DNA of 51,912 bases. Source: an uncultured Lentisphaeraceae bacterium. GTDB taxonomy: Bacteria; Verrucomicrobiota; Kiritimatiellia; RFP12; UBA1067. The notes under the pieces are model-generated. The model was not told where the DNA came from, did no database searches, and saw only the letters and a list, made by a program, of their open reading frames with translations. This document shows, one piece after another, positions 1 through 51,912 of this stretch; within the stretch, counting starts at the first letter, position 1; every line of letters begins with the position of its first letter. The stretch spans positions 1 through 51,912 of the forward strand of contig CAZXVN010000612.1 in assembly GCA_964643945.1 (NCBI GenBank), in the 5' to 3' direction. A program made the position numbers and the translations under genes.

Positions 1-2
1 AC

Positions 3-89
3 GGCTATGACTATCAATTCATCGGCAAGGGTAAAGACTATGGCAACAAGGAATGCCAGGACAACTATGAGCGGATGATGAAAGAGTGA
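3..89 (+). CDS. 3' end of an ORF entering from upstream of the window. It stops at TGA 87-89 and is in the same frame and domain family as the next ORF.
   Basis: Frame 3 reads GYDYQFIGKGKDYGNKECQDNYERMMKE-stop. This aligns position-by-position with YRQASKD(G)KY... in the second repeat of ORF 153..1040. Confidence 0.4.
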   Translation, partial: GYDYQFIGKGKDYGNKECQDNYERMMKE

Positions 90-152
90 ACGTATGAGAA
101 GGTCAAGATATGGGACGGCAGGGTCGGCTCCCATTATGGCCGCAGCAACCGC

Positions 153-1040
153 ATGGAGTATTGGTCAGAAAGCACGGAAGCCTATCTTGCCGTTAACGAC
201 ATCTATCCGTTTGTTCGGGCGGAGCTGCGGGAGCACGATCCGCAGATGGCCCGGTTCGTGGAGCGCTACTGGGGCGTGGATCCCGAGCAGGTGGTGCGGT
301 TGGAAAAGGATCTCGCCGCTTACCAGCAGCAAACCCGGCAGGCAGCGGCCGGCAGCCCGGCACCCAGCGGTGGCTCCGGCGCCGCTGAGAAAGTTATTTC
401 CACCGGGCAATATGACAAGCGCGACATTGATGGCTGGACCGTCTATGTCAGTCCGCGCCTGGTGGCTCAGCCCGGAATCTGCGCGGCCATGGTGACACTG
501 CTGAACTACAAGCTGCACATGATCGATCACTTTATCGCCGAGCAGGGTCGCCAGCAGTTGCACGAGGTGCCGGTCTGGCTGGAGGCCGGGCAGGCGGGGC
601 CGTATGTCAGATACTGCGGCAGCAGCGAGCAGCTGGCCAGCGAGACGGCAAACCCCGACAAATTCAGGGCGGTGGAGGTTCGCGATCCGCAAAGCATGAT
701 GAAATGGGCCTTGCTGCAGCAGTCCGACATGCTTCATGAGTTGGCGCTGGCGTATTATGACCGCCACGCCGCGAAGCAGGCTTTCGAGCTGTGCAGAAAA
801 ATCCATGGCGCCTATAGGCAAGCCAGCAAGGACGGGAAATACAGCTCGGTGTTGCGGTTCGACGGCCAGCGCGTGCCGCATCCCGCCATGAGCAGCGAGA
901 AGGAATATTTTGCCGAGCTGATGGAGAGTTACTTTCTGGTGAACGATCACTATCCGTTTATCCGCTGCGAATTGAAGGACCAGGACCCGGAGGGGTACGG
1001 GCTGATTGCCGGCTTGTGGGAAGGGAACCCGCGCCGGTGA
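153..1040 (+). CDS. Hypothetical protein built from repeats of a gluzincin-like domain. It has a degenerate HExxH (HELAL) and an EYFAE..ESYF motif. It is probably the downstream part of a larger interrupted gene.
   Basis: ATG at 153. It has balanced composition, whereas the antisense ORF is Arg/Gly-rich. There is an internal repeat: EYWSESTEAYLAVNDIYPFVRAELREHDP versus EYFAELMESYFLVNDHYPFIRCELKDQDP. HELAL lies at nt 735..749. Confidence 0.6.
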   Translation: MEYWSESTEAYLAVNDIYPFVRAELREHDPQMARFVERYWGVDPEQVVRLEKDLAAYQQQTRQAAAGSPAPSGGSGAAEKVISTGQYDKRDIDGWTVYVSPRLVAQPGICAAMVTLLNYKLHMIDHFIAEQGRQQLHEVPVWLEAGQAGPYVRYCGSSEQLASETANPDKFRAVEVRDPQSMMKWALLQQSDMLHELALAYYDRHAAKQAFELCRKIHGAYRQASKDGKYSSVLRFDGQRVPHPAMSSEKEYFAELMESYFLVNDHYPFIRCELKDQDPEGYGLIAGLWEGNPRR

Positions 1041-1106
1041 CACGACGAGCCAATTGCCACCTCACCAGTGCGAACCAGAAATAACACCCAAAGGAACTGA
1101 AATTAC

Positions 1107-3062
1107 ATGAAGAACCTGACGAACGTTTTTTTTATGCTGGTTAGCACCGCGTGCGCGATTGCAGGTCATGCCGAGGAGCAGGCGGGTGCGAAACCCGTCG
1201 CCTCGGTGCCTTCCAATGCGCGGGGTACGCCGCTGCCACCGCCCATCGCTGAGACGCAACCCAGTGAGATACTTTTTTGCGAGCGTAATCCCGGTCGCGA
1301 TTATTCCAATCATTACTACGCAAACTTTGGGTATGACTGCGGAAACGAGAACTATTGGCTGCACGGGGCGGACGGCGGGCGGCTGGCGATCTACAGTCCC
1401 AAGGCCGGCTCCGTTCGCACGCTGCTGGAAGACGCCCGCGGAGCGATGCGCGATCCGCAGATACACTATGAAGGGAAGAAGGTGCTCTTCTCATACCGGA
1501 AAGGCGGCACGCACCACTACAATCTCCACGAGATGAACCTTGACGGCACCGACCTGCGCCAGATTACGCGCGGCGACTGGGATGACATCGAGCCGACCTA
1601 CCTTCCCGACGGCGGCATCGCCTTCTGTTCAACGCGGTGTAAGCGCTATGTGCCCTGCTGGCTCGCACCCGTGGCGGTCCTCTTCCGCTGCAATGCCGAT
1701 GGCACCGGTCTCCGTCAACTCTCTTCGGGCAACGCCCCGGAGAACACGCCGGCCATGTTGCCGGACGGCCGGATTCTGTACACGCGCTGGGAGTACGTGA
1801 ATCGCGACGCGGTTTCGTTCCATCATCTGTGGACAATGAACCCCGACGGCACAGGCGTGATGGTGTACTATGGCAACATGCATCCGGGGGACGTCTTTAT
1901 CGATGCCCAGCCGATTGAGGGCACGGACAACGTGGTCTTCGTCAATTCGGGCTGGCACGGCCAGATGGAACACGCGGGCAGGCTGACGCTCTTGAGCCTC
2001 CGCAACGGTCCGGATGATCGCACGCAGGCCAAGCCCATCACCGACGATGGATTCCGTGATCCGTACCCGCTCTCCGAACACGCGTTCCTTGCGGCGCGCG
2101 GCAACGAGATCGTGACGGTAACGGATGACGGCGGCGTGAAGACGCTTTGGAAAGCGAACACCATGGTTCATGAGCCGCGCCCGATCAAACCGCGCCCTCG
2201 CCCGCCGATTATCCCGTCGCGCGTGAACCTCTCCAGGGCCACTGGAACGCTGGTGCTGACGGATGTTTACGTAGGCCGCAACATGGGCGGCGTAAAACCC
2301 GCTTCGATCAAGAGACTGCTGGTCATGGAAGATCTGCCCAAGCCCGTCAACTTTCATGGCGGCGGGACGACCCCTCTGGCGCACGGCGGCTCTTGGACGT
2401 TCAAACGAATCCTGGGGACCGTTCCCGTCGAAGCCGACGGTTCAGCAAACTTCGAAATACCCGCGTGCCGCAGCATCTACTTCGCGGCGCTTGACGAGAA
2501 TGATCTGTGCGTCAAGCAGATGCGCTCGTTCGTCACCGTGCAACCCGGAGAGCAGGTGAGTTGTATCGGCTGTCACGAGAACAGGACGGTCACGGCCCAG
2601 GCCTTCTCCGGCATCCGATTGGCCCATCAACGCGCCCCCAGCCAGATTCAGCCGTTTGCCGGAATCCCGGAGGTTCTGGATTTTCCGAGGGACATTCAGC
2701 CGATTCTCGACCGCCACTGCATCCGGTGCCACGACGCAAGAAGCCGCAAAGGCGGTCTGGTACTCAGCGGCGATCGCGCTCCCACGTATTCGCTGGCGTA
2801 TTACAACCTGCTCCTGCATCGCCAAATCAAGGATCACGCCGGGCTGAAATGGGAAGGCCTTCAGAACGTCAACGGGCGCCCGGGCGGCAATGATGCGCCA
2901 TACAGTGCCTTCAGTTACGCGGCGCCTTTGATGAAGCACATCGAGAAGAGTCACCACGAGGTCAAGCTGAGCGATGTCGCTGGCACTCACGGCTCCATTG
3001 GCGAAGGCCGCGGGCGGCTTTGCCGAGGGGCCGCTGCCCAAGGCCGCGCCGGTCCCCCCTGA
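1107..3062 (+). CDS. Secreted beta-propeller protein (TolB/PD40-like, similar to the hydrazine-synthase-alpha middle domain) with two CxxCH haem-c motifs.
   Basis: Signal-like N-terminus MKNLTNVFFMLVSTACAIAG. Recurring propeller blocks NLDGTDLRQIT, CNADGTGLRQLS, MNPDGTGVMV. CIGCH at 2562..2576 and CIRCH at 2718..2732. Confidence 0.6.
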   Translation: MKNLTNVFFMLVSTACAIAGHAEEQAGAKPVASVPSNARGTPLPPPIAETQPSEILFCERNPGRDYSNHYYANFGYDCGNENYWLHGADGGRLAIYSPKAGSVRTLLEDARGAMRDPQIHYEGKKVLFSYRKGGTHHYNLHEMNLDGTDLRQITRGDWDDIEPTYLPDGGIAFCSTRCKRYVPCWLAPVAVLFRCNADGTGLRQLSSGNAPENTPAMLPDGRILYTRWEYVNRDAVSFHHLWTMNPDGTGVMVYYGNMHPGDVFIDAQPIEGTDNVVFVNSGWHGQMEHAGRLTLLSLRNGPDDRTQAKPITDDGFRDPYPLSEHAFLAARGNEIVTVTDDGGVKTLWKANTMVHEPRPIKPRPRPPIIPSRVNLSRATGTLVLTDVYVGRNMGGVKPASIKRLLVMEDLPKPVNFHGGGTTPLAHGGSWTFKRILGTVPVEADGSANFEIPACRSIYFAALDENDLCVKQMRSFVTVQPGEQVSCIGCHENRTVTAQAFSGIRLAHQRAPSQIQPFAGIPEVLDFPRDIQPILDRHCIRCHDARSRKGGLVLSGDRAPTYSLAYYNLLLHRQIKDHAGLKWEGLQNVNGRPGGNDAPYSAFSYAAPLMKHIEKSHHEVKLSDVAGTHGSIGEGRGRLCRGAAAQGRAGPP

Positions 3063-3354
3063 TCTTTCACGCGCGCCCAAGCCGGTCGTCCATGGCGTCG
3101 TCTTCGCATCGGCGGACGATCCGGATTATCGGGCGATCCTGGCACACCTGCAGGCCGCCCGGGATCGGCTGGATGAAATCAAACGCTTTGACATGCCCGG
3201 ATTCAAGCCCGCGGCTGCGTACATTCGCGAGATGAAACGGTACGGTATGCTGCCGGCGGAATTCGATGCTGAAAAAGAGGATGTCAATACGTATGATCTC
3301 GACCAAAAGTACTGGCGACAGTTCTGGTGCACCCCAATCAGACCGGCGGAATAA
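2974..3354 (+). CDS. Short ORF overlapping the end of 1107..3062 by 89 nt in another frame. It is probably the displaced C-terminus of that protein (frameshift) rather than an independent gene.
   Basis: Good coding composition (DPDYRAILAHLQAARDRLDEIKRFDMPGFKPAAAYIREMKRYGMLPAEFD). In contrast, the last ~30 codons of 1107..3062 are Gly/Arg/Ala-rich (GEGRGRLCRGAAAQGRAGPP). Confidence 0.4.
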   Translation: MSLALTAPLAKAAGGFAEGPLPKAAPVPPDLSRAPKPVVHGVVFASADDPDYRAILAHLQAARDRLDEIKRFDMPGFKPAAAYIREMKRYGMLPAEFDAEKEDVNTYDLDQKYWRQFWCTPIRPAE

Positions 3355-3366
3355 CAAAGGCAAGGC

Positions 3367-6300
3367 ATGATGAAAAAGCACGATGTGATGGTTTCGGCGC
3401 TCTTCACATTCAGCGTGGTCTTCGCGTCAAGTGCCGCAGGCGGAGATACAGAGCGTCCGGCCCCGGCACGGAAGCCTGCGGCCTACACGCGCACCAACGA
3501 CATCATCTACGGCCGAAAGTACGGGATGGCGCTGACGATGAATCTGCTGAAGCCCGCCAGCCCCAACGGCGCGGCGGTACTGTGGGTCGTCAGCGGGGGT
3601 TTCTTCTCCAGCCATGAAGAAACGCTGAGTCCGGGCTTTGTCTCGCGCGTTGAACCGCTGCTGAGCCGGGGGTACACGGTCTTTCTGGTTGTGCACGGTT
3701 CCGCTCCGCAGTTCGAATTGCGGGAGGTCACCAAGGACATTCACCGCGCCGTGCGCTTTGTGCGCTGCCGCGCCGGCGACTACGGCATCGACCCTCAGCG
3801 CATCGGCATAACCGGCGGCTCCGCAGGCGGCTATCTGGCCACTTGGCTGGGCACGACCGGGTGCGACGGCGATGCAGCCTCGGCGGATCCGGTAGAGCGC
3901 GCGTCGAGCCGGGTTCAGGCCGTGGCGTGTTTCTTTCCAGGCACTAACTGGATGAACTTCCCGACTCCCGGCGACGACGTGATCGCGATCAGCGAGAGGC
4001 TGGGCACGATTTCGGGCTTTCGCTTCAAGGAGTACGAACCCAAGAAGCGCGAATTCATTCCCATCCTTGATCGCGAGAAGGTGCGCGGAATCCTGAAGGA
4101 GTTGTCGCCGATCAATCATGTGACCGCACAATCGGCTCCCATGCTCTTCATCTTCGGAGATAAGGACACCATCACGACCATCCAGACTCAAGGCACACCT
4201 ATGTTGGAGAAGCTCAAGGCGGCCGGCGTGCCCTGCGACATCATCGTCAAGCCCGGCCTGGGCCACAGTTGGCCCGGCATCGAAAAAGACTCCGAAGCGA
4301 TCGCCGACTGGTTCGATGCACATCTCCTTGGCGCCACGCTCACCCCGCAGCCAGCGGCCAATCCCTCTGGTCATGTGCAGGAGCCTGGCCGGGCTGAGGA
4401 CCGGCTTTCGCCCGCCGCGTTTGCCGATCCGCCGATCCATGCGCGGCCGGGTGCGTTTTGGGCTTGGCTCAACGGGTCGATCACCCAAGAGCAGGTCACC
4501 CGCGACTTGGAGGCGATGAAGCGCGGCGGCATGCGCGGCGGCGAGATTTGGGATGTGGCCGCGTACGCCGACCCTGACGGGCGGGTGCCTGCCGGGCCTG
4601 CGTTTCTCGGGCCGGAGTCCACGCGGCTGATCGCCCATGCGATTCGTGAGGCAGACCGGCTCGGGCTGGAACTCGGCATGATTGCCTCCAGCGGGTGGAA
4701 TGCGGGCGGGAGCTGGATTCCGCCGGAACACGCCGGGAAAGGCCTCTATCAGTCAACCACCACGGTGGCCGGGGCCACGAATTATCACGCGGCATTGCCG
4801 ATGCCTGAGTTGCCGAAAGGCTGTCCGCGGGATGCTCAGGGCCGGCCGCTCTATCTCCGCGAAGTGGCGGTGCTGGCCGTGCCTCATGATGCGTCGAACA
4901 CGCTTGCCAATGCGGATCAGGTCGTTGACCTGACGAAAATGATCGAGGCCGATGGCCGGTTGCGCTGGGACGTGCCTGCTGGCGATTGGGACATCCTTCG
5001 TTTTGTCTGTGCGAATCACGGGCAGCAGTTGATTGTGCCAAGCCCGAATTCCGGAGGGCCGATGATCGACTTCTTTGATCCCCGCGCCACGGAATATCAT
5101 CTTCATCACATGGTCAGCGCGATTCTCAAGGAACTGGGGCGCACCTCGTTCGAGGGCGCCAGCTTCAAAACGATGGAGTTCGACAGCATGGAGCTCGACG
5201 GGTTTACGCCATGGAACGAGGTCATGGCCGCTGAGTTCCAGCGCCGGGCGGGGTATCCGGTGCTCCGGTATTTGCCCCTGCTCGCCGGTTGGAAGCTGGC
5301 GGATCAGCACGTTCAGGAGCAGTTCCTCTACGATTGGCAAAAGGTGGTGAGCGACCAGCTGATCGACTCGCATTACGCGGCGGCCCGGAAGGTTCTCGGA
5401 TCATACGGGCTGAAGCTCATCGCCGAAGCGGGCGGGCCGGGGCCCCCGATCTGGGACTCCAACCCGGTGGACGGCATCAAGGCGCTCGGGGCGGTTGATA
5501 TTCCGCGGGGGGAGTTTTGGATCAGGCACCGCGGGATATTCCTGATCAAGGAGATCGCTTCGGCCGCGCATGTTTACAACAAACGTCTGGTCAGTGCGGA
5601 ATCGTTTACCACCTGGCGGCGCTGGGTCGATGGGCCGTTGGTCTACAAGCGGCTTGCCGACCGGGCGCTGTGCGAAGGGTTGAATGATTTTGCATTCCAC
5701 ACGTTCGCCAGTTCGCCGCCCGAGGCGGGGCTTCCCGGCTGGGCCTATCATGCCGGCACGGATATCAATCCGTCGGCCACCTGGTGGCCGATGGCCCGCG
5801 GTTTGACAGACTACATCGCGCGGTGCTCGTACATGCTTCGCCAAGGGTGGTTTGTGGCCGACGTTTGCTACTACTATGGCGGTCAGGCGCCGAACTTCTA
5901 TCCGCCGTTTTGCAATGTGCCCGAGAAGCCGCTGTTGGAGGGTCTCGATCCGCGCCACGATTATGATGTCTGTCCGTCGCAGGTGATCCTGCAGCGGATG
6001 CGCGTTGAGAATCGGCGGATCGTGTTGCCGGACGGGATGAGTTATGCGGCGCTCGCGCTGCCTGAGCAGGAGCATATCCCGTCGGAGGTTCTCGCAAAGA
6101 TACGCGCACTGGTCGGCGACGGCGCAACGGTGATCGGCCATCAGCGGCCGTCACGCGCCCCGGGCTTGAGCGGTCATGAAAAGGAAACCAAAGAAATTGG
6201 GCGTTTGGCCGATGAGCTGTGGGGGCGGGGCGAGTTGTCAGACAAGCAGGATAAGCCATCGGTTCTGATCCGGCCAATCGGGCAGGGGCGGTTTGTTATT

Positions 6301-7335
6301 GCAAGCGATCGAAGTGCGGCGCTTCGGGAAATCGGGGTCGGCGCGGATTTTGAAATCGCCGGGCGCGGTGAAAGAGACCTGGGGCCGCTGGACTTCATTC
6401 ACCGGAAGACCGCGGATGACGAATTCTACTTTGTCCGCAACAAGACCGCGGAGCCGCAGACGCTGACCTGCCGGTTCCGGGTGGCGGCAGCAACCAGCGG
6501 GCAGGCGCCCGAATTCTGGTGGCCCGACTCGGGACGCCGGAGCGCGTGCCGCGATTGGCAAAGCCTCGCCAGCGGCCAGGCCGAACTGCCGGTGGCGCTT
6601 GGGCCGATGGGGTCGGTGTTTGTCGTCTTCCGGAGAGGCGGCACGGACAAACATGATCCGGTTGACGCCTTCGCCCGCGACACGTTCCCGGCGGCAGAGA
6701 ATCCCCCGCCGCTGACCCTCGAAGGATCTTGGCAGGTCGAGTTTCCAGAAGGGTGGGGCACGCCGCAAATGGCCACCTTCCAAAAATTACATAGCTGGAC
6801 CGAGTCGGACGACGAAGGGATAAAGGTCTTCTCGGGAATCGCCACGTATAAAAAGACCTTCGAACTGCCGGAGTCATTGGCAAAAAAGAGTCGGCTCTTC
6901 CTGCAATTGGGCGAACTGGCCGAAATCGCCGAGGTCACGCTCAACGGTAAGCGCCTTGGGCTGGTTTGGCTGCCGCCCTTTCGGATCGAGATTTCAGGCG
7001 CGGCTCATGCCGGCGCGAATCAGTTGGAGATCCGGGTCGCGAACCTCTGGGCCAACCGGCTGAACGGTGATTCGTTGCGGCCGGAATCGGGCCGTTTTAC
7101 GCGAAGCAACCTCGACCGGATCCAAACCGATCCGACGTCGGACAGCTCATACGGCCGGGTTCCCCGAGGAAAGGCGCGGCCGGTTTACGACAAGGTTCCG
7201 CCGCTCATGAAGTCGGGCCTTTTCGGGCCGGTTCAGATTATCACGCCCGGGCGTATCGATGAGGTGCGCACTGCACCTAACGGTGTCTGGCCGGAGATCG
7301 ATGTGGACCCCGCCCGTCCGCTTGGGTTAGAATAA
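3367..7335 (+). CDS. Fusion protein: an N-terminal alpha/beta-hydrolase (carbohydrate-esterase-like) joined to a GH106-like glycoside hydrolase with a C-terminal beta-sandwich.
   Basis: Signal-like N-terminus. The esterase part has nucleophile elbow ITGGSAGGYLA, then FIFGDKDT and GLGHSW. The linker is LTPQPAANPSGHVQEP. The GH part has ARPGAFWAWLNG...EAMKRGGMRGGEIWD and a C-terminal ATYKKTFELP...VTLNGKRLG...QLEIRVANLWANRL block. Confidence 0.6.
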   Translation: MMKKHDVMVSALFTFSVVFASSAAGGDTERPAPARKPAAYTRTNDIIYGRKYGMALTMNLLKPASPNGAAVLWVVSGGFFSSHEETLSPGFVSRVEPLLSRGYTVFLVVHGSAPQFELREVTKDIHRAVRFVRCRAGDYGIDPQRIGITGGSAGGYLATWLGTTGCDGDAASADPVERASSRVQAVACFFPGTNWMNFPTPGDDVIAISERLGTISGFRFKEYEPKKREFIPILDREKVRGILKELSPINHVTAQSAPMLFIFGDKDTITTIQTQGTPMLEKLKAAGVPCDIIVKPGLGHSWPGIEKDSEAIADWFDAHLLGATLTPQPAANPSGHVQEPGRAEDRLSPAAFADPPIHARPGAFWAWLNGSITQEQVTRDLEAMKRGGMRGGEIWDVAAYADPDGRVPAGPAFLGPESTRLIAHAIREADRLGLELGMIASSGWNAGGSWIPPEHAGKGLYQSTTTVAGATNYHAALPMPELPKGCPRDAQGRPLYLREVAVLAVPHDASNTLANADQVVDLTKMIEADGRLRWDVPAGDWDILRFVCANHGQQLIVPSPNSGGPMIDFFDPRATEYHLHHMVSAILKELGRTSFEGASFKTMEFDSMELDGFTPWNEVMAAEFQRRAGYPVLRYLPLLAGWKLADQHVQEQFLYDWQKVVSDQLIDSHYAAARKVLGSYGLKLIAEAGGPGPPIWDSNPVDGIKALGAVDIPRGEFWIRHRGIFLIKEIASAAHVYNKRLVSAESFTTWRRWVDGPLVYKRLADRALCEGLNDFAFHTFASSPPEAGLPGWAYHAGTDINPSATWWPMARGLTDYIARCSYMLRQGWFVADVCYYYGGQAPNFYPPFCNVPEKPLLEGLDPRHDYDVCPSQVILQRMRVENRRIVLPDGMSYAALALPEQEHIPSEVLAKIRALVGDGATVIGHQRPSRAPGLSGHEKETKEIGRLADELWGRGELSDKQDKPSVLIRPIGQGRFVIASDRSAALREIGVGADFEIAGRGERDLGPLDFIHRKTADDEFYFVRNKTAEPQTLTCRFRVAAATSGQAPEFWWPDSGRRSACRDWQSLASGQAELPVALGPMGSVFVVFRRGGTDKHDPVDAFARDTFPAAENPPPLTLEGSWQVEFPEGWGTPQMATFQKLHSWTESDDEGIKVFSGIATYKKTFELPESLAKKSRLFLQLGELAEIAEVTLNGKRLGLVWLPPFRIEISGAAHAGANQLEIRVANLWANRLNGDSLRPESGRFTRSNLDRIQTDPTSDSSYGRVPRGKARPVYDKVPPLMKSGLFGPVQIITPGRIDEVRTAPNGVWPEIDVDPARPLGLE

Positions 7336-7346
7336 CTGCAAATCGA

Positions 7347-9299
7347 ATGAAAACAAAACACGCGTTATTGATCGCGGCCCTTGCGGCTTTCGGGCCGTCC
7401 TGTCTGGCCGCGGAAGACTTCTGGGTCAGGGATCCTGCGGGGCGCATCACCCACACAGGCTCCGGCAAAGATCCGCTCGTGCTGTGTATGCAGGGCCGCA
7501 AAGTGGTGATGCAGGTTCAGTCGGACAGCGTCACGGGACTGTGCTACACGGCCCGGTTTTACAACGTGCAGAAAGACCTCCTGAAAAAGAAGAAGGTCCT
7601 GTTCCAAGCCAGCCGCGCAACTGATCCGGAGGTGAAGGTCAACGGGCAGGCCCTGCAGTTCGGGGCGCCTGCCTCCGCCACCTTCGACGGTCTGTTGACG
7701 GTGACCTATCCCGAAAAGGGCGGCATCGCCGCCACCCGCACGCTCTATCCCTCCACTCTTAAGGCTCTGGTCGTTGAAGAGTGGCAGGTGCGTAACACGG
7801 GCGGGCAACCCGTGAAAGTTCTTGTGGCGGCGGATCGCAACGTTCAATCGAATGGCGAGGGTGTCGCCGTGGACTGGAGCTGCCAGGGCATTGAAGACGT
7901 TTCCCTGAAGTCCGGCGGCGTGGTGTGTTTCTCCGTCTGTGTGCAGGCCAGGCTAGGCTCCGCGTCGGATGTCGAGGCCGTTGATGTGGCTGCGGAACAC
8001 GGCGCACGCGCGGCCTTGGCCGAGGCGGCCTGGCGCGGCCCCGGCCGGCTCGAAACGCCGGAGCCGGCGCTCGACGCGGCGTTCGCCCTGCAGAAGCTCC
8101 ACGTTCTGGAAGCGCCGATCGAAACGTGCAAGGGCGTCATCACCCACAACGGCAGCCTGATCTACTCGCCCGGCATCTGGGCGAACGACCCGGTTGAATA
8201 TTCCAGCCCGGTGTTTCCTTTTTTTGGCGATGCCGGATTGAACCGCGCCGGCATGGGCATGTACCGGGTGTGGCAGGACCATTGCCTCACGAACGGCATT
8301 GTCCCCTTTCCGGGCTCGTTCGAGGGCCCCGCTCTGAATCTCACCCAGCGGGAGCGCGGCGACGACGCGATGGTGCTGTATGGCCTGTCCAAATTTATCC
8401 TGTTCCAGGGTGACCGCGCCGCCGCCGAGGAGCTGTGGCCGCTGATCAACTTCAGCGCCGAGTCGGTGTTGAAGCACACCACCGCTGACGGCATTGTCGC
8501 TTCGGAGACCGACGAGATGGAGGACCGCTATCCGACCGGCAAGGCTAATCTGAGCACGTCGGCGCTCGCTTACGGCGGCTACCGTCAGGCGGCGCGGCTG
8601 GCGCGCGCCTTGGGCAAGAACGAGGCCGCCGCGGAGTTCGACACCCGCGCGGAGGCGCTGAGCAAGGGCCTCGAAGCGTATTTTGGCGCGGAGGTTGAAG
8701 GCTTCAAGACCTACCGGTACTACACCGGAAACACCACGCTGCGCGGGTGGATACTCCTGCCGTTGGCCATGGGCATCACCAACCGGCAGGCGGGCACGGT
8801 GGCCGCCCTGCTTTCAGACAAGCTCTGGCCCAACCGCAGCGAGGGCGCCGACATTCTGGCGGAGTCGACCCGGCCGACCGAGTGGGGGCGCGAGACCTAC
8901 TACGCCCTGCGGGCCTTGTTCAAAGCCGGGCGTACGGAGGAGGCGATTGACCTGACCCGGAGCGTGGTCATGGCGCAGGTCTTCGGGAGCCGGGGGCCGT
9001 ATCCTGACGAGGACGCCATCGACATGCTCTGTCCGGGCTCGCTCTACCCGCGCGTCTTTACCGAAGGCGTGTTCGGCATCGTGCCCACCGGCCTTGACTC
9101 TTTCGAATGTACGCCGTGGCTGCCCCAGGCGTGGCCGCGGATGGCGCTGCGCGACGTGCGCGCCTTTGGACGGGCTTGGGATTTGGTCGTGGAACGTGCC
9201 GGCGATCAGCAAAAGGTCACGGTGAGCAGCGGGGGCCGGACAGTGATGACAGGCGTCGGGCCAGCCGGGAAGACGTATCCGGTGACCTTGACCAAGTAA
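7347..9299 (+). CDS. Secreted putative (alpha/alpha)6 six-hairpin glycosidase-like protein.
   Basis: Signal peptide MKTKHALLIAALAAFGPSCLAAE. The helical-repeat C-terminal half has blocks such as DEMEDRYPTGKANLSTSALAYGGYRQAARLARALG, typical of six-hairpin glycosidases. The family assignment was not verified. Confidence 0.45.
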   Translation: MKTKHALLIAALAAFGPSCLAAEDFWVRDPAGRITHTGSGKDPLVLCMQGRKVVMQVQSDSVTGLCYTARFYNVQKDLLKKKKVLFQASRATDPEVKVNGQALQFGAPASATFDGLLTVTYPEKGGIAATRTLYPSTLKALVVEEWQVRNTGGQPVKVLVAADRNVQSNGEGVAVDWSCQGIEDVSLKSGGVVCFSVCVQARLGSASDVEAVDVAAEHGARAALAEAAWRGPGRLETPEPALDAAFALQKLHVLEAPIETCKGVITHNGSLIYSPGIWANDPVEYSSPVFPFFGDAGLNRAGMGMYRVWQDHCLTNGIVPFPGSFEGPALNLTQRERGDDAMVLYGLSKFILFQGDRAAAEELWPLINFSAESVLKHTTADGIVASETDEMEDRYPTGKANLSTSALAYGGYRQAARLARALGKNEAAAEFDTRAEALSKGLEAYFGAEVEGFKTYRYYTGNTTLRGWILLPLAMGITNRQAGTVAALLSDKLWPNRSEGADILAESTRPTEWGRETYYALRALFKAGRTEEAIDLTRSVVMAQVFGSRGPYPDEDAIDMLCPGSLYPRVFTEGVFGIVPTGLDSFECTPWLPQAWPRMALRDVRAFGRAWDLVVERAGDQQKVTVSSGGRTVMTGVGPAGKTYPVTLTK

Positions 9300-9347
9300 A
9301 GCCTGTTTTTCGGGTAGGGCAGAGCGCTTCAAAACGAGGAACTTTTC

Positions 9348-12008
9348 ATGAGCATGAAACGCACACACAGGTTCAAAGCGGATGTCTATCGACTGCTGGC
9401 CGTACTGGCCTGTCTGCTCAGCGCCACGGTCTTGGCCGTGCCGGGCAAGGCCGATGTCAAGAGCGATTTCGTCAACCCGCCCCTGAAGTTCAGGTCCAGG
9501 CCGCTCTGGTTCTGGAACAACACGGCTGTGACCGCGTCCGAAGTGGCTGCTCAGCTGCAAGGTGCGCGCGACCTGAGCGGGTATGGCGGGCTGGCGCCCC
9601 TGCCGTTCGGAGCCAAGTTTACGCCCAAATATCTCAGCGAGGAGTATTTCGAGCTCTATGGCGGCGCCGTGAAAAAAGCCAGGGAATTAGGGATGTTCCT
9701 GACCATTTATGATGAATACGGTTTCCCCAGCGGCAGCTGTGGTGCCAACATGGGCGACGGCATCCCGCGGTTTAAGAACAAGTATCCCGACGCCACCCTG
9801 AGGCGCCTCGACAAATACGAAGACGAAGTCACAGGGCCTGCCGCCTATTCCAAGCCGCTGCCCGCAGGCGCGCTGATGAGCCTCGTGGCCATGAACAGCG
9901 GCACCCTCGAGCGCGTGGACCTGACGGGAACGGTGAGCGGGGGTTCGCTGTCTTGGAGCGTTCCCGCGGGCGTGTGGAAAATCATGACCTTTGTCTGTGT
10001 TCTCGACGGGGACCCGAATGTCGATTATCTTGAACCCAGGCACGTCGCCAAATTCATTGACATGGTTTATCAGACCTACTATGACAGGTTTGCCAAGGAC
10101 TTCGGCTCAACCATCGCGGGCGCGTTTTACGATGAGCCCACCCTGTACCGCGCGCAGGGCCGCGTATGGACCGATCGGTACAACGAGAAGTTTCTGGCCG
10201 CCTACGGCTTTAGTCCAGCTCCCTATTACCCGGCCCTCTGGTACGACATCGGGCCGGAGACCCAAGCCGCCCGGAATTATCTCTTCGGGTTCAGGTCGGA
10301 GCTGTATGCCGCCGGCTTTGTGAAAACCATTCAGGACTGGTGTACCGCACACGGCGGGGTCTCGCTCCTCGGACATCAGGATCAGGAGAATGTCAAGAAC
10401 CCCGTGGGGATCTCGGGCGATCTCATGAAGTCCTACAAGTATCAGGACGTGCCGGGCATTGACAAAATCGGCTGGGACAACGATCCTGAGGGATATTACA
10501 AAGTCGTCAGCTCTGTGGCCTATAATTGGGACAAGGCGCAGGTGATGACGGAAACGTATGGCGCCATGGGCAATTTAAGCTGGGACCGGCTCTATTCGAT
10601 TGTGATGGAACAATATGCCAAGGGGATCAACAACTTCGTTCAACACGGGGTTTGGTACAATCTCGGCAACATCACCTATCTGCCCGAACTTTCCTATCGC
10701 AATCCGCGTTATGCGGATGGACTGGCCGCCTATAACACCTATATTGGGCGGCTCAATGTGCTCCTGCAGGATACGGGCCGGCACGTGGCTGATATCGCGG
10801 TGCTCTATCCGATTGCAACCCTCCAGGCGGGCTTCCGTTTTGGCGGCCCGCTCGATCCCTATATCGGAGGGGTGAACATCCCGGAGGCGGATTACATCTA
10901 CCTGGGCGAACTGCTGGCCACCCGAGTGTGCCGCGATTTCACCTTTCTTCACCCCGAGGTTCTGGACGAGCGCTGCTCGGTCAAGGGCAACCGGATCACG
11001 CTCAACAACACAGTCAACTTCGAGGAATACAAGGTGGTGATCCTGCCCGGCCAGAAAACCATCCGCTGGAGCAATCTAAAAAAGATCAAGCAGTTTTACG
11101 ACAACGGCGGCCAGGTGATTGCCACGGGCCAACTGCCCTGCAAGTCCGCCGAGTTCGGCCACGATGCCGACGTCGTGGCGGCCGTTCAGGCGATGTTCCC
11201 CAAGGCCAAGCAGCAGATCCTCGCCACCGCTTGCTCCGAGTGGCGCGCGACCGGCGCCTATGAGCCGATGAAGGCCATCGACGGAGACTTAGACACGCAC
11301 TGGGCACCGTCGGAAGGAGACGCCAAGGAGTGGTGGCTCGACGTGGATTTCGGCATGGAGCGCACGTTCAATTCGACCCGGGTCCACGAGGACGCCAACC
11401 GGGTGACGGCCTACAGCATCCAATACTGGAACGGCAGCGGGTGGACCGCTTGCGCCACCGGCACGGCGCTCGGCACGAATCAGGTGGACAGGTTCAAGCC
11501 CGTCACCTCCTCCCGGGTACGGCTGGCGATTGGCGGCGTATCTGCCGGGAAGCCTTCGATCTGCGAGTTTGAGGCCCGCCTGGATGACGGCCCCAACCTG
11601 GCTCACAGCGACGTTCTGATTGTGCAAGAAGGCCGGAAAGGCTCACGTGCGATCTATCTCAATTCACCTAACGAATGGAACTTGCGGAAAGCTCTGGATC
11701 AGGCCCTCGCCGTGTATGACGTGGAGATCGAGAGCAGTCAGAAGCTGAGATATATCCACAGGGTGAAAGGCAAAACCGAGGTTTACTTCTTCGCCAACCT
11801 GGGCGGACAGAATGCGGAGGCCTCGGTTCAGCTGCGCGGGAAGATCACGCCCGAGGTGTGGGATCCGCATACCGGCCAATCCTTTGTTCCGCCCTGTTCG
11901 CAGACGGTCGAAGACGGTCAGCCGGTGACCCGCATCAAGTTGAGCCTCAGCCCTGTTCGTTCTCTCTTCGTGACGGAAAATCAGTGGAAGCGCGTAAGCT
12001 TCGATTGA
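9348..12008 (+). CDS. Secreted GH106-like glycoside hydrolase with an F5/8 type C (discoidin) carbohydrate-binding domain.
   Basis: Signal peptide, then FVNPPLKFRSRPLWFWNN, a GH106-type N-terminal signature. The discoidin-like block is KAIDGDLDTHWAPSEGDAKEWWLDVDFG...AYSIQYWNGSGW. Confidence 0.55.
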   Translation: MSMKRTHRFKADVYRLLAVLACLLSATVLAVPGKADVKSDFVNPPLKFRSRPLWFWNNTAVTASEVAAQLQGARDLSGYGGLAPLPFGAKFTPKYLSEEYFELYGGAVKKARELGMFLTIYDEYGFPSGSCGANMGDGIPRFKNKYPDATLRRLDKYEDEVTGPAAYSKPLPAGALMSLVAMNSGTLERVDLTGTVSGGSLSWSVPAGVWKIMTFVCVLDGDPNVDYLEPRHVAKFIDMVYQTYYDRFAKDFGSTIAGAFYDEPTLYRAQGRVWTDRYNEKFLAAYGFSPAPYYPALWYDIGPETQAARNYLFGFRSELYAAGFVKTIQDWCTAHGGVSLLGHQDQENVKNPVGISGDLMKSYKYQDVPGIDKIGWDNDPEGYYKVVSSVAYNWDKAQVMTETYGAMGNLSWDRLYSIVMEQYAKGINNFVQHGVWYNLGNITYLPELSYRNPRYADGLAAYNTYIGRLNVLLQDTGRHVADIAVLYPIATLQAGFRFGGPLDPYIGGVNIPEADYIYLGELLATRVCRDFTFLHPEVLDERCSVKGNRITLNNTVNFEEYKVVILPGQKTIRWSNLKKIKQFYDNGGQVIATGQLPCKSAEFGHDADVVAAVQAMFPKAKQQILATACSEWRATGAYEPMKAIDGDLDTHWAPSEGDAKEWWLDVDFGMERTFNSTRVHEDANRVTAYSIQYWNGSGWTACATGTALGTNQVDRFKPVTSSRVRLAIGGVSAGKPSICEFEARLDDGPNLAHSDVLIVQEGRKGSRAIYLNSPNEWNLRKALDQALAVYDVEIESSQKLRYIHRVKGKTEVYFFANLGGQNAEASVQLRGKITPEVWDPHTGQSFVPPCSQTVEDGQPVTRIKLSLSPVRSLFVTENQWKRVSFD

Positions 12009-12079
12009 CTATCCGGGTTTCTTGGTCTATCATTGACTCGCTTTTTTTAATTGAGGTAAAAGGTCTGTTCAAAAAACGC

Positions 12080-13150
12080 ATGTTTAGCAAGGGAGCTGAC
12101 CCCATGATGGATCAAGCAGGAGTCTTCAAAGCAAGTGTGTGTGCTGTGGCCGTCTCCGTGATGACAACGGTCTGTGCGCAAGACGCGAAGCCAGCCGTCG
12201 AGCAACCTGTTGCCGCCGCCGACCAACCGGCTGCCACGCCTGTTGCAGAACCGCAGCTTCCGGCCAAATTGTTTGAGCCGCTGGTACGCGTGATGAGCAT
12301 TCGGGGCATCTGTGAAGTGAAGAATCCCGATGTGGGCTCGTTCCAGCCCGCTGCAAACAACAAGGCCTATCCGCTCGGATCGACCCTCCGAACCGGACTT
12401 GGCGGCAGCGCCATTCTTGTTTTCTCCAGTCAGGAGAGCGTGCAGCTCCTCGAGAATTCGGAGGTGGTGGTCACCAGTCTCGAGAAAAATCCGACAGGGC
12501 GCAGCATTCGCATCGTCTCAGGCAAGGTGAAGACCAACCTGCGTGACAACCTGCCGGAGGGCAGCTTCGGGGTTGAGACGGCCAACGCGAGTTGCAAGAA
12601 CGTGGTAGGTCGCATCGAGTACACGCTCGCTGCCGACGCCACCCTTGAGACCTTGCAGATCGCTGTCATCACCGGCTCGGCCCGCATCGAGGGTTCCCAG
12701 TATCAGATCCCTGCTTTGCGTGCGGCCAACACGGTCAATATCCAGACTGCGCCAGACCGTTCGCTCAGCCGCCTCGCGGGCGTTTCCGGCGATTTCGCGA
12801 TCACGTTGGAGAACGGAACCGAAACGCCGGTGAATTTTGGCATGTCGCCCAAGGCGGTTGTAAAAATCTGGCGTGAGAACGCCCCGGTCGGCGGACGTGC
12901 GATCATCTCCACGCTGGTCGTGAGCCCGACGGGCATGGCGCGTCATCGTTTCGCGTATGCGGATGGACGCCCCAACATGACTACGGGTGAACTGATTGCG
13001 CCGTTGGATGAAGAGGATAAGGACAAGGACAAGGAAGAGGTGCCGGTCCTGTTCTCGACGGAAGGCAAGAAGGACGAGGCGCCTGCTAAAAAGGCAGAGA
13101 AGTCCGCCGACCCCCTCGCCGAGAAAGCGGAAGATAACGCGACTAAGTAA
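12080..13150 (+). CDS. Secreted hypothetical protein with a FecR-like beta domain and an acidic/lysine-rich tail.
   Basis: ATG at 12080, chosen because the previous gene ends at 12008. Signal-like VCAVAVSVMTTVCAQD. GSTLRTGLGGSAILVFSSQESVQLLENSEVVV resembles FecR-domain strands. The tail is DEEDKDKDKEE...KKAEKSADPLAEKAEDN. Confidence 0.5.
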   Translation: MFSKGADPMMDQAGVFKASVCAVAVSVMTTVCAQDAKPAVEQPVAAADQPAATPVAEPQLPAKLFEPLVRVMSIRGICEVKNPDVGSFQPAANNKAYPLGSTLRTGLGGSAILVFSSQESVQLLENSEVVVTSLEKNPTGRSIRIVSGKVKTNLRDNLPEGSFGVETANASCKNVVGRIEYTLAADATLETLQIAVITGSARIEGSQYQIPALRAANTVNIQTAPDRSLSRLAGVSGDFAITLENGTETPVNFGMSPKAVVKIWRENAPVGGRAIISTLVVSPTGMARHRFAYADGRPNMTTGELIAPLDEEDKDKDKEEVPVLFSTEGKKDEAPAKKAEKSADPLAEKAEDNATK

Positions 13151-13254
13151 GTGTCCGCATGATTTTTTAAGGGAACCGGCGGTCTGCGCAACCTCCGGTT
13201 TTTCTTGTCAAAAAGAGTGTTTGCGCGTGTGTTAACCTTATTGGATTATCCACC

Positions 13255-14946
13255 GTGTTCATTTATCACTTCAACCGACTCATCCGCAGCCGTATTCTGT
13301 GGGGCTTCTTCGCCATCATCATTTCCTTCGCCTTTGTCGCGGTCGGCTCTTGCTTTAAAGCGCCTAAGGACAATCTGGTCGCCGGTAAGATCAATGGCAA
13401 AAAAATATCCGCCAGCACCTTCGAGCAGGCTGTTCAGGCGATCCGCGGATTTGGCCGCAACCGTGACAGTCAGACAGCCGTCAACGTCGTAGACCGTCGT
13501 GCGTGGGAACAACTTGCCGCCCGCTTGACCGCCGAGAAGAATGGGCTCAGCGCCAGCAAGGACGAGGTCCGCGCCATGTTGCGCGAGGCGGCCGGTTTCC
13601 AAGGTGCCAACGGGTTCGACATCAACAGTTACCGCATGATCCTCGCCGAACAGGGGTTGACCCCTGCCGTGTACGAAGGCTTGGTCTCGCACCAGCTCGC
13701 CATGATGAAGAGCGCCGCATTGATCGAGTCTGCCACATGGGTCGCACCCATGGAGTTGGAGGATGAGCTGGCTGCCATGACCGACCTGTTCACCGTGCAG
13801 GTTGTCGCTGTCAGCAATCGGTTCGCCACCGTTGAAATGCGCCTGTCCGACGAGGACTATCGCAAGTTCTATGAAGAGAGCAAGGCTTCCTTAGCCCTGC
13901 CCGACCGCATCGCGGTGCGTTACATCGAGTTCCCCGTCACCAACTACCTGAAATACGTTTCCGTGCCAGAAGAGGATCTGCAAGAGTACTACGACAGTCA
14001 CGCCAACACCTACACGCGGACCACCAACAGTGTCACCGAGACCATCCCGTATGCGGAGGTGCGTTTGAAGATCCTCGCCGAACTCCAGATGGAGGAGGCC
14101 CGCTATTGCGCGTCCACGAGCGTGACGTTCAACATCTATGGCAAACTCGCCGCCGCCGGTTCCAACGCGCTTCAGATCGCCGCCGCCCAAGAGGAGCTTA
14201 CGGTCAAGACGTCACCCCTTTTTGGCGCCGAGGATTCGCTCTACTGGGTCGAAAACTCGAAGGAGTTTGCCGAAGCCGCGTTCGAACTCGATCCTGATCG
14301 CGCGGACTCCCGGTTCGGCATCGTTAAGAGCGAGAGCCATGTCTATGTCATCGAGCCCGTCCAGCGGTCGCCGGCGCACACGCCGACCTATGAGAACGTC
14401 CTGAACGATCTGCGCCCGCGTGCCATGGCCAAGGCCCGCTCCGAGGCCTTCCAGAGCTACACGAAGGAGCTGCGCGCCGATCTCCGCAAGCTGTTGGATG
14501 AGGGCAAGAGCTTCAGCGAGGCTGCCCGCGCCAAGTCGCTCAACGTCTCGACATCGATCATGTATACGGTCAGCGATGTCCAGAACCAGAAGATCGAGAA
14601 CGGCTTTTCCATCGCCTACGGCGCGATGACCCTGAAGAAGGGCGCGCTTTCCGAGGCTGTTCCGGCATCGGCCGCGCAGTCGCTGCTCGTCTACGTGCAG
14701 GACCGCCAGCCCGGTGACGCGCTCGCTGCGGAAATGATGCGCGCTCAGATCCGCTCGGGGGTCGCCCGCCGCCGCAACAGCAACCTCTTTTCTGACTGGC
14801 TGGCTTGGAACCTCGCCCAGCAGGATTTCAAGCCCACCCATCCTCTGGTCGACGACGATGCCGATGCGGGCATCGAGAGTGACACGGACGTTCCAGCGAA
14901 GAAGGCCGCCGGCAAGAGATCCGAAGGCAAGAAGGCCGCTCAGTAA
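13255..14946 (+). CDS. PpiD-like periplasmic chaperone containing a SurA N-terminal domain.
   Basis: GTG start. The N-terminal anchor FIYHFNRLIRSRILWGFFAIIISFAFVAVG is typical of PpiD, and a long helical chaperone-like body follows. No clear rotamase motif was seen. Confidence 0.5.
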   Translation: MFIYHFNRLIRSRILWGFFAIIISFAFVAVGSCFKAPKDNLVAGKINGKKISASTFEQAVQAIRGFGRNRDSQTAVNVVDRRAWEQLAARLTAEKNGLSASKDEVRAMLREAAGFQGANGFDINSYRMILAEQGLTPAVYEGLVSHQLAMMKSAALIESATWVAPMELEDELAAMTDLFTVQVVAVSNRFATVEMRLSDEDYRKFYEESKASLALPDRIAVRYIEFPVTNYLKYVSVPEEDLQEYYDSHANTYTRTTNSVTETIPYAEVRLKILAELQMEEARYCASTSVTFNIYGKLAAAGSNALQIAAAQEELTVKTSPLFGAEDSLYWVENSKEFAEAAFELDPDRADSRFGIVKSESHVYVIEPVQRSPAHTPTYENVLNDLRPRAMAKARSEAFQSYTKELRADLRKLLDEGKSFSEAARAKSLNVSTSIMYTVSDVQNQKIENGFSIAYGAMTLKKGALSEAVPASAAQSLLVYVQDRQPGDALAAEMMRAQIRSGVARRRNSNLFSDWLAWNLAQQDFKPTHPLVDDDADAGIESDTDVPAKKAAGKRSEGKKAAQ

Positions 14947-14972
14947 CCCCGTTGGGTTTAGAGATAATAAAA

Positions 14973-15001
14973 GCGGAGCCTCACGGCCCCGCTTTTTTTT
15001 T
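14973..15001. terminator. Bidirectional Rho-independent terminator between convergent genes.
   Basis: Stem gcggagcc / ggccccgc (one mismatch), loop tcac. It is followed by T9 on the plus strand and preceded by aataaaa, which gives a T-rich tract on the minus strand. Confidence 0.6.
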
Positions 15002-15034
15002 GTTGGGTGATCCCACGCCCTGCGCGCGTTGCGC

Positions 15035-16201
15035 CTACAGTTTGGCGCAGAAGCGTGCCAGGCGCGTCATGCCTTCCTCAATCTCAGCCATGCCGCACGC
15101 GTAGCTCAGGCGCACGCAGTCGTTCGCGCCGAAGGCCACGCCGGGCACCACGGCCACGTGCTCCTCTTCCAGCAGACGTTTAGAGAAGGCCATCGAGTCG
15201 AGGCCGAACGAGGAGATGTTGGGGAAGACGTAGAACGCGCCGCTGGGCTTGACGCACTGGATGCCGGGGATGGCGGAGATGAGTTCGTAGATGCGGCGGC
15301 GGCGCGCGTCGAAGGCCTGAATCATCTCGTTGGCCGCCGCTTCGCCCTTTTCGAGCGCCGTGACCGCGCCCCACTGTGCGAACGTGTTGGGCGCGGAGGC
15401 GCAATGGCTTTGCAGAGCGTTCATGGCTTTGATGAAGGTCTCGGGACCTGCGGTATACCCGAGACGCCAGCCGGTCATCGAGTAGGTCTTGCTGAAGCCG
15501 TTGACCGTGATCGTGTTGTCGTAGAACGCCTGGGAGAAAGATGCCATGCTGATCTGCTGGTTGCCATCGTAGACCATTTTCTCATAAATCTCGTCGGAGA
15601 CGACTGCGATCTCGTGCTTGCGTGCGGTTTCGCCCAGCGCCTGCAACTCGGAGGGCGTGTACATCACGCCGGTGGGGTTGCTGGGGCTGTTGATGACGAT
15701 GGCTTTGGTCCGGGACGTGGTCAGACGTTCGATGTGCTGCGGGGTGATCTTGAAGCCTTGGTCGGCCGTGGTGTGGAGGAAGACCGGGACGCCGCCCGCG
15801 ACGCGCACCATCTCGGGATAGCTCAGCCAGAAAGGCACGGGGATCATCACTTCGTCGCCAGGGTTGAGGAGTGTCTGGAACACGAGGGCGAGCGAGTGCT
15901 TGCCACCACAGCTCACAATGATCTGCGAGGGTTTGTAATCGAGGGCGTTGTCGCGTTTGAACTTTTCGGAAAGCGCCTGACAGAGCATAGGCACGCCCGC
16001 CACGGGGGTGTACTTGGTTTTGCCGTGACGGAGTGCGTCGACCGCCGCCTGCTTGATGATTTCGGGTGTGTCAAAGTCTGGTTCGCCCGCGGCAAAGTTA
16101 CAGACTTTCTGCCCTTGTTCAACCATCTGCTTGGCCAGACTGGCGATGGCAAGGGTTTGCGAGGGCTTGATGGCTAAGATACCGTCGTTCAGGTTTTTCA
16201 T
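15035..16201 (-). CDS. Class I pyridoxal-phosphate aminotransferase (aspartate / aromatic amino acid aminotransferase).
   Basis: Full-length match to the AspAT fold-type I pattern: NFAAGEPDFDTP, INSPSNPTG, and the PLP-lysine block FSKTYSMTGWRLGY. Confidence 0.85.
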   Translation of the reverse strand: MKNLNDGILAIKPSQTLAIASLAKQMVEQGQKVCNFAAGEPDFDTPEIIKQAAVDALRHGKTKYTPVAGVPMLCQALSEKFKRDNALDYKPSQIIVSCGGKHSLALVFQTLLNPGDEVMIPVPFWLSYPEMVRVAGGVPVFLHTTADQGFKITPQHIERLTTSRTKAIVINSPSNPTGVMYTPSELQALGETARKHEIAVVSDEIYEKMVYDGNQQISMASFSQAFYDNTITVNGFSKTYSMTGWRLGYTAGPETFIKAMNALQSHCASAPNTFAQWGAVTALEKGEAAANEMIQAFDARRRRIYELISAIPGIQCVKPSGAFYVFPNISSFGLDSMAFSKRLLEEEHVAVVPGVAFGANDCVRLSYACGMAEIEEGMTRLARFCAKL

Positions 16202-16428
16202 GCGTAGTAGCTTCTGATTATTTCTTCGAAATGCGGGTCATGCATCACATCCAGAAGGCGCATTTCGCTTTGGGTGTTCTCGGCCGAATCCGAGGCAGGT
16301 GCGGCGTTGACCATGATGTTGGTTCCGGACTCGCGGCGGATCGAGCCGTGCCGTGCCTTCAAGGGGTCGGTTACGCCGAGAATATCGCCGATTTTATTTA
16401 CCGAGTCAATCCTTTCGTGCACGATGCC
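16198..16428. repeat. Left copy of an ~230-bp imperfect direct repeat flanking cstA.
   Basis: Hand alignment to 18572..18802 is gap-free with roughly 25 mismatches. The first ~59 nt have a single mismatch. Confidence 0.85.
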
Positions 16429-16455
16429 AAAGAATGGGCGCATCTTTGGGCGCAT
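16198..16455 (-). pseudogene. Orphan 3' fragment of the NDK-like gene (duplicate of 18572..~18802). The catalytic His is replaced by Pro.
   Basis: The 85-aa ORF aligns with the C-terminus of ORF 18572..19741: IVHERIDSVNKIGDILGVTDPLKARHGSIRRESGTNIMVNAAPASDSAE versus IVYEGIDAVKKIRDILGETDPLKARPGSIRREFGTNIMVNAAHASDSAE. The N-terminal three quarters of the gene are absent. Confidence 0.7.
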
Positions 16456-16734
16456 CTTCGGTGTTTATGCCCTTACGGGTACACTGCGAACACGACTGTT
16501 TCGCTTGCAGTGACGCCGTGAGGCGTTGTTTGCGCCGAACCGATGCGCTTCCTGAAAAAGGGCTGCGAATCGAGGTTGCAAAGTGGCCGGAAAACGGGGA
16601 AACTATATTTATACGGCTTGCGCGTATGTTCTCATACCCTTAGGTCTCGGGCTAAAGGTTCATCGACCTCCCGGTTTTTTATTGGCGGGCGGGGACGAGA
16701 GTGAGAGTCGTTGAAGAGTGAAAGGGTGTTTGCA

Positions 16735-18549
16735 ATGAATTCGGCATTTCTGGTGGTGGCTGCGGCACTGTTGCTCATGCTCGCCTATCGTTTTCTGGGC
16801 GCCTTCATGGCGGCGAAGGTTCTGGCGCTGGATCCGACGCGCCGGGTGCCGTCCGAAACGCACCAGGACGGACGCGACTACGTGCCGACGAACAAGTGGA
16901 TTCTTCTGGGGCACCATTTCGCGGCGATTGCGGGGGCGGGGCCGCTGATCGGGCCGGTGTTGGCCGCGCAGTTCGGCTGGCTCCCCGGAACCCTGTGGAT
17001 CCTGATCGGCGCGGTGATGGCGGGGGCGGTGCATGACTCGGTCATCCTGCTGGCCTCTGTGCGGCATCAGGGCCGTTCGATTGCGGAGATCGCACGAGAG
17101 ATCATCGGCCCGCGCATGGGGCTGGTCACTTCCATCGCCATCCTCATCATTTTGGTCATTGCCATGGCTGGGCTCGGCATTCCGGTGGTCAATGCGTTAA
17201 AGGAGTCGCCGTGGGGCACCTTCACCGTCGGGTTCACGATTCCGGTTGCCTTCTTTGTCGGCCTCTACCTGAAGTTCATCCGCCCAGGGAAGATCGTCGA
17301 GGCGACGATCATCGGGATGGCGCTGATCCTGTTCGGCGTCGCCGCCGGGCCCTCTGTGAAAGAAATGGCGTGGGCGCACTACCTTTCATTGGATGAGAAG
17401 ACGATGACGGTGACGCTGGCGGCCTACGGTTTCCTCGCGGCGGCGCTCCCGGTGTGGCTCTTGCTCCTGCCGCGTGATTATCTGAGTACGTACATGAAAC
17501 TCGGCGTCATCTTTGCCTTGGCCATCGGCATCCTCATCGTGCATCCTGAAATCAGAATGCCGGCGGTGACGCAGTTTACGGCCGGCGGCGGGCCGGTGAT
17601 CTCCGGCAAACTTTTCCCGTTCCTTTTCGTCACCATTGCTTGCGGAGCACTGTCCGGATTCCACGCGCTGATCAGTTCCGGCACGACCCCAAAACTGATC
17701 CGTAACGAGCGCGATATCCTTCCGATCGGCTATGGCGCGATGCTGCTGGAGGCGTTTGTCGCCATCATGGCGCTGGTGGCCGCCACCGTGCTGCCGATGT
17801 CCGACTACTTCGCGATCAACGCGAAGCCCGAGGCCTTTGCGGCGCTCGGCATGGTGCCCGAACAGCTCGCCGAACTCTCGAAGCTCGCCGGGGAGGATCT
17901 TGCCGGACGGCCCGGCGGCGCCGTCACGCTGGCTGCGGGCATGACCTGGATCTTCTGTAAGATTCCGCTGCTCAACCGGCTGATGGGGTTCTGGTACCAC
18001 TTCTGCATCATGTTCGAGGCCCTGTTCATCCTGACCACGATTGATGCTGGCACGCGCGTCGGACGGTACCTGCTTCAGGACTTCGCGGGGCATGTCTGGA
18101 AACCGCTTGGCGACAAGGCGCGGTGGGGGAACATCCTTGTCTTTTCCGCGCTGTTTTCCGCCGCATGGGGCTGGCTGCTGTACACGGGTGACGTGAAGAC
18201 GATCTGGCCGCTGTTCGGCGTGGCCAACCAAATGCTGGGGATCATCGCCTTCGGCGTTGGCACCGCGTTCCTCCTCCGTATCGGCAAGGCCCGGTACATA
18301 TGGACGACGCTGGTGCCGATGGCGTTCGTGCTGACGACCACGCTGACGGCGGCCGTGCTCAACATTACGGACAATTTTCTGCCCAACAAAAACTATCTGC
18401 TCGCCGCGATTTCCGGCCTGCTGATCCTTCTGGTGGTCGCCGTCACCCTCGAGAGCGTAGCCGCCTGGATCCGGCTGCTGCGGAACCCGTACAGCCCAGA
18501 AACGATGCCGAGCCCAGAGCCGGCCCTGCCCGTGAATGTTCCCGATTGA
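16735..18549 (+). CDS. cstA: Carbon starvation protein A (CstA family peptide/pyruvate transporter).
   Basis: The N-terminus is characteristic: LAYRFLGAFMAAKVLALDPTRRVPSETHQDGRDYVPTNKWILLGHHFAAIAGAGPLIGPVLAAQFGWLPGTLWILIG. It is polytopic throughout. ATG 16735 is preferred over the TTG at 16711. Confidence 0.9.
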   Translation: MNSAFLVVAAALLLMLAYRFLGAFMAAKVLALDPTRRVPSETHQDGRDYVPTNKWILLGHHFAAIAGAGPLIGPVLAAQFGWLPGTLWILIGAVMAGAVHDSVILLASVRHQGRSIAEIAREIIGPRMGLVTSIAILIILVIAMAGLGIPVVNALKESPWGTFTVGFTIPVAFFVGLYLKFIRPGKIVEATIIGMALILFGVAAGPSVKEMAWAHYLSLDEKTMTVTLAAYGFLAAALPVWLLLLPRDYLSTYMKLGVIFALAIGILIVHPEIRMPAVTQFTAGGGPVISGKLFPFLFVTIACGALSGFHALISSGTTPKLIRNERDILPIGYGAMLLEAFVAIMALVAATVLPMSDYFAINAKPEAFAALGMVPEQLAELSKLAGEDLAGRPGGAVTLAAGMTWIFCKIPLLNRLMGFWYHFCIMFEALFILTTIDAGTRVGRYLLQDFAGHVWKPLGDKARWGNILVFSALFSAAWGWLLYTGDVKTIWPLFGVANQMLGIIAFGVGTAFLLRIGKARYIWTTLVPMAFVLTTTLTAAVLNITDNFLPNKNYLLAAISGLLILLVVAVTLESVAAWIRLLRNPYSPETMPSPEPALPVNVPD

Positions 18550-18571
18550 ACGGCGCGGCCGCTTGGTGCGG

Positions 18572-18802
18572 TCAGGCGTAGTAGCTTCTGATTATTTCTT
18601 CGAAATGCGGGTCATGCATCACATCCAGAATGCGCATTTCGCGCTGGGCGTTCTCGGCCGAATCCGAGGCATGTGCGGCGTTGACCATGATGTTGGTGCC
18701 GAACTCGCGGCGGATCGAGCCGGGCCGCGCCTTCAGGGGATCGGTTTCGCCGAGGATGTCGCGGATTTTCTTTACCGCGTCGATGCCTTCGTAAACAATG
18801 GC
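18572..18802. repeat. Right copy of the ~230-bp direct repeat, lying within the intact NDK-like gene.
   Basis: See the entry for 16198..16428. Confidence 0.85.
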
Positions 18803-19741
18803 TAAACATTCTTCGGTTCCCGGCAGGACGATCTCTTCTGGCAAACAGTTGGAGGGGCGGCGGCCGGTCATGAATTCGACGATGTTTCCGAACTCGCGTT
18901 CAGCGAAGAGCGGGGCGAGGTAGTCGCAGAGTGAGGCGAGCGGTGCGGCGTCGACCGGTAAGCCGAACTCGCGCGCAAGGGCTTGTGCGGCGCGCTCCGC
19001 ACCGAAACGCTTGAAGACCGCCTGGAGGGTTTCACGAACGGGACCGTAGAACTCTTCGGCTTGAGCGACGGTCATCGCGAACTTCTTGACACCCACGATG
19101 CGCAGACCGGTGCTGGACAGCAGATCCATGATGTTGCCTGCCCGCAAAGAGGGCTGCCGCCAATTGTCGGGTTTGAGCATGACCAGCGTCTGCTGCACAT
19201 CTTCACCGCCCGGCACGTCCATTGCGCCACGCACGATGCCGGTGTCGGAGTGCAGGTGTTTCAGCCAGACATTCAGGATCTCGCTGACGATCTTGGGGGT
19301 GGCGCCGACCAGCACGGCGGGTTCGAAATACTCCACGCGGCCGGTCTTGGGGTCGGTGACCATGTCGCCGTAGGTGTCGCGGACGGTCTGGCCGCTACAC
19401 CAGCGCTGGCGGATGCTGCCGGTGACCTCGAAGATTTTACGGACGGCATCCTCGCCTTCGAAAAGCAGCAGGATGGAGCGGTGGGGGCAGCCTGTGGCTT
19501 CGTCGGGCGTGTAGGCGCGTCGTACATAGTTGGAAAACAGCATGCACTTTTCGGGGTCGGTGGGATCGTAGGTGCTGAGGTAATCGGCAAAGGCGGTGGC
19601 GAGGCCAGACGACGCGCCAATGACGCGCGTGCCGACTAGTTTAAGGTCTGTGCGCACGAGATATCGCGCGATAATCCCGCCGGTTCGTGATTTTCGGATC
19701 GGGTACGGATTGATGAGTACGAACGCCAGTTCCTTTGCCAT
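18572..19741 (-). CDS. Tandem nucleoside-diphosphate-kinase-like protein. The N-terminal domain is degenerate. The C-terminal domain keeps the NxxH(A/G)SDS active-site block.
   Basis: Domain 2 has TLVMLKPDNWRQPSLRAGNIMDLLSSTGLRIVGVKKFAMTVAQAEEFY ... NIMVNAAHASDSAENAQREM. Domain 1 has LAFVLINPYPIRKSRTGGIIARYL, but the equivalent active-site position lacks the His. Confidence 0.7.
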   Translation of the reverse strand: MAKELAFVLINPYPIRKSRTGGIIARYLVRTDLKLVGTRVIGASSGLATAFADYLSTYDPTDPEKCMLFSNYVRRAYTPDEATGCPHRSILLLFEGEDAVRKIFEVTGSIRQRWCSGQTVRDTYGDMVTDPKTGRVEYFEPAVLVGATPKIVSEILNVWLKHLHSDTGIVRGAMDVPGGEDVQQTLVMLKPDNWRQPSLRAGNIMDLLSSTGLRIVGVKKFAMTVAQAEEFYGPVRETLQAVFKRFGAERAAQALAREFGLPVDAAPLASLCDYLAPLFAEREFGNIVEFMTGRRPSNCLPEEIVLPGTEECLAIVYEGIDAVKKIRDILGETDPLKARPGSIRREFGTNIMVNAAHASDSAENAQREMRILDVMHDPHFEEIIRSYYA

Positions 19742-19875
19742 TGACTAAACCTCTTTGACGTGAGTGATCGCGTTTTCCATACTGAAGACCCCTGACGCGG
19801 GCAGGGTTGCTAAAAAGATTAAAAAGATGCCGATAACGCGAAGAAGGGCACTGTTCACTCAAAAGCCACAGGGTC

Positions 19876-20364
19876 TCACAGTTGGCAATTAAGTTTACCT
19901 CTTTGAAACAGGGGAGTCAACGGAAGTCGCTTGAGCCAGGCGAGTTCACGCCGTCGCATGCGTGTGCGCTCCGCAGGCGTGCGGTCGTTTGAACCGGTCA
20001 GGTGATCGAAGCCGTGCGCGAGGTAAAGGGCGAGTTCCCGGTCGGCGGACCACGCGGCGTGGCGCGGCGCGGCGCAGGCCACCCGCTCGACATTGACGAA
20101 CAGCTCGCCGATCAGGCCGGCGGGCTCGCCGGGGACCGGCTCGTAACGCTGGGTGATGACATCGGTGGCCCCTTCGTGCGCCATGATCGCCGCGTTGACT
20201 GGCGCGATGGCCGCATCGTCCAGCAGGTGGATGGCGACCTCTTGCCACGGCGGGTCATCGGGCATCCGCGCCTGCGCCAGGCTGGCCAGCGCATGCGCCA
20301 GCCGCTTGAGGGCGTCGGCGTCGAGCTTGAAGCGGTGTTGGGTGTTATGGAGAATGAGGCGCAT
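19876..20364 (-). CDS. ybeY: rRNA maturation endoribonuclease YbeY.
   Basis: The 162-aa product starts at MRLILHN. LALYLAHGFDHLTGSND corresponds to the YbeY H-G-x-x-H-L-x-G-x-D zinc motif region. The upstream part of track ORF 19876..21111 is Arg/Gly/Pro-rich shadow sequence and was rejected. Confidence 0.7.
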   Translation of the reverse strand: MRLILHNTQHRFKLDADALKRLAHALASLAQARMPDDPPWQEVAIHLLDDAAIAPVNAAIMAHEGATDVITQRYEPVPGEPAGLIGELFVNVERVACAAPRHAAWSADRELALYLAHGFDHLTGSNDRTPAERTRMRRRELAWLKRLPLTPLFQRGKLNCQL

Positions 20365-20390
20365 ATCAAACCGTGTAAGTGGAACAAAGT

Positions 20391-21077
20391 TTAGCCTAAA
20401 TCCGGCAGTCGATGGAACAACGAAATGCGCGAAACAGACTCGATGCCGGCGGAGTCCATCACGCAGGCGTAGCGCCCGTCGATGGATGGCGCCTTGCCGT
20501 TGCGCAGCAGCGACGCGCCCTGGAAGATGTCGGCGATGGTCACGAAGCTGTCCTCGCGCATCCCGGCGAACGCCGCCGCGCCGCCCGCGTAGATCATGCG
20601 GAAGGGCTTCGGCGCGTTGACATAGGCGCTGTCGAGGTTGGTCACCGCCACGGCCAGGGGCCGGACGAAGCGGTCGTTGACGACCGTGTGGATCATGCGG
20701 CGCACCCAGCGGTTGAGGCGGCGCTTGGAGACCGCCATGATGTCCGAGGGGTCCTGCAGGAGCAGCTTCGGCCGGAACGACAGGTAGCCCGCGAGATCCT
20801 GCGTCGAGACCTGGAAGATGTCGTCCGGCACGACCATCGAGGCGCCGGGCTCCTCGGTCTCGCCGTACATCTTGGGCGAGTCGCTGGTGGTCTCGGTCGC
20901 CAAAGCCAGATCCCCGAACTTGCGGAACTGGACGAACGTCCCCGAGTTCGGGGCCAGCTTGGCTTTCACACCCAGGCCGCTGTTGGCCAGCGGGGTTTCC
21001 AATTCCTTGTCGGTCATCTCGTCGAAAGCCCGGTCGAAATACCCCTGGACCGTGCCCTTCATCGTAGTAGAGTCCAT
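20391..21077 (-). CDS. Conserved-looking 228-aa protein resembling the N-terminal two thirds of an HK97-fold phage major capsid protein. It appears truncated.
   Basis: Balanced composition in this frame only. Remembered capsid-like blocks: SGTFVQFRKFGDL, VSTQDLAGYLSFRPKLLLQD, FVTIADIFQGASLLRNGKAPSIDGRYACVMDS. It ends 26 nt before ybeY, without the expected C-terminal third. The family call comes from pattern memory and was not searched. Confidence 0.35.
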   Translation of the reverse strand: MDSTTMKGTVQGYFDRAFDEMTDKELETPLANSGLGVKAKLAPNSGTFVQFRKFGDLALATETTSDSPKMYGETEEPGASMVVPDDIFQVSTQDLAGYLSFRPKLLLQDPSDIMAVSKRRLNRWVRRMIHTVVNDRFVRPLAVAVTNLDSAYVNAPKPFRMIYAGGAAAFAGMREDSFVTIADIFQGASLLRNGKAPSIDGRYACVMDSAGIESVSRISLFHRLPDLG

Positions 21078-21594
21078 ACTTCTCCTTTGTTTGAGCGAAC
21101 GGGGAAACCATTCACCCCCTATATTAGTTGGGGTAAAGTGGTAAAGTTGGGGGCAGGAGAAGGCGGAGAAGGCTGTTAGACTGTGAGGCTGTCAGGCAGA
21201 AAATCGGGGATGGGAGCGGGAAGGGGCGGGTTGATAGAGAAAGATGCGGTTGAAGAACAATCGGGCCTTGAAAAAGGATGATCTTGTGTGCTAACTTCCA
21301 AACGACGGTGGAGCACGGTGAGCGGCGGCGTTGAGAGGGTAACGGTCAGGCGTGACATGGCGAATGCTCAGCATCCAGCAGGATGTCTTGAGTCGAAAGA
21401 TGGTGCCGAGTTGGGGGAACAGTGTCGCATCGGGACATACGGACAAAAGCAGTTTTAAAGGAAGAAGCAGGGCGCGCCGGGCCGTAGAACAAACGAAAGG
21501 CGGGGGTCATGTTGATGAGTTCGAAAAAGCAATCCACCCGGATCAATGTCCTGTGTTCAGAGACGGCACGGAGGCCGATATCGAAAGGAACCCA

Positions 21595-22314
21595 ATGACT
21601 CCTCGCGAACTGATTACAAAACAACGCAGACCGTATGTCCTTGCGGCTGTTATTGGCTTGGGGGTGTTTACGGCCGGTCTTTTACTCAATAGGTTGATAG
21701 GAAAAACAACTTTAGCCTTTCCGGACGGAAGGTGTTCTGTCGGCGGATGGTTTTCATTTTGCCTCGTGATCATTGGTGTCGCAATATTTCTTTTGGCAGC
21801 CTCACTGCTTTCATTTCGCGGGGACTGTCCCAAATGTGGAAAGAACATGGGGCCGACTGGCTGGCGGAGAAGAAATTACTGCCCTTTATGTGGCGTCCAT
21901 CTGGATGCGGAAACGACAGAGGCCGGAATGATTGCCGGTTCTGTTCTAAAAAAGCAACGCAAAGAATGGGCTTTACATATTTTCATTGGCTTTTTGTTCC
22001 TGTTGAACTTTGCTCTGATGTCTTTTGTGATGATACTCTTCATGCGGATATTACAACTTGAGATGAATCGATATGACAACGCTAAAATTGTTGGTCGCTA
22101 TTATGCGCAAGCATGCAGAAATCAGAGCGGCGAGGATGCCATGCGAAAAATTTGTGTAGAAGAACTAAGACATGCTCAGACATCAAACTATTGGGATAAG
22201 GTTTGCCTTCCATCTGATGAAGAAAAGTATCGAAATAAGGTTTTAGATACTTTTGAAAAGGAGCTTGCACGAATTAAGAGTGGCCTGATAACAAAAGAAA
22301 CCGTTAACCAGTAA
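21595..22314 (+). CDS. Low-GC membrane protein with an inter-helix zinc ribbon (CPKCG...CPLCG) and a cytoplasmic helical tail. Hypothetical.
   Basis: ATG 21595 is preceded by gaaagga. There are three hydrophobic helices: VLAAVIGLGVFTAGLLL, FSFCLVIIGVAIFLLAASLL, ALHIFIGFLFLLNFALMSFVMILF. Hand-counted lines give ~33-35% GC against ~68% in flanking genes. Confidence 0.55.
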   Translation: MTPRELITKQRRPYVLAAVIGLGVFTAGLLLNRLIGKTTLAFPDGRCSVGGWFSFCLVIIGVAIFLLAASLLSFRGDCPKCGKNMGPTGWRRRNYCPLCGVHLDAETTEAGMIAGSVLKKQRKEWALHIFIGFLFLLNFALMSFVMILFMRILQLEMNRYDNAKIVGRYYAQACRNQSGEDAMRKICVEELRHAQTSNYWDKVCLPSDEEKYRNKVLDTFEKELARIKSGLITKETVNQ

Positions 22315-22417
22315 GGGAAGCAGGTTTTATCTGGGCGGAGGCAAACGAAAGTCAGCGGTCATGATTTTGAATTCGGAAGGGTAACAGGTTCGTATGGGGA
22401 CAAACGGACAAACGAAG

Positions 22418-22450
22418 AAAGGCGACCGCTAGGCCGCCTTTCTTGTTTGT
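22418..22450. terminator. Bidirectional hairpin terminator between convergent genes.
   Basis: Stem aaaggcgacc / ggccgccttt (one mismatch), loop gcta. T-rich tracts follow on both strands. Confidence 0.45.
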
Positions 22451-22476
22451 TGAATTGTCGTCCGGAGCGGACGCGT

Positions 22477-22806
22477 TCACTTGCCCTTCTTCAATTCCTC
22501 GGTCAGCCACTCGTCAGCAGTGAGTTTCTTGTCGCCGCCGCCACCGCCCGCCGGGGGCTTCGCGGCCTTGCCGGTGAGCGTTTCCAGCCGGTCGACCTCG
22601 GCCTTGAGCGCATCGCGCTCCGTCTTGAGCGTATCGCGTTCTGTGGTCAGCGTGTCCCGCTCGGTCTTGAATGTGTCCCGCTCGGCGGTGAGATCGGCGA
22701 CAACCTTGTCAGCCGCCGCCTTGTCTGCAACGACCTTATCAGCGGCGGCTTTGTCAGCGGCAGCCTGGTCAATCACTTCCTTTGCAACGTCATCGGGTTT
22801 GCTCAT
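22477..22806 (-). CDS. Small coiled-coil repeat protein (109 aa). Hypothetical, possibly scaffold-like.
   Basis: MSKPDDVAKEVIDQ then (AADKAAADKVV)x2, then four TERDT(L/F)K-type heptads, a Gly5 hinge, and KKLTADEWLTEELKKGK. RBS-like aaaggagag upstream of the ATG. Confidence 0.6.
   Translation of the reverse strand: MSKPDDVAKEVIDQAAADKAAADKVVADKAAADKVVADLTAERDTFKTERDTLTTERDTLKTERDALKAEVDRLETLTGKAAKPPAGGGGGDKKLTADEWLTEELKKGK
22604..22687. repeat. Four tandem 21-nt in-frame coding repeats (heptad repeats), followed by two ~30-nt repeats at 22696..22755.
   Basis: Units on the plus strand: cttgagcgcatcgcgctccgt / cttgagcgtatcgcgttctgt / ggtcagcgtgtcccgctcggt / cttgaatgtgtcccgctcggc. Confidence 0.7.
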
Positions 22807-22885
22807 AGCTCTCCTTTTGTTTGTGCCTGTTCAGCAGGACAATCATGTTCATCATGTAATCCTGTCTATACTTTGAATCCTTGCT

Positions 22886-23321
22886 TCAATCGCCGCGTTC
22901 TTCGTCCGTTTCACTCGCCATGTTCTCGATCAGGCCGAGCATGACCGACATGCCCGCCGTGATCCCGTAATCGTGCGGCGTCCGTTCGGCCACCGAGAGC
23001 GCCCGGCCGGCCGCGACATCGTGCAGCGTCAGCAGGAACTTCGTGCCCGACGGCGTTGAAGATCCAGAGCATGAACGCCTTGACCGACTCCGGCCCGAGC
23101 GTCTGCGTCATGCTGTCGATGACCGGCGCGAGCTGCCCCATGTTTGTGAGGCTGGCCAGCGTGCGGTGCTGGTTGGGGCAGTGCGTGTGCAGGTCGGGGA
23201 TATGGAAGGCCTCGTGGAATCGAGAGACGGACTGCCGCACAGTCTCGGTCTTCTCCCCCAGAGGGGGCTCGGTGTTCTCGCAGCGGAAGAAAAAGGGAAG
23301 GCGGTTTTCCCTTGCTGGCAA
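22886..23321 (-). pseudogene. Hypothetical gene disrupted by a 1-nt frameshift near 23040..23050.
   Basis: The upstream frame gives ...LGPESVKAFMLWIFNAVG, then turns into Arg/Gly junk. The neighbouring frame continues plausibly as GTKFLLTLHDVAAGRALSVAERTPHDYGITAGMSVMLGLIENMASETDEERGD-stop (TGA at 22886). The only start available is TTG. Confidence 0.45.
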
Positions 23322-23370
23322 CCTTATCCCGTGTCAAACTGAGCCTGATTCAGCACGCGAAGGAATAAAA

Positions 23371-24954
23371 ATGGAACGACAGTTTTTAATGGGGAATGAA
23401 GCGGTTGCATGGGGTGCGCTGCATGCGGGGGCGGCCCGAGGAGCCGGTTATCCCGGAACACCGTCAAGCGAGATTCTCGATGTCTTCAATCAGCTCGGCG
23501 GCAAGGCCGAATGGGCGCCAAATGAAAAGGTCGCCGCCGAGGTGGCGCTGGGTGTTTCATTCGCCGGTGTGCGCGCCTTTACCACGATGAAGCACGTTGG
23601 ACTCAACGTCGCCGCCGATGTGCTTTTCACGGCCGCCTACAGCGGGGTGGACGGCGCGCTGGTTTTTGTGGTGGCGGATGACCCGGGGCTGGCCTCCAGT
23701 CAAAACGAGCAGGACACCCGTCGCTATGCTGTTGCCGCCGGCGTGCCGCTTATTGAGCCGTCTGATTCTCAGGAAGCTTATGATTTCACCCGGCTCGCAT
23801 TTGAGGTTTCCGAACGCTGGAAAATTCCGGTCATTCTCAAACTAACCACCCGCGTATGCCATTCGGGAACCCCTGTTGTGACGCGCACACCGGACCGCGA
23901 TTTGCCGACTGCGCATTTCGAGCGCAACATTCCTTATCGCGTCATGGTGCCCGGCCATGCCCGCCCGGCCCACCGCCGCCTGCGCCAGAAGCTGGCGGAG
24001 ATTGCCGAGTGGAATGAGAAGAAAGGGCCGAATCAGAAGTTCGACGGATCGGAGAATCTCGGCATTCTTGTTTCGGGCGTTGCTTATCAGCACGCACGGG
24101 AAGCCGCGCCGGACGCTTCCTTTTTAAAGATCGGGATGAGCTATCCGCTGCCGATGCGGCAGATGCTTGATTTTGCCGCATCGGTTAAAAGGGCGATGGT
24201 CATTGAAGAAAACGATCCCTATATGGCTGACGCCGTGCGCGCCGCGGGAGGTGCGGTTGAAAGCGCTCCGGAAATGTATCGCTTTGGCGAACTGGATGTG
24301 GGGCGCGTGAAGCGGATTTTGGCGGGCGACACCTCCCCCGAAGCGGTTCCGCCGCACGGCAAGCCGCCGCAGCTTTGCGCCGGCTGTCCGCATACGGCCA
24401 CGTTTGAGATGCTGAAAAAACACAACTGCATTGTTGCAGGCGATATCGGCTGCTATACACTGGCCGCGCTTCAGCCGCTGGCGGCGATGGATACGCAGAT
24501 CTGCATGGGTGCGAGTCTGGGCGTCGGCCTGGGACTGCGGCATGTCCTGCCGCGCGAAGAAGCCAAACGGGTGGTTAGCGTGATCGGCGACAGCACGTTT
24601 GTTCACAGCGGACTGACCGGGCTTGCAGAAATGACGTATAACGTGCCGCCGACCGGGCATGTGTTGCTGATTCTCGATAACGCGACAACGGCCATGACTG
24701 GCCAGCAGGAACATCCCGGCACGGGGCGGCGGCTGGACCATACGCCAACCAATCAGCTTGATTACGAAGCCGTGGTTCGCGCGCTGAAGGTTCCGAATAT
24801 TGGCGTTTTTGATCCGGTCCGCCAGTCCGGAGAGTTTGAAAAGGCGCTGGTCGAGGCGCTTGAAAAAGAAGAGCTGACGGTTTTAATCGTACGCCGCCCC
24901 TGTATTCTGGCAGTGGCCCGCAAAGGGGTGAAGCCGGTTAGAGCCGAAGGATGA
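23371..24954 (+). CDS. iorA: Indolepyruvate:ferredoxin oxidoreductase, alpha subunit (TPP-dependent).
   Basis: MERQFLMGNEAVAWGALHAGAARGAGYPGTPSSEILD, CAGCPH and GDIGCYTL blocks. RBS aaggaataaaa precedes ATG 23371. The 105 codons upstream in the track ORF were rejected. Confidence 0.85.
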   Translation: MERQFLMGNEAVAWGALHAGAARGAGYPGTPSSEILDVFNQLGGKAEWAPNEKVAAEVALGVSFAGVRAFTTMKHVGLNVAADVLFTAAYSGVDGALVFVVADDPGLASSQNEQDTRRYAVAAGVPLIEPSDSQEAYDFTRLAFEVSERWKIPVILKLTTRVCHSGTPVVTRTPDRDLPTAHFERNIPYRVMVPGHARPAHRRLRQKLAEIAEWNEKKGPNQKFDGSENLGILVSGVAYQHAREAAPDASFLKIGMSYPLPMRQMLDFAASVKRAMVIEENDPYMADAVRAAGGAVESAPEMYRFGELDVGRVKRILAGDTSPEAVPPHGKPPQLCAGCPHTATFEMLKKHNCIVAGDIGCYTLAALQPLAAMDTQICMGASLGVGLGLRHVLPREEAKRVVSVIGDSTFVHSGLTGLAEMTYNVPPTGHVLLILDNATTAMTGQQEHPGTGRRLDHTPTNQLDYEAVVRALKVPNIGVFDPVRQSGEFEKALVEALEKEELTVLIVRRPCILAVARKGVKPVRAEG

Positions 24955-25436
24955 CGGGTATGAGTGACAAAACAACCAGCATCAAAATCGCCGGTCTGGG
25001 CGGCATGGGCGTTCTGACAGCCACACAGATTCTCGCCGAAGTTTTTTTTCGCCGGGGTTTTGATGTGAAGAAAGCGGAAGTGCACGGCATGAGTCAGCGC
25101 GGCGGCTCAATCTGCAGCGATGTGCGCTTCGGCAAAAGAGTGTTCAGCCCGATGATTCCCGCCGGCGAGGTCGACTTCCTTGTTCTGTTTCAGGATGATC
25201 AACTTCCGCTTTACCAAGCGGATTGTTCACTGCAGACGGTGATCCTGAAGACGGGAATGATCGAGTTGGAAAGGCTGACCGCCAAACGGGCGATCAACAT
25301 CGCCATGCTGGGTCTGCTGAGTCGGCATCTGGAAAGTCCGGCCGATGACTGGCTGAACGTCATCCGTGACGTACTGCCGGAGAAGCTGCACAAACTGAAC
25401 GAAGCGGCCTTTGAGTTGGGGTGGCGGTCTGCATAG
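24951..25436 (+). CDS. iorB: Indolepyruvate:ferredoxin oxidoreductase, beta subunit.
   Basis: IKIAGLGGMGVLTATQILAEVFFRRGFDVKKAEVHGMSQRGGS. ATGA start/stop overlap with iorA. Confidence 0.85.
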   Translation: MTGMSDKTTSIKIAGLGGMGVLTATQILAEVFFRRGFDVKKAEVHGMSQRGGSICSDVRFGKRVFSPMIPAGEVDFLVLFQDDQLPLYQADCSLQTVILKTGMIELERLTAKRAINIAMLGLLSRHLESPADDWLNVIRDVLPEKLHKLNEAAFELGWRSA

Positions 25437-25450
25437 AAACAGGAGAACAC

Positions 25451-26776
25451 ATGGAAACCAACATCCGCCCCGAGTGTATGCCCGATTATCTGGAGCCTCG
25501 CGAGCTGCGCGCGTTGCAGCTTCAGCGGTTGAAGGCGACCGTTCAGCGCACGTACGACAACGTGGCGCTTTTCCGGCAGCGCCTGGATGATCGCCGCATG
25601 AAGCCCGCCGATGTCCAGACGCTGGACGACGTAAAAAGACTTCCCTTCACTCAGAAAACCGATCTGCGCGACACCTATCCCTACGGGCTTTTTGCCGTTC
25701 CGATGAAAGAGGTGGTCCGTTTGCACGCTTCCAGCGGCACGACCGGCAAGCCGATCGTCGTGGGCTACACACAGGCGGATCTTGATGTCTGGAGCAGTGT
25801 CATGCTCCGCTCCTTTGTCGCCGCCGGCATACACGCCGGCGATGTGCTCCAGAACGCCTATGGCTACGGCCTGTTCACCGGCGGCCTCGGCGCGCATTAC
25901 GGCGCAGAACGGCTGGGCGCAACCGTTATTCCGATTTCTGGCGGCAACACAGAGCGCCAGATTCTGGTGATGAAAGATTTCGGCGTCACCGCGATCTGCT
26001 GCACGCCAAGCTACTTTCTTCATCTGATTGAAAAAGTGCAGGCGAGCGGCATTTCCTTTAAAAGGCTCGGCGTGAAAACCGGCGTGTTCGGCGCGGAGCC
26101 GTGGACCGAGGCGATGCGCGCCTACATTCAGCGTGAATCCGGCATCAAAGCCTTCGACATTTACGGTCTTTCCGAAATCATCGGCCCTGGAGTCGGCATC
26201 GAATGCCGTGAGCAGGCCGGGCTTCATATTTTCGAAGACCACTTCCTGATCGAAATTGTTGATCCGAAAACGGACAACGTGCTGCCCGATGGCGAAGAAG
26301 GTGAGTTGGTTGTCACGACGCTCACGAAACAGGCGTTCCCGATGATCCGTTACCGTACGTATGATATGACTTCGATTATTCCGGAGCGGTGTGACTGCGG
26401 CCGCACCATTCGACGAATCAACCGCATCCGGTCCCGTAGCGACGACATGTTGATCATCCGCGGCGTCAACGTCTTCCCGTCGCAGATCGAAGCCGCGTTG
26501 CTGTCAGTTGATCAAACGGTGCCGCATTACCAGATTTTGCTCACCCGGAAGGGCGGGCTGGATCAGATCGAAGTGCAGGTCGAAGTGACCAAAGAAATGT
26601 TCGGCGACCGCATCAGCGAGCTGGAGTCGATCCAGGCGCGCCTTACGCAGGCCATTGACCATGTTGTCGGTCTGCGTGTACTGGTCCGTCTGGTCGAGCC
26701 GAACACGATCGCGCGCAGCGAAGGTAAGGCGAAACGGGTGAGTGATAAACGCAGCGAGGGGGGGGGGATTCGATGA
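25451..26776 (+). CDS. paaK: Phenylacetate--CoA ligase family enzyme (aryl-acetate/aryl-acetyl-CoA interconversion).
   Basis: LPFTQKTDLRDTYPYGLFAVPMKEVVRLHASSGTTGKPIVVGYTQADLDVWS, and DMLIIRGVNVFPSQIE. aggag RBS before ATG 25451. Confidence 0.85.
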   Translation: METNIRPECMPDYLEPRELRALQLQRLKATVQRTYDNVALFRQRLDDRRMKPADVQTLDDVKRLPFTQKTDLRDTYPYGLFAVPMKEVVRLHASSGTTGKPIVVGYTQADLDVWSSVMLRSFVAAGIHAGDVLQNAYGYGLFTGGLGAHYGAERLGATVIPISGGNTERQILVMKDFGVTAICCTPSYFLHLIEKVQASGISFKRLGVKTGVFGAEPWTEAMRAYIQRESGIKAFDIYGLSEIIGPGVGIECREQAGLHIFEDHFLIEIVDPKTDNVLPDGEEGELVVTTLTKQAFPMIRYRTYDMTSIIPERCDCGRTIRRINRIRSRSDDMLIIRGVNVFPSQIEAALLSVDQTVPHYQILLTRKGGLDQIEVQVEVTKEMFGDRISELESIQARLTQAIDHVVGLRVLVRLVEPNTIARSEGKAKRVSDKRSEGGGIR

Positions 26777-27204
26777 AACTGAAACAGATCTCTGTATTTT
26801 TAGAAAACCGGCTAGGACATCTCAGCCACGTCTGTGAAGTACTGGCGGAGGCCGGAATCAATATCGCTGCCATGACGTTGGCGGATACGCGTGAATTCGG
26901 CATCCTGCGCCTGATCGTCCGCGAATGGCAGCGCGCCAAAGACGCTCTCGAAGCTGCAGGCTTTGCTGCGAACATCACCGAGGTCATGGCGATTGAAGTC
27001 GCGGATGACCCCGGCGGGCTAAAGAGCATTCTCAAGGCGGCAGAAAGCGGCGGGCTAAGTATCGAATACATGTATGCTTTCGCCTACAAGCAGCAGAAGA
27101 AGAACGCGCTGATTGTCATCCGCTTTGACGATGTCGAACGTGCCTCGGCCGTGCTCGGAACGGCGGGGATCGGGATTTTGTCTGCCGCCGAGTTTTATGT
27201 ATAA
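26773..27204 (+). CDS. ACT domain-containing (amino-acid-binding) protein.
   Basis: Tandem ACT pattern: [49 protein letters not shown] ... [35 protein letters not shown] overlap with paaK. Confidence 0.8.
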   Translation: [143 protein letters not shown]

Positions 27205-27266
27205 GCTCACGAGAACAGGATGAGTGCGTTACGGCCCGTTCGCCGCGAGCGGCAGGGGGCAAGGGA

Positions 27267-28052
27267 TCACCCCTTGCGGGTGCCGTCTTCGATGCGGCCG
27301 ATCAGGCGGAGCAGCCCGTCGAGGATCGTGAGCGGGTGCGGCGGGCAGCCGGGAACGTAGAGGTCGACCGGCACGATGGCGGAGGCGCCGTTGTGGACCT
27401 GCTTGTGGCCGATGTAAGGCCCGCCTGAGATGGCGCACGCGCCGACCGCGATGACGATGCGCGGATCGGACACCGCGTCGTAGGTCTTCTGGAGCGCGAG
27501 CGCCATGTTCTGCGATACCGGCCCCGTGATCAGGAGGCCGTCGGCGTGGCGCGGCGAGGCCACGAACTGGATGCCGAAACGGCTCAGGTCCCAGCCGACC
27601 GTGTTGAGCACGTTGGTGTCGGCATCGCAGGCGTTGCAGCCACCCGCACTGACCTGGCGGAGTTTCAGCGAGCGCCCGAAAAGGGTTTTGAGTTTCTTGT
27701 CGAGTGCGGCACCGGCGACTTCCACGGCCAGCCGTTCGCGGGCGACGACGAGATCTTGACGGCGGCGCGCCGCCAGCTGGTAGCTGCGCGAATGCGTAAT
27801 GGCCAGCCGGGGGCAGGCGTTCGCACACTCGGTGCAGAAGAGGCATTTTCCCAAATCGATACGGGAGGGATCCGCCGGATCGAGCGCGCCGGTCGGGCAT
27901 GCGTCCATGCAGGCCCTGCAACCTTCAAGGCACTGAGCGGTGTCGATCAACGGGCGCCCGCGGAAACGGTCCGGCAACACCGGCGGCGCGCCGTCGGGAT
28001 ACTTCATCGTGCGGTGCTTCTGTTGCAGTCGGGCGAGTATCACTTTGATCAT
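27267..28052 (-). CDS. Fusion of a 2x[4Fe-4S] ferredoxin (HyfH/HycF-like) with a NuoB/HycG/HyfI-like small subunit.
   Basis: Starts at MIKVILARL, with GAGGA upstream. Fd motifs CLEGCRACMDACP and CLFCTECANACP. NuoB-type ligand blocks GGCNACD, GACAISGG, VPGCPP. Confidence 0.85.
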   Translation of the reverse strand: MIKVILARLQQKHRTMKYPDGAPPVLPDRFRGRPLIDTAQCLEGCRACMDACPTGALDPADPSRIDLGKCLFCTECANACPRLAITHSRSYQLAARRRQDLVVARERLAVEVAGAALDKKLKTLFGRSLKLRQVSAGGCNACDADTNVLNTVGWDLSRFGIQFVASPRHADGLLITGPVSQNMALALQKTYDAVSDPRIVIAVGACAISGGPYIGHKQVHNGASAIVPVDLYVPGCPPHPLTILDGLLRLIGRIEDGTRKG

Positions 28053-28062
28053 GGGAGGGTCC

Positions 28063-29595
28063 TCACAAATCGTGCCCGCAGTAGGACAGGTTGAAACTCT
28101 TGTTGCAGATCGGGAAGTCCGAGATCTCCTGATTTCGCAGGGCATAGGCGAGTCCCGGCCAGTTGTGGAACGACGGATCCACGACCTTGTAGCGCGAGAA
28201 GCGGCCCTGCGCGTCGGTGAGCGCCACATGGCAGACCTCGCCGCGCCAACTTTCGTTAAGGGCGGCGACAAAGCTGTCCGGCGCCAGTGCTTTGACCGGC
28301 ACGCGGGTCGCGCCGGAAGGCAGGGCATGGAGCTGGTCACGAATGAAACCGATGGCGTGCTGGATCTCCAGCCAGCGCAGATAGGCACGCGCGAAGACGT
28401 CGCCGGTCTCGCAGGTGGAGACGGGAATGTGGGCGAAACAGTAGATGCCAGAGGGCTGGTCGCGTCGTACGTCGCGCTCAATGCCCGAGGCTCGGGCCGC
28501 AGGGCCGACGATGCCCAACTCGGATGCGACAGTTCGAGACAGCGGGCCGACATCTTCGAAACGCGCCATGACCGACTGGGTGTTCCAGAGGAGGTTCACG
28601 GCGACGGCGGTGTCCTTCTCGCCGGCGTCGAGGCAACGCCCGAGTTCGGCGATGCGGTTGGCGTCCACGTCGAAGGCGACCCCGCCCGGCCGGAGCAGGC
28701 CGCGCCCGAAACGGCTTCCGCACAGCAGGGCGGTCATGTTGAGGAAATCGCCGCGGATGCGGCCGCAGTAACTGGCGGCGGGCAGAAAACCGACGTCGCC
28801 CGCCAGAGCGCCCAGGTCGCCGACGTGGTTGGCCAGCCGTTCAAGCTCCAACGCGATTCCACGCAGGGTCTGGGCACGGGCGGGCTTCTGACAGCTTGCG
28901 AGCGCCTCGATCACTTGGCAGTAGGTGGTGGTGTGCGCGACAGTCGAATCGCCCGAGAGGGTTTCGGCGTAATGGATCGTGCGCGCGCCGGGGCCGCCGA
29001 TGAGCGCCTCTTCCACGCCGCGGTGTTGAAACCCCAACGCGATCTCGAGGTGAAACACCTGTTCGCCGTGGCATTGGAAACGGAAGTGGCCGGGCTCGAT
29101 GACGCCGGCGTGGACCGGGCCGACCGCGACCTCGTGAACCTGTTCGCCGTTGACGCGGTAGAAGTCGCCCACGGCCGGCAGGATCGGCTGATCCGGAGAG
29201 CGGCCCCACGCGTCGCGGCCGGACCAAGAAGGGCAGTAGCGCACAGGCTTGAACCACGGGTGGCCGGCGGGGCGCAGGCCGAACTGCTCGGCGATCTCGC
29301 GTTCGAAGAGGTGCACCTGTGGACAGCGCGGCGTGAGCGAAGGGAACTCACTTCCTTCGATGTCGGTCGCGCCTGCGAAGAGCAGGTTCTGCTCGTCGGC
29401 GGCGAGTACGACATAAAGGCGGGTCGCGCCGGGGAGCGGAGAGGGGGCGCCGAACAGCGCGCTCACCCGCTGGCGTGTGGCCACGCCGTCAAGGATCGAC
29501 AGCTTGAAAGCCTCGAAGGAGAGGAGGGGAATGGCCGCACGCCTGACGGCTTGTCCGTTGGTCAGCATTGCGAGTGAGGGACGGCAGTCGTTCAT
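28063..29595 (-). CDS. HycE/HyfG-like (NuoC+NuoD fused) large subunit lacking the [NiFe] cysteine ligands (Ehr-like).
   Basis: Conserved blocks GPVHAGVIEPGHFRF and LGFQHRGVE are present. The N-terminal metal motif reads AETLSGDSTVAH (Ser at both Cys positions). The C-terminus reads SFNLSYCGHDL-stop instead of DPCxxCxxR/H. Confidence 0.8.
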   Translation of the reverse strand: MNDCRPSLAMLTNGQAVRRAAIPLLSFEAFKLSILDGVATRQRVSALFGAPSPLPGATRLYVVLAADEQNLLFAGATDIEGSEFPSLTPRCPQVHLFEREIAEQFGLRPAGHPWFKPVRYCPSWSGRDAWGRSPDQPILPAVGDFYRVNGEQVHEVAVGPVHAGVIEPGHFRFQCHGEQVFHLEIALGFQHRGVEEALIGGPGARTIHYAETLSGDSTVAHTTTYCQVIEALASCQKPARAQTLRGIALELERLANHVGDLGALAGDVGFLPAASYCGRIRGDFLNMTALLCGSRFGRGLLRPGGVAFDVDANRIAELGRCLDAGEKDTAVAVNLLWNTQSVMARFEDVGPLSRTVASELGIVGPAARASGIERDVRRDQPSGIYCFAHIPVSTCETGDVFARAYLRWLEIQHAIGFIRDQLHALPSGATRVPVKALAPDSFVAALNESWRGEVCHVALTDAQGRFSRYKVVDPSFHNWPGLAYALRNQEISDFPICNKSFNLSYCGHDL

Positions 29596-31025
29596 GGCTG
29601 ACCCTCCAGGAAAAGCACCGCGTCGTTGATCAACGTGGTCAGCGGGGCGGGGATGTAGAGTCCCACGAGCAGGACGAGCAGCATGAGGCCCGCCACCGGC
29701 GCGCCAGTCAGGAAGCCGTCGCGGTAAGGCGTGCTGCGCGCCTCGAACGATGCGCGGCCCTGCACGACCTTGAGCACGGTCGCGCCCATGCCGATGAAGA
29801 CCACCAGCAACAGGAAGAGGAAGGTTCCGCCAAGGGCGAAACGCCCGGCATCGAACGCGCCGTTAAGGATTGAAAATTCGCTGATGAACGGGCCGAAGGG
29901 CGGCGAGCCCGTGATGGCCAGGAAGCCGGCGAGGAAGAGGGTGCCGGAGAGCGGCAGGCGGCGCATCGCCCCGCAGACCTGTTCGGTGCTTTTGCTGCCG
30001 TAGGCGCGGTGGATGTTGCCGGCGGAAAGGAAGAGCACCCCTTTGGTCAGGCCGTTGGTCACGACGTGGAGCAGCGTGCCGTAAAGCGCCGGCGCGCCGA
30101 TGCCGAGGCCCAGCGCGAGGATGCCCATATGCTCCACGCTGGAGTAAGCGAGCATCCGTTTGAAATCGCGCTGGCCGACCATGAAGAGACTGGCCACGAC
30201 CATGGACAGGAGCCCCATGAAAAGGAGCAGGCGCGAGACGTAGGCGCCCTCGCCTGCCGCGAGGCAGATGTGATAGGTGCGCAGGAGGGCGAGGAACGCG
30301 CAACTGGTCACGCCGCCTGCGAGCATGGCGCCGACCACGCCCGGCGCCTCGCCGTAGGCGTCGGGCTTCCACGTGTGCATCGGGGCAAGGCCCATCTTGG
30401 TGCCGTAGCCCACGAGCAGAAGGACGAAGGCCGCGTGCAGCCACGGCTTGGAGAGCTTCGGCGCGTGGTCGAGAAGGCCTTCCAGCGTGAGGGTGGCTTC
30501 GAGCCCGGCATGCAGGGAGGCATAGGCCAGGAAGAAGGTTCCCAGCAGCGCGAGGGCGATGCCGACCGACCCGACGAGCAGGTACTTCCAGGTGGCTTCG
30601 ATGCTGCGCTGAGTGTGGTTGAAGTAGATCAGCGGCGCGGTCACGAGGGTGGTGCCTTCAATGGCGACCCACATCAGGCCGAGGTGGTGCGCCCAGATAA
30701 CCAGACTCATGATGCCGAGAAAGGTCATGAGGCAGGCGCAGAAGACGCGGTTGGGACGTTCCTCGCGGTGGCGGAGATAACCCGCGGCGTAGAACGAACA
30801 AAAGAAGAAGAGCGTGCTGACCGTGAGCAGGATGAGTTTGCCGAGCGGGTCGAGCACCAGCCAGGCCGCGCTGGTCGTCAGTTCCGGACGCGTCAGCGTC
30901 ACGAGGGTCAGAGTGAGATGCGTGATTCCCGTCACAGGCAGCAACCACGGGCGCAGACGGTTCGAGGGGATAACCGCCGCAAGGGCCGCCATCAGCATAG
31001 GCAAGAAGATCAGCGCGAAAGCCAT
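29592..31025 (-). CDS. HyfF/NuoN-like antiporter-type membrane subunit.
   Basis: 477-aa polytopic protein with proton-pump family blocks (WLHAAFVLLLVGYGTKMGLAPMHTWKPDAYGEAP). ATGA overlap with the next gene. Confidence 0.8.
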   Translation of the reverse strand: MAFALIFLPMLMAALAAVIPSNRLRPWLLPVTGITHLTLTLVTLTRPELTTSAAWLVLDPLGKLILLTVSTLFFFCSFYAAGYLRHREERPNRVFCACLMTFLGIMSLVIWAHHLGLMWVAIEGTTLVTAPLIYFNHTQRSIEATWKYLLVGSVGIALALLGTFFLAYASLHAGLEATLTLEGLLDHAPKLSKPWLHAAFVLLLVGYGTKMGLAPMHTWKPDAYGEAPGVVGAMLAGGVTSCAFLALLRTYHICLAAGEGAYVSRLLLFMGLLSMVVASLFMVGQRDFKRMLAYSSVEHMGILALGLGIGAPALYGTLLHVVTNGLTKGVLFLSAGNIHRAYGSKSTEQVCGAMRRLPLSGTLFLAGFLAITGSPPFGPFISEFSILNGAFDAGRFALGGTFLFLLLVVFIGMGATVLKVVQGRASFEARSTPYRDGFLTGAPVAGLMLLVLLVGLYIPAPLTTLINDAVLFLEGQP

Positions 31026-31028
31026 GGA

Positions 31029-31670
31029 CTACTCCTTTAGCGAAACCAGCCGGCGCGTGTCCGTCGAAGCGAACGCCTGATTGATCTGGTTGACGATGAT
31101 GCAGATCACAAAAATGCCGACGAAAAGATCGAGCAACACGCCCATCTCGACGACGAGCGGCATGGCCTCGACCAGCAACATGCCGAAAATGAAGATGCCG
31201 TTCTCGAGGACGAGATAACCCACGACTTGCGTGAGCGCTTTGAAGCGGGTGGTCAGCAGAATGAAGCCCACCAGGACGGTCGAGATGGAGGTGGGGACAA
31301 TCAGCGCACCGCTGTGCGCCTCGCTCAGAGGCAGTTGGTCGGCGAAGAGCAGCGCGAAGACCGTGGCCAGCGCGCCCAGGATCACCGAAGGCTGCAGTCC
31401 GACCAGCGGCTCCACCTCGCGCTTGATTTTGACATCGCGCAACGCGTGGATCATCATGCCCGGGATAATGACCCCTTTGAGCGCGAAGGTCGGGACAACG
31501 GTCAGGGCCGCCGAGAGCGTGAGATGCTCGTGCAAAAGGAGAGGGAGAAGGCTCAGCAACGCGCCTTGGGCAGCCACGGTCCGGATGACCGAGACAATCC
31601 GGCTGGTGCCCAGCACGAAGAGGTTGAGCATCAGGACGATCACGAGAAGGGTGTTTAAAAGATTGGTCAT
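31029..31670 (-). CDS. HyfE-like small membrane subunit (NuoK-related).
   Basis: 213-aa hydrophobic protein starting MTNLLNTLLVIVLMLNLFVLGTSR. Its position and size match hyfE. Confidence 0.7.
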   Translation of the reverse strand: MTNLLNTLLVIVLMLNLFVLGTSRIVSVIRTVAAQGALLSLLPLLLHEHLTLSAALTVVPTFALKGVIIPGMMIHALRDVKIKREVEPLVGLQPSVILGALATVFALLFADQLPLSEAHSGALIVPTSISTVLVGFILLTTRFKALTQVVGYLVLENGIFIFGMLLVEAMPLVVEMGVLLDLFVGIFVICIIVNQINQAFASTDTRRLVSLKE

Positions 31671-31674
31671 GCGA

Positions 31675-32583
31675 TCACCTTATCAACAAAATGAAACCGA
31701 AACCGCAGAAAAGCAGTGCGCCGACGAGCAGGTAGGGAACGTGCCGCATCTGGAGGCGCGCCATCACAGACTCCACGATGCCGATGATGGCCGCCAGTCC
31801 TAAGAGTTCCAGAAGGTACAGCGGCCAGTCTAACCAGGCCTTTCCGAACTCGAACGGCGCGATCACGTGAAGCAGCACGGTTCCCAGCACAAGCAGTTTG
31901 ACGGCCGCGGCGTAGAGAATCACGCCGAAGAGCGGGCCGCTGTGATCGAGCACCATCGCTTCGTGGATCATGGTCAGCTCCAAGTGCGTGTTCGGATCAT
32001 CCACGGGGAGACGGCAGGTCTCTGCCAGCAGCACGATGAAGAGGCCGATCGAGATCAACGCCAGCGGCGCAGCGACATCCGCTGAGAAGGTGTTCGCGGG
32101 GCTGTGCAGCATGGCTGTCAGCGTGAGAGAGCCTGACACCTTCGCCAGCACCATGAGGGCGAAGAAGAGCGCAGGTTCGGAGAGGCAGGCGAAGGTCACC
32201 TCGCGTGCCGCGCCCATACCTTCAAAGGCCGAGCCGGTGTCGAGCGCCGCCGAGGTGGTGAAAAAGCGCGCCAGACCGAAAAGATAGGCGAAGAGGATCA
32301 GGTCGCCCGTGAAGGCGATCGGCGCGTTGAAGCCGCCGATCGGGATCAGCAGCCCGGCCAGCAGCACCGTCGCCAGCGTGACGACCGGACCGGCGCGGAA
32401 GACCCACGTCGTGGTCGTGCTCAGCACCAGGCCCCTCCGCATCAGCTTGGCGAGGTCGTAATAGGGCTGCAGCAGAGGCGCGCCGACGCGCCCGCCGAAC
32501 CACGCCTTGGTTTTGGTGATCACGCCCAACAGCAACGGCGGCAGAATCAGCAGGAACGTCACATGGATGATGAGGTCAATCAT
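31675..32583 (-). CDS. HyfC/HycD/NuoH-like membrane subunit.
   Basis: ILPPLLLGVITKTKAWFGGRVGAPLLQPYYDLAKLMRRG is the characteristic HycD/NuoH N-terminal block. Confidence 0.8.
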   Translation of the reverse strand: MIDLIIHVTFLLILPPLLLGVITKTKAWFGGRVGAPLLQPYYDLAKLMRRGLVLSTTTTWVFRAGPVVTLATVLLAGLLIPIGGFNAPIAFTGDLILFAYLFGLARFFTTSAALDTGSAFEGMGAAREVTFACLSEPALFFALMVLAKVSGSLTLTAMLHSPANTFSADVAAPLALISIGLFIVLLAETCRLPVDDPNTHLELTMIHEAMVLDHSGPLFGVILYAAAVKLLVLGTVLLHVIAPFEFGKAWLDWPLYLLELLGLAAIIGIVESVMARLQMRHVPYLLVGALLFCGFGFILLIR

Positions 32584-32595
32584 GGTTTTCGTTTG

Positions 32596-34593
32596 TTACC
32601 GCGCGAACCACTGTGTGACAAACGCCTTGAACGGGAACAGCGTACACAGCAGCGCGAGCAGCGTCAACAGAACATAAAGCACATAGTGTTGCGTCAGCCC
32701 GCGTTGGAAGCGGTGGCTCCAGACGAGCCAGCCCTCGATGCGGTGCCCGGCAGGCAGAAGCACCCGGTCCAGCACCGCGTCATCCACATGACTGTGCGTG
32801 TGGGCCGGCAGCGGGAAGAGTCCGGCCACGCGCGGCCGCAGCCTGTGCGGATGAAGCACGCGGCTGAAGAGCAAGACAATCATCTGCGCGAACGAGGCGG
32901 CGGTGACCTGCATCCGGCTGGTCGGCCGTGCGTAACCACAGTCCCAGGTGAGACCGCTGCGCGGGGTTCCGCCGCAACGAAGAAGAACGGCCGCCAAGCC
33001 TGCCACACAAAAAACCAAAGAAACCGCCAGCACGCTGAGCATGCCCAGCGGAGCGATGTGTCCGAGGGGTGCAGTCTCTGTTCCGGTGCCTGCGAGCCAG
33101 CAGGCGGTGGTGGCGTCGAGAACCGGCCTGACCAGAAGCGGGGCGAGGCCGATCAGCACGCAGCTGGCGGCGAGCACCATCATCGGCAGCCGCATGGAGA
33201 AAGGCGCTTCGTAAGCCTGGCCGGCGGCCCGGGTGCGCGGCTCGCCCAGAAAGACGGCGCCGTATACTTTCACGAAACAGGCTACCGCCAGCGCGCCGAC
33301 CATCGCCAGCACCGGCACGCCGATCATGGCCGCCATTCCGCCGGAGAGCGCGGTTTTGAACAGCCCTAGATAGATGAACCACTCGCTCACGAACCCGTTC
33401 AGCGGCGGCAGTCCGCAGATGGCCACCGCACCGATGAGAAAACAGGCCGCAGTCCACGGCATGGCCTTGGCCAGTCCGCCGAGCCGGTCGATCTGCCGCG
33501 TGTGCGTGCTGTGGACCACCGCACCTGCGCAGAAAAAAAGCAGGGACTTGAAGAAGCTGTGGTTCCACACATGCAAGAGGCAGCCGGCCAGCCCCAGTGC
33601 GACCCACTCCGGATTTCCGGACGAGCGTCCCAGCATGGCCACGCCGAGACCCATCAGGATGATGCCGATATTCTCGACGCTGTGATAGGCCAGCAGGCGC
33701 TTGAGGTCGTGCTGGCCGATGGCGAACACGACGCCCATCAAGCCGCTGACCGCACCCAGCGCGAGGAGGATGCTGCCCCACGCGGCAGGCGGTACGGGCA
33801 GCAGCGACAGCCAGCGCACCAGACCGTAAATGCCCATTTTGAGAACCACGCCCGAGAGTATGGCGGAGACGTGGCAGGGGGCGCTGGCGTGTGCGCCGGG
33901 CAGCCAGAAGTGGAGCGGCATCGCGCCCGCCTTGAGGCCGAAACCGAGCAGCGCCAGAAAGAAAAACATGTGCAGGGTGCCCAGGCTCATCACGCTCTGC
34001 GCGACCGGTTGCAGGGCGTAAGAGCCGGTCGTGTGACGCCACAGGGCGAAGAGCCCGAAGAGGGTCAAGGTGCCCACGTGTGTGGCGAGCAGGTAGACCC
34101 AGCTCGCCTGGCGGCTCTCCGCGCGGTGGTCCTCGGTGGCGACAAGGAAAAAGGCCGAGAGCGCCATGATCTCCCAGCCCAGCAGAAAGGCCATCGCATG
34201 GCGGCTGATGACCAGCAGGGCCATTCCCGCTACGAGGAGACCCCAGAAAAGGCGGAGCTTGCGCCCGTTGCCCGGATGGCGGAGTTGGGGCCAGTAGCCC
34301 AAGCCATAGAGGGGGCCGAGTCCTCCCACGAGAAAGACCGGAACGAGAAAGAAGGCGCTCAGGGCGTCGAGACCGACCACCGCGTTGCCGGCCGCGGGCC
34401 ACGGGAAGAAGCGCGACGGCACGCCGCTGCCGCATAATCCGCCTGCCGCGCTGACGAGACCCGCGAACGCGGCACACAGCATGAGCGCAGTCGCGACACG
34501 CTCCCCCCAGGCCGATGACCGTGCCGACAAGAGCCCCGGCAGCCCGCTGGCGGCCGCCAGGGCAAGGGCGAAGAGGGTCAGGTCAAGGAACAT
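32596..34593 (-). CDS. HyfB/NuoL/MnhA-like antiporter-type membrane subunit.
   Basis: 665-aa polytopic protein with FGLKAGAMPLHFWLPGAHASAP and LLAYHSVENIGIILMGLG blocks. Confidence 0.8.
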   Translation of the reverse strand: MFLDLTLFALALAAASGLPGLLSARSSAWGERVATALMLCAAFAGLVSAAGGLCGSGVPSRFFPWPAAGNAVVGLDALSAFFLVPVFLVGGLGPLYGLGYWPQLRHPGNGRKLRLFWGLLVAGMALLVISRHAMAFLLGWEIMALSAFFLVATEDHRAESRQASWVYLLATHVGTLTLFGLFALWRHTTGSYALQPVAQSVMSLGTLHMFFFLALLGFGLKAGAMPLHFWLPGAHASAPCHVSAILSGVVLKMGIYGLVRWLSLLPVPPAAWGSILLALGAVSGLMGVVFAIGQHDLKRLLAYHSVENIGIILMGLGVAMLGRSSGNPEWVALGLAGCLLHVWNHSFFKSLLFFCAGAVVHSTHTRQIDRLGGLAKAMPWTAACFLIGAVAICGLPPLNGFVSEWFIYLGLFKTALSGGMAAMIGVPVLAMVGALAVACFVKVYGAVFLGEPRTRAAGQAYEAPFSMRLPMMVLAASCVLIGLAPLLVRPVLDATTACWLAGTGTETAPLGHIAPLGMLSVLAVSLVFCVAGLAAVLLRCGGTPRSGLTWDCGYARPTSRMQVTAASFAQMIVLLFSRVLHPHRLRPRVAGLFPLPAHTHSHVDDAVLDRVLLPAGHRIEGWLVWSHRFQRGLTQHYVLYVLLTLLALLCTLFPFKAFVTQWFAR

Positions 34594-34659
34594 GTGGAAG
34601 CCTTTCGGATACAGGCCCTGTGGTCGGCGGGCGCTTCGACGACGCCGCGCCTGCGGAAG

Positions 34660-35361
34660 CTACGGGGTCCCGGTGCTGGCCGGAGCAAGGGTGATCGCGG
34701 CTTCGGCCCTTGCGATCAGCGCCACCAGTTGGTTCTGCGCGGCCTGCCGCTTCAAGGCCGCCTTGACATCCGGGTTGCGCAGGATGAAGCCGAGCCGCGA
34801 CAGCAGGTGCAGGTGCGCCTTGACGGTGTGGCTGATGAGTGTAAACAGGATGTTGACGGGTTTGTTGTCGATCGCGCGGAAATCGATCGGGGTGTCGAGG
34901 AAGCAGAGCGTCACGGTCGGCGTGGAGACAGGCAGGACCACGGGGTTGCGCACATGCGGGATGGCGATGCCGTCGCCGACACCCGTGGAGCCCAGACTTT
35001 CGCGGGCCAGCAGCACTTGGTAAAGAAACTCGCGGTCCACCGCCTCCGGCAGCTTCAGCACATTGACGATGGCCCGCAATACGGTGGGCTGGTCGGTCCC
35101 GCCAACCCGGTAGGCCACGCCACCGGCCCGCAGCGCTTCGGTGAAGGTGGGCTGGCTGGACGTGTTCGGCTGACCCGTCGTGAAAAGATCGGGGGAGACC
35201 TGAACATTACGGGCGATGGCCCACTCCAACAGTTCGGCCCGGTTGAAGCGGATCTGCTCGTTGATCGTGTGCGAGGGGATCTCTTCCTGCTTGACCCACG
35301 TATAGATGGTTTCGTCAGAAACGTTCAGAAGGGCCGCTGCATCTTTCACTGACACTTGCAT
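34660..35361 (-). CDS. Fusion of an excisionase/MerR-type HTH with a PTS EIIA(Ntr/fructose)-type domain. Putative regulator.
   Basis: Starts at MQVSVKDAAALLNVSDETIYTWVKQEEIP (HTH). The EIIA block GSTGVGDGIAIPHVRNP contains the phosphorylatable His. It ends 66 nt upstream of the hyfB-like start on the same strand. Confidence 0.7.
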   Translation of the reverse strand: MQVSVKDAAALLNVSDETIYTWVKQEEIPSHTINEQIRFNRAELLEWAIARNVQVSPDLFTTGQPNTSSQPTFTEALRAGGVAYRVGGTDQPTVLRAIVNVLKLPEAVDREFLYQVLLARESLGSTGVGDGIAIPHVRNPVVLPVSTPTVTLCFLDTPIDFRAIDNKPVNILFTLISHTVKAHLHLLSRLGFILRNPDVKAALKRQAAQNQLVALIARAEAAITLAPASTGTP

Positions 35362-35454
35362 TCGCGTCGCTCCGCAGACAGGACCTGTCTGGCATGTGAG
35401 ACAGGCCTCATTGATTGTCGGTTGGCCCATCAGGGCAACCCGGTTAAAGGGCAA

Positions 35455-35480
35455 AGAAAAAAACCGCCGGTACAGGCGGC
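35455..35480 (-). terminator. Hairpin plus U-tract downstream of tRNA-Ala.
   Basis: The minus-strand RNA reads GGCCGCC-UGUACC-GGCGG followed by UUUUUUU. Confidence 0.45.
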
Positions 35481-35490
35481 CTTTTATACA

Positions 35491-35566
35491 TGGTGGAGCG
35501 GAGGAGATTCGAACTCCTGACCCCCACGTTGCGAACGTGATGCTCTACCAACTGAGCTACCGCCCC
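35491..35566 (-). tRNA. tRNA-Ala(CGC): tRNA-Ala (anticodon CGC) with encoded CCA.
   Basis: The reverse complement folds as a cloverleaf: acceptor GGGGCGG/CCGCTCC with G3:U70, D arm GCTC-AGTTGGTA-GAGC, anticodon arm TCACG-TTCGCAA-CGTGG, T arm AGGAG-TTCGAAT-CTCCT, then ACCA. Confidence 0.95.
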
Positions 35567-35638
35567 ATGAATTTCAAAAAGTGGGTCAAACAATATCAAA
35601 CTTCCAGGGCGCGACGCAAGTGCGATTTTCAGAGACCG

Positions 35639-35680
35639 GAAAAACAAAGCGCCCCTTCTGTGCAGAAGAGGCGCGCTTTG
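35639..35680 (-). terminator. Rho-independent terminator after the mini-lipoprotein gene.
   Basis: The minus-strand RNA reads AAAGCGCGCCUCUUCUG-CA-CAGAAGGGGCGCUUU followed by GUUUUU. Confidence 0.6.
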
Positions 35681-35682
35681 CC

Positions 35683-35862
35683 TTATTCGTACCGGTTCAT
35701 GAAACCGCCTGGGAGCGGCACGGAGCCTTCCCACGGAGAAGGGGTGGACCACGGCATATCGGTTTCCGTCGGGCTGTCGGACATGCAGCCTGCTGTGATC
35801 AGCAGGGTCAGCAGCGCGGCCAGCCCGAGGAGGACGGGCGCCGACTTAGAAGAAGACCACAT
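35683..35862 (-). CDS. Mini-lipoprotein (59 aa).
   Basis: MWSSSKSAPVLLGLAALLTLLITAGC is a signal peptide with a lipobox-like ITAGC. GGAGA lies 7-8 nt upstream of the ATG. The gene overlaps the end of the upstream gene. Confidence 0.4.
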   Translation of the reverse strand: MWSSSKSAPVLLGLAALLTLLITAGCMSDSPTETDMPWSTPSPWEGSVPLPGGFMNRYE

Positions 35863-36976
35863 CACCTTTCTCCACGGGCGCCTGCTGCCAATCGTTCAGG
35901 ATGTCGGCGACCACCAGGTTCCTGCCGCGCACGATCTGGCGCAGTTTGATGCGCGTGACGAACTCGCCTGCCGCGCTCTGGCGGCCTGTGCGGCGGACGT
36001 TCATCTCAAGCTGTGGCATCGCGTTCTGGCGCTCGGGGCCGAGCATCTCGGTGATGGCGTCGTTGGAGAAGTCGATGATGACGAATTTGAGTGCGTCGTT
36101 GGCCTCAATGATCGTGCCCTTGTCGCCGGCGGAAAGGCTGGTGACGGTCGAGCCGCCTTCTAACGGATTGCCTGTGGGTGTGCCCATTAAGCACTTCTTG
36201 AGCTCCTTGATCAACTTCTGGGCGTTGGCAAGGTCCTCGGTGAGCGTGACCTTCGCCTCATTCAAGACCTCGATCTCATTCTTGGCGTCGGCGAGTTCGG
36301 CGGCGAGCTCTTTCTTCTCAGCGGTCAGCTTGGCGACACGTGCTTCAAGGCCCTCGATCTCGGCCTTGAGGGAGACAATCAGCTCGTTGGCGGCCTTGAG
36401 CTCGATCTTGGTGGCGCGGCCGTCGATCTTCAGCTTATTGATCTCTTCGACCGCAGCGGTGAGTTTCTCGCGCAGCTTGGGGAGTTCGGCACGGGTCTTG
36501 TTCAGCGTGGCCTGCTGAGCATTGGCGCGCTCCAAGACCTGGTCCAGAAGCTCCTGCATGGAGCCCGGGCCCTTGGTCGTGGGCTTGTTGTCCAGAGGGT
36601 CGAGGACGTACTTGCCTTCCGCATTCAGCACAAAGTAACTCCGAAGCTGCAAGCGCTTGTCGATGCTGCCAAAGTCAATCGTCGGCAGGTTCTGTTGCTC
36701 CAGCTTGATGGGATACCCTTCGAGGACCGCTTCTTTGTCGGGGTTGTCGATCGCACGGTCCGTAACGTCCGAGACATCTTTTTTGATGTCGGGTGCGGTT
36801 GCGTCTGCGGCGTCTGCGGCCTCGATGGTCTTGGCCAGTTTGACAACTTGATCTTCCAACACACTACTCCTTTTCGTCAGGAGTTCCTGCTTCCCAAACA
36901 GCATGTATGCGAAAAGCAGAGAAACAGTACTTAGAACTAAGATGATGATAACTAATACTCGGAGCAACTTACCCAT
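35846..36976 (-). CDS. Membrane-anchored long coiled-coil protein with a C-terminal beta-rich domain. Hypothetical.
   Basis: Starts at MGKLLRVLVIIILVLSTVSLLFAYMLF (TM anchor). Heptad-rich region LKAEIEGLEARVAKLTAEKKELAAELADAKNEIEVLNEAK. C-terminal block GTIIEANDALKFVIIDFS...VADILNDWQQAPVEKGDVVFF. Confidence 0.6.
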   Translation of the reverse strand: MGKLLRVLVIIILVLSTVSLLFAYMLFGKQELLTKRSSVLEDQVVKLAKTIEAADAADATAPDIKKDVSDVTDRAIDNPDKEAVLEGYPIKLEQQNLPTIDFGSIDKRLQLRSYFVLNAEGKYVLDPLDNKPTTKGPGSMQELLDQVLERANAQQATLNKTRAELPKLREKLTAAVEEINKLKIDGRATKIELKAANELIVSLKAEIEGLEARVAKLTAEKKELAAELADAKNEIEVLNEAKVTLTEDLANAQKLIKELKKCLMGTPTGNPLEGGSTVTSLSAGDKGTIIEANDALKFVIIDFSNDAITEMLGPERQNAMPQLEMNVRRTGRQSAAGEFVTRIKLRQIVRGRNLVVADILNDWQQAPVEKGDVVFF

Positions 36977-37307
36977 TGTAAATACCTCAACGTTTACTTG
37001 TGACACGTTTGGCGCATACGGTTAAAATTAATTCAAAAGTGGGGGTGACTGCAACAACAAAGTGAGGCATCGGCGTTTTTTTTTGATTTTGCGTCTTTTT
37101 GCTCCGAAAAACAGGGCTTTTTTGTTCTGCCCGGCAGGGCGGGCCGGATGCGTGCGGGGTCGCTGTTGCGGATGAAAGGGGGAACCCGTGCGGTATCCGG
37201 ACAGGAGGGGGGTGCCTACACCTGTAAGCATTTTCATTTTTCTTTTTCACTTTTCCACTCTTTGAAATTGATCCGCCCGCAAACTTACTATAAAATATCC
37301 GCCACTT

Positions 37308-40300
37308 ATGAACGAGAGGAACTCTAACAGATTGCTGGGTTTCGGGTTCGTGTTTCTGCTGTGCTCCCTCCTTCCGCTTGCCTGTGTGCAGGCGCAGCAG
37401 GATGCAGGTGACGGGGATGCGGCGTTGAGACAGGAGTTCATGTATATTGAGCTGCTGCAGCAGATGCGCATGCCGGATATCGCCGACGAGGTGATCGCCG
37501 AAGCGAAGAAACACTATCCTGAGGCGGCCGCGAAGTTCAAGGTTTCCGAGATTCAGGGCCTGCTGTCGCAAGGCAAATTTGATGACGTCAAGAAGCTTGT
37601 GGATGCGATCAAGGACAAGAACAGTCCGGAGTTCTGGGCGCTGACCCTCGCGATGGCGGATGCGTATTACGCCTTCCAGAAGTACGCGGACGCCGACAAG
37701 CTCTATCTGGGTTTTTTCAAGAACGTGGACAAACCCTCGCCCGCGCTGGTCGCGTTCTACCGCGATGCGGCCTATAAATATGCCCAGATGCTCCTGTATT
37801 TGGGCAAGGACCGCGAGGCTCTGGATGCCTATCGCCGCATCTTCAAGGTGCCGCTGGAAGAGGAGGTCGCGCGTCAGATCCACGCCGACATGGCCGAACT
37901 GATGTTGAAGATGGCGCCCGACCTTCAGAATAAAGAGGAGAAGGCGGCGCTCCTGAAAGAAGCCGAGGGGCTGATCGACAAGTTGCTCTGGAAGCAGGAC
38001 ATCTGGTTCGGCAAGGCGATCGTGATGAAAGCGCACATCTTCCTCCTGCGCGGAAACGTGAAGGGCGCGCAGGAGCTGGTCGACACCTACATGCCGCAAC
38101 TGAAGATCATCCACGACTCGTTGCTCGAAGCGGATAAGGACGGGTCGCTGGGACAGCTGCGCATGAGCCCGATGCCCCAGTGCCGCTATCTGCTCGCGCT
38201 CCTGTTGATGAACGAGGCGCTGGCCGAGGCGAAGAAGCCCGGGGGCAATGACGAACACATCAAAGACCTCCTGCTTGGCGAAAGGGATCCGCAGACCAAG
38301 CAGCGCAAGAACAACGGCGCGTTCGCGCACTTCGTCAACGTCTTCATCCGTTTCCCGGAGAGCCAGTGGGCGGCTGAGGCGGGTGAACGCTCGGAGGTCA
38401 TCCGCAAGTTTGTCAAGGACCGTTACGGCGCGGACTTGCGCACACCCGTGACGGCCGAGCAGATGGCTAAAGTCCGTCAGATGCAGTTTGCCGGGGCGCG
38501 GCTCGTCTTCAGCCAGAACCAGTTCAAAGAGGCCATTGAGAAGTATCTGCTCGTGCTCAACCAGTTTCCTGAATCGCCAGAGTCCATCCCCGCCCTGGGC
38601 GATCTGGCGGTCAGTTACATCGAGTTCGCCGACAAGGATCCGGACGCGCTGCTGCTGGCCGATACCGTGACCGCGCATCTCTCCGAGCGTTTCTCGGCCA
38701 ATGCCAAACTCATGAAGGACGCCGGTGATCAGGTGCGGCGCATCGCCGAACATTTCGGCGAGATGAAGATGGAAGACAAGAAGCGCCAAACCTACGCCTT
38801 GTTCTTCCGCGACTATCCCGCGCACCATGCGGCCGGCCAGCTCGTGATGAGTTTCGGCGAACGCGAGTTCGAGGCCAAGAACTATGCGGGCGCGATGGGC
38901 TTCTACAAGCAAGTCGCCGAGATCTACACCAACTCGCCCTACTATTTCGACGCGCTCAACCGGATGACGCAGGTTTACAAAGAGGAGGGCGACAGCACCA
39001 ACGAGATGCAGATGCTCAGCTTCTATATCGCCCGGCTGTCGGAACGTGCGCACCCGGGGAACGCCTGGGTCTTGGGGCGCTTCCGCCTGGCCGAAGCCCA
39101 GCGGGAATATGGCGTCAAACTGGCCCGGTCCGCAAGCACCAACGAGAACAGCGAGGCGGTCCAGAAAGAGGCGGCGATGTGGATCGAGCAGGCGAAGCAG
39201 GGTTTCGTCGGAGTGGCCAAGGTGCTCTCCGAGTCTGCGGCGGCCTACCAGACCAACGAGGAGGAGAAGAAGCGCAATGAGCAGATGCTCGATTTGGCGA
39301 CCTTCTCCAAAGCGGTGTGCCTGACGCAGACCGCCTATCCGCAGGAGAAGCTGCCCGCGCTCCGCAAGGAGGCGCTGGCCGCCTTCGAGGAGTATGTCAA
39401 GCGGTATCCCAAGGGCGCTCAGGCGGCCAAGGCCCAACTGCAAATCGGCACGATCTACACCGTTCTGCAGGAGGTGCCCGGTGCGCAGGCCGCGTTCGAG
39501 AAGCTGAGCAAGAACTATCCGGATTCGCCCGAGGCCAAGAACTCGGTGCCGATGCTGGCCGCGAGTTTGATCGATATGGGCTTGCGCGCCGAGGGCGTGG
39601 CCAAGTATCGCGAGATGTTTGCGGCGGGCGGCACCTACACGGAGAGTCAGTTCATGGCGGCGGCCCAGGCGCTGGAGGAGGCTAAAGAGTACGACATGGC
39701 GTTTCAGGCGTACGAGAAACTGCTCGCGACCGCCAAAGACCTGTCGTTGGTCGCCAACGGCAAGCTCGGCCGCGCCCGCGTGCTGGCGGGGCAGAAGAAA
39801 TACCCGGAAGCCCGTAAGAGCCTCAACGAGTTCATGGCGGACAAGGCGCTGTCGAAGCTGCAGCTGGTGGTTGACGCCAACTTGTTGCTCGTGGAAGTGG
39901 CGAGCGAAGAGGGCAAGCTCGAACGGGATGACAACGAGCGCACGCGCCTTTTCAATGTCGCGGTCGATGCGTTGAAGATGGTGAGAAAATACCGTAAGGA
40001 GCCTGAAGAGATTGCGGCTTTGGAACTGGCCGCAGGTGAAATCATGTTGCGCAAGATGGACGCCGAGAAGAAGCTGGGCCTCACCACGCAGGCGGGTGAG
40101 TCGCGCGGCAAGGCGATCGTGGCCTTTCAGGTCATGATCCTCAACATGGATCCCGGCAACGCCAAACAGGCCGCGATCCTGGAGAAGGCCTATTTCTACT
40201 GCGTGCCGTTGCTGTTGGACCACAAGAAAGCGAAGGATGCGCAGGAGGACTGCGAGACCTATCTGCGGATCTTCCCGAACGGACGTTACACCACGGACAT

Positions 40301-40337
40301 TCAGAACTGTCTGAATCAGGCGAAGGTCGGGCAATAA
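37308..40337 (+). CDS. Secreted giant TPR-repeat protein (1009 aa).
   Basis: Signal peptide LLGFGFVFLLCSLLPLACVQAQQ. There are many TPR-like helical hairpins, for example ADAYYAFQKYADADKLYLGF, FEAKNYAGAMGFYKQVAEIY, IGTIYTVLQEVPGAQAAFEKLSKNYPDSPEA. Confidence 0.75.
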   Translation: MNERNSNRLLGFGFVFLLCSLLPLACVQAQQDAGDGDAALRQEFMYIELLQQMRMPDIADEVIAEAKKHYPEAAAKFKVSEIQGLLSQGKFDDVKKLVDAIKDKNSPEFWALTLAMADAYYAFQKYADADKLYLGFFKNVDKPSPALVAFYRDAAYKYAQMLLYLGKDREALDAYRRIFKVPLEEEVARQIHADMAELMLKMAPDLQNKEEKAALLKEAEGLIDKLLWKQDIWFGKAIVMKAHIFLLRGNVKGAQELVDTYMPQLKIIHDSLLEADKDGSLGQLRMSPMPQCRYLLALLLMNEALAEAKKPGGNDEHIKDLLLGERDPQTKQRKNNGAFAHFVNVFIRFPESQWAAEAGERSEVIRKFVKDRYGADLRTPVTAEQMAKVRQMQFAGARLVFSQNQFKEAIEKYLLVLNQFPESPESIPALGDLAVSYIEFADKDPDALLLADTVTAHLSERFSANAKLMKDAGDQVRRIAEHFGEMKMEDKKRQTYALFFRDYPAHHAAGQLVMSFGEREFEAKNYAGAMGFYKQVAEIYTNSPYYFDALNRMTQVYKEEGDSTNEMQMLSFYIARLSERAHPGNAWVLGRFRLAEAQREYGVKLARSASTNENSEAVQKEAAMWIEQAKQGFVGVAKVLSESAAAYQTNEEEKKRNEQMLDLATFSKAVCLTQTAYPQEKLPALRKEALAAFEEYVKRYPKGAQAAKAQLQIGTIYTVLQEVPGAQAAFEKLSKNYPDSPEAKNSVPMLAASLIDMGLRAEGVAKYREMFAAGGTYTESQFMAAAQALEEAKEYDMAFQAYEKLLATAKDLSLVANGKLGRARVLAGQKKYPEARKSLNEFMADKALSKLQLVVDANLLLVEVASEEGKLERDDNERTRLFNVAVDALKMVRKYRKEPEEIAALELAAGEIMLRKMDAEKKLGLTTQAGESRGKAIVAFQVMILNMDPGNAKQAAILEKAYFYCVPLLLDHKKAKDAQEDCETYLRIFPNGRYTTDIQNCLNQAKVGQ

Positions 40338-40367
40338 CCGTAACCCCGGATTTTAAGGAGCAAACGA

Positions 40368-41168
40368 ATGAAGACGAGCGCATATATAGGAAGGGTCGCG
40401 GTGGCGGTGACGATACTTGCCGCAGGCGCGGCCGCCGCCCAGATCGCGGGCGTGATCACGACGCTGGAGGGCAAAACGGTCTCAGGGTCGATCAGGTGGA
40501 AGATCAAAGAGAAGGCCTATGCGGTCACAGCCAACAACGTGGAACTCGACGTCGCGCTTGCCAACGTCAAAGAGCTCCAGGTGCCCAAGCCGAAGGAGTT
40601 GGATGCCGCGATCGCCAGCGTTGCGCAGGGCAACGTGGAGGCGGCGATCCCGACGCTGGAGAAAATCTCCGGCGACTACCTGATGTTGCAGTGGGGCAAG
40701 ATCGCGACGCGCCAGTTGGCCGAAGCATATGTCAAGATCGGCCAAGCCGACAAGGCGATCCGCGTGTGCGAACGGAACATCGCCTCCAACCCCGAGGACG
40801 CCTATCTGGGCGAGATGGCGCCGGCCTACTGGCAGGCCTTGCTGAAGGCTGACCGCGCCTCCAAGGTGGATGAGCTGTTGGCCAAGGCGATAAAGAGCGG
40901 CGACCGCGGAGCCTCTGCGGCCGCGCTGACCATGCGCGGAGACATCGTCTTGGCTACGGGCGAGACGGGCGATATTGCGAAGAAGGCGCTCCGCGACGGC
41001 TATCTGCGCGTGGTGACGCTGTACAAGAGCGAGAAGGCGGCGCAGCCCGAGGCGCTCTATAAGGCGGCCAAGTGCTTCGAGAAGATCGGACAGGCTTCGC
41101 GTGCAGATCAGATGCGCACCACGCTGAAGAGCGATTTCGGCGCGTCCGAGTGGGCGCGCAAGCCGTAG
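40368..41168 (+). CDS. Secreted protein with an N-terminal beta domain and TPR-like helical repeats.
   Basis: Signal peptide AVAVTILAAGAAAAQIAG. Helical repeats include LAEAYVKIGQADKAIRVCERNIASNPED and ALYKAAKCFEKIGQASRADQM. Confidence 0.6.
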   Translation: MKTSAYIGRVAVAVTILAAGAAAAQIAGVITTLEGKTVSGSIRWKIKEKAYAVTANNVELDVALANVKELQVPKPKELDAAIASVAQGNVEAAIPTLEKISGDYLMLQWGKIATRQLAEAYVKIGQADKAIRVCERNIASNPEDAYLGEMAPAYWQALLKADRASKVDELLAKAIKSGDRGASAAALTMRGDIVLATGETGDIAKKALRDGYLRVVTLYKSEKAAQPEALYKAAKCFEKIGQASRADQMRTTLKSDFGASEWARKP

Positions 41169-41273
41169 GCAGGATAACGGTTTGCCGCACCGGCGGGTGT
41201 GGGTTTACCGAGGAACGGATTTCGGTTAGTCAACGAAACGAATGTGGGCACAAGAAAACAAAGCAAGAGGTTA

Positions 41274-42083
41274 ATGATGAAAAGACTGGTGATGGCAGCA
41301 GTGGTGTTTGCAGGTTTGACAATGGGTTCCGCTCAGGTGATGGCGCAGGCTGCGGCGGATCCGGCACCCGCAGGGGCGGCGGAGGCCGCCGTGATTGAGC
41401 CTGCGGATCCTGCGGCGGCGGCTGTTGCCGCCAAGAAATCCAAGAACAGCACCGGTTTTTGGGCGGTGGTGATTGGCTCAGGCTGGCTGGGCGTGTTGCT
41501 GTGGATGGCGCTGTTCGGGTGCGCGGGGGCAGCCATTTATTTCATCGTCGACTGCTCCGTCATGATCCGTGCGCAGAAGGTGATGCCGCAGTCGCTCATC
41601 AACAACGTCAAGGCCGGTATGGCCGAAGGCGATGTGATGAAGGCCATCCATGCGTGCGACACCGAGCCCGGCCCTATGGCGAACATCCTGACGGCAGGGT
41701 TCTCGCATGTGGAGGAAGGCTTCGAGATCATTCAAGAATCGATCGCGGCGGCGGCTGACTTGGAGACCGAGCGTATCATGCAGCGGCTGACCTGGATTTC
41801 GGTGTGCTCCAACTTGGCCCCGATGTTGGGCCTGCTCGGCACCGTGCAGGGCATGATCATGTGCTTCGGCACGCTGGCCACGGGCGCCCCGGACGTCGCC
41901 TCGCTGGCGCTCGCCATCGCCCAAGCACTGTGGACAACCGCGGCGGGCTTGTCGATCGCCATCCCGGCCATCACCTTCTACTACAGCATCCGGAACAACG
42001 CCAACCGCCTGATCTTGCGCATGCAGGCGATGACCATGGAACTCATCAAGGACCTGCGTAACGTCGAGGTTGTGAACGGCTAA
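41274..42083 (+). CDS. exbB: MotA/TolQ/ExbB proton-channel family protein with an N-terminal signal/extension.
   Basis: aagagg RBS precedes ATG 41274. The C-terminal core is LTWISVCSNLAPMLGLLGTVQGMIMCFGTLA...ALAIAQALWTTAAGLSIAIPAITFYY. Confidence 0.85.
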   Translation: MMKRLVMAAVVFAGLTMGSAQVMAQAAADPAPAGAAEAAVIEPADPAAAAVAAKKSKNSTGFWAVVIGSGWLGVLLWMALFGCAGAAIYFIVDCSVMIRAQKVMPQSLINNVKAGMAEGDVMKAIHACDTEPGPMANILTAGFSHVEEGFEIIQESIAAAADLETERIMQRLTWISVCSNLAPMLGLLGTVQGMIMCFGTLATGAPDVASLALAIAQALWTTAAGLSIAIPAITFYYSIRNNANRLILRMQAMTMELIKDLRNVEVVNG

Positions 42084-42236
42084 ACGCGCAGGCCGCCTCT
42101 TGCCGCGCGGAGACCGTGCGGCGGAGGCGGACAGCCCTTTGGCCGGACGGCCGGCGAGGGTGCGCCCGGCCGGGTTTCCGATCCGGCAACACGTTAAAAC
42201 CATCTGCGGCAGACACCGCAATTCGGATCCTGAAAA

Positions 42237-42668
42237 ATGGGCAAATCTCACACAACACAATGCGAAATGGATATGACGCCGATGATCGACGTCGTCTTCC
42301 AGTTGATCATTTTCTTCGTCGTCACGATGAAGATGAGTCAGGACTTCAACAAGGAAATCGTTCTGGAAGACGGCAAACACGGCGTCATCATCACGCCGGA
42401 AAACATGCCGCCGACCTCGCTGGAAATCGAGGTGGCTAAGAACGGCCGCATCTCGATCCATAACGCCACGTTGTCTGAGGCCAACTTACGCGACATTATG
42501 AAGGCCCGCGTCAACAAGCACGGCAACACCTTCCCGGTGTTGATCCGTGCGGACCGTCGTACGCAGCACGAGCGGGTGCGCAGGGTCATGAACATTTGCA
42601 CCGAAGCGGGGATCTCGACGCTCTCGTTCGTCGCGATTGAGGAGCACAAGGCCAAAGGCGGCAAGTAG
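42237..42668 (+). CDS. exbD: ExbD/TolR family biopolymer transport protein.
   Basis: DMTPMIDVVFQLIIFFVVT, followed by a periplasmic domain containing VLIRADRRTQHERVRRVMNICTEAGI. Confidence 0.85.
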   Translation: MGKSHTTQCEMDMTPMIDVVFQLIIFFVVTMKMSQDFNKEIVLEDGKHGVIITPENMPPTSLEIEVAKNGRISIHNATLSEANLRDIMKARVNKHGNTFPVLIRADRRTQHERVRRVMNICTEAGISTLSFVAIEEHKAKGGK

Positions 42669-42684
42669 GCAGGAGCGTTCTTTT

Positions 42685-43089
42685 ATGGCGTATAAACGAA
42701 AAGAAAACAAGGGCGAAAGTCCGAAGCTGGACATGACGCCTATGATCGACGTGGTGTTCCAGCTCCTCATCTTCTTTGTGGTGACGCTGAAGCAGGAAGA
42801 CATCCTGTCCAAGCTTTCGGCTTTGAGCCCCGCGCCGGACCCGAAGGCCATCAAGGAGAAACAGATCGAGCCGATCAACATCCAGGTGGGGGCTCAGGGC
42901 TTTGTTTTTAACGGGCGTCCGGTCCGGCTTGAGGAGTTGGATACGCGCATCGGGCGGTTGTCGGGATATGACAAAAAATCCATGATCCTCATCAAGTGTA
43001 CGATGGATTCGCCGCACGCTTTTCTGGTGCAGGCGCTGGATGTGTGCAACAAGCACGGCATGACCAATCTGGCAATCTTCAGCATGTGA
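42685..43089 (+). CDS. exbD: ExbD/TolR family biopolymer transport protein (second paralogue).
   Basis: DMTPMIDVVFQLLIFFVVTLK, then ILIKCTMDSPHAFLVQALDVCNKHGM. ATG 42685 follows the previous stop by 16 nt. Confidence 0.85.
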   Translation: MAYKRKENKGESPKLDMTPMIDVVFQLLIFFVVTLKQEDILSKLSALSPAPDPKAIKEKQIEPINIQVGAQGFVFNGRPVRLEELDTRIGRLSGYDKKSMILIKCTMDSPHAFLVQALDVCNKHGMTNLAIFSM

Positions 43090-43102
43090 TAAGGAAGCTG
43101 AC

Positions 43103-44674
43103 ATGAGTGACAAAGTGGATATGAACGAGGTAAACGTGCATCTTGAAGAGATCAACGAGATGTATAAGGAAGAGTCTTACCTCCACCGCCTGAAGAAGAT
43201 GTTCAAAGGGCTGAAGTCGCCGCGGCAATCCCTCGATTACAAAGAGGCGATGATCGAGATGCAGCGTTTATCGGCACCGGCCGCCGCCGTGCTTTTGCCG
43301 CTTTTCGCCATTGGCGTGCTTCTGATTATGGAAGGCAGGGGCATTTCTCAAGACCGGGTGATCCAGACGCAGGTGGTCGACACCCAGCCGGCCGAGAACC
43401 TCGACAAGATCGAGGATATCAAGAAGCCCGAAGAGCAGATTGACGACCCGAATATCCAGGTCACCGTGAACAACCCGAACGTGCAGAACGAAGCGGTGAA
43501 TCAGCCGATGAGCGCGAAGCCGCAGGATTTCGATGCGGTGATGACGGTCAGGAGCCCCATCATCCTCAAGAACATCTACGGAAGCACCCGCAACACCGGC
43601 GCGCGCGGCGCGCTGGTCGCACGTTTCGGCGGCGACCGGCAGACCGAAGAGGCGGTCATGCACGCCCTGCGCTGGCTCAAGAAGAACCAGAATTCGGACG
43701 GGTCGTGGAGCGCGCAGAGGATCGCCATGACCGGCCTCGCGGTGCTGACCTTTCTGGCGCACGGCGAGAAGCCGGGTTCGTCGCCCGAGTTCGGCGAAAC
43801 AGTCCAGAAGGGGCTGGAGTATCTGGTCAGCCACCAGGGAACGGATGGCAGGTTTACGGGTATGGACGGCAACGGGTATGCCCATCCCATCGCGACCTAC
43901 GCGCTGTGCGAGGCCTACGGCATGACGCTCAATCCCAACGTCAAGGCCGCGGCCGAGAAGGCGCTCGATCCCATTATCAAAGGCCAGCATTCAAACGGCG
44001 GCTGGGACTACAACATGAACCCCGGCACCTCCCGTGACGACACCTCGTATATGGGCTGGTGCGCCCAGGCGATTAAAGCCGCCAAGCTGGCCAAGATCCA
44101 GGTGGCGGACCTGGACAAGGTTGCCAAGCTGGCGATCAAAGGCTTTAAGAGCAACGCCGGCGGCAGCGGCGGCTTTGGTTACACCGGAGCGGGGCAGGGC
44201 GGCCTCACGAGCGTCGGCACCCTGTGTATGCAGTTGCTCGGCGCGTCCAACGAGAACGAGGTTAAGTTGTCGCTCGACCTGATGGACGCTTGGCAGCCCT
44301 CCATGGATAAGAACCCGGTCGGCGAATCGCCCCAGTATTACTTCTACTATGCCACTCAGGCCAAGTTTCATGCCGGCGGCAAACGCTGGGACAACTGGAA
44401 CAAGGCGATGAAGCCGCTTTACATCGGCACGCAGAAGATCATCAAGAACGGCATTAAGGACCACAACGGCAAGGATCAGGATATCGGCTGGTGGGAGAAC
44501 GGGGATACCCATACGGACCGCCCGGTGATGGACACCTGCCTGGCCGCGCTGCAGTTGATGGTCTACTACCGGTATCTGCCGACGACCAGCAAGGACGCCG
44601 TGAAGGTTGAAGAGGAGATCGTGGCGACGTCAACAGATACCGAAGACATCAAGGTCGAAACCGGGAATCTGTAA
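43103..44674 (+). CDS. Bitopic membrane protein: cytoplasmic N-terminus, one TM helix, an acidic/Pro-Gln linker, and a prenyltransferase/squalene-oxidase-repeat (alpha/alpha toroid) domain.
   Basis: TM helix APAAAVLLPLFAIGVLLIM. Linker DTQPAENLDKIEDIKKPEEQIDDPNIQVTVNNPNVQNE. Toroid repeats ALRWLKKNQNSDGSWS, YLVSHQGTDGRF, IIKGQHSNGGWDY. No TonB C-terminal domain was recognisable. Confidence 0.65.
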   Translation: MSDKVDMNEVNVHLEEINEMYKEESYLHRLKKMFKGLKSPRQSLDYKEAMIEMQRLSAPAAAVLLPLFAIGVLLIMEGRGISQDRVIQTQVVDTQPAENLDKIEDIKKPEEQIDDPNIQVTVNNPNVQNEAVNQPMSAKPQDFDAVMTVRSPIILKNIYGSTRNTGARGALVARFGGDRQTEEAVMHALRWLKKNQNSDGSWSAQRIAMTGLAVLTFLAHGEKPGSSPEFGETVQKGLEYLVSHQGTDGRFTGMDGNGYAHPIATYALCEAYGMTLNPNVKAAAEKALDPIIKGQHSNGGWDYNMNPGTSRDDTSYMGWCAQAIKAAKLAKIQVADLDKVAKLAIKGFKSNAGGSGGFGYTGAGQGGLTSVGTLCMQLLGASNENEVKLSLDLMDAWQPSMDKNPVGESPQYYFYYATQAKFHAGGKRWDNWNKAMKPLYIGTQKIIKNGIKDHNGKDQDIGWWENGDTHTDRPVMDTCLAALQLMVYYRYLPTTSKDAVKVEEEIVATSTDTEDIKVETGNL

Positions 44675-44679
44675 TTCCT

Positions 44680-45906
44680 ATGCCTTTCTCGCTTTTCCTC
44701 GCGCTGAAATATCTCAAGCCCAAGCGCTCGTTCACCTCGGTCGTGACGTTGATCTCGGTGCTGGGCGTGGTGCTGGGCGTGGCGATCATCATCATCGTGC
44801 GGGCGGTCATGACCGGCTTCGGCGACATGTGGCACGAGAAGATCCTGGACTTCAAGCCCCACATCACCATCACGCCCGGCGGCGGCGGGGTGATCGAGAA
44901 GGAGGAGGCGGTCTGCCAGCGGCTGGAGCAGGTTCCAGGAGTCATCGCCGCCTCGCCCGGGCTCGAAATGCGCGTGCTGGTCGAGCGGCGCCGCCGCGTG
45001 GTGGCCCCGATGATCATCGGCACCGATCCGCAACGCGCGAAACGGGTCATGAAACTCGACCGCATGGCGGCCGGCGAATTCAACATCGAAGGCGACTCGG
45101 CGGTGCTGGGCATCGATCTGGCCGACGAGCTGGGCGTGAAGGTGGGCGACGATATTCTCGTGTACTCGCCGATGAACCTTGTCACCAAAGACGAGGTTTT
45201 TTTTCCTGAACGTCTGAAGATCACGGGCATCTACGACTCCGGACAGCGCGATTTCGACTCGGGCTTCATCATCACCTCGATCGCCGTGGCGCGCGACCTG
45301 ATGGGCATGCGCACGGGCGTCTACTCGATCCATCTGAAGGTGGAGCATCCGCAAGACATGGCGCTGTTCAACACGATCATCAAGGATGTCCGCATGTTGG
45401 TCCCCTTCTATACGGTCCGCACCTGGCAGGAGATCGACAGCCAGCTCTTCAACGCGCTCGCGGTGGAGAAGAACATGATGGTGATCCTGCTGATGTTCAT
45501 CACCGTGGTGGCGATCTTCTGCGTGACCAACACGCTGATCGTGCTGACTGTACAGAAGACCGACGAGATCGGGCTGCTCAAGGCGCTGGGCTTCTCCTCG
45601 CGGCAGGTGATGCTGGCCTTCGTGTTGCACGGGTGGATTCAGTGTCTGATCGGCACGGTGCTGGGCATCGGCGCGGCCTTTCTGATTCTGAAAAACCTGC
45701 AAGGGCTCGTGGCGTTCTTGGCGCAGCTGGGCGTGGAGGTTTTCCCGAAAGACATTTACGGGCTCGCCCAGATCCCGTGGCGCGTGGTCCCGCGCGAAGT
45801 CGCGGACGTTGCGGTTTCGGTGATTCTGTTCTGTACGGTGGCGAGCTTTCTGCCCGCCTGGCGTGCCGCCCGCATGGATCCGGTCACCGCATTGCGTAAG
45901 GAGTAG
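44680..45906 (+). CDS. lolE: LolC/LolE family lipoprotein-releasing ABC transporter permease (MacB/FtsX type).
   Basis: MPFSLFLALKYLKPKRSFTSVVTLISVLGVVLGVAIIIIV, and C-terminal FtsX-type helices ending PAWRAARMDPVTALRKE. Confidence 0.8.
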   Translation: MPFSLFLALKYLKPKRSFTSVVTLISVLGVVLGVAIIIIVRAVMTGFGDMWHEKILDFKPHITITPGGGGVIEKEEAVCQRLEQVPGVIAASPGLEMRVLVERRRRVVAPMIIGTDPQRAKRVMKLDRMAAGEFNIEGDSAVLGIDLADELGVKVGDDILVYSPMNLVTKDEVFFPERLKITGIYDSGQRDFDSGFIITSIAVARDLMGMRTGVYSIHLKVEHPQDMALFNTIIKDVRMLVPFYTVRTWQEIDSQLFNALAVEKNMMVILLMFITVVAIFCVTNTLIVLTVQKTDEIGLLKALGFSSRQVMLAFVLHGWIQCLIGTVLGIGAAFLILKNLQGLVAFLAQLGVEVFPKDIYGLAQIPWRVVPREVADVAVSVILFCTVASFLPAWRAARMDPVTALRKE

Positions 45907-45912
45907 GCGACG

Positions 45913-46590
45913 ATGCTGGCAGCCACTGATCTACAGAAGACCTACACCCTGCCCCACAAGCGCGTCGAGGTGCTGAAGGGCGCGTCGATCCAGGTGGACA
46001 AAGGCGAACGCGTGGCGATTGTCGGGCGCAGCGGTTCTGGCAAGAGCACCCTTCTGCATGTGCTGGGCGGGCTGGACCGGCCCGAGGCGGGCGAGGTGTG
46101 CCTGGACGGGCACCCGCTCTATGCGGCGTCGCAGCGCGTGCGCACGGCGCTGCGTGCGGCCAAGATCGGGTTCGTGTTTCAGTCGTACCACCTCTTGCCG
46201 GAGATGGACGTTACCGAGAATGTGATGCTGCCCGCCATGACGGGCGTGCTCAAGATCACGCGGGCGCAGATGCGGGAGCGGGCGCTGGCGCTTTTGGAGC
46301 AGGTGGGGCTGGCGGACCGCGCCACGCACATGCCGCTGGAGCTTTCCGGAGGCGAGCAGCAGCGCGTGGCGCTGGCGCGTGCCCTGATCAATGAGCCCGC
46401 GCTGATTCTGGCGGACGAGCCGACCGGCAACCTCGACCGCCTGACCGGCTCGCAGATCATGGAATTGTTGTTCGGCCTGTCCTGTACGCGCGACCTGGCG
46501 CTGGTGATGGTGACCCACTCGCCCGAGACCGCCGCGCTCTGCGATCGCGTGCTCGAACTGCATGACGGCCGGCTCGTGTCGTGCTCGTGA
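45913..46590 (+). CDS. lolD: LolD-type ABC transporter ATP-binding protein.
   Basis: Walker A GRSGSGKSTL, signature LSGGEQQRVALARAL, Walker B LILADEPTGNLD. Confidence 0.85.
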   Translation: MLAATDLQKTYTLPHKRVEVLKGASIQVDKGERVAIVGRSGSGKSTLLHVLGGLDRPEAGEVCLDGHPLYAASQRVRTALRAAKIGFVFQSYHLLPEMDVTENVMLPAMTGVLKITRAQMRERALALLEQVGLADRATHMPLELSGGEQQRVALARALINEPALILADEPTGNLDRLTGSQIMELLFGLSCTRDLALVMVTHSPETAALCDRVLELHDGRLVSCS

Positions 46591-46644
46591 TGGCCGGGCG
46601 TGTCTCCGGAATCACGGGTCGTGCTCCTCACGCCCGCATAGGCA

Positions 46645-49386
46645 TCATGGTGTCACGGGCTGGCCGTCGGCGTCGAGGAAACGCACCTCGCCGAAGTTGA
46701 GTTCACGGACGCCCGCCTCGATCTTCGCGCGGTCCCCGACGACCACCCACACGAGCTGATCCGGCTGCACAACTGTTTGCGCGGCTGCGGCCAGATCGTC
46801 CCGCTTGAGCGCGCGGATCTTGTCCGGATAGGTCTGCCAGGTGTCGTCCGGCAGTCCGAAACAGACGATCTCCGCCAGCGCGCCCGCCACGCTGCCTTGC
46901 GTCTCCCACAGGCCCGGGAGCTTGAGCGTCTGGCTGGTGACGACGCGTGCGAACTCGTCCCCGGTGACCGGTCGCGCGCCGAGGATGCCGCGCAGCTCGC
47001 CGTCGAGTTCTTGCAGGGTTTCTTTGGTCTTGTCGCCCTGAACCGGCACCATGGTCACGAACGGACGCTGGCCGCGGGCTGCGGCAATCGAGCTGCGCGC
47101 GCCGTAGGTCCAGTGTTTGCCCTCGCGCAGGTTCATGTTGATGCGCGACGTGAAATCACCCCCCAGAATCTTAGTCGTCAGCTCGATGGCGATCTCGTCG
47201 GGATTCGCCTTCGGCGGCGCGAGGTTGCCGACGTAAATCACGGACTGGACCGAGCCGGGCCGGTCGATGATGAAGACCGACGACGCTTTGCGCGGGGCGA
47301 CGGGCGCGATGTTCTTCTGCGGCACGCCGCCCGGTTTCCAGGCGTTGAACAGGCGCTCCAGTTTCGGCGTGACCGCAGCCAGCGTGGTATCGCCGACGAC
47401 CACGAGCGTGGCGTTGTTCGGCTTGAACCACGCTGCGTGGAACCGTCGCATATCGGCGGGGGTCAGCTGGGCTACGCTGGCTTCCGTGCCCGACCCCGTG
47501 AAGGGGTTGCCGTAGGCGTGCTGCGGGCCGTAGAGCAGCTGCGGAAAAACGCGCAAAGCCAGGGTTGCCGGCTCGGCCTTTTCGCGCTGGATGCCCGCCA
47601 GGCGCTGTTTCTGAAGCCGCTGGAAGTCGGCCTCGGGAAACGACGGGTTCAGGATCACATCGGCGTAGAGGTCGAGCGCGGCGTCGAGGGTTGACAGAAG
47701 CGTGTTGAGTGAAACGGTGGCGGTGTCCAACGAACACCCCGCGCCGAGGTCCGCGCCCAGCAGCGCCAGCTCGTCGCTGATCTCCAGAGACGTGCGCTTC
47801 CGGGTGCCTTCGGTGAGCATGTCCATCGCGAGCTTCGCGGTGCCGGGCAACGCGGACAGGTCCGCCGCGAAACCGGCGTCGAGGAGCAGGTGGAACTGCA
47901 CGGTCGGAATGCTGGGACGCTCAGCGAGGACGACTTTCAGACCGTTGGAGAGCGTCGCGCGCTGCAGGGCCGGGAAACGGGGCTCGGGCTTGATCTCGGG
48001 CACAGGCAGGGTTGTGCGGTCCACGTCGGCGGGGCTGCGGGTGAGTATTGGAAAAGGGTGGATCTCGAGCACGTATTGGCCGTCGGACAGCCACGCCTTC
48101 GCCGTGTCCCGCAGCTGGCGCGCGGAGGCCTCGCGAACCTCTTGCAAGCGGATCTTGTAATAATCGGGGCTGTCGAGAAAAACGCGGTTCGCTGCCAGCA
48201 GGTCGGACTTTCCGCCGAACCCGCCGATGCGCTCGACGCTGCGGATAAAATCGGCCGCGACCTGGGTTTTCACGCGCTGCAGCTCGCGTGCCGTTGGCCC
48301 TTCTTTCAGGAACCTCCGCAGTTCCTCGTCGATGGCCCTCTCGACCTGCGCGAGATCCGCGCCGGGCTTGGCGGTGGCGCAGATCATGAACTGCCCGGCG
48401 ATTTCGCTCAGGTCCGCATAGGCATGCACATCGGTGGCGGTCTGGTCGTCGTAAACCAGCCGCTTATACAGACGCGAGGTTTTGCCGCTGGAGAGCACGC
48501 TGCCGACGAGTTCCAAGATGTTGCCCTCGGTCGTGCCGTAGTTCGGGATGTTCCAGCTCTTGTAGAGGCGGGCTTGCGGCACGCGGTCCTCGGCACGCTG
48601 GCGCTGCGTGCCGGAACGCTTGGCGATCCAGGCGGTGTGCCGCGCGACGGGCGGCCCCGGGGGAACATTGCCGAAGTTCTTCTTCACCTTTTCGAGCACC
48701 TCCTGCGGCGTCACGTCGCCAGCCACGACGAGCGTGGCGTTGGCCGCGCCGTAGTAGGCCTTGAACCACTCCTGCACGTCTTCGAGCGAGGCGGCGTTCA
48801 GGTCCTCCATCGAGCCGATGACCGTCCAGGAGTACGGGTGTCCGGCGGGCCAGGTGCTTTTCGTGATGAGTTGCTGCGCGATGGCGTAGGGCTGGTTTTC
48901 GTGCTGGCGTTTCTCGTTCTGGACCACGCCGCGCTGCTCGTCGAGTTTGGCTTGCGAGATCGCACCCAGCATGTGGCCCATGCGGTCTGACTCGAGCCAG
49001 AGCAAATAGTCCAGCGCCTCTTTCGGCGCGTTCTCGAAGTAGTTGGTGCGGTCCTCGCTGGTGGTGCCGTTCATGTCGGTGGCGCCGACCTTCTCCGTGG
49101 CCTTGAAGAAATCGTCGTCGAAGTGCTCGCTGCCGTTGAACATCAGGTGCTCGAACAGGTGCGCGAAGCCGGTCTTGCCGGGCTTCTCGTTTTTTGAGCC
49201 GACGTGATACCAGATGTTTACGGCCACGATGGGCGCCTTGTGGTCCTCGTGGACAAGAAGGGTGAGCCCGTTGTCGAGGACGAAACGGGTGTACGGAATT
49301 TCGATGGGGGTATCGGGCTGTTTTGCCGAGGCGCCGACTGCCAGCGTGGACAGAATCACAAAACCGAATGGCCAGACTTTCTTCAT
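46645..49386 (-). CDS. Secreted M16 (pitrilysin/insulinase) family zinc peptidase, double-module.
   Basis: Starts MKKVWPFGFVILSTLAVGASA. Inverted zinc motif HLFEHLMFNGS. A second, inactive-type M16 pair occupies the C-terminal half. Confidence 0.85.
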   Translation of the reverse strand: MKKVWPFGFVILSTLAVGASAKQPDTPIEIPYTRFVLDNGLTLLVHEDHKAPIVAVNIWYHVGSKNEKPGKTGFAHLFEHLMFNGSEHFDDDFFKATEKVGATDMNGTTSEDRTNYFENAPKEALDYLLWLESDRMGHMLGAISQAKLDEQRGVVQNEKRQHENQPYAIAQQLITKSTWPAGHPYSWTVIGSMEDLNAASLEDVQEWFKAYYGAANATLVVAGDVTPQEVLEKVKKNFGNVPPGPPVARHTAWIAKRSGTQRQRAEDRVPQARLYKSWNIPNYGTTEGNILELVGSVLSSGKTSRLYKRLVYDDQTATDVHAYADLSEIAGQFMICATAKPGADLAQVERAIDEELRRFLKEGPTARELQRVKTQVAADFIRSVERIGGFGGKSDLLAANRVFLDSPDYYKIRLQEVREASARQLRDTAKAWLSDGQYVLEIHPFPILTRSPADVDRTTLPVPEIKPEPRFPALQRATLSNGLKVVLAERPSIPTVQFHLLLDAGFAADLSALPGTAKLAMDMLTEGTRKRTSLEISDELALLGADLGAGCSLDTATVSLNTLLSTLDAALDLYADVILNPSFPEADFQRLQKQRLAGIQREKAEPATLALRVFPQLLYGPQHAYGNPFTGSGTEASVAQLTPADMRRFHAAWFKPNNATLVVVGDTTLAAVTPKLERLFNAWKPGGVPQKNIAPVAPRKASSVFIIDRPGSVQSVIYVGNLAPPKANPDEIAIELTTKILGGDFTSRINMNLREGKHWTYGARSSIAAARGQRPFVTMVPVQGDKTKETLQELDGELRGILGARPVTGDEFARVVTSQTLKLPGLWETQGSVAGALAEIVCFGLPDDTWQTYPDKIRALKRDDLAAAAQTVVQPDQLVWVVVGDRAKIEAGVRELNFGEVRFLDADGQPVTP

Positions 49387-49514
49387 AATTCCCTGCTTGC
49401 TCTTCGTTGGGTGAATCAATAGGATGTATCGGAAAGCGGAAAGTGTCAAAGTAGAACACTTTGCCTTGGGTGTAAACGCAAATCCGTAGGACAGGGCGAC
49501 AAAAGGAGTGCTGC

Positions 49515-50945
49515 ATGACGAAGACCCAGACCGGAGCCCCTGGTGGCCGTTGGCCGGCCCAGATCAGGTATATCATCGGCAACGAGGCCTGCGAGCGCTT
49601 CAGCTACTACGGGATGCGCAGCGTTCTGGCCGGGTACATCACCGGGGCGGTGCTCAAAGGCGGGCTGGGGCAGTCCGAGGACATGGCCACCAGCACAATC
49701 CACCTCTTCGTTTGCGCCAACTATTTCACGCCGCTGCTCGGCGCGTGGCTGTCGGACAAACTCATCGGCCGCTATCACACGATTCTCTGGGTCTCGATGC
49801 TCTACTGCGTCGGCAACGGCGTGCTGGCGTGCAGCGACTGGATCGGCGGCGTGGACGATAAAATGAACTGCCTCTACGTGGGCCTTGGCCTGATCGCGTT
49901 GGGCTCGGGCGGCATCAAGCCCTGCGTGTCGGCCTTTGTCGGCGACCAGTTCAGGCCCGAGCAGTCCCACCTGCTGCAGAAGGCCTACGGCGCCTTCTAC
50001 TGGGCGATCAACTTCGGCTCGTTCTTTTCATTCCTCGTCATTCCGTGGGTGAAAGACCGCTGGGGCTTCGGCATCGCGTTCGGCGTGCCGGGCGTCCTCA
50101 TGGCGATCGCGACCTTGGTTTTCTGGCTGGGCACCCGGCTTTACGTGCGCGTGCCGCCTTCCCGCCAGACCCAGACGGCGGGCTTCTTCACGATCTTCTG
50201 GCAGGCGCTGTGTGCCCGCCGCGCGCCCGGCGTTCCTTTCTGGGAGGCGGCCGCGGGACGGTTCAGCCGGCAGGACATCGACGCGGCCAAGTCGGTGCTG
50301 CCCATTCTGTTTGTCTTCTCGCTGGTGCCGGCCTTCTGGATGCTCTTTGACCAGACCAATTCCACCTGGGTGATGCAGGGGCTGAAGATGGTGCCGGTCA
50401 AAATGTGGGGGATGGACTTCGGCGCGGAACAGATGCAATCCGCGAATCCCGCGCTCGTGATGCTGCTGGTGCCGCTGCTGACCTTGGTTGTTTACCCGCG
50501 CATCGGGCGGTTTGCAGCCCCCCTGAAGCGGATGGCCGCCGGCATGTTCCTGGGCGTAATTTCCTTTCTCCTCGTGGCCGCGATCCAGGCGCGCCTTGAG
50601 GCCGGAGCGCAGCTCAGCATCCTGCTGCAGCTTGTGCCGTATCTGATTCTCACCGCCGCCGAAGTGCTGGTTTCCTCGACCGGCCTCGAGTTCGCCTACC
50701 GCGAGGCCGCGCCGGAAATGAAGAGCATGATCATGAGCTTCTGGCTGTTGACGGTCGCGGTCGGCAACCTGATGATCGTGGGCATCACCAAGGTCTTCGG
50801 CAGCGCCGACCCCGGCGCGCACGCCTCGGTCAGCACCTCGCGCTTCCTGATGTACGCGGGCCTGTGCTTCGTGGTCGCCCTCCTGTTCAGCGTCCTGACC
50901 GCGAAATACAAGTACCGCGACGAGGCCGCCGCCCGCGGCGCGTAA
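49515..50945 (+). CDS. POT/PTR2 family proton-dependent oligopeptide transporter.
   Basis: GNEACERFSYYGMRSVLAGYI is the ExxERFxYYG signature, and GSGGIKPCVSAFVGDQF is present. The protein is polytopic. Confidence 0.85.
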   Translation: MTKTQTGAPGGRWPAQIRYIIGNEACERFSYYGMRSVLAGYITGAVLKGGLGQSEDMATSTIHLFVCANYFTPLLGAWLSDKLIGRYHTILWVSMLYCVGNGVLACSDWIGGVDDKMNCLYVGLGLIALGSGGIKPCVSAFVGDQFRPEQSHLLQKAYGAFYWAINFGSFFSFLVIPWVKDRWGFGIAFGVPGVLMAIATLVFWLGTRLYVRVPPSRQTQTAGFFTIFWQALCARRAPGVPFWEAAAGRFSRQDIDAAKSVLPILFVFSLVPAFWMLFDQTNSTWVMQGLKMVPVKMWGMDFGAEQMQSANPALVMLLVPLLTLVVYPRIGRFAAPLKRMAAGMFLGVISFLLVAAIQARLEAGAQLSILLQLVPYLILTAAEVLVSSTGLEFAYREAAPEMKSMIMSFWLLTVAVGNLMIVGITKVFGSADPGAHASVSTSRFLMYAGLCFVVALLFSVLTAKYKYRDEAAARGA

Positions 50946-51137
50946 GCTCCTGTGACGGCTCGGAAGAGCGAAGACAGGAGGCAGAAGCCAGAAGGCAGAA
51001 CAGCCGGTACATGGCGCTCCAGTCTTGGCCGGCCGCGCCGGCCGAGGAAATGCTCCGGCTGATGGCGTGGCGTCCCTGTCCCAACGGGAGTTAATTTGGT
51101 TTTGTGGCGGGCTCTTAGAACCTGCCCTTTATTTGCA

Positions 51138-51539
51138 TCAGCCTGCGGTGATCGCGATGCGCCGCGGCTTGACCTCTTCGCGTTTGGGCAACGTCAGAAT
51201 CAAGAGGCCGTTCTTCACCTTAGCTTTGATCTGCTCGCTGTCTAACTCGAAAGGCAGGTTGAAACTCCGCTGGAAAGCGCTCTTTTCCCCGTTGACCTGT
51301 TCTCTTTCTCCCTGGAGTGTCAGGACATTGGCGTCCACCGCCACATCCATTTTTTCGGGCTCTACACCCGCAACCTCGGCTTCGACAACGAGCCCCTGCT
51401 CGTTCTCCCAGACGTTGACGCGCGGAGAGTATCCGCTACGCGCGCGCCATGTGTTGCTGAAGAGATCATGCGGGAACTCAGTCATCAACGCATCAAACAC
51501 GCGCCACGGATTATTGATGGTGTTCAAATAGGCTCTCAT
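51138..51539 (-). CDS. Hsp20/alpha-crystallin family small heat-shock protein.
   Basis: PRVNVWENEQGLVVEAEVAGVEPEKMDVAVDANVLTLQGER...FQRSFNLPFELDSEQIKAKVKNGLLILTLPK. AGGAG lies 7 nt upstream of the ATG. Confidence 0.85.
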   Translation of the reverse strand: MRAYLNTINNPWRVFDALMTEFPHDLFSNTWRARSGYSPRVNVWENEQGLVVEAEVAGVEPEKMDVAVDANVLTLQGEREQVNGEKSAFQRSFNLPFELDSEQIKAKVKNGLLILTLPKREEVKPRRIAITAG

Positions 51540-51912
51540 GACGGGTCTCCTTTCGGTTTGAGAATACTTCCTTTTTGTCCACTTCTAATCGGTAGAAGCA
51601 ACTTTCTTAATGCACGACACATGCCAACCGCATGAAAGGTTCTGACAGCTATTCATAATATATTGTAAAACATCAATTTAGAACTTTTATTCCGTATTAA
51701 CACAAGACCCGGCAATGAGTCATACTGTCTCATTATAAGGACAAATAAAGTAACAATATGACGCAGAATGCCAAGGCCTGCCAGAACCCTGTCCGGATGG
51801 AAGGTTTCGGGGTTGATCCACAAGGGAAGAGGCCGGTTTGACTTTGCCCATCCGCTTTCTTCTCGGGGGTGATTCCACCCTGCGCGACAGGTTTCTTTCG
51901 CTTGCTGTGCAC

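What the first reader, a model, noticed from the sequence alone, without database searches (positions are those of the whole stretch)
28063..29595. Hyf/Hyc-type 'hydrogenase' large subunit with all four [NiFe] cysteine ligands replaced (Ehr-like complex of unknown substrate)
Six co-directional genes on the minus strand (27267..34593) reproduce the order hyfB-C-E-F-G-(H+I). They are tightly packed or overlapping, with two ATGA overlaps.

In the HycE/HyfG-like protein, the block that should carry RxCGxCxxxH reads A-E-T-L-S-G-D-S-T-V-A-H (nt 28933..28965, codons 211-221). Both Cys positions are Ser.

Where DPCxxCxxR/H should sit, the protein ends S-F-N-L-S-Y-C-G-H-D-L-stop (nt 28066..28116). There is no CxxC pair and no C-terminal extension for a maturation endopeptidase.

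Neighbouring conserved blocks (GPVHAGVIEPGHFRF, LGFQHRG) and all NuoB-type Fe-S ligands are intact. This looks like a maintained gene, not a decaying one. No hyp or hycI genes are in the window.

Ligand-less relatives of group 4 hydrogenases/complex I are known as Ehr (energy-converting hydrogenase-related) complexes and have no assigned electron acceptor. The Pyrococcus Mbx/Mbs precedent shows such modules can be repurposed, there for sulfane reduction.
Basis: partly seen in the sequence, partly recalled or inferred. Interest (0 to 1): 0.72.

Follow-up and report, generated by a model that had tools for sequence, protein, structure and literature searches.

The report
Nickel-free hydrogenase-like membrane complex (Ehr/Hyq)
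This is a well-preserved operon for a complex-I-like membrane machine descended from a hydrogenase that has lost all four nickel-iron ligands; it belongs to the known, widespread Ehr/Hyq family, whose substrate is still unproven, so it is a typical member, not a new kind.

Summary
Six co-directional minus-strand genes (27267-34593) follow the order HyfB-C-E-F-G-(H+I). The 510-aa HycE-like protein has Ser214, Ser217, Ser504 and Gly507 where E. coli HycE has Cys241, Cys244, Cys531 and Cys534. It ends exactly at the HycE processing site. All 12 Fe-S cysteines of the fused small subunit are present. Only one ATGA overlap exists, not two.

This is not decay. dN/dS is 0.06-0.18. The loss is shared by 80 orthologues from more than 10 phyla and by about 80 more distant cluster representatives. 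These share a signature: x-G-D-x at L1 and S-Y-x-G-x-D-L-stop at L2.

The Ehr reading is supported. The cluster is also the same kind as the rhizobial hyqRBCEFGI "endo-hydrogenase": 35% identity to HyqG, with nearly the same L1 and C-terminal motifs. It has in-vivo H2 phenotypes but no enzymology.

One addition: a seventh gene (34660-35361) encodes an HTH fused to a PtsN-like EIIA domain with an invariant phospho-His motif. It precedes the operon in 53 of 54 assessable loci.

I infer a ferredoxin-linked, ion-translocating oxidoreductase. The acceptor is unproven; I lean towards quinone. Verdict: new member of a known kind, moderate interest.

The parts
34660..35361 (-). Reg: a 233-aa protein with an N-terminal HTH_17 DNA-binding domain and a C-terminal PTS_EIIA_2 (PtsN-like) domain. 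Its phosphorylatable His lies in the motif GDGIAIPHVRNP. It is the first gene of the conserved unit, 66 nt upstream of EhrA.
   Evidence: Pfam gives HTH_17 at 1.4e-13 and PTS_EIIA_2 at 9.9e-25. The best NCBIfam hit is PtsN TIGR01419, at 68.6 bits, below its cut-off. The gene is present, co-directional and directly upstream of EhrA in 53 of 54 assessable related loci. The His motif is invariant in 50 orthologues.
32596..34593 (-). EhrA: a 665-aa HyfB/NuoL-type antiporter-like membrane subunit.
   Evidence: NF005086 'hydrogenase 4 subunit B' scores 564 bits, below the 667 cut-off. Identity to E. coli HyfB is 41%. It keeps the TM5 Glu141, TM7 Lys221, TM8 Lys252, His341/His345 and TM12 Glu404.
31675..32583 (-). 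EhrB: a 302-aa NuoH/HyfC/HycD-type membrane anchor of the peripheral arm.
   Evidence: Pfam NADHdh at 1.9e-29. The best pairwise match is Rhizobium HyqC (35%, 1e-50), then HycD.
31029..31670 (-). EhrC: a 213-aa HyfE-like membrane subunit.
   Evidence: NF008556 'hydrogenase 4 membrane subunit' at 8.7e-19, below its cut-off. The best pairwise match is Rhizobium HyqE.
29592..31025 (-). EhrD: a 477-aa HyfF-type antiporter-like subunit. Its stop overlaps the EhrL start (ATGA).
   Evidence: NF005044 'hydrogenase 4 subunit F' scores 323 bits, below its cut-off. It keeps Glu123, Lys210 and Glu383. The junction is shown.
28063..29595 (-). EhrL: a 510-aa NuoC::NuoD/HycE-like 'large subunit' without [NiFe] ligands. 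L1 reads S214-G-D-S217 and L2 reads S504-Y-C-G507-H-D-L-stop.
   Evidence: Pfam finds Complex1_49kDa and Complex1_30kDa only, with no NiFeSe_Hases hit. The best solved relative is HycE 7z0s_E, at 1.1e-48. Ligand columns are. dN/dS is 0.06-0.18. The best Foldseek hit is 7z0s_E with TM 0.64.
28933..28968 (-). The former L1 motif, A-E-T-L-S-G-D-S-T-V-A-H (residues 210-221). Gly215, Asp216 and His221 are invariant in the family.
28066..28110 (-). The C-terminal block I-C-N-K-S-F-N-L-S-Y-C-G-H-D-L (residues 496-510), containing the former L2 motif. It is the most conserved 15-residue block of the protein.
   Evidence: Mean column conservation is 0.98 over 80 orthologues.
27267..28052 (-). EhrS: a 261-aa fusion. 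The N-terminal part is a HycF/HyfH/NuoI-like 2x[4Fe-4S] domain. The C-terminal part is a HycG/HyfI/NuoB-like domain carrying a hydrogenase-type CxxC...C...C proximal cluster.
   Evidence: Pfam finds Fer4 families plus Oxidored_q6 at 7.8e-26. NCBIfam hits NuoB, HycF and HyfH.

Best explanation
IDENTITY (about 0.9). This is an Ehr/Hyq-type complex. It is a seven-gene unit: one regulator plus six structural genes. It encodes a complex-I-like membrane machine derived from a group 4 [NiFe] hydrogenase whose large subunit has lost the Ni-Fe site.

HOW IT MOST LIKELY WORKS.
1. Inferred from homology to HycF/MbhN/NuoI-type subunits: a soluble low-potential carrier, most likely ferredoxin, docks on the 2x[4Fe-4S] domain of EhrS. 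This domain is fused in this window.
2. The ligands are shown; the function is inferred: electrons pass along three [4Fe-4S] clusters to the proximal cluster, the equivalent of cluster N2.
3. Inferred: a proton-consuming reduction takes place in the remodelled, metal-ligand-free polar pocket between EhrL, EhrS and the NuoH-like EhrB. Family-invariant residues map to that pocket. Some are kept from hydrogenases: Glu167, His257, Arg368, Glu410, Arg451. Others are Ehr-specific: Asp216, Asp473, Asn498, Lys499, Ser504.
4. The residues are shown; the function is inferred: the reaction is coupled to H+/Na+ movement through the antiporter-like EhrA and EhrD, which keep the canonical Glu and Lys residues. 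The reaction may run in reverse.

THE SECOND SUBSTRATE IS UNPROVEN. My ranking is:
- membrane quinone, i.e. a reversible ferredoxin:quinone oxidoreductase: about 0.35
- another, unidentified acceptor: about 0.35
- sulfur compounds: about 0.1
- H2/H+ at a non-NiFe site: under 0.1

EXPRESSION (inferred). It is probably controlled by the HTH-EIIA protein through His phosphorylation by a PTS-type relay.
For: - Gene content and order match HyfB-C-E-F-G-(H+I).
- All four Ni-Fe ligand positions are non-Cys, and the protein ends at the HycE cleavage position.
- The 12 Fe-S cysteines are intact, with a hydrogenase-type CxxC at the proximal cluster.
- The antiporter-like subunits keep the TM5 Glu, TM7 Lys and TM12 Glu.
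- The FHL paper (PMC9474812) lists proton-pathway and canopy residues. Their equivalents are retained 80/80: E193->E167, H284->H257, R395->R368, E437->E410, R478->R451.
- Asp267, equivalent to Nqo4 Asp139, is kept as in NuoD, whereas HycE has Phe there.
- Selection is purifying, with dN/dS 0.06-0.18. 128 of 510 columns are nearly invariant across more than 10 phyla.
- The genome scan found 587 relatives and kept the best 80 loci.
- The window shares a signature and operon order with rhizobial Hyq. EhrL is 35% identical to HyqG (1.5e-78), closer than to HycE.
- Published definitions of Ehr match these features (PMC6349859, PMC10284858, PMC3569383, PMC7894505).
- Reg is conserved in 53 of 54 loci, with an invariant His motif.
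Against: - No biochemical assay exists for any member. The donor and acceptor are inferred only.
- Against quinone: the NuoD quinone-ligand Tyr aligns with the invariant Gly215, and the beta1-beta2 His is replaced by Ile-Glu. The proximal cluster lacks the tandem Cys of complex I. Ehr also occurs in lineages in which no quinone pathway was found (PMC6349859), and in Treponema and Fibrobacter MAGs.
- Against a universal ferredoxin-docking domain: rhizobial HyqI lacks the 2x[4Fe-4S] domain.
- The canopy Asp that is 'strictly conserved' in hydrogenases and complex I is Asn502 here.
- No donor or acceptor gene is conserved next to the operon.
- The AlphaFold monomer is of low confidence in exactly the pocket segments, so no structural statement about the pocket is possible.
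Confidence: 0.5

Rival explanations
1. It is a real H2-metabolising enzyme with an unconventional, cysteine-free active site. This is what was claimed for the homologous Hyq 'endo-hydrogenase': H2:quinone oxidoreductase activity, bidirectional in vivo.
For: - A. caulinodans delta-hyqRI mutants evolve about 15 times more H2 at 20 uM O2 and less H2 at under 1 uM O2. They also grow slowly on N2 (PMC2650096, PMC3357923).
- The window's EhrL shares the Hyq signature.
- It keeps hydrogenase-specific traits: the beta1-beta2 Glu167, the canopy Arg451 (Lys in most complex I) and a CxxC proximal cluster.
Against: - None of the four metal-binding Cys is present. 16 of 80 Ehr-signature representatives have no Cys at any of the four candidate positions checked (277, 497, 503, 506).
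- The canopy Asp is lost.
- There are no hyp or hycI genes in the window.
- The Hyq evidence is genetic only. Its authors themselves call a Ni,Fe site 'uncertain, if not unlikely'.
- My own inference: the phenotypes can be explained indirectly. Lower electron flux to nitrogenase favours H2 evolution over N2 reduction.
Confidence: 0.07
2. It is an MBS/Mbx-like sulfane-sulfur or polysulfide reductase, or a related thiol/disulfide reductase. In this reading the substrate is reduced at the proximal cluster or at the conserved Cys497/Cys506 pair.
For: - MBS shows that a NiFe-less group 4 module can reduce polysulfide at its proximal cluster (PMC7684303, PMC8165549).
- The close subfamily has conserved Cys at 277, 497 and 506 in or near the former active-site peptide.
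Against: - The MBS proximal cluster has only three Cys ligands and MbsL keeps two NiFe Cys (PMC8165549). EhrS has all four ligands and EhrL keeps none.
- The Cys positions swap with Val, Ile, Ala, Ser or Phe in wider Ehr. In Hyq the second Cys sits at position 503, not 506.
- MbsL is a weaker match (69.9 bits) than HycE (169.6 bits).
- The family is common in aerobes such as rhizobia, Variovorax and Gemmataceae.
Confidence: 0.1
3. It has no net catalysis. It would be a redox-gated Mrp-like cation/proton antiporter, in which the Fe-S arm only senses the ferredoxin pool and switches ion transport.
For: - No recognisable substrate site remains.
- No partner gene is conserved nearby.
- The antiporter modules are intact.
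- The operon is under a PtsN-like regulator. In proteobacteria PtsN controls K+ transport (my general knowledge).
Against: - The whole substrate-proton pathway of hydrogenases and complex I is kept invariant (E167, H257, R368, E410, R451). This points to continued proton-consuming chemistry.
- The former active-site peptide is the most conserved block of EhrL.
Confidence: 0.1
4. It is a non-functional relic of a hydrogenase under relaxed selection. A 2026 paper assumed this for Geobacter Ehr.
For: - PMC13194489 states that Ehr was 'already nonfunctional' because the NiFe centre is missing.
- All hits to NCBIfam equivalog models fall below their cut-offs.
Against: - dN/dS is 0.06-0.18.
- All six ORFs are intact and tightly spaced.
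- Identity across phyla is 57-87% in the 80 loci and 71-90% among the top protein hits.
- The replacement residues are themselves invariant.
- All Ehr subunits are abundant in Geobacter proteomes grown on formate (PMC7894505).
Confidence: 0.02

Closest known systems
Ehr (energy-converting / Ech-hydrogenase-related) complexes. The prototype is Geobacter sulfurreducens EhrA-1, A-2, B, C, D, L, S (GSU0739-0745; Coppi 2005; Marreiros et al. 2013).
   Same: - The subunit set is the same: NuoL-like, NuoH-like, HyfE-like and antiporter-like membrane subunits, plus a large and a small subunit.
- The large subunit lacks the NiFe cysteines.
- The function is unknown.
- Lentisphaerae and Spirochaetes sequences have already been placed in this group (PMC6349859).
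- Many related loci carry two EhrA paralogues, as Geobacter does.
   Different: - The window has a single EhrA.
- I could not obtain the Geobacter sequences for a direct alignment.
- I did not find the conserved HTH-EIIA gene of this subfamily described in the open-access papers I read.
The Hyq 'endo-hydrogenase', hyqRBCEFGI, of Azorhizobium caulinodans and rhizobia (Ng et al. 2009; Sprecher et al. 2012).
   Same: - The layout is a seven-gene R-B-C-E-F-G-I operon.
- HyqG is a NuoC::NuoD fusion of about 504 aa without either CxxC motif.
- The motifs are nearly identical: TSGDSTVAY versus LSGDSTVAH, and CNKSFNCSYSGHDL-stop versus CNKSFNLSYCGHDL-stop.
- Identity is 35%, with E = 1.5e-78.
- EhrB, C, L and S are all closer to the Hyq proteins than to E. 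coli Hyf/Hyc.
   Different: - HyqI lacks the N-terminal 2x[4Fe-4S] domain.
- HyqR is an unrelated 106-aa XRE-type HTH protein.
- The third Hyq-conserved Cys (Cys497) aligns with Leu503 here, while the window has Cys506.
- Hyq is in the nif regulon of aerobic diazotrophs. The regulation of the window's operon is untested.
E. coli hydrogenase 4 (HyfA-J) and hydrogenase 3 / formate hydrogenlyase (HycB-G, PDB 7Z0S).
   Same: - Gene order is B-C-E-F-G-H-I.
- The fold is shared (Foldseek TM 0.64 to HycE).
- The beta1-beta2 Glu, the canopy Arg, the proton-pathway residues and the CxxC proximal cluster are conserved.
   Different: - All four Ni-Fe Cys are absent.
- The canopy Asp529 is Asn here.
- There is no C-terminal extension.
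- There are no HyfA, HyfD, HyfJ, HycB, HycH or HycI homologues and no formate dehydrogenase.
- HyfH and HyfI are fused.
- Identity to HycE/HyfG is 27-28%.
The Q and P modules of respiratory complex I (NuoB, CD, H, I, L, M, N) and the ferredoxin-dependent NDH-1 and Fpo-like complexes.
   Same: - They have no NiFe site.
- A three-cluster wire ends at an N2-equivalent cluster.
- The membrane subunits are NuoH-like and antiporter-like.
- Asp267 corresponds to Nqo4 Asp139.
   Different: - The quinone-ligand Tyr and His are absent (Gly215 and Ile166-Glu167).
- There are no tandem-Cys N2 ligands.
- No separate NuoA, NuoJ or NuoK homologues were found.
- Identity to NuoCD is 22-25%.
Pyrococcus MBS (formerly Mbx), a sulfane-sulfur reductase (PDB 6U8Y).
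   Same: It is a precedent for a group 4 hydrogenase module repurposed after loss of the NiFe site.
   Different: - MBS keeps two NiFe Cys and has a three-Cys proximal cluster. Ehr keeps none and has four.
- Its membrane arm is Mrp-type and differs from this one.
- The sequence match is weak, at 69.9 bits (PMC8165549).

Membership tests
[quoted passage not shown] | The large and small subunits are homologous to those of group 4 [NiFe] hydrogenases and to NuoD/NuoB. | tested here: met
   HycE 7z0s_E scores 1.1e-48 and MbhL 6.7e-32. Oxidored_q6 scores 7.8e-26. Foldseek gives TM 0.64 to HycE.
[quoted passage not shown] | The large subunit lacks the N- and C-terminal CxxC motifs that bind Ni-Fe. 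| tested here: met
   Ser214, Ser217, Ser504 and Gly507 lie under HycE Cys241, Cys244, Cys531 and Cys534. The same holds in 80 orthologues and about 80 wider representatives.
[quoted passage not shown] | The genes are clustered with Mrp/complex-I-type membrane subunits (NuoL-like EhrA, NuoH-like EhrB, HyfE-like EhrC, antiporter-like EhrD). | tested here: met
   Gene names are as listed for Geobacter in PMC7894505.
[quoted passage not shown] | Direct orthology to the Geobacter prototype (GSU0739-0745). | not tested
Only the published description was compared.
Hyq endo-hydrogenase (hyqRBCEFGI) | A seven-gene operon in the order R-B-C-E-F-G-I, with a NuoC::NuoD-fused HyqG that lacks both CxxC motifs. 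| tested here: met
   The window order is Reg-EhrA-B-C-D-L-S. The Rhizobium plasmid locus L084 has the same layout.
Hyq endo-hydrogenase (hyqRBCEFGI) | Three completely conserved HyqG cysteines (Cys258, Cys491, Cys497). | tested here: not met
   Cys277 and Cys497 match Hyq Cys258 and Cys491. Hyq Cys497 aligns with Leu503, and the window has Cys506 instead.
Hyq endo-hydrogenase (hyqRBCEFGI) | HyqI is a plain NuoB-like small subunit, and HyqR is the first gene. | tested here: not met
   EhrS carries an extra 2x[4Fe-4S] domain. HyqR is HTH_31/HTH_3 and shows no similarity to the window's HTH_17-EIIA protein.
Hyq endo-hydrogenase (hyqRBCEFGI) | It is a member of the nif regulon, and its loss changes in-vivo H2 evolution. 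| not testable with these tools
   This needs expression and physiology data. No nif genes are in the window.
Canonical group 4a/4f [NiFe] hydrogenase (Hyc/Hyf/Ehf) | L1 RxCGxCxxxH and L2 DPCxxCxxH/R with four Cys. | tested here: not met
   The nearest Cys-bearing representatives (P0235, P0239, P0248) are only 34-35% identical.
Canonical group 4a/4f [NiFe] hydrogenase (Hyc/Hyf/Ehf) | A C-terminal extension removed by a HycI-type endopeptidase, with hyp maturation genes. | tested here: not met
   The protein ends at the column of HycE Arg537. No hycI or hyp domains were found in the window. The rest of the genome was not available.
Complex I / NDH-1 quinone module (NuoD/NuoB) | The quinone-ligand Tyr (Nqo4 Tyr87) and the beta1-beta2 His (His38). 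| tested here: not met
   The Tyr of E. coli NuoCD aligns with the invariant Gly215. The His aligns with Ile166, next to Glu167.
Complex I / NDH-1 quinone module (NuoD/NuoB) | Tandem Cys-Cys ligation of cluster N2. | tested here: not met
   EhrS has C139-x-x-C142, as HycG and HyfI do. NuoB has Leu-...-Cys-Cys at that site.
[quoted passage not shown] | A proximal [4Fe-4S] cluster with only three Cys ligands, and two vestigial NiFe Cys in MbsL. | tested here: not met
   There are four ligands in EhrS and no vestigial Cys at the ligand columns. The criterion is taken from PMC8165549.

The most novel reading that the evidence does not exclude
The cysteine-free pocket of Ehr/Hyq large subunits is not an empty scar but a new catalytic site. 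Its family-invariant residues are Glu167, Asp216, His257, Asp267, Asp473, Asn498, Lys499, Ser504 and Tyr505, sitting next to a hydrogenase-type proximal cluster. In this reading the site turns over H2/H+, as the in-vivo Hyq phenotypes suggest, or another small molecule. It would do so without a Ni-Fe-cysteine centre. In the subfamily to which the window belongs, it would be switched by a dedicated PTS-phosphorylated HTH-EIIA regulator.
Probability: 0.07. Interest if true: 0.9.

Novelty: new member of a known kind. Interest (0 to 1): 0.35.

Why it matters
Ehr/Hyq complexes are one of the largest uncharacterised branches of the complex I superfamily.

- The genome scan found 587 relatives, and the best 80 loci span more than 10 phyla.
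- The protein database returned more than 8000 hits.
- Public records label them 'hydrogenase' or 'NADH-quinone oxidoreductase subunit C'. Metabolic reconstructions of PVC bacteria, spirochaetes, myxobacteria, rhizobia and others may therefore credit them with H2 or NADH metabolism that they probably do not perform.

This window adds no new kind of system. The analysis does give three things:
1. A simple sequence signature for separating the family from true hydrogenases: x-G-D-x at L1 and S-Y-x-G-x-D-L-stop at L2.
2. A link between the 'Ehr' and 'Hyq' literatures.
3. A conserved regulator and a cultured carrier, Pontiella sulfatireligans F21 (locus L029), that could make the function testable.

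Tried and rejected
- **Conserved neighbours as clues to donor or acceptor.** I clustered the ORFs within 6 kb downstream of EhrS and 5 kb upstream of Reg in the related loci. No family occurs in more than 6 loci. IorAB, PaaK and ACT adjoin the ehr genes only in this window, so the amino-acid-fermentation link is not general.
- **Family-specific cysteines as a new metal or disulfide site.** Cys175, 277, 292, 455, 497 and 506 are nearly invariant in the close subfamily. In wider Ehr they swap with hydrophobic or small residues. 16 of 80 representatives have no Cys at any of positions 277, 497, 503 and 506. I rejected them as a universal catalytic element.
- **AlphaFold2 monomer of EhrL, to inspect the pocket.** Mean pLDDT was 67.6. 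Confidence was below 50 in the beta1-beta2 loop, at 214-216, over much of 348-398 and at 478-510. The model is unusable for the pocket and served only for a fold search.
- **Names from cluster look-up.** These gave only generic labels.
- **Similarity between HyqR and the window's regulator.** None was found.
- **Sequencing error or pseudogene.** Rejected on codons and dN/dS.
- **Promoter and terminator scan.** It was uninformative inside the operon. It did show a strong terminator and a tRNA-Ala just upstream of Reg.
- **L020 variant.** In this Methylococcaceae contig EhrL and EhrS lack adjacent EhrA-D. I looked at it but did not resolve it.
- **NJ tree.** The neighbour-joining tree is rough. 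I do not rely on its placement of Cys-bearing sequences inside the Ehr radiation.


Full report

Yes. The ORF listing and direct reading give six co-directional minus-strand genes:

| Gene | Coordinates | Length |
|---|---|---|
| EhrA | 32596-34593 | 665 aa |
| EhrB | 31675-32583 | 302 aa |
| EhrC | 31029-31670 | 213 aa |
| EhrD | 29592-31025 | 477 aa |
| EhrL | 28063-29595 | 510 aa |
| EhrS | 27267-28052 | 261 aa |

EhrS starts at the ATG at 28052, preceded by GAGG. The intergenic distances are 12, 4, 3, -4 and 10 nt. The cluster is therefore tightly packed, but it has one ATGA overlap (EhrD/EhrL), not two.

Profile searches reproduce the order HyfB-C-E-F-G-(H+I):
- EhrA hits 'hydrogenase 4 subunit B' at 564 bits.
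- EhrB hits NADHdh/NuoH.
- EhrC hits 'hydrogenase 4 membrane subunit' (HyfE).
- EhrD hits 'hydrogenase 4 subunit F' at 323 bits.
- EhrL hits Complex1_30kDa and Complex1_49kDa, with no hit to the Ni-Fe hydrogenase large-subunit family.
- EhrS hits two ferredoxin-type 4Fe-4S motifs plus NuoB/Oxidored_q6.

Every equivalog-level NCBIfam score is below its curated cut-off. These proteins are relatives of the named E. coli proteins, not members of those families.

**2. The ligand positions**

The best solved relative of EhrL is E. coli HycE (7z0s_E, E = 1.1e-48). MbhL, Nqo4 and, much more weakly, MbsL follow.

Two alignments agree: the HMMER alignment and a MAFFT alignment with E. coli HycE, HyfG and NuoCD.
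- TLSGDSTVAH lies under RVCGICGFAH. Ser214 and Ser217 take the places of Cys241 and Cys244.
- NLSYCGHDL lies under DPCYSCTDR. Ser504 and Gly507 take the places of Cys531 and Cys534.
- The stop codon follows Leu510, in the column of HycE Arg537. HycE and HyfG continue there with the extension that the maturation protease removes.

The codons are TCG, TCG, TCC and GGG. Three of the four positions need two substitutions to encode Cys.

EhrS keeps all twelve Fe-S cysteines. The proximal cluster has the hydrogenase-type C139-x-x-C142...C206...C236 pattern rather than the tandem Cys of NuoB.

Pfam scans of the other window ORFs found no Hyp, HycI or nickel-transport domains.

**3. A maintained gene in a very large family**

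The top 120 are 71-90% identical and nearly all 506-517 aa long. They come from Verrucomicrobiota, Lentisphaerota, Latescibacterota, Sedimentisphaerales and Deltaproteobacteria MAGs.

The species-level genome scan found 587 relatives.
- The closest are uncultured Lentisphaeraceae at 87% and 84% identity. The window probably comes from that group.
- The family also spans Kiritimatiellae (including the cultured Pontiella sulfatireligans F21), Planctomycetota, Verrucomicrobiota, Spirochaetota, Fibrobacterota, Myxococcota, Desulfovibrionales, Zixibacteria, Methylomirabilota and others.

dN/dS of EhrL against six orthologues is 0.06-0.18. 128 of 510 columns are nearly invariant in 80 orthologues.

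The replacement residues are themselves fixed:

| Position | Residues in 80 orthologues |
|---|---|
| 214 | Ala 68, Ser 10 |
| 217 | Thr 67, Ser 7, Ala 5 |
| 504 | Ser 80 |
| 507 | Gly 80 |

Gly215, Asp216, His221, Tyr505, Cys506, Asp509 and Leu510 are invariant. The last 15 residues are the most conserved block of the protein, at 0.98.

In a scan of 50%-identity cluster representatives, the same signature persists down to about 32% identity. It reads [A/S/C]-G-D-[S/T] at L1 and S-Y-x-G-x-D-L-stop at L2. The nearest sequences with CGxC and CYSC are only 34-35% identical.

This contradicts the statement in a 2026 Geobacter paper that Ehr is simply non-functional (PMC13194489).

**4. Which residues are kept and which are changed**

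I used the residue list of the FHL structure paper (PMC9474812).

EhrL keeps the following in all 80 orthologues:
- the beta1-beta2 proton-donating Glu (E193 -> E167);
- the canopy Arg (R478 -> R451);
- the proton-pathway His, Glu and Arg (H284 -> H257, E437 -> E410, R395 -> R368).

The 'strictly conserved' canopy Asp529 is Asn502 in 77 of 80.

Asp267 corresponds to Nqo4 Asp139. It is kept as in NuoD, whereas HycE has Phe there. The quinone-ligand Tyr of NuoD aligns with the invariant Gly215.

Ehr-specific invariant polar residues absent from both HycE and NuoCD include Asp216, Asp473, Asn498, Lys499 and Ser504.

Several cysteines are nearly invariant in the close subfamily: Cys175, 277, 292, 455, 497 and 506. 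They are replaced by hydrophobic or small residues in wider Ehr. 16 of 80 representatives have no Cys at any of positions 277, 497, 503 and 506. I do not treat them as a universal active site.

The antiporter-like EhrA and EhrD keep the canonical TM5 Glu, TM7 Lys and TM12 Glu. EhrA also keeps the TM8 Lys and the His pair.

**5. Surroundings**

tblastn of the window's neighbours against 80 related loci shows that IorA, IorB, the PaaK-like ligase and the ACT protein are not conserved next to the cluster. In the window these lie at 23368-27204 on the plus strand and converge on ehr.

De novo clustering of flanking ORFs found no conserved gene downstream of EhrS or upstream of the regulator.

One neighbour is conserved. 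The gene at 34660-35361 (minus strand) encodes an HTH_17 DNA-binding domain fused to a PTS EIIA-2 domain. The EIIA domain's best NCBIfam match is PtsN, below the cut-off.
- It sits directly upstream of EhrA, co-directional, in 53 of 54 assessable loci.
- In some of the loci examined it abuts or overlaps EhrA.
- Its GDGIAIPHVRNP phospho-His motif is invariant in 50 orthologues.
- In the window it follows a strong terminator (35674-35649) and a tRNA-Ala(CGC) gene (35491-35566).

The conserved unit therefore has seven genes. Many loci carry two EhrA paralogues; the window has one.

**6. Comparison with what is known**

*Ehr.* The features above are exactly those used to define Ehr complexes: relatives of group 4 hydrogenases with Mrp/complex-I-type membrane subunits that lack the Ni-Fe cysteines. 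The function was still called unknown in 2023 (PMC6349859, PMC10284858, PMC3569383, PMC7894505). PMC6349859 explicitly places Lentisphaerae and Spirochaetes sequences in its Ehr cluster.

It is a seven-gene hyqRBCEFGI operon. [quoted passage not shown]

A tblastn search of plasmids recovered rhizobial copies. The Rhizobium sp. SRDI969 plasmid locus has the same gene layout.
- Its HyqG is 504 aa, with Cys259, Cys491 and Cys497.
- It is 35% identical to the window's EhrL (E = 1.5e-78). HycE scores 28% and 7e-55.
- It reads TSGDSTVAY and CNKSFNCSYSGHDL-stop.
- EhrB, C, L and S are each closer to the Hyq proteins than to E. coli Hyf/Hyc.

There are differences.
- HyqI lacks the 2x[4Fe-4S] domain.
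- HyqR is an unrelated XRE-type HTH protein.
- One of the three Hyq-conserved cysteines aligns with Leu503.

The window is therefore a sister subfamily of Hyq within Ehr, not a Hyq orthologue.

*Structures.* No Ehr or Hyq structure is in the PDB. The best Foldseek hit of the moderate-confidence model is HycE at TM 0.64, followed by E. coli NuoCD.

*MBS.* MBS differs. It has three Cys on the proximal cluster and two vestigial Cys in MbsL (PMC8165549).

**7. How it most likely works**

*Shown:*
- A peripheral arm with ligands for three [4Fe-4S] clusters.
- A large subunit with no Ni-Fe ligands, but with the substrate-proton pathway intact.
- A NuoH-like anchor.
- Two antiporter-like subunits with their key charged residues.

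*Inferred:*
- Reduced ferredoxin, or a similar carrier, donates electrons at the HycF/NuoI-like domain.
- The electrons reach the proximal cluster.
- A proton-consuming reduction occurs in the remodelled polar pocket at the EhrL/EhrS/EhrB interface.
- This reaction is coupled, perhaps reversibly, to ion translocation.

*The acceptor is unproven.* I lean towards a membrane quinone, at about 0.35.
- In favour: the pocket architecture, the NuoD-like Asp267, and the abundance of the family in respiring bacteria.
- Against: the classical Tyr and His ligands and the tandem-Cys N2 are absent, and Ehr occurs in lineages reported to lack quinone synthesis (PMC6349859).

*H2 turnover.* The Hyq work reports H2 phenotypes. 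Deletion raises H2 evolution about 15-fold at 20 uM O2, lowers it at under 1 uM O2, and slows diazotrophic growth. This is in-vivo genetics only, and the authors doubt a Ni-Fe site. My own untested inference is that the phenotypes could arise indirectly. If the complex supplies low-potential electrons to nitrogenase, its loss would lower electron flux, and low flux favours H2 evolution. I put direct H2 turnover at under 0.1.

*Nitrogen status.* Two unrelated regulatory designs hint at a link: NifA/sigma-54 with glutamine repression for hyq, and a PtsN-like EIIA fusion here. The PtsN assignment is weak.

**8. Verdict**

The locus is a typical, intact member of a known and very widespread family of unknown function.

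Nothing in this window is new in kind. The useful by-products are:
- the family signature;
- the Ehr-Hyq connection;
- the conserved HTH-EIIA gene;
- a cultured carrier for experiments.

Interest is moderate because the family's substrate remains an open question. This particular instance does not by itself make that question more testable.

Noticed in passing
window 34660-35361 (-); related loci L003-L080: An HTH_17 + PTS-EIIA (PtsN-like) gene with an invariant GDGIAIPHVRNP phospho-His motif is the first gene of the ehr unit in 53 of 54 assessable loci across many phyla. L003, L028 and L063 carry two tandem copies. I did not find it described in the open-access papers I read.
   Followed up: partly
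window 23368-27204 (+): This is an IorA/IorB (indolepyruvate:ferredoxin oxidoreductase-type), PaaK-like aryl-CoA ligase and ACT-pair gene cluster. It converges on the 3' end of the ehr operon. It is a ferredoxin-linked aromatic 2-oxoacid module, but it is not conserved next to ehr elsewhere.
   Followed up: partly
window 35491-35566 (-) and 35649-35674 (-): A tRNA-Ala(CGC) gene and a strong intrinsic-terminator-like hairpin (11-bp stem, T-run) lie just upstream of the regulator gene. They mark the start of the ehr transcription unit.
   Followed up: no
L085 (Variovorax sp. PBL-E5 plasmid 3) 3851-11135 and 14547-19374: This plasmid carries two Ehr-like clusters about 3.4 kb apart. The first is 43% identical to the window's EhrL and has the same fused Fer4+NuoB small subunit. 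In all, 249 plasmid records carry an EhrL/HyqG relative, mostly from Sinorhizobium, Rhizobium and Azospirillum.
   Followed up: partly
L020 (Methylococcaceae contig) 8283-11723: An EhrL/EhrS pair (68% and 65% identical to the window's) has no EhrA-D genes in the 9 kb upstream. A 380-aa ORF with a weak GNAT hit sits directly upstream instead. This could be a variant architecture or a chimeric contig.
   Followed up: partly
representatives P0235, P0239, P0248: The nearest true-hydrogenase-like sequences (CGxC / CYSC; Planctomycetota 'Ca. Wujingus') are 34-35% identical. In a rough NJ tree they nest among Cys-less Ehr sequences. This hints at repeated loss, or regain, of the Ni-Fe ligands. The tree is too crude to rely on.
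   Followed up: no
window 1107-3062 (+): A 651-aa secreted protein contains a hydrazine-synthase alpha-subunit middle domain (PF18582, 2e-24). It lies next to GH106 rhamnosidase-family genes (3367-7335 and 9348-12008).
   Followed up: no
window 18572-19741 (-): A 389-aa protein has two nucleoside-diphosphate-kinase (NDK) stretches. This is far longer than a normal NDK of about 140 aa.
   Followed up: no
public annotations: Family members are routinely labelled 'hydrogenase', 'Ni,Fe-hydrogenase III large subunit' or 'NADH-quinone oxidoreductase subunit C'. Both labels are contradicted by the ligand analysis.
   Followed up: yes
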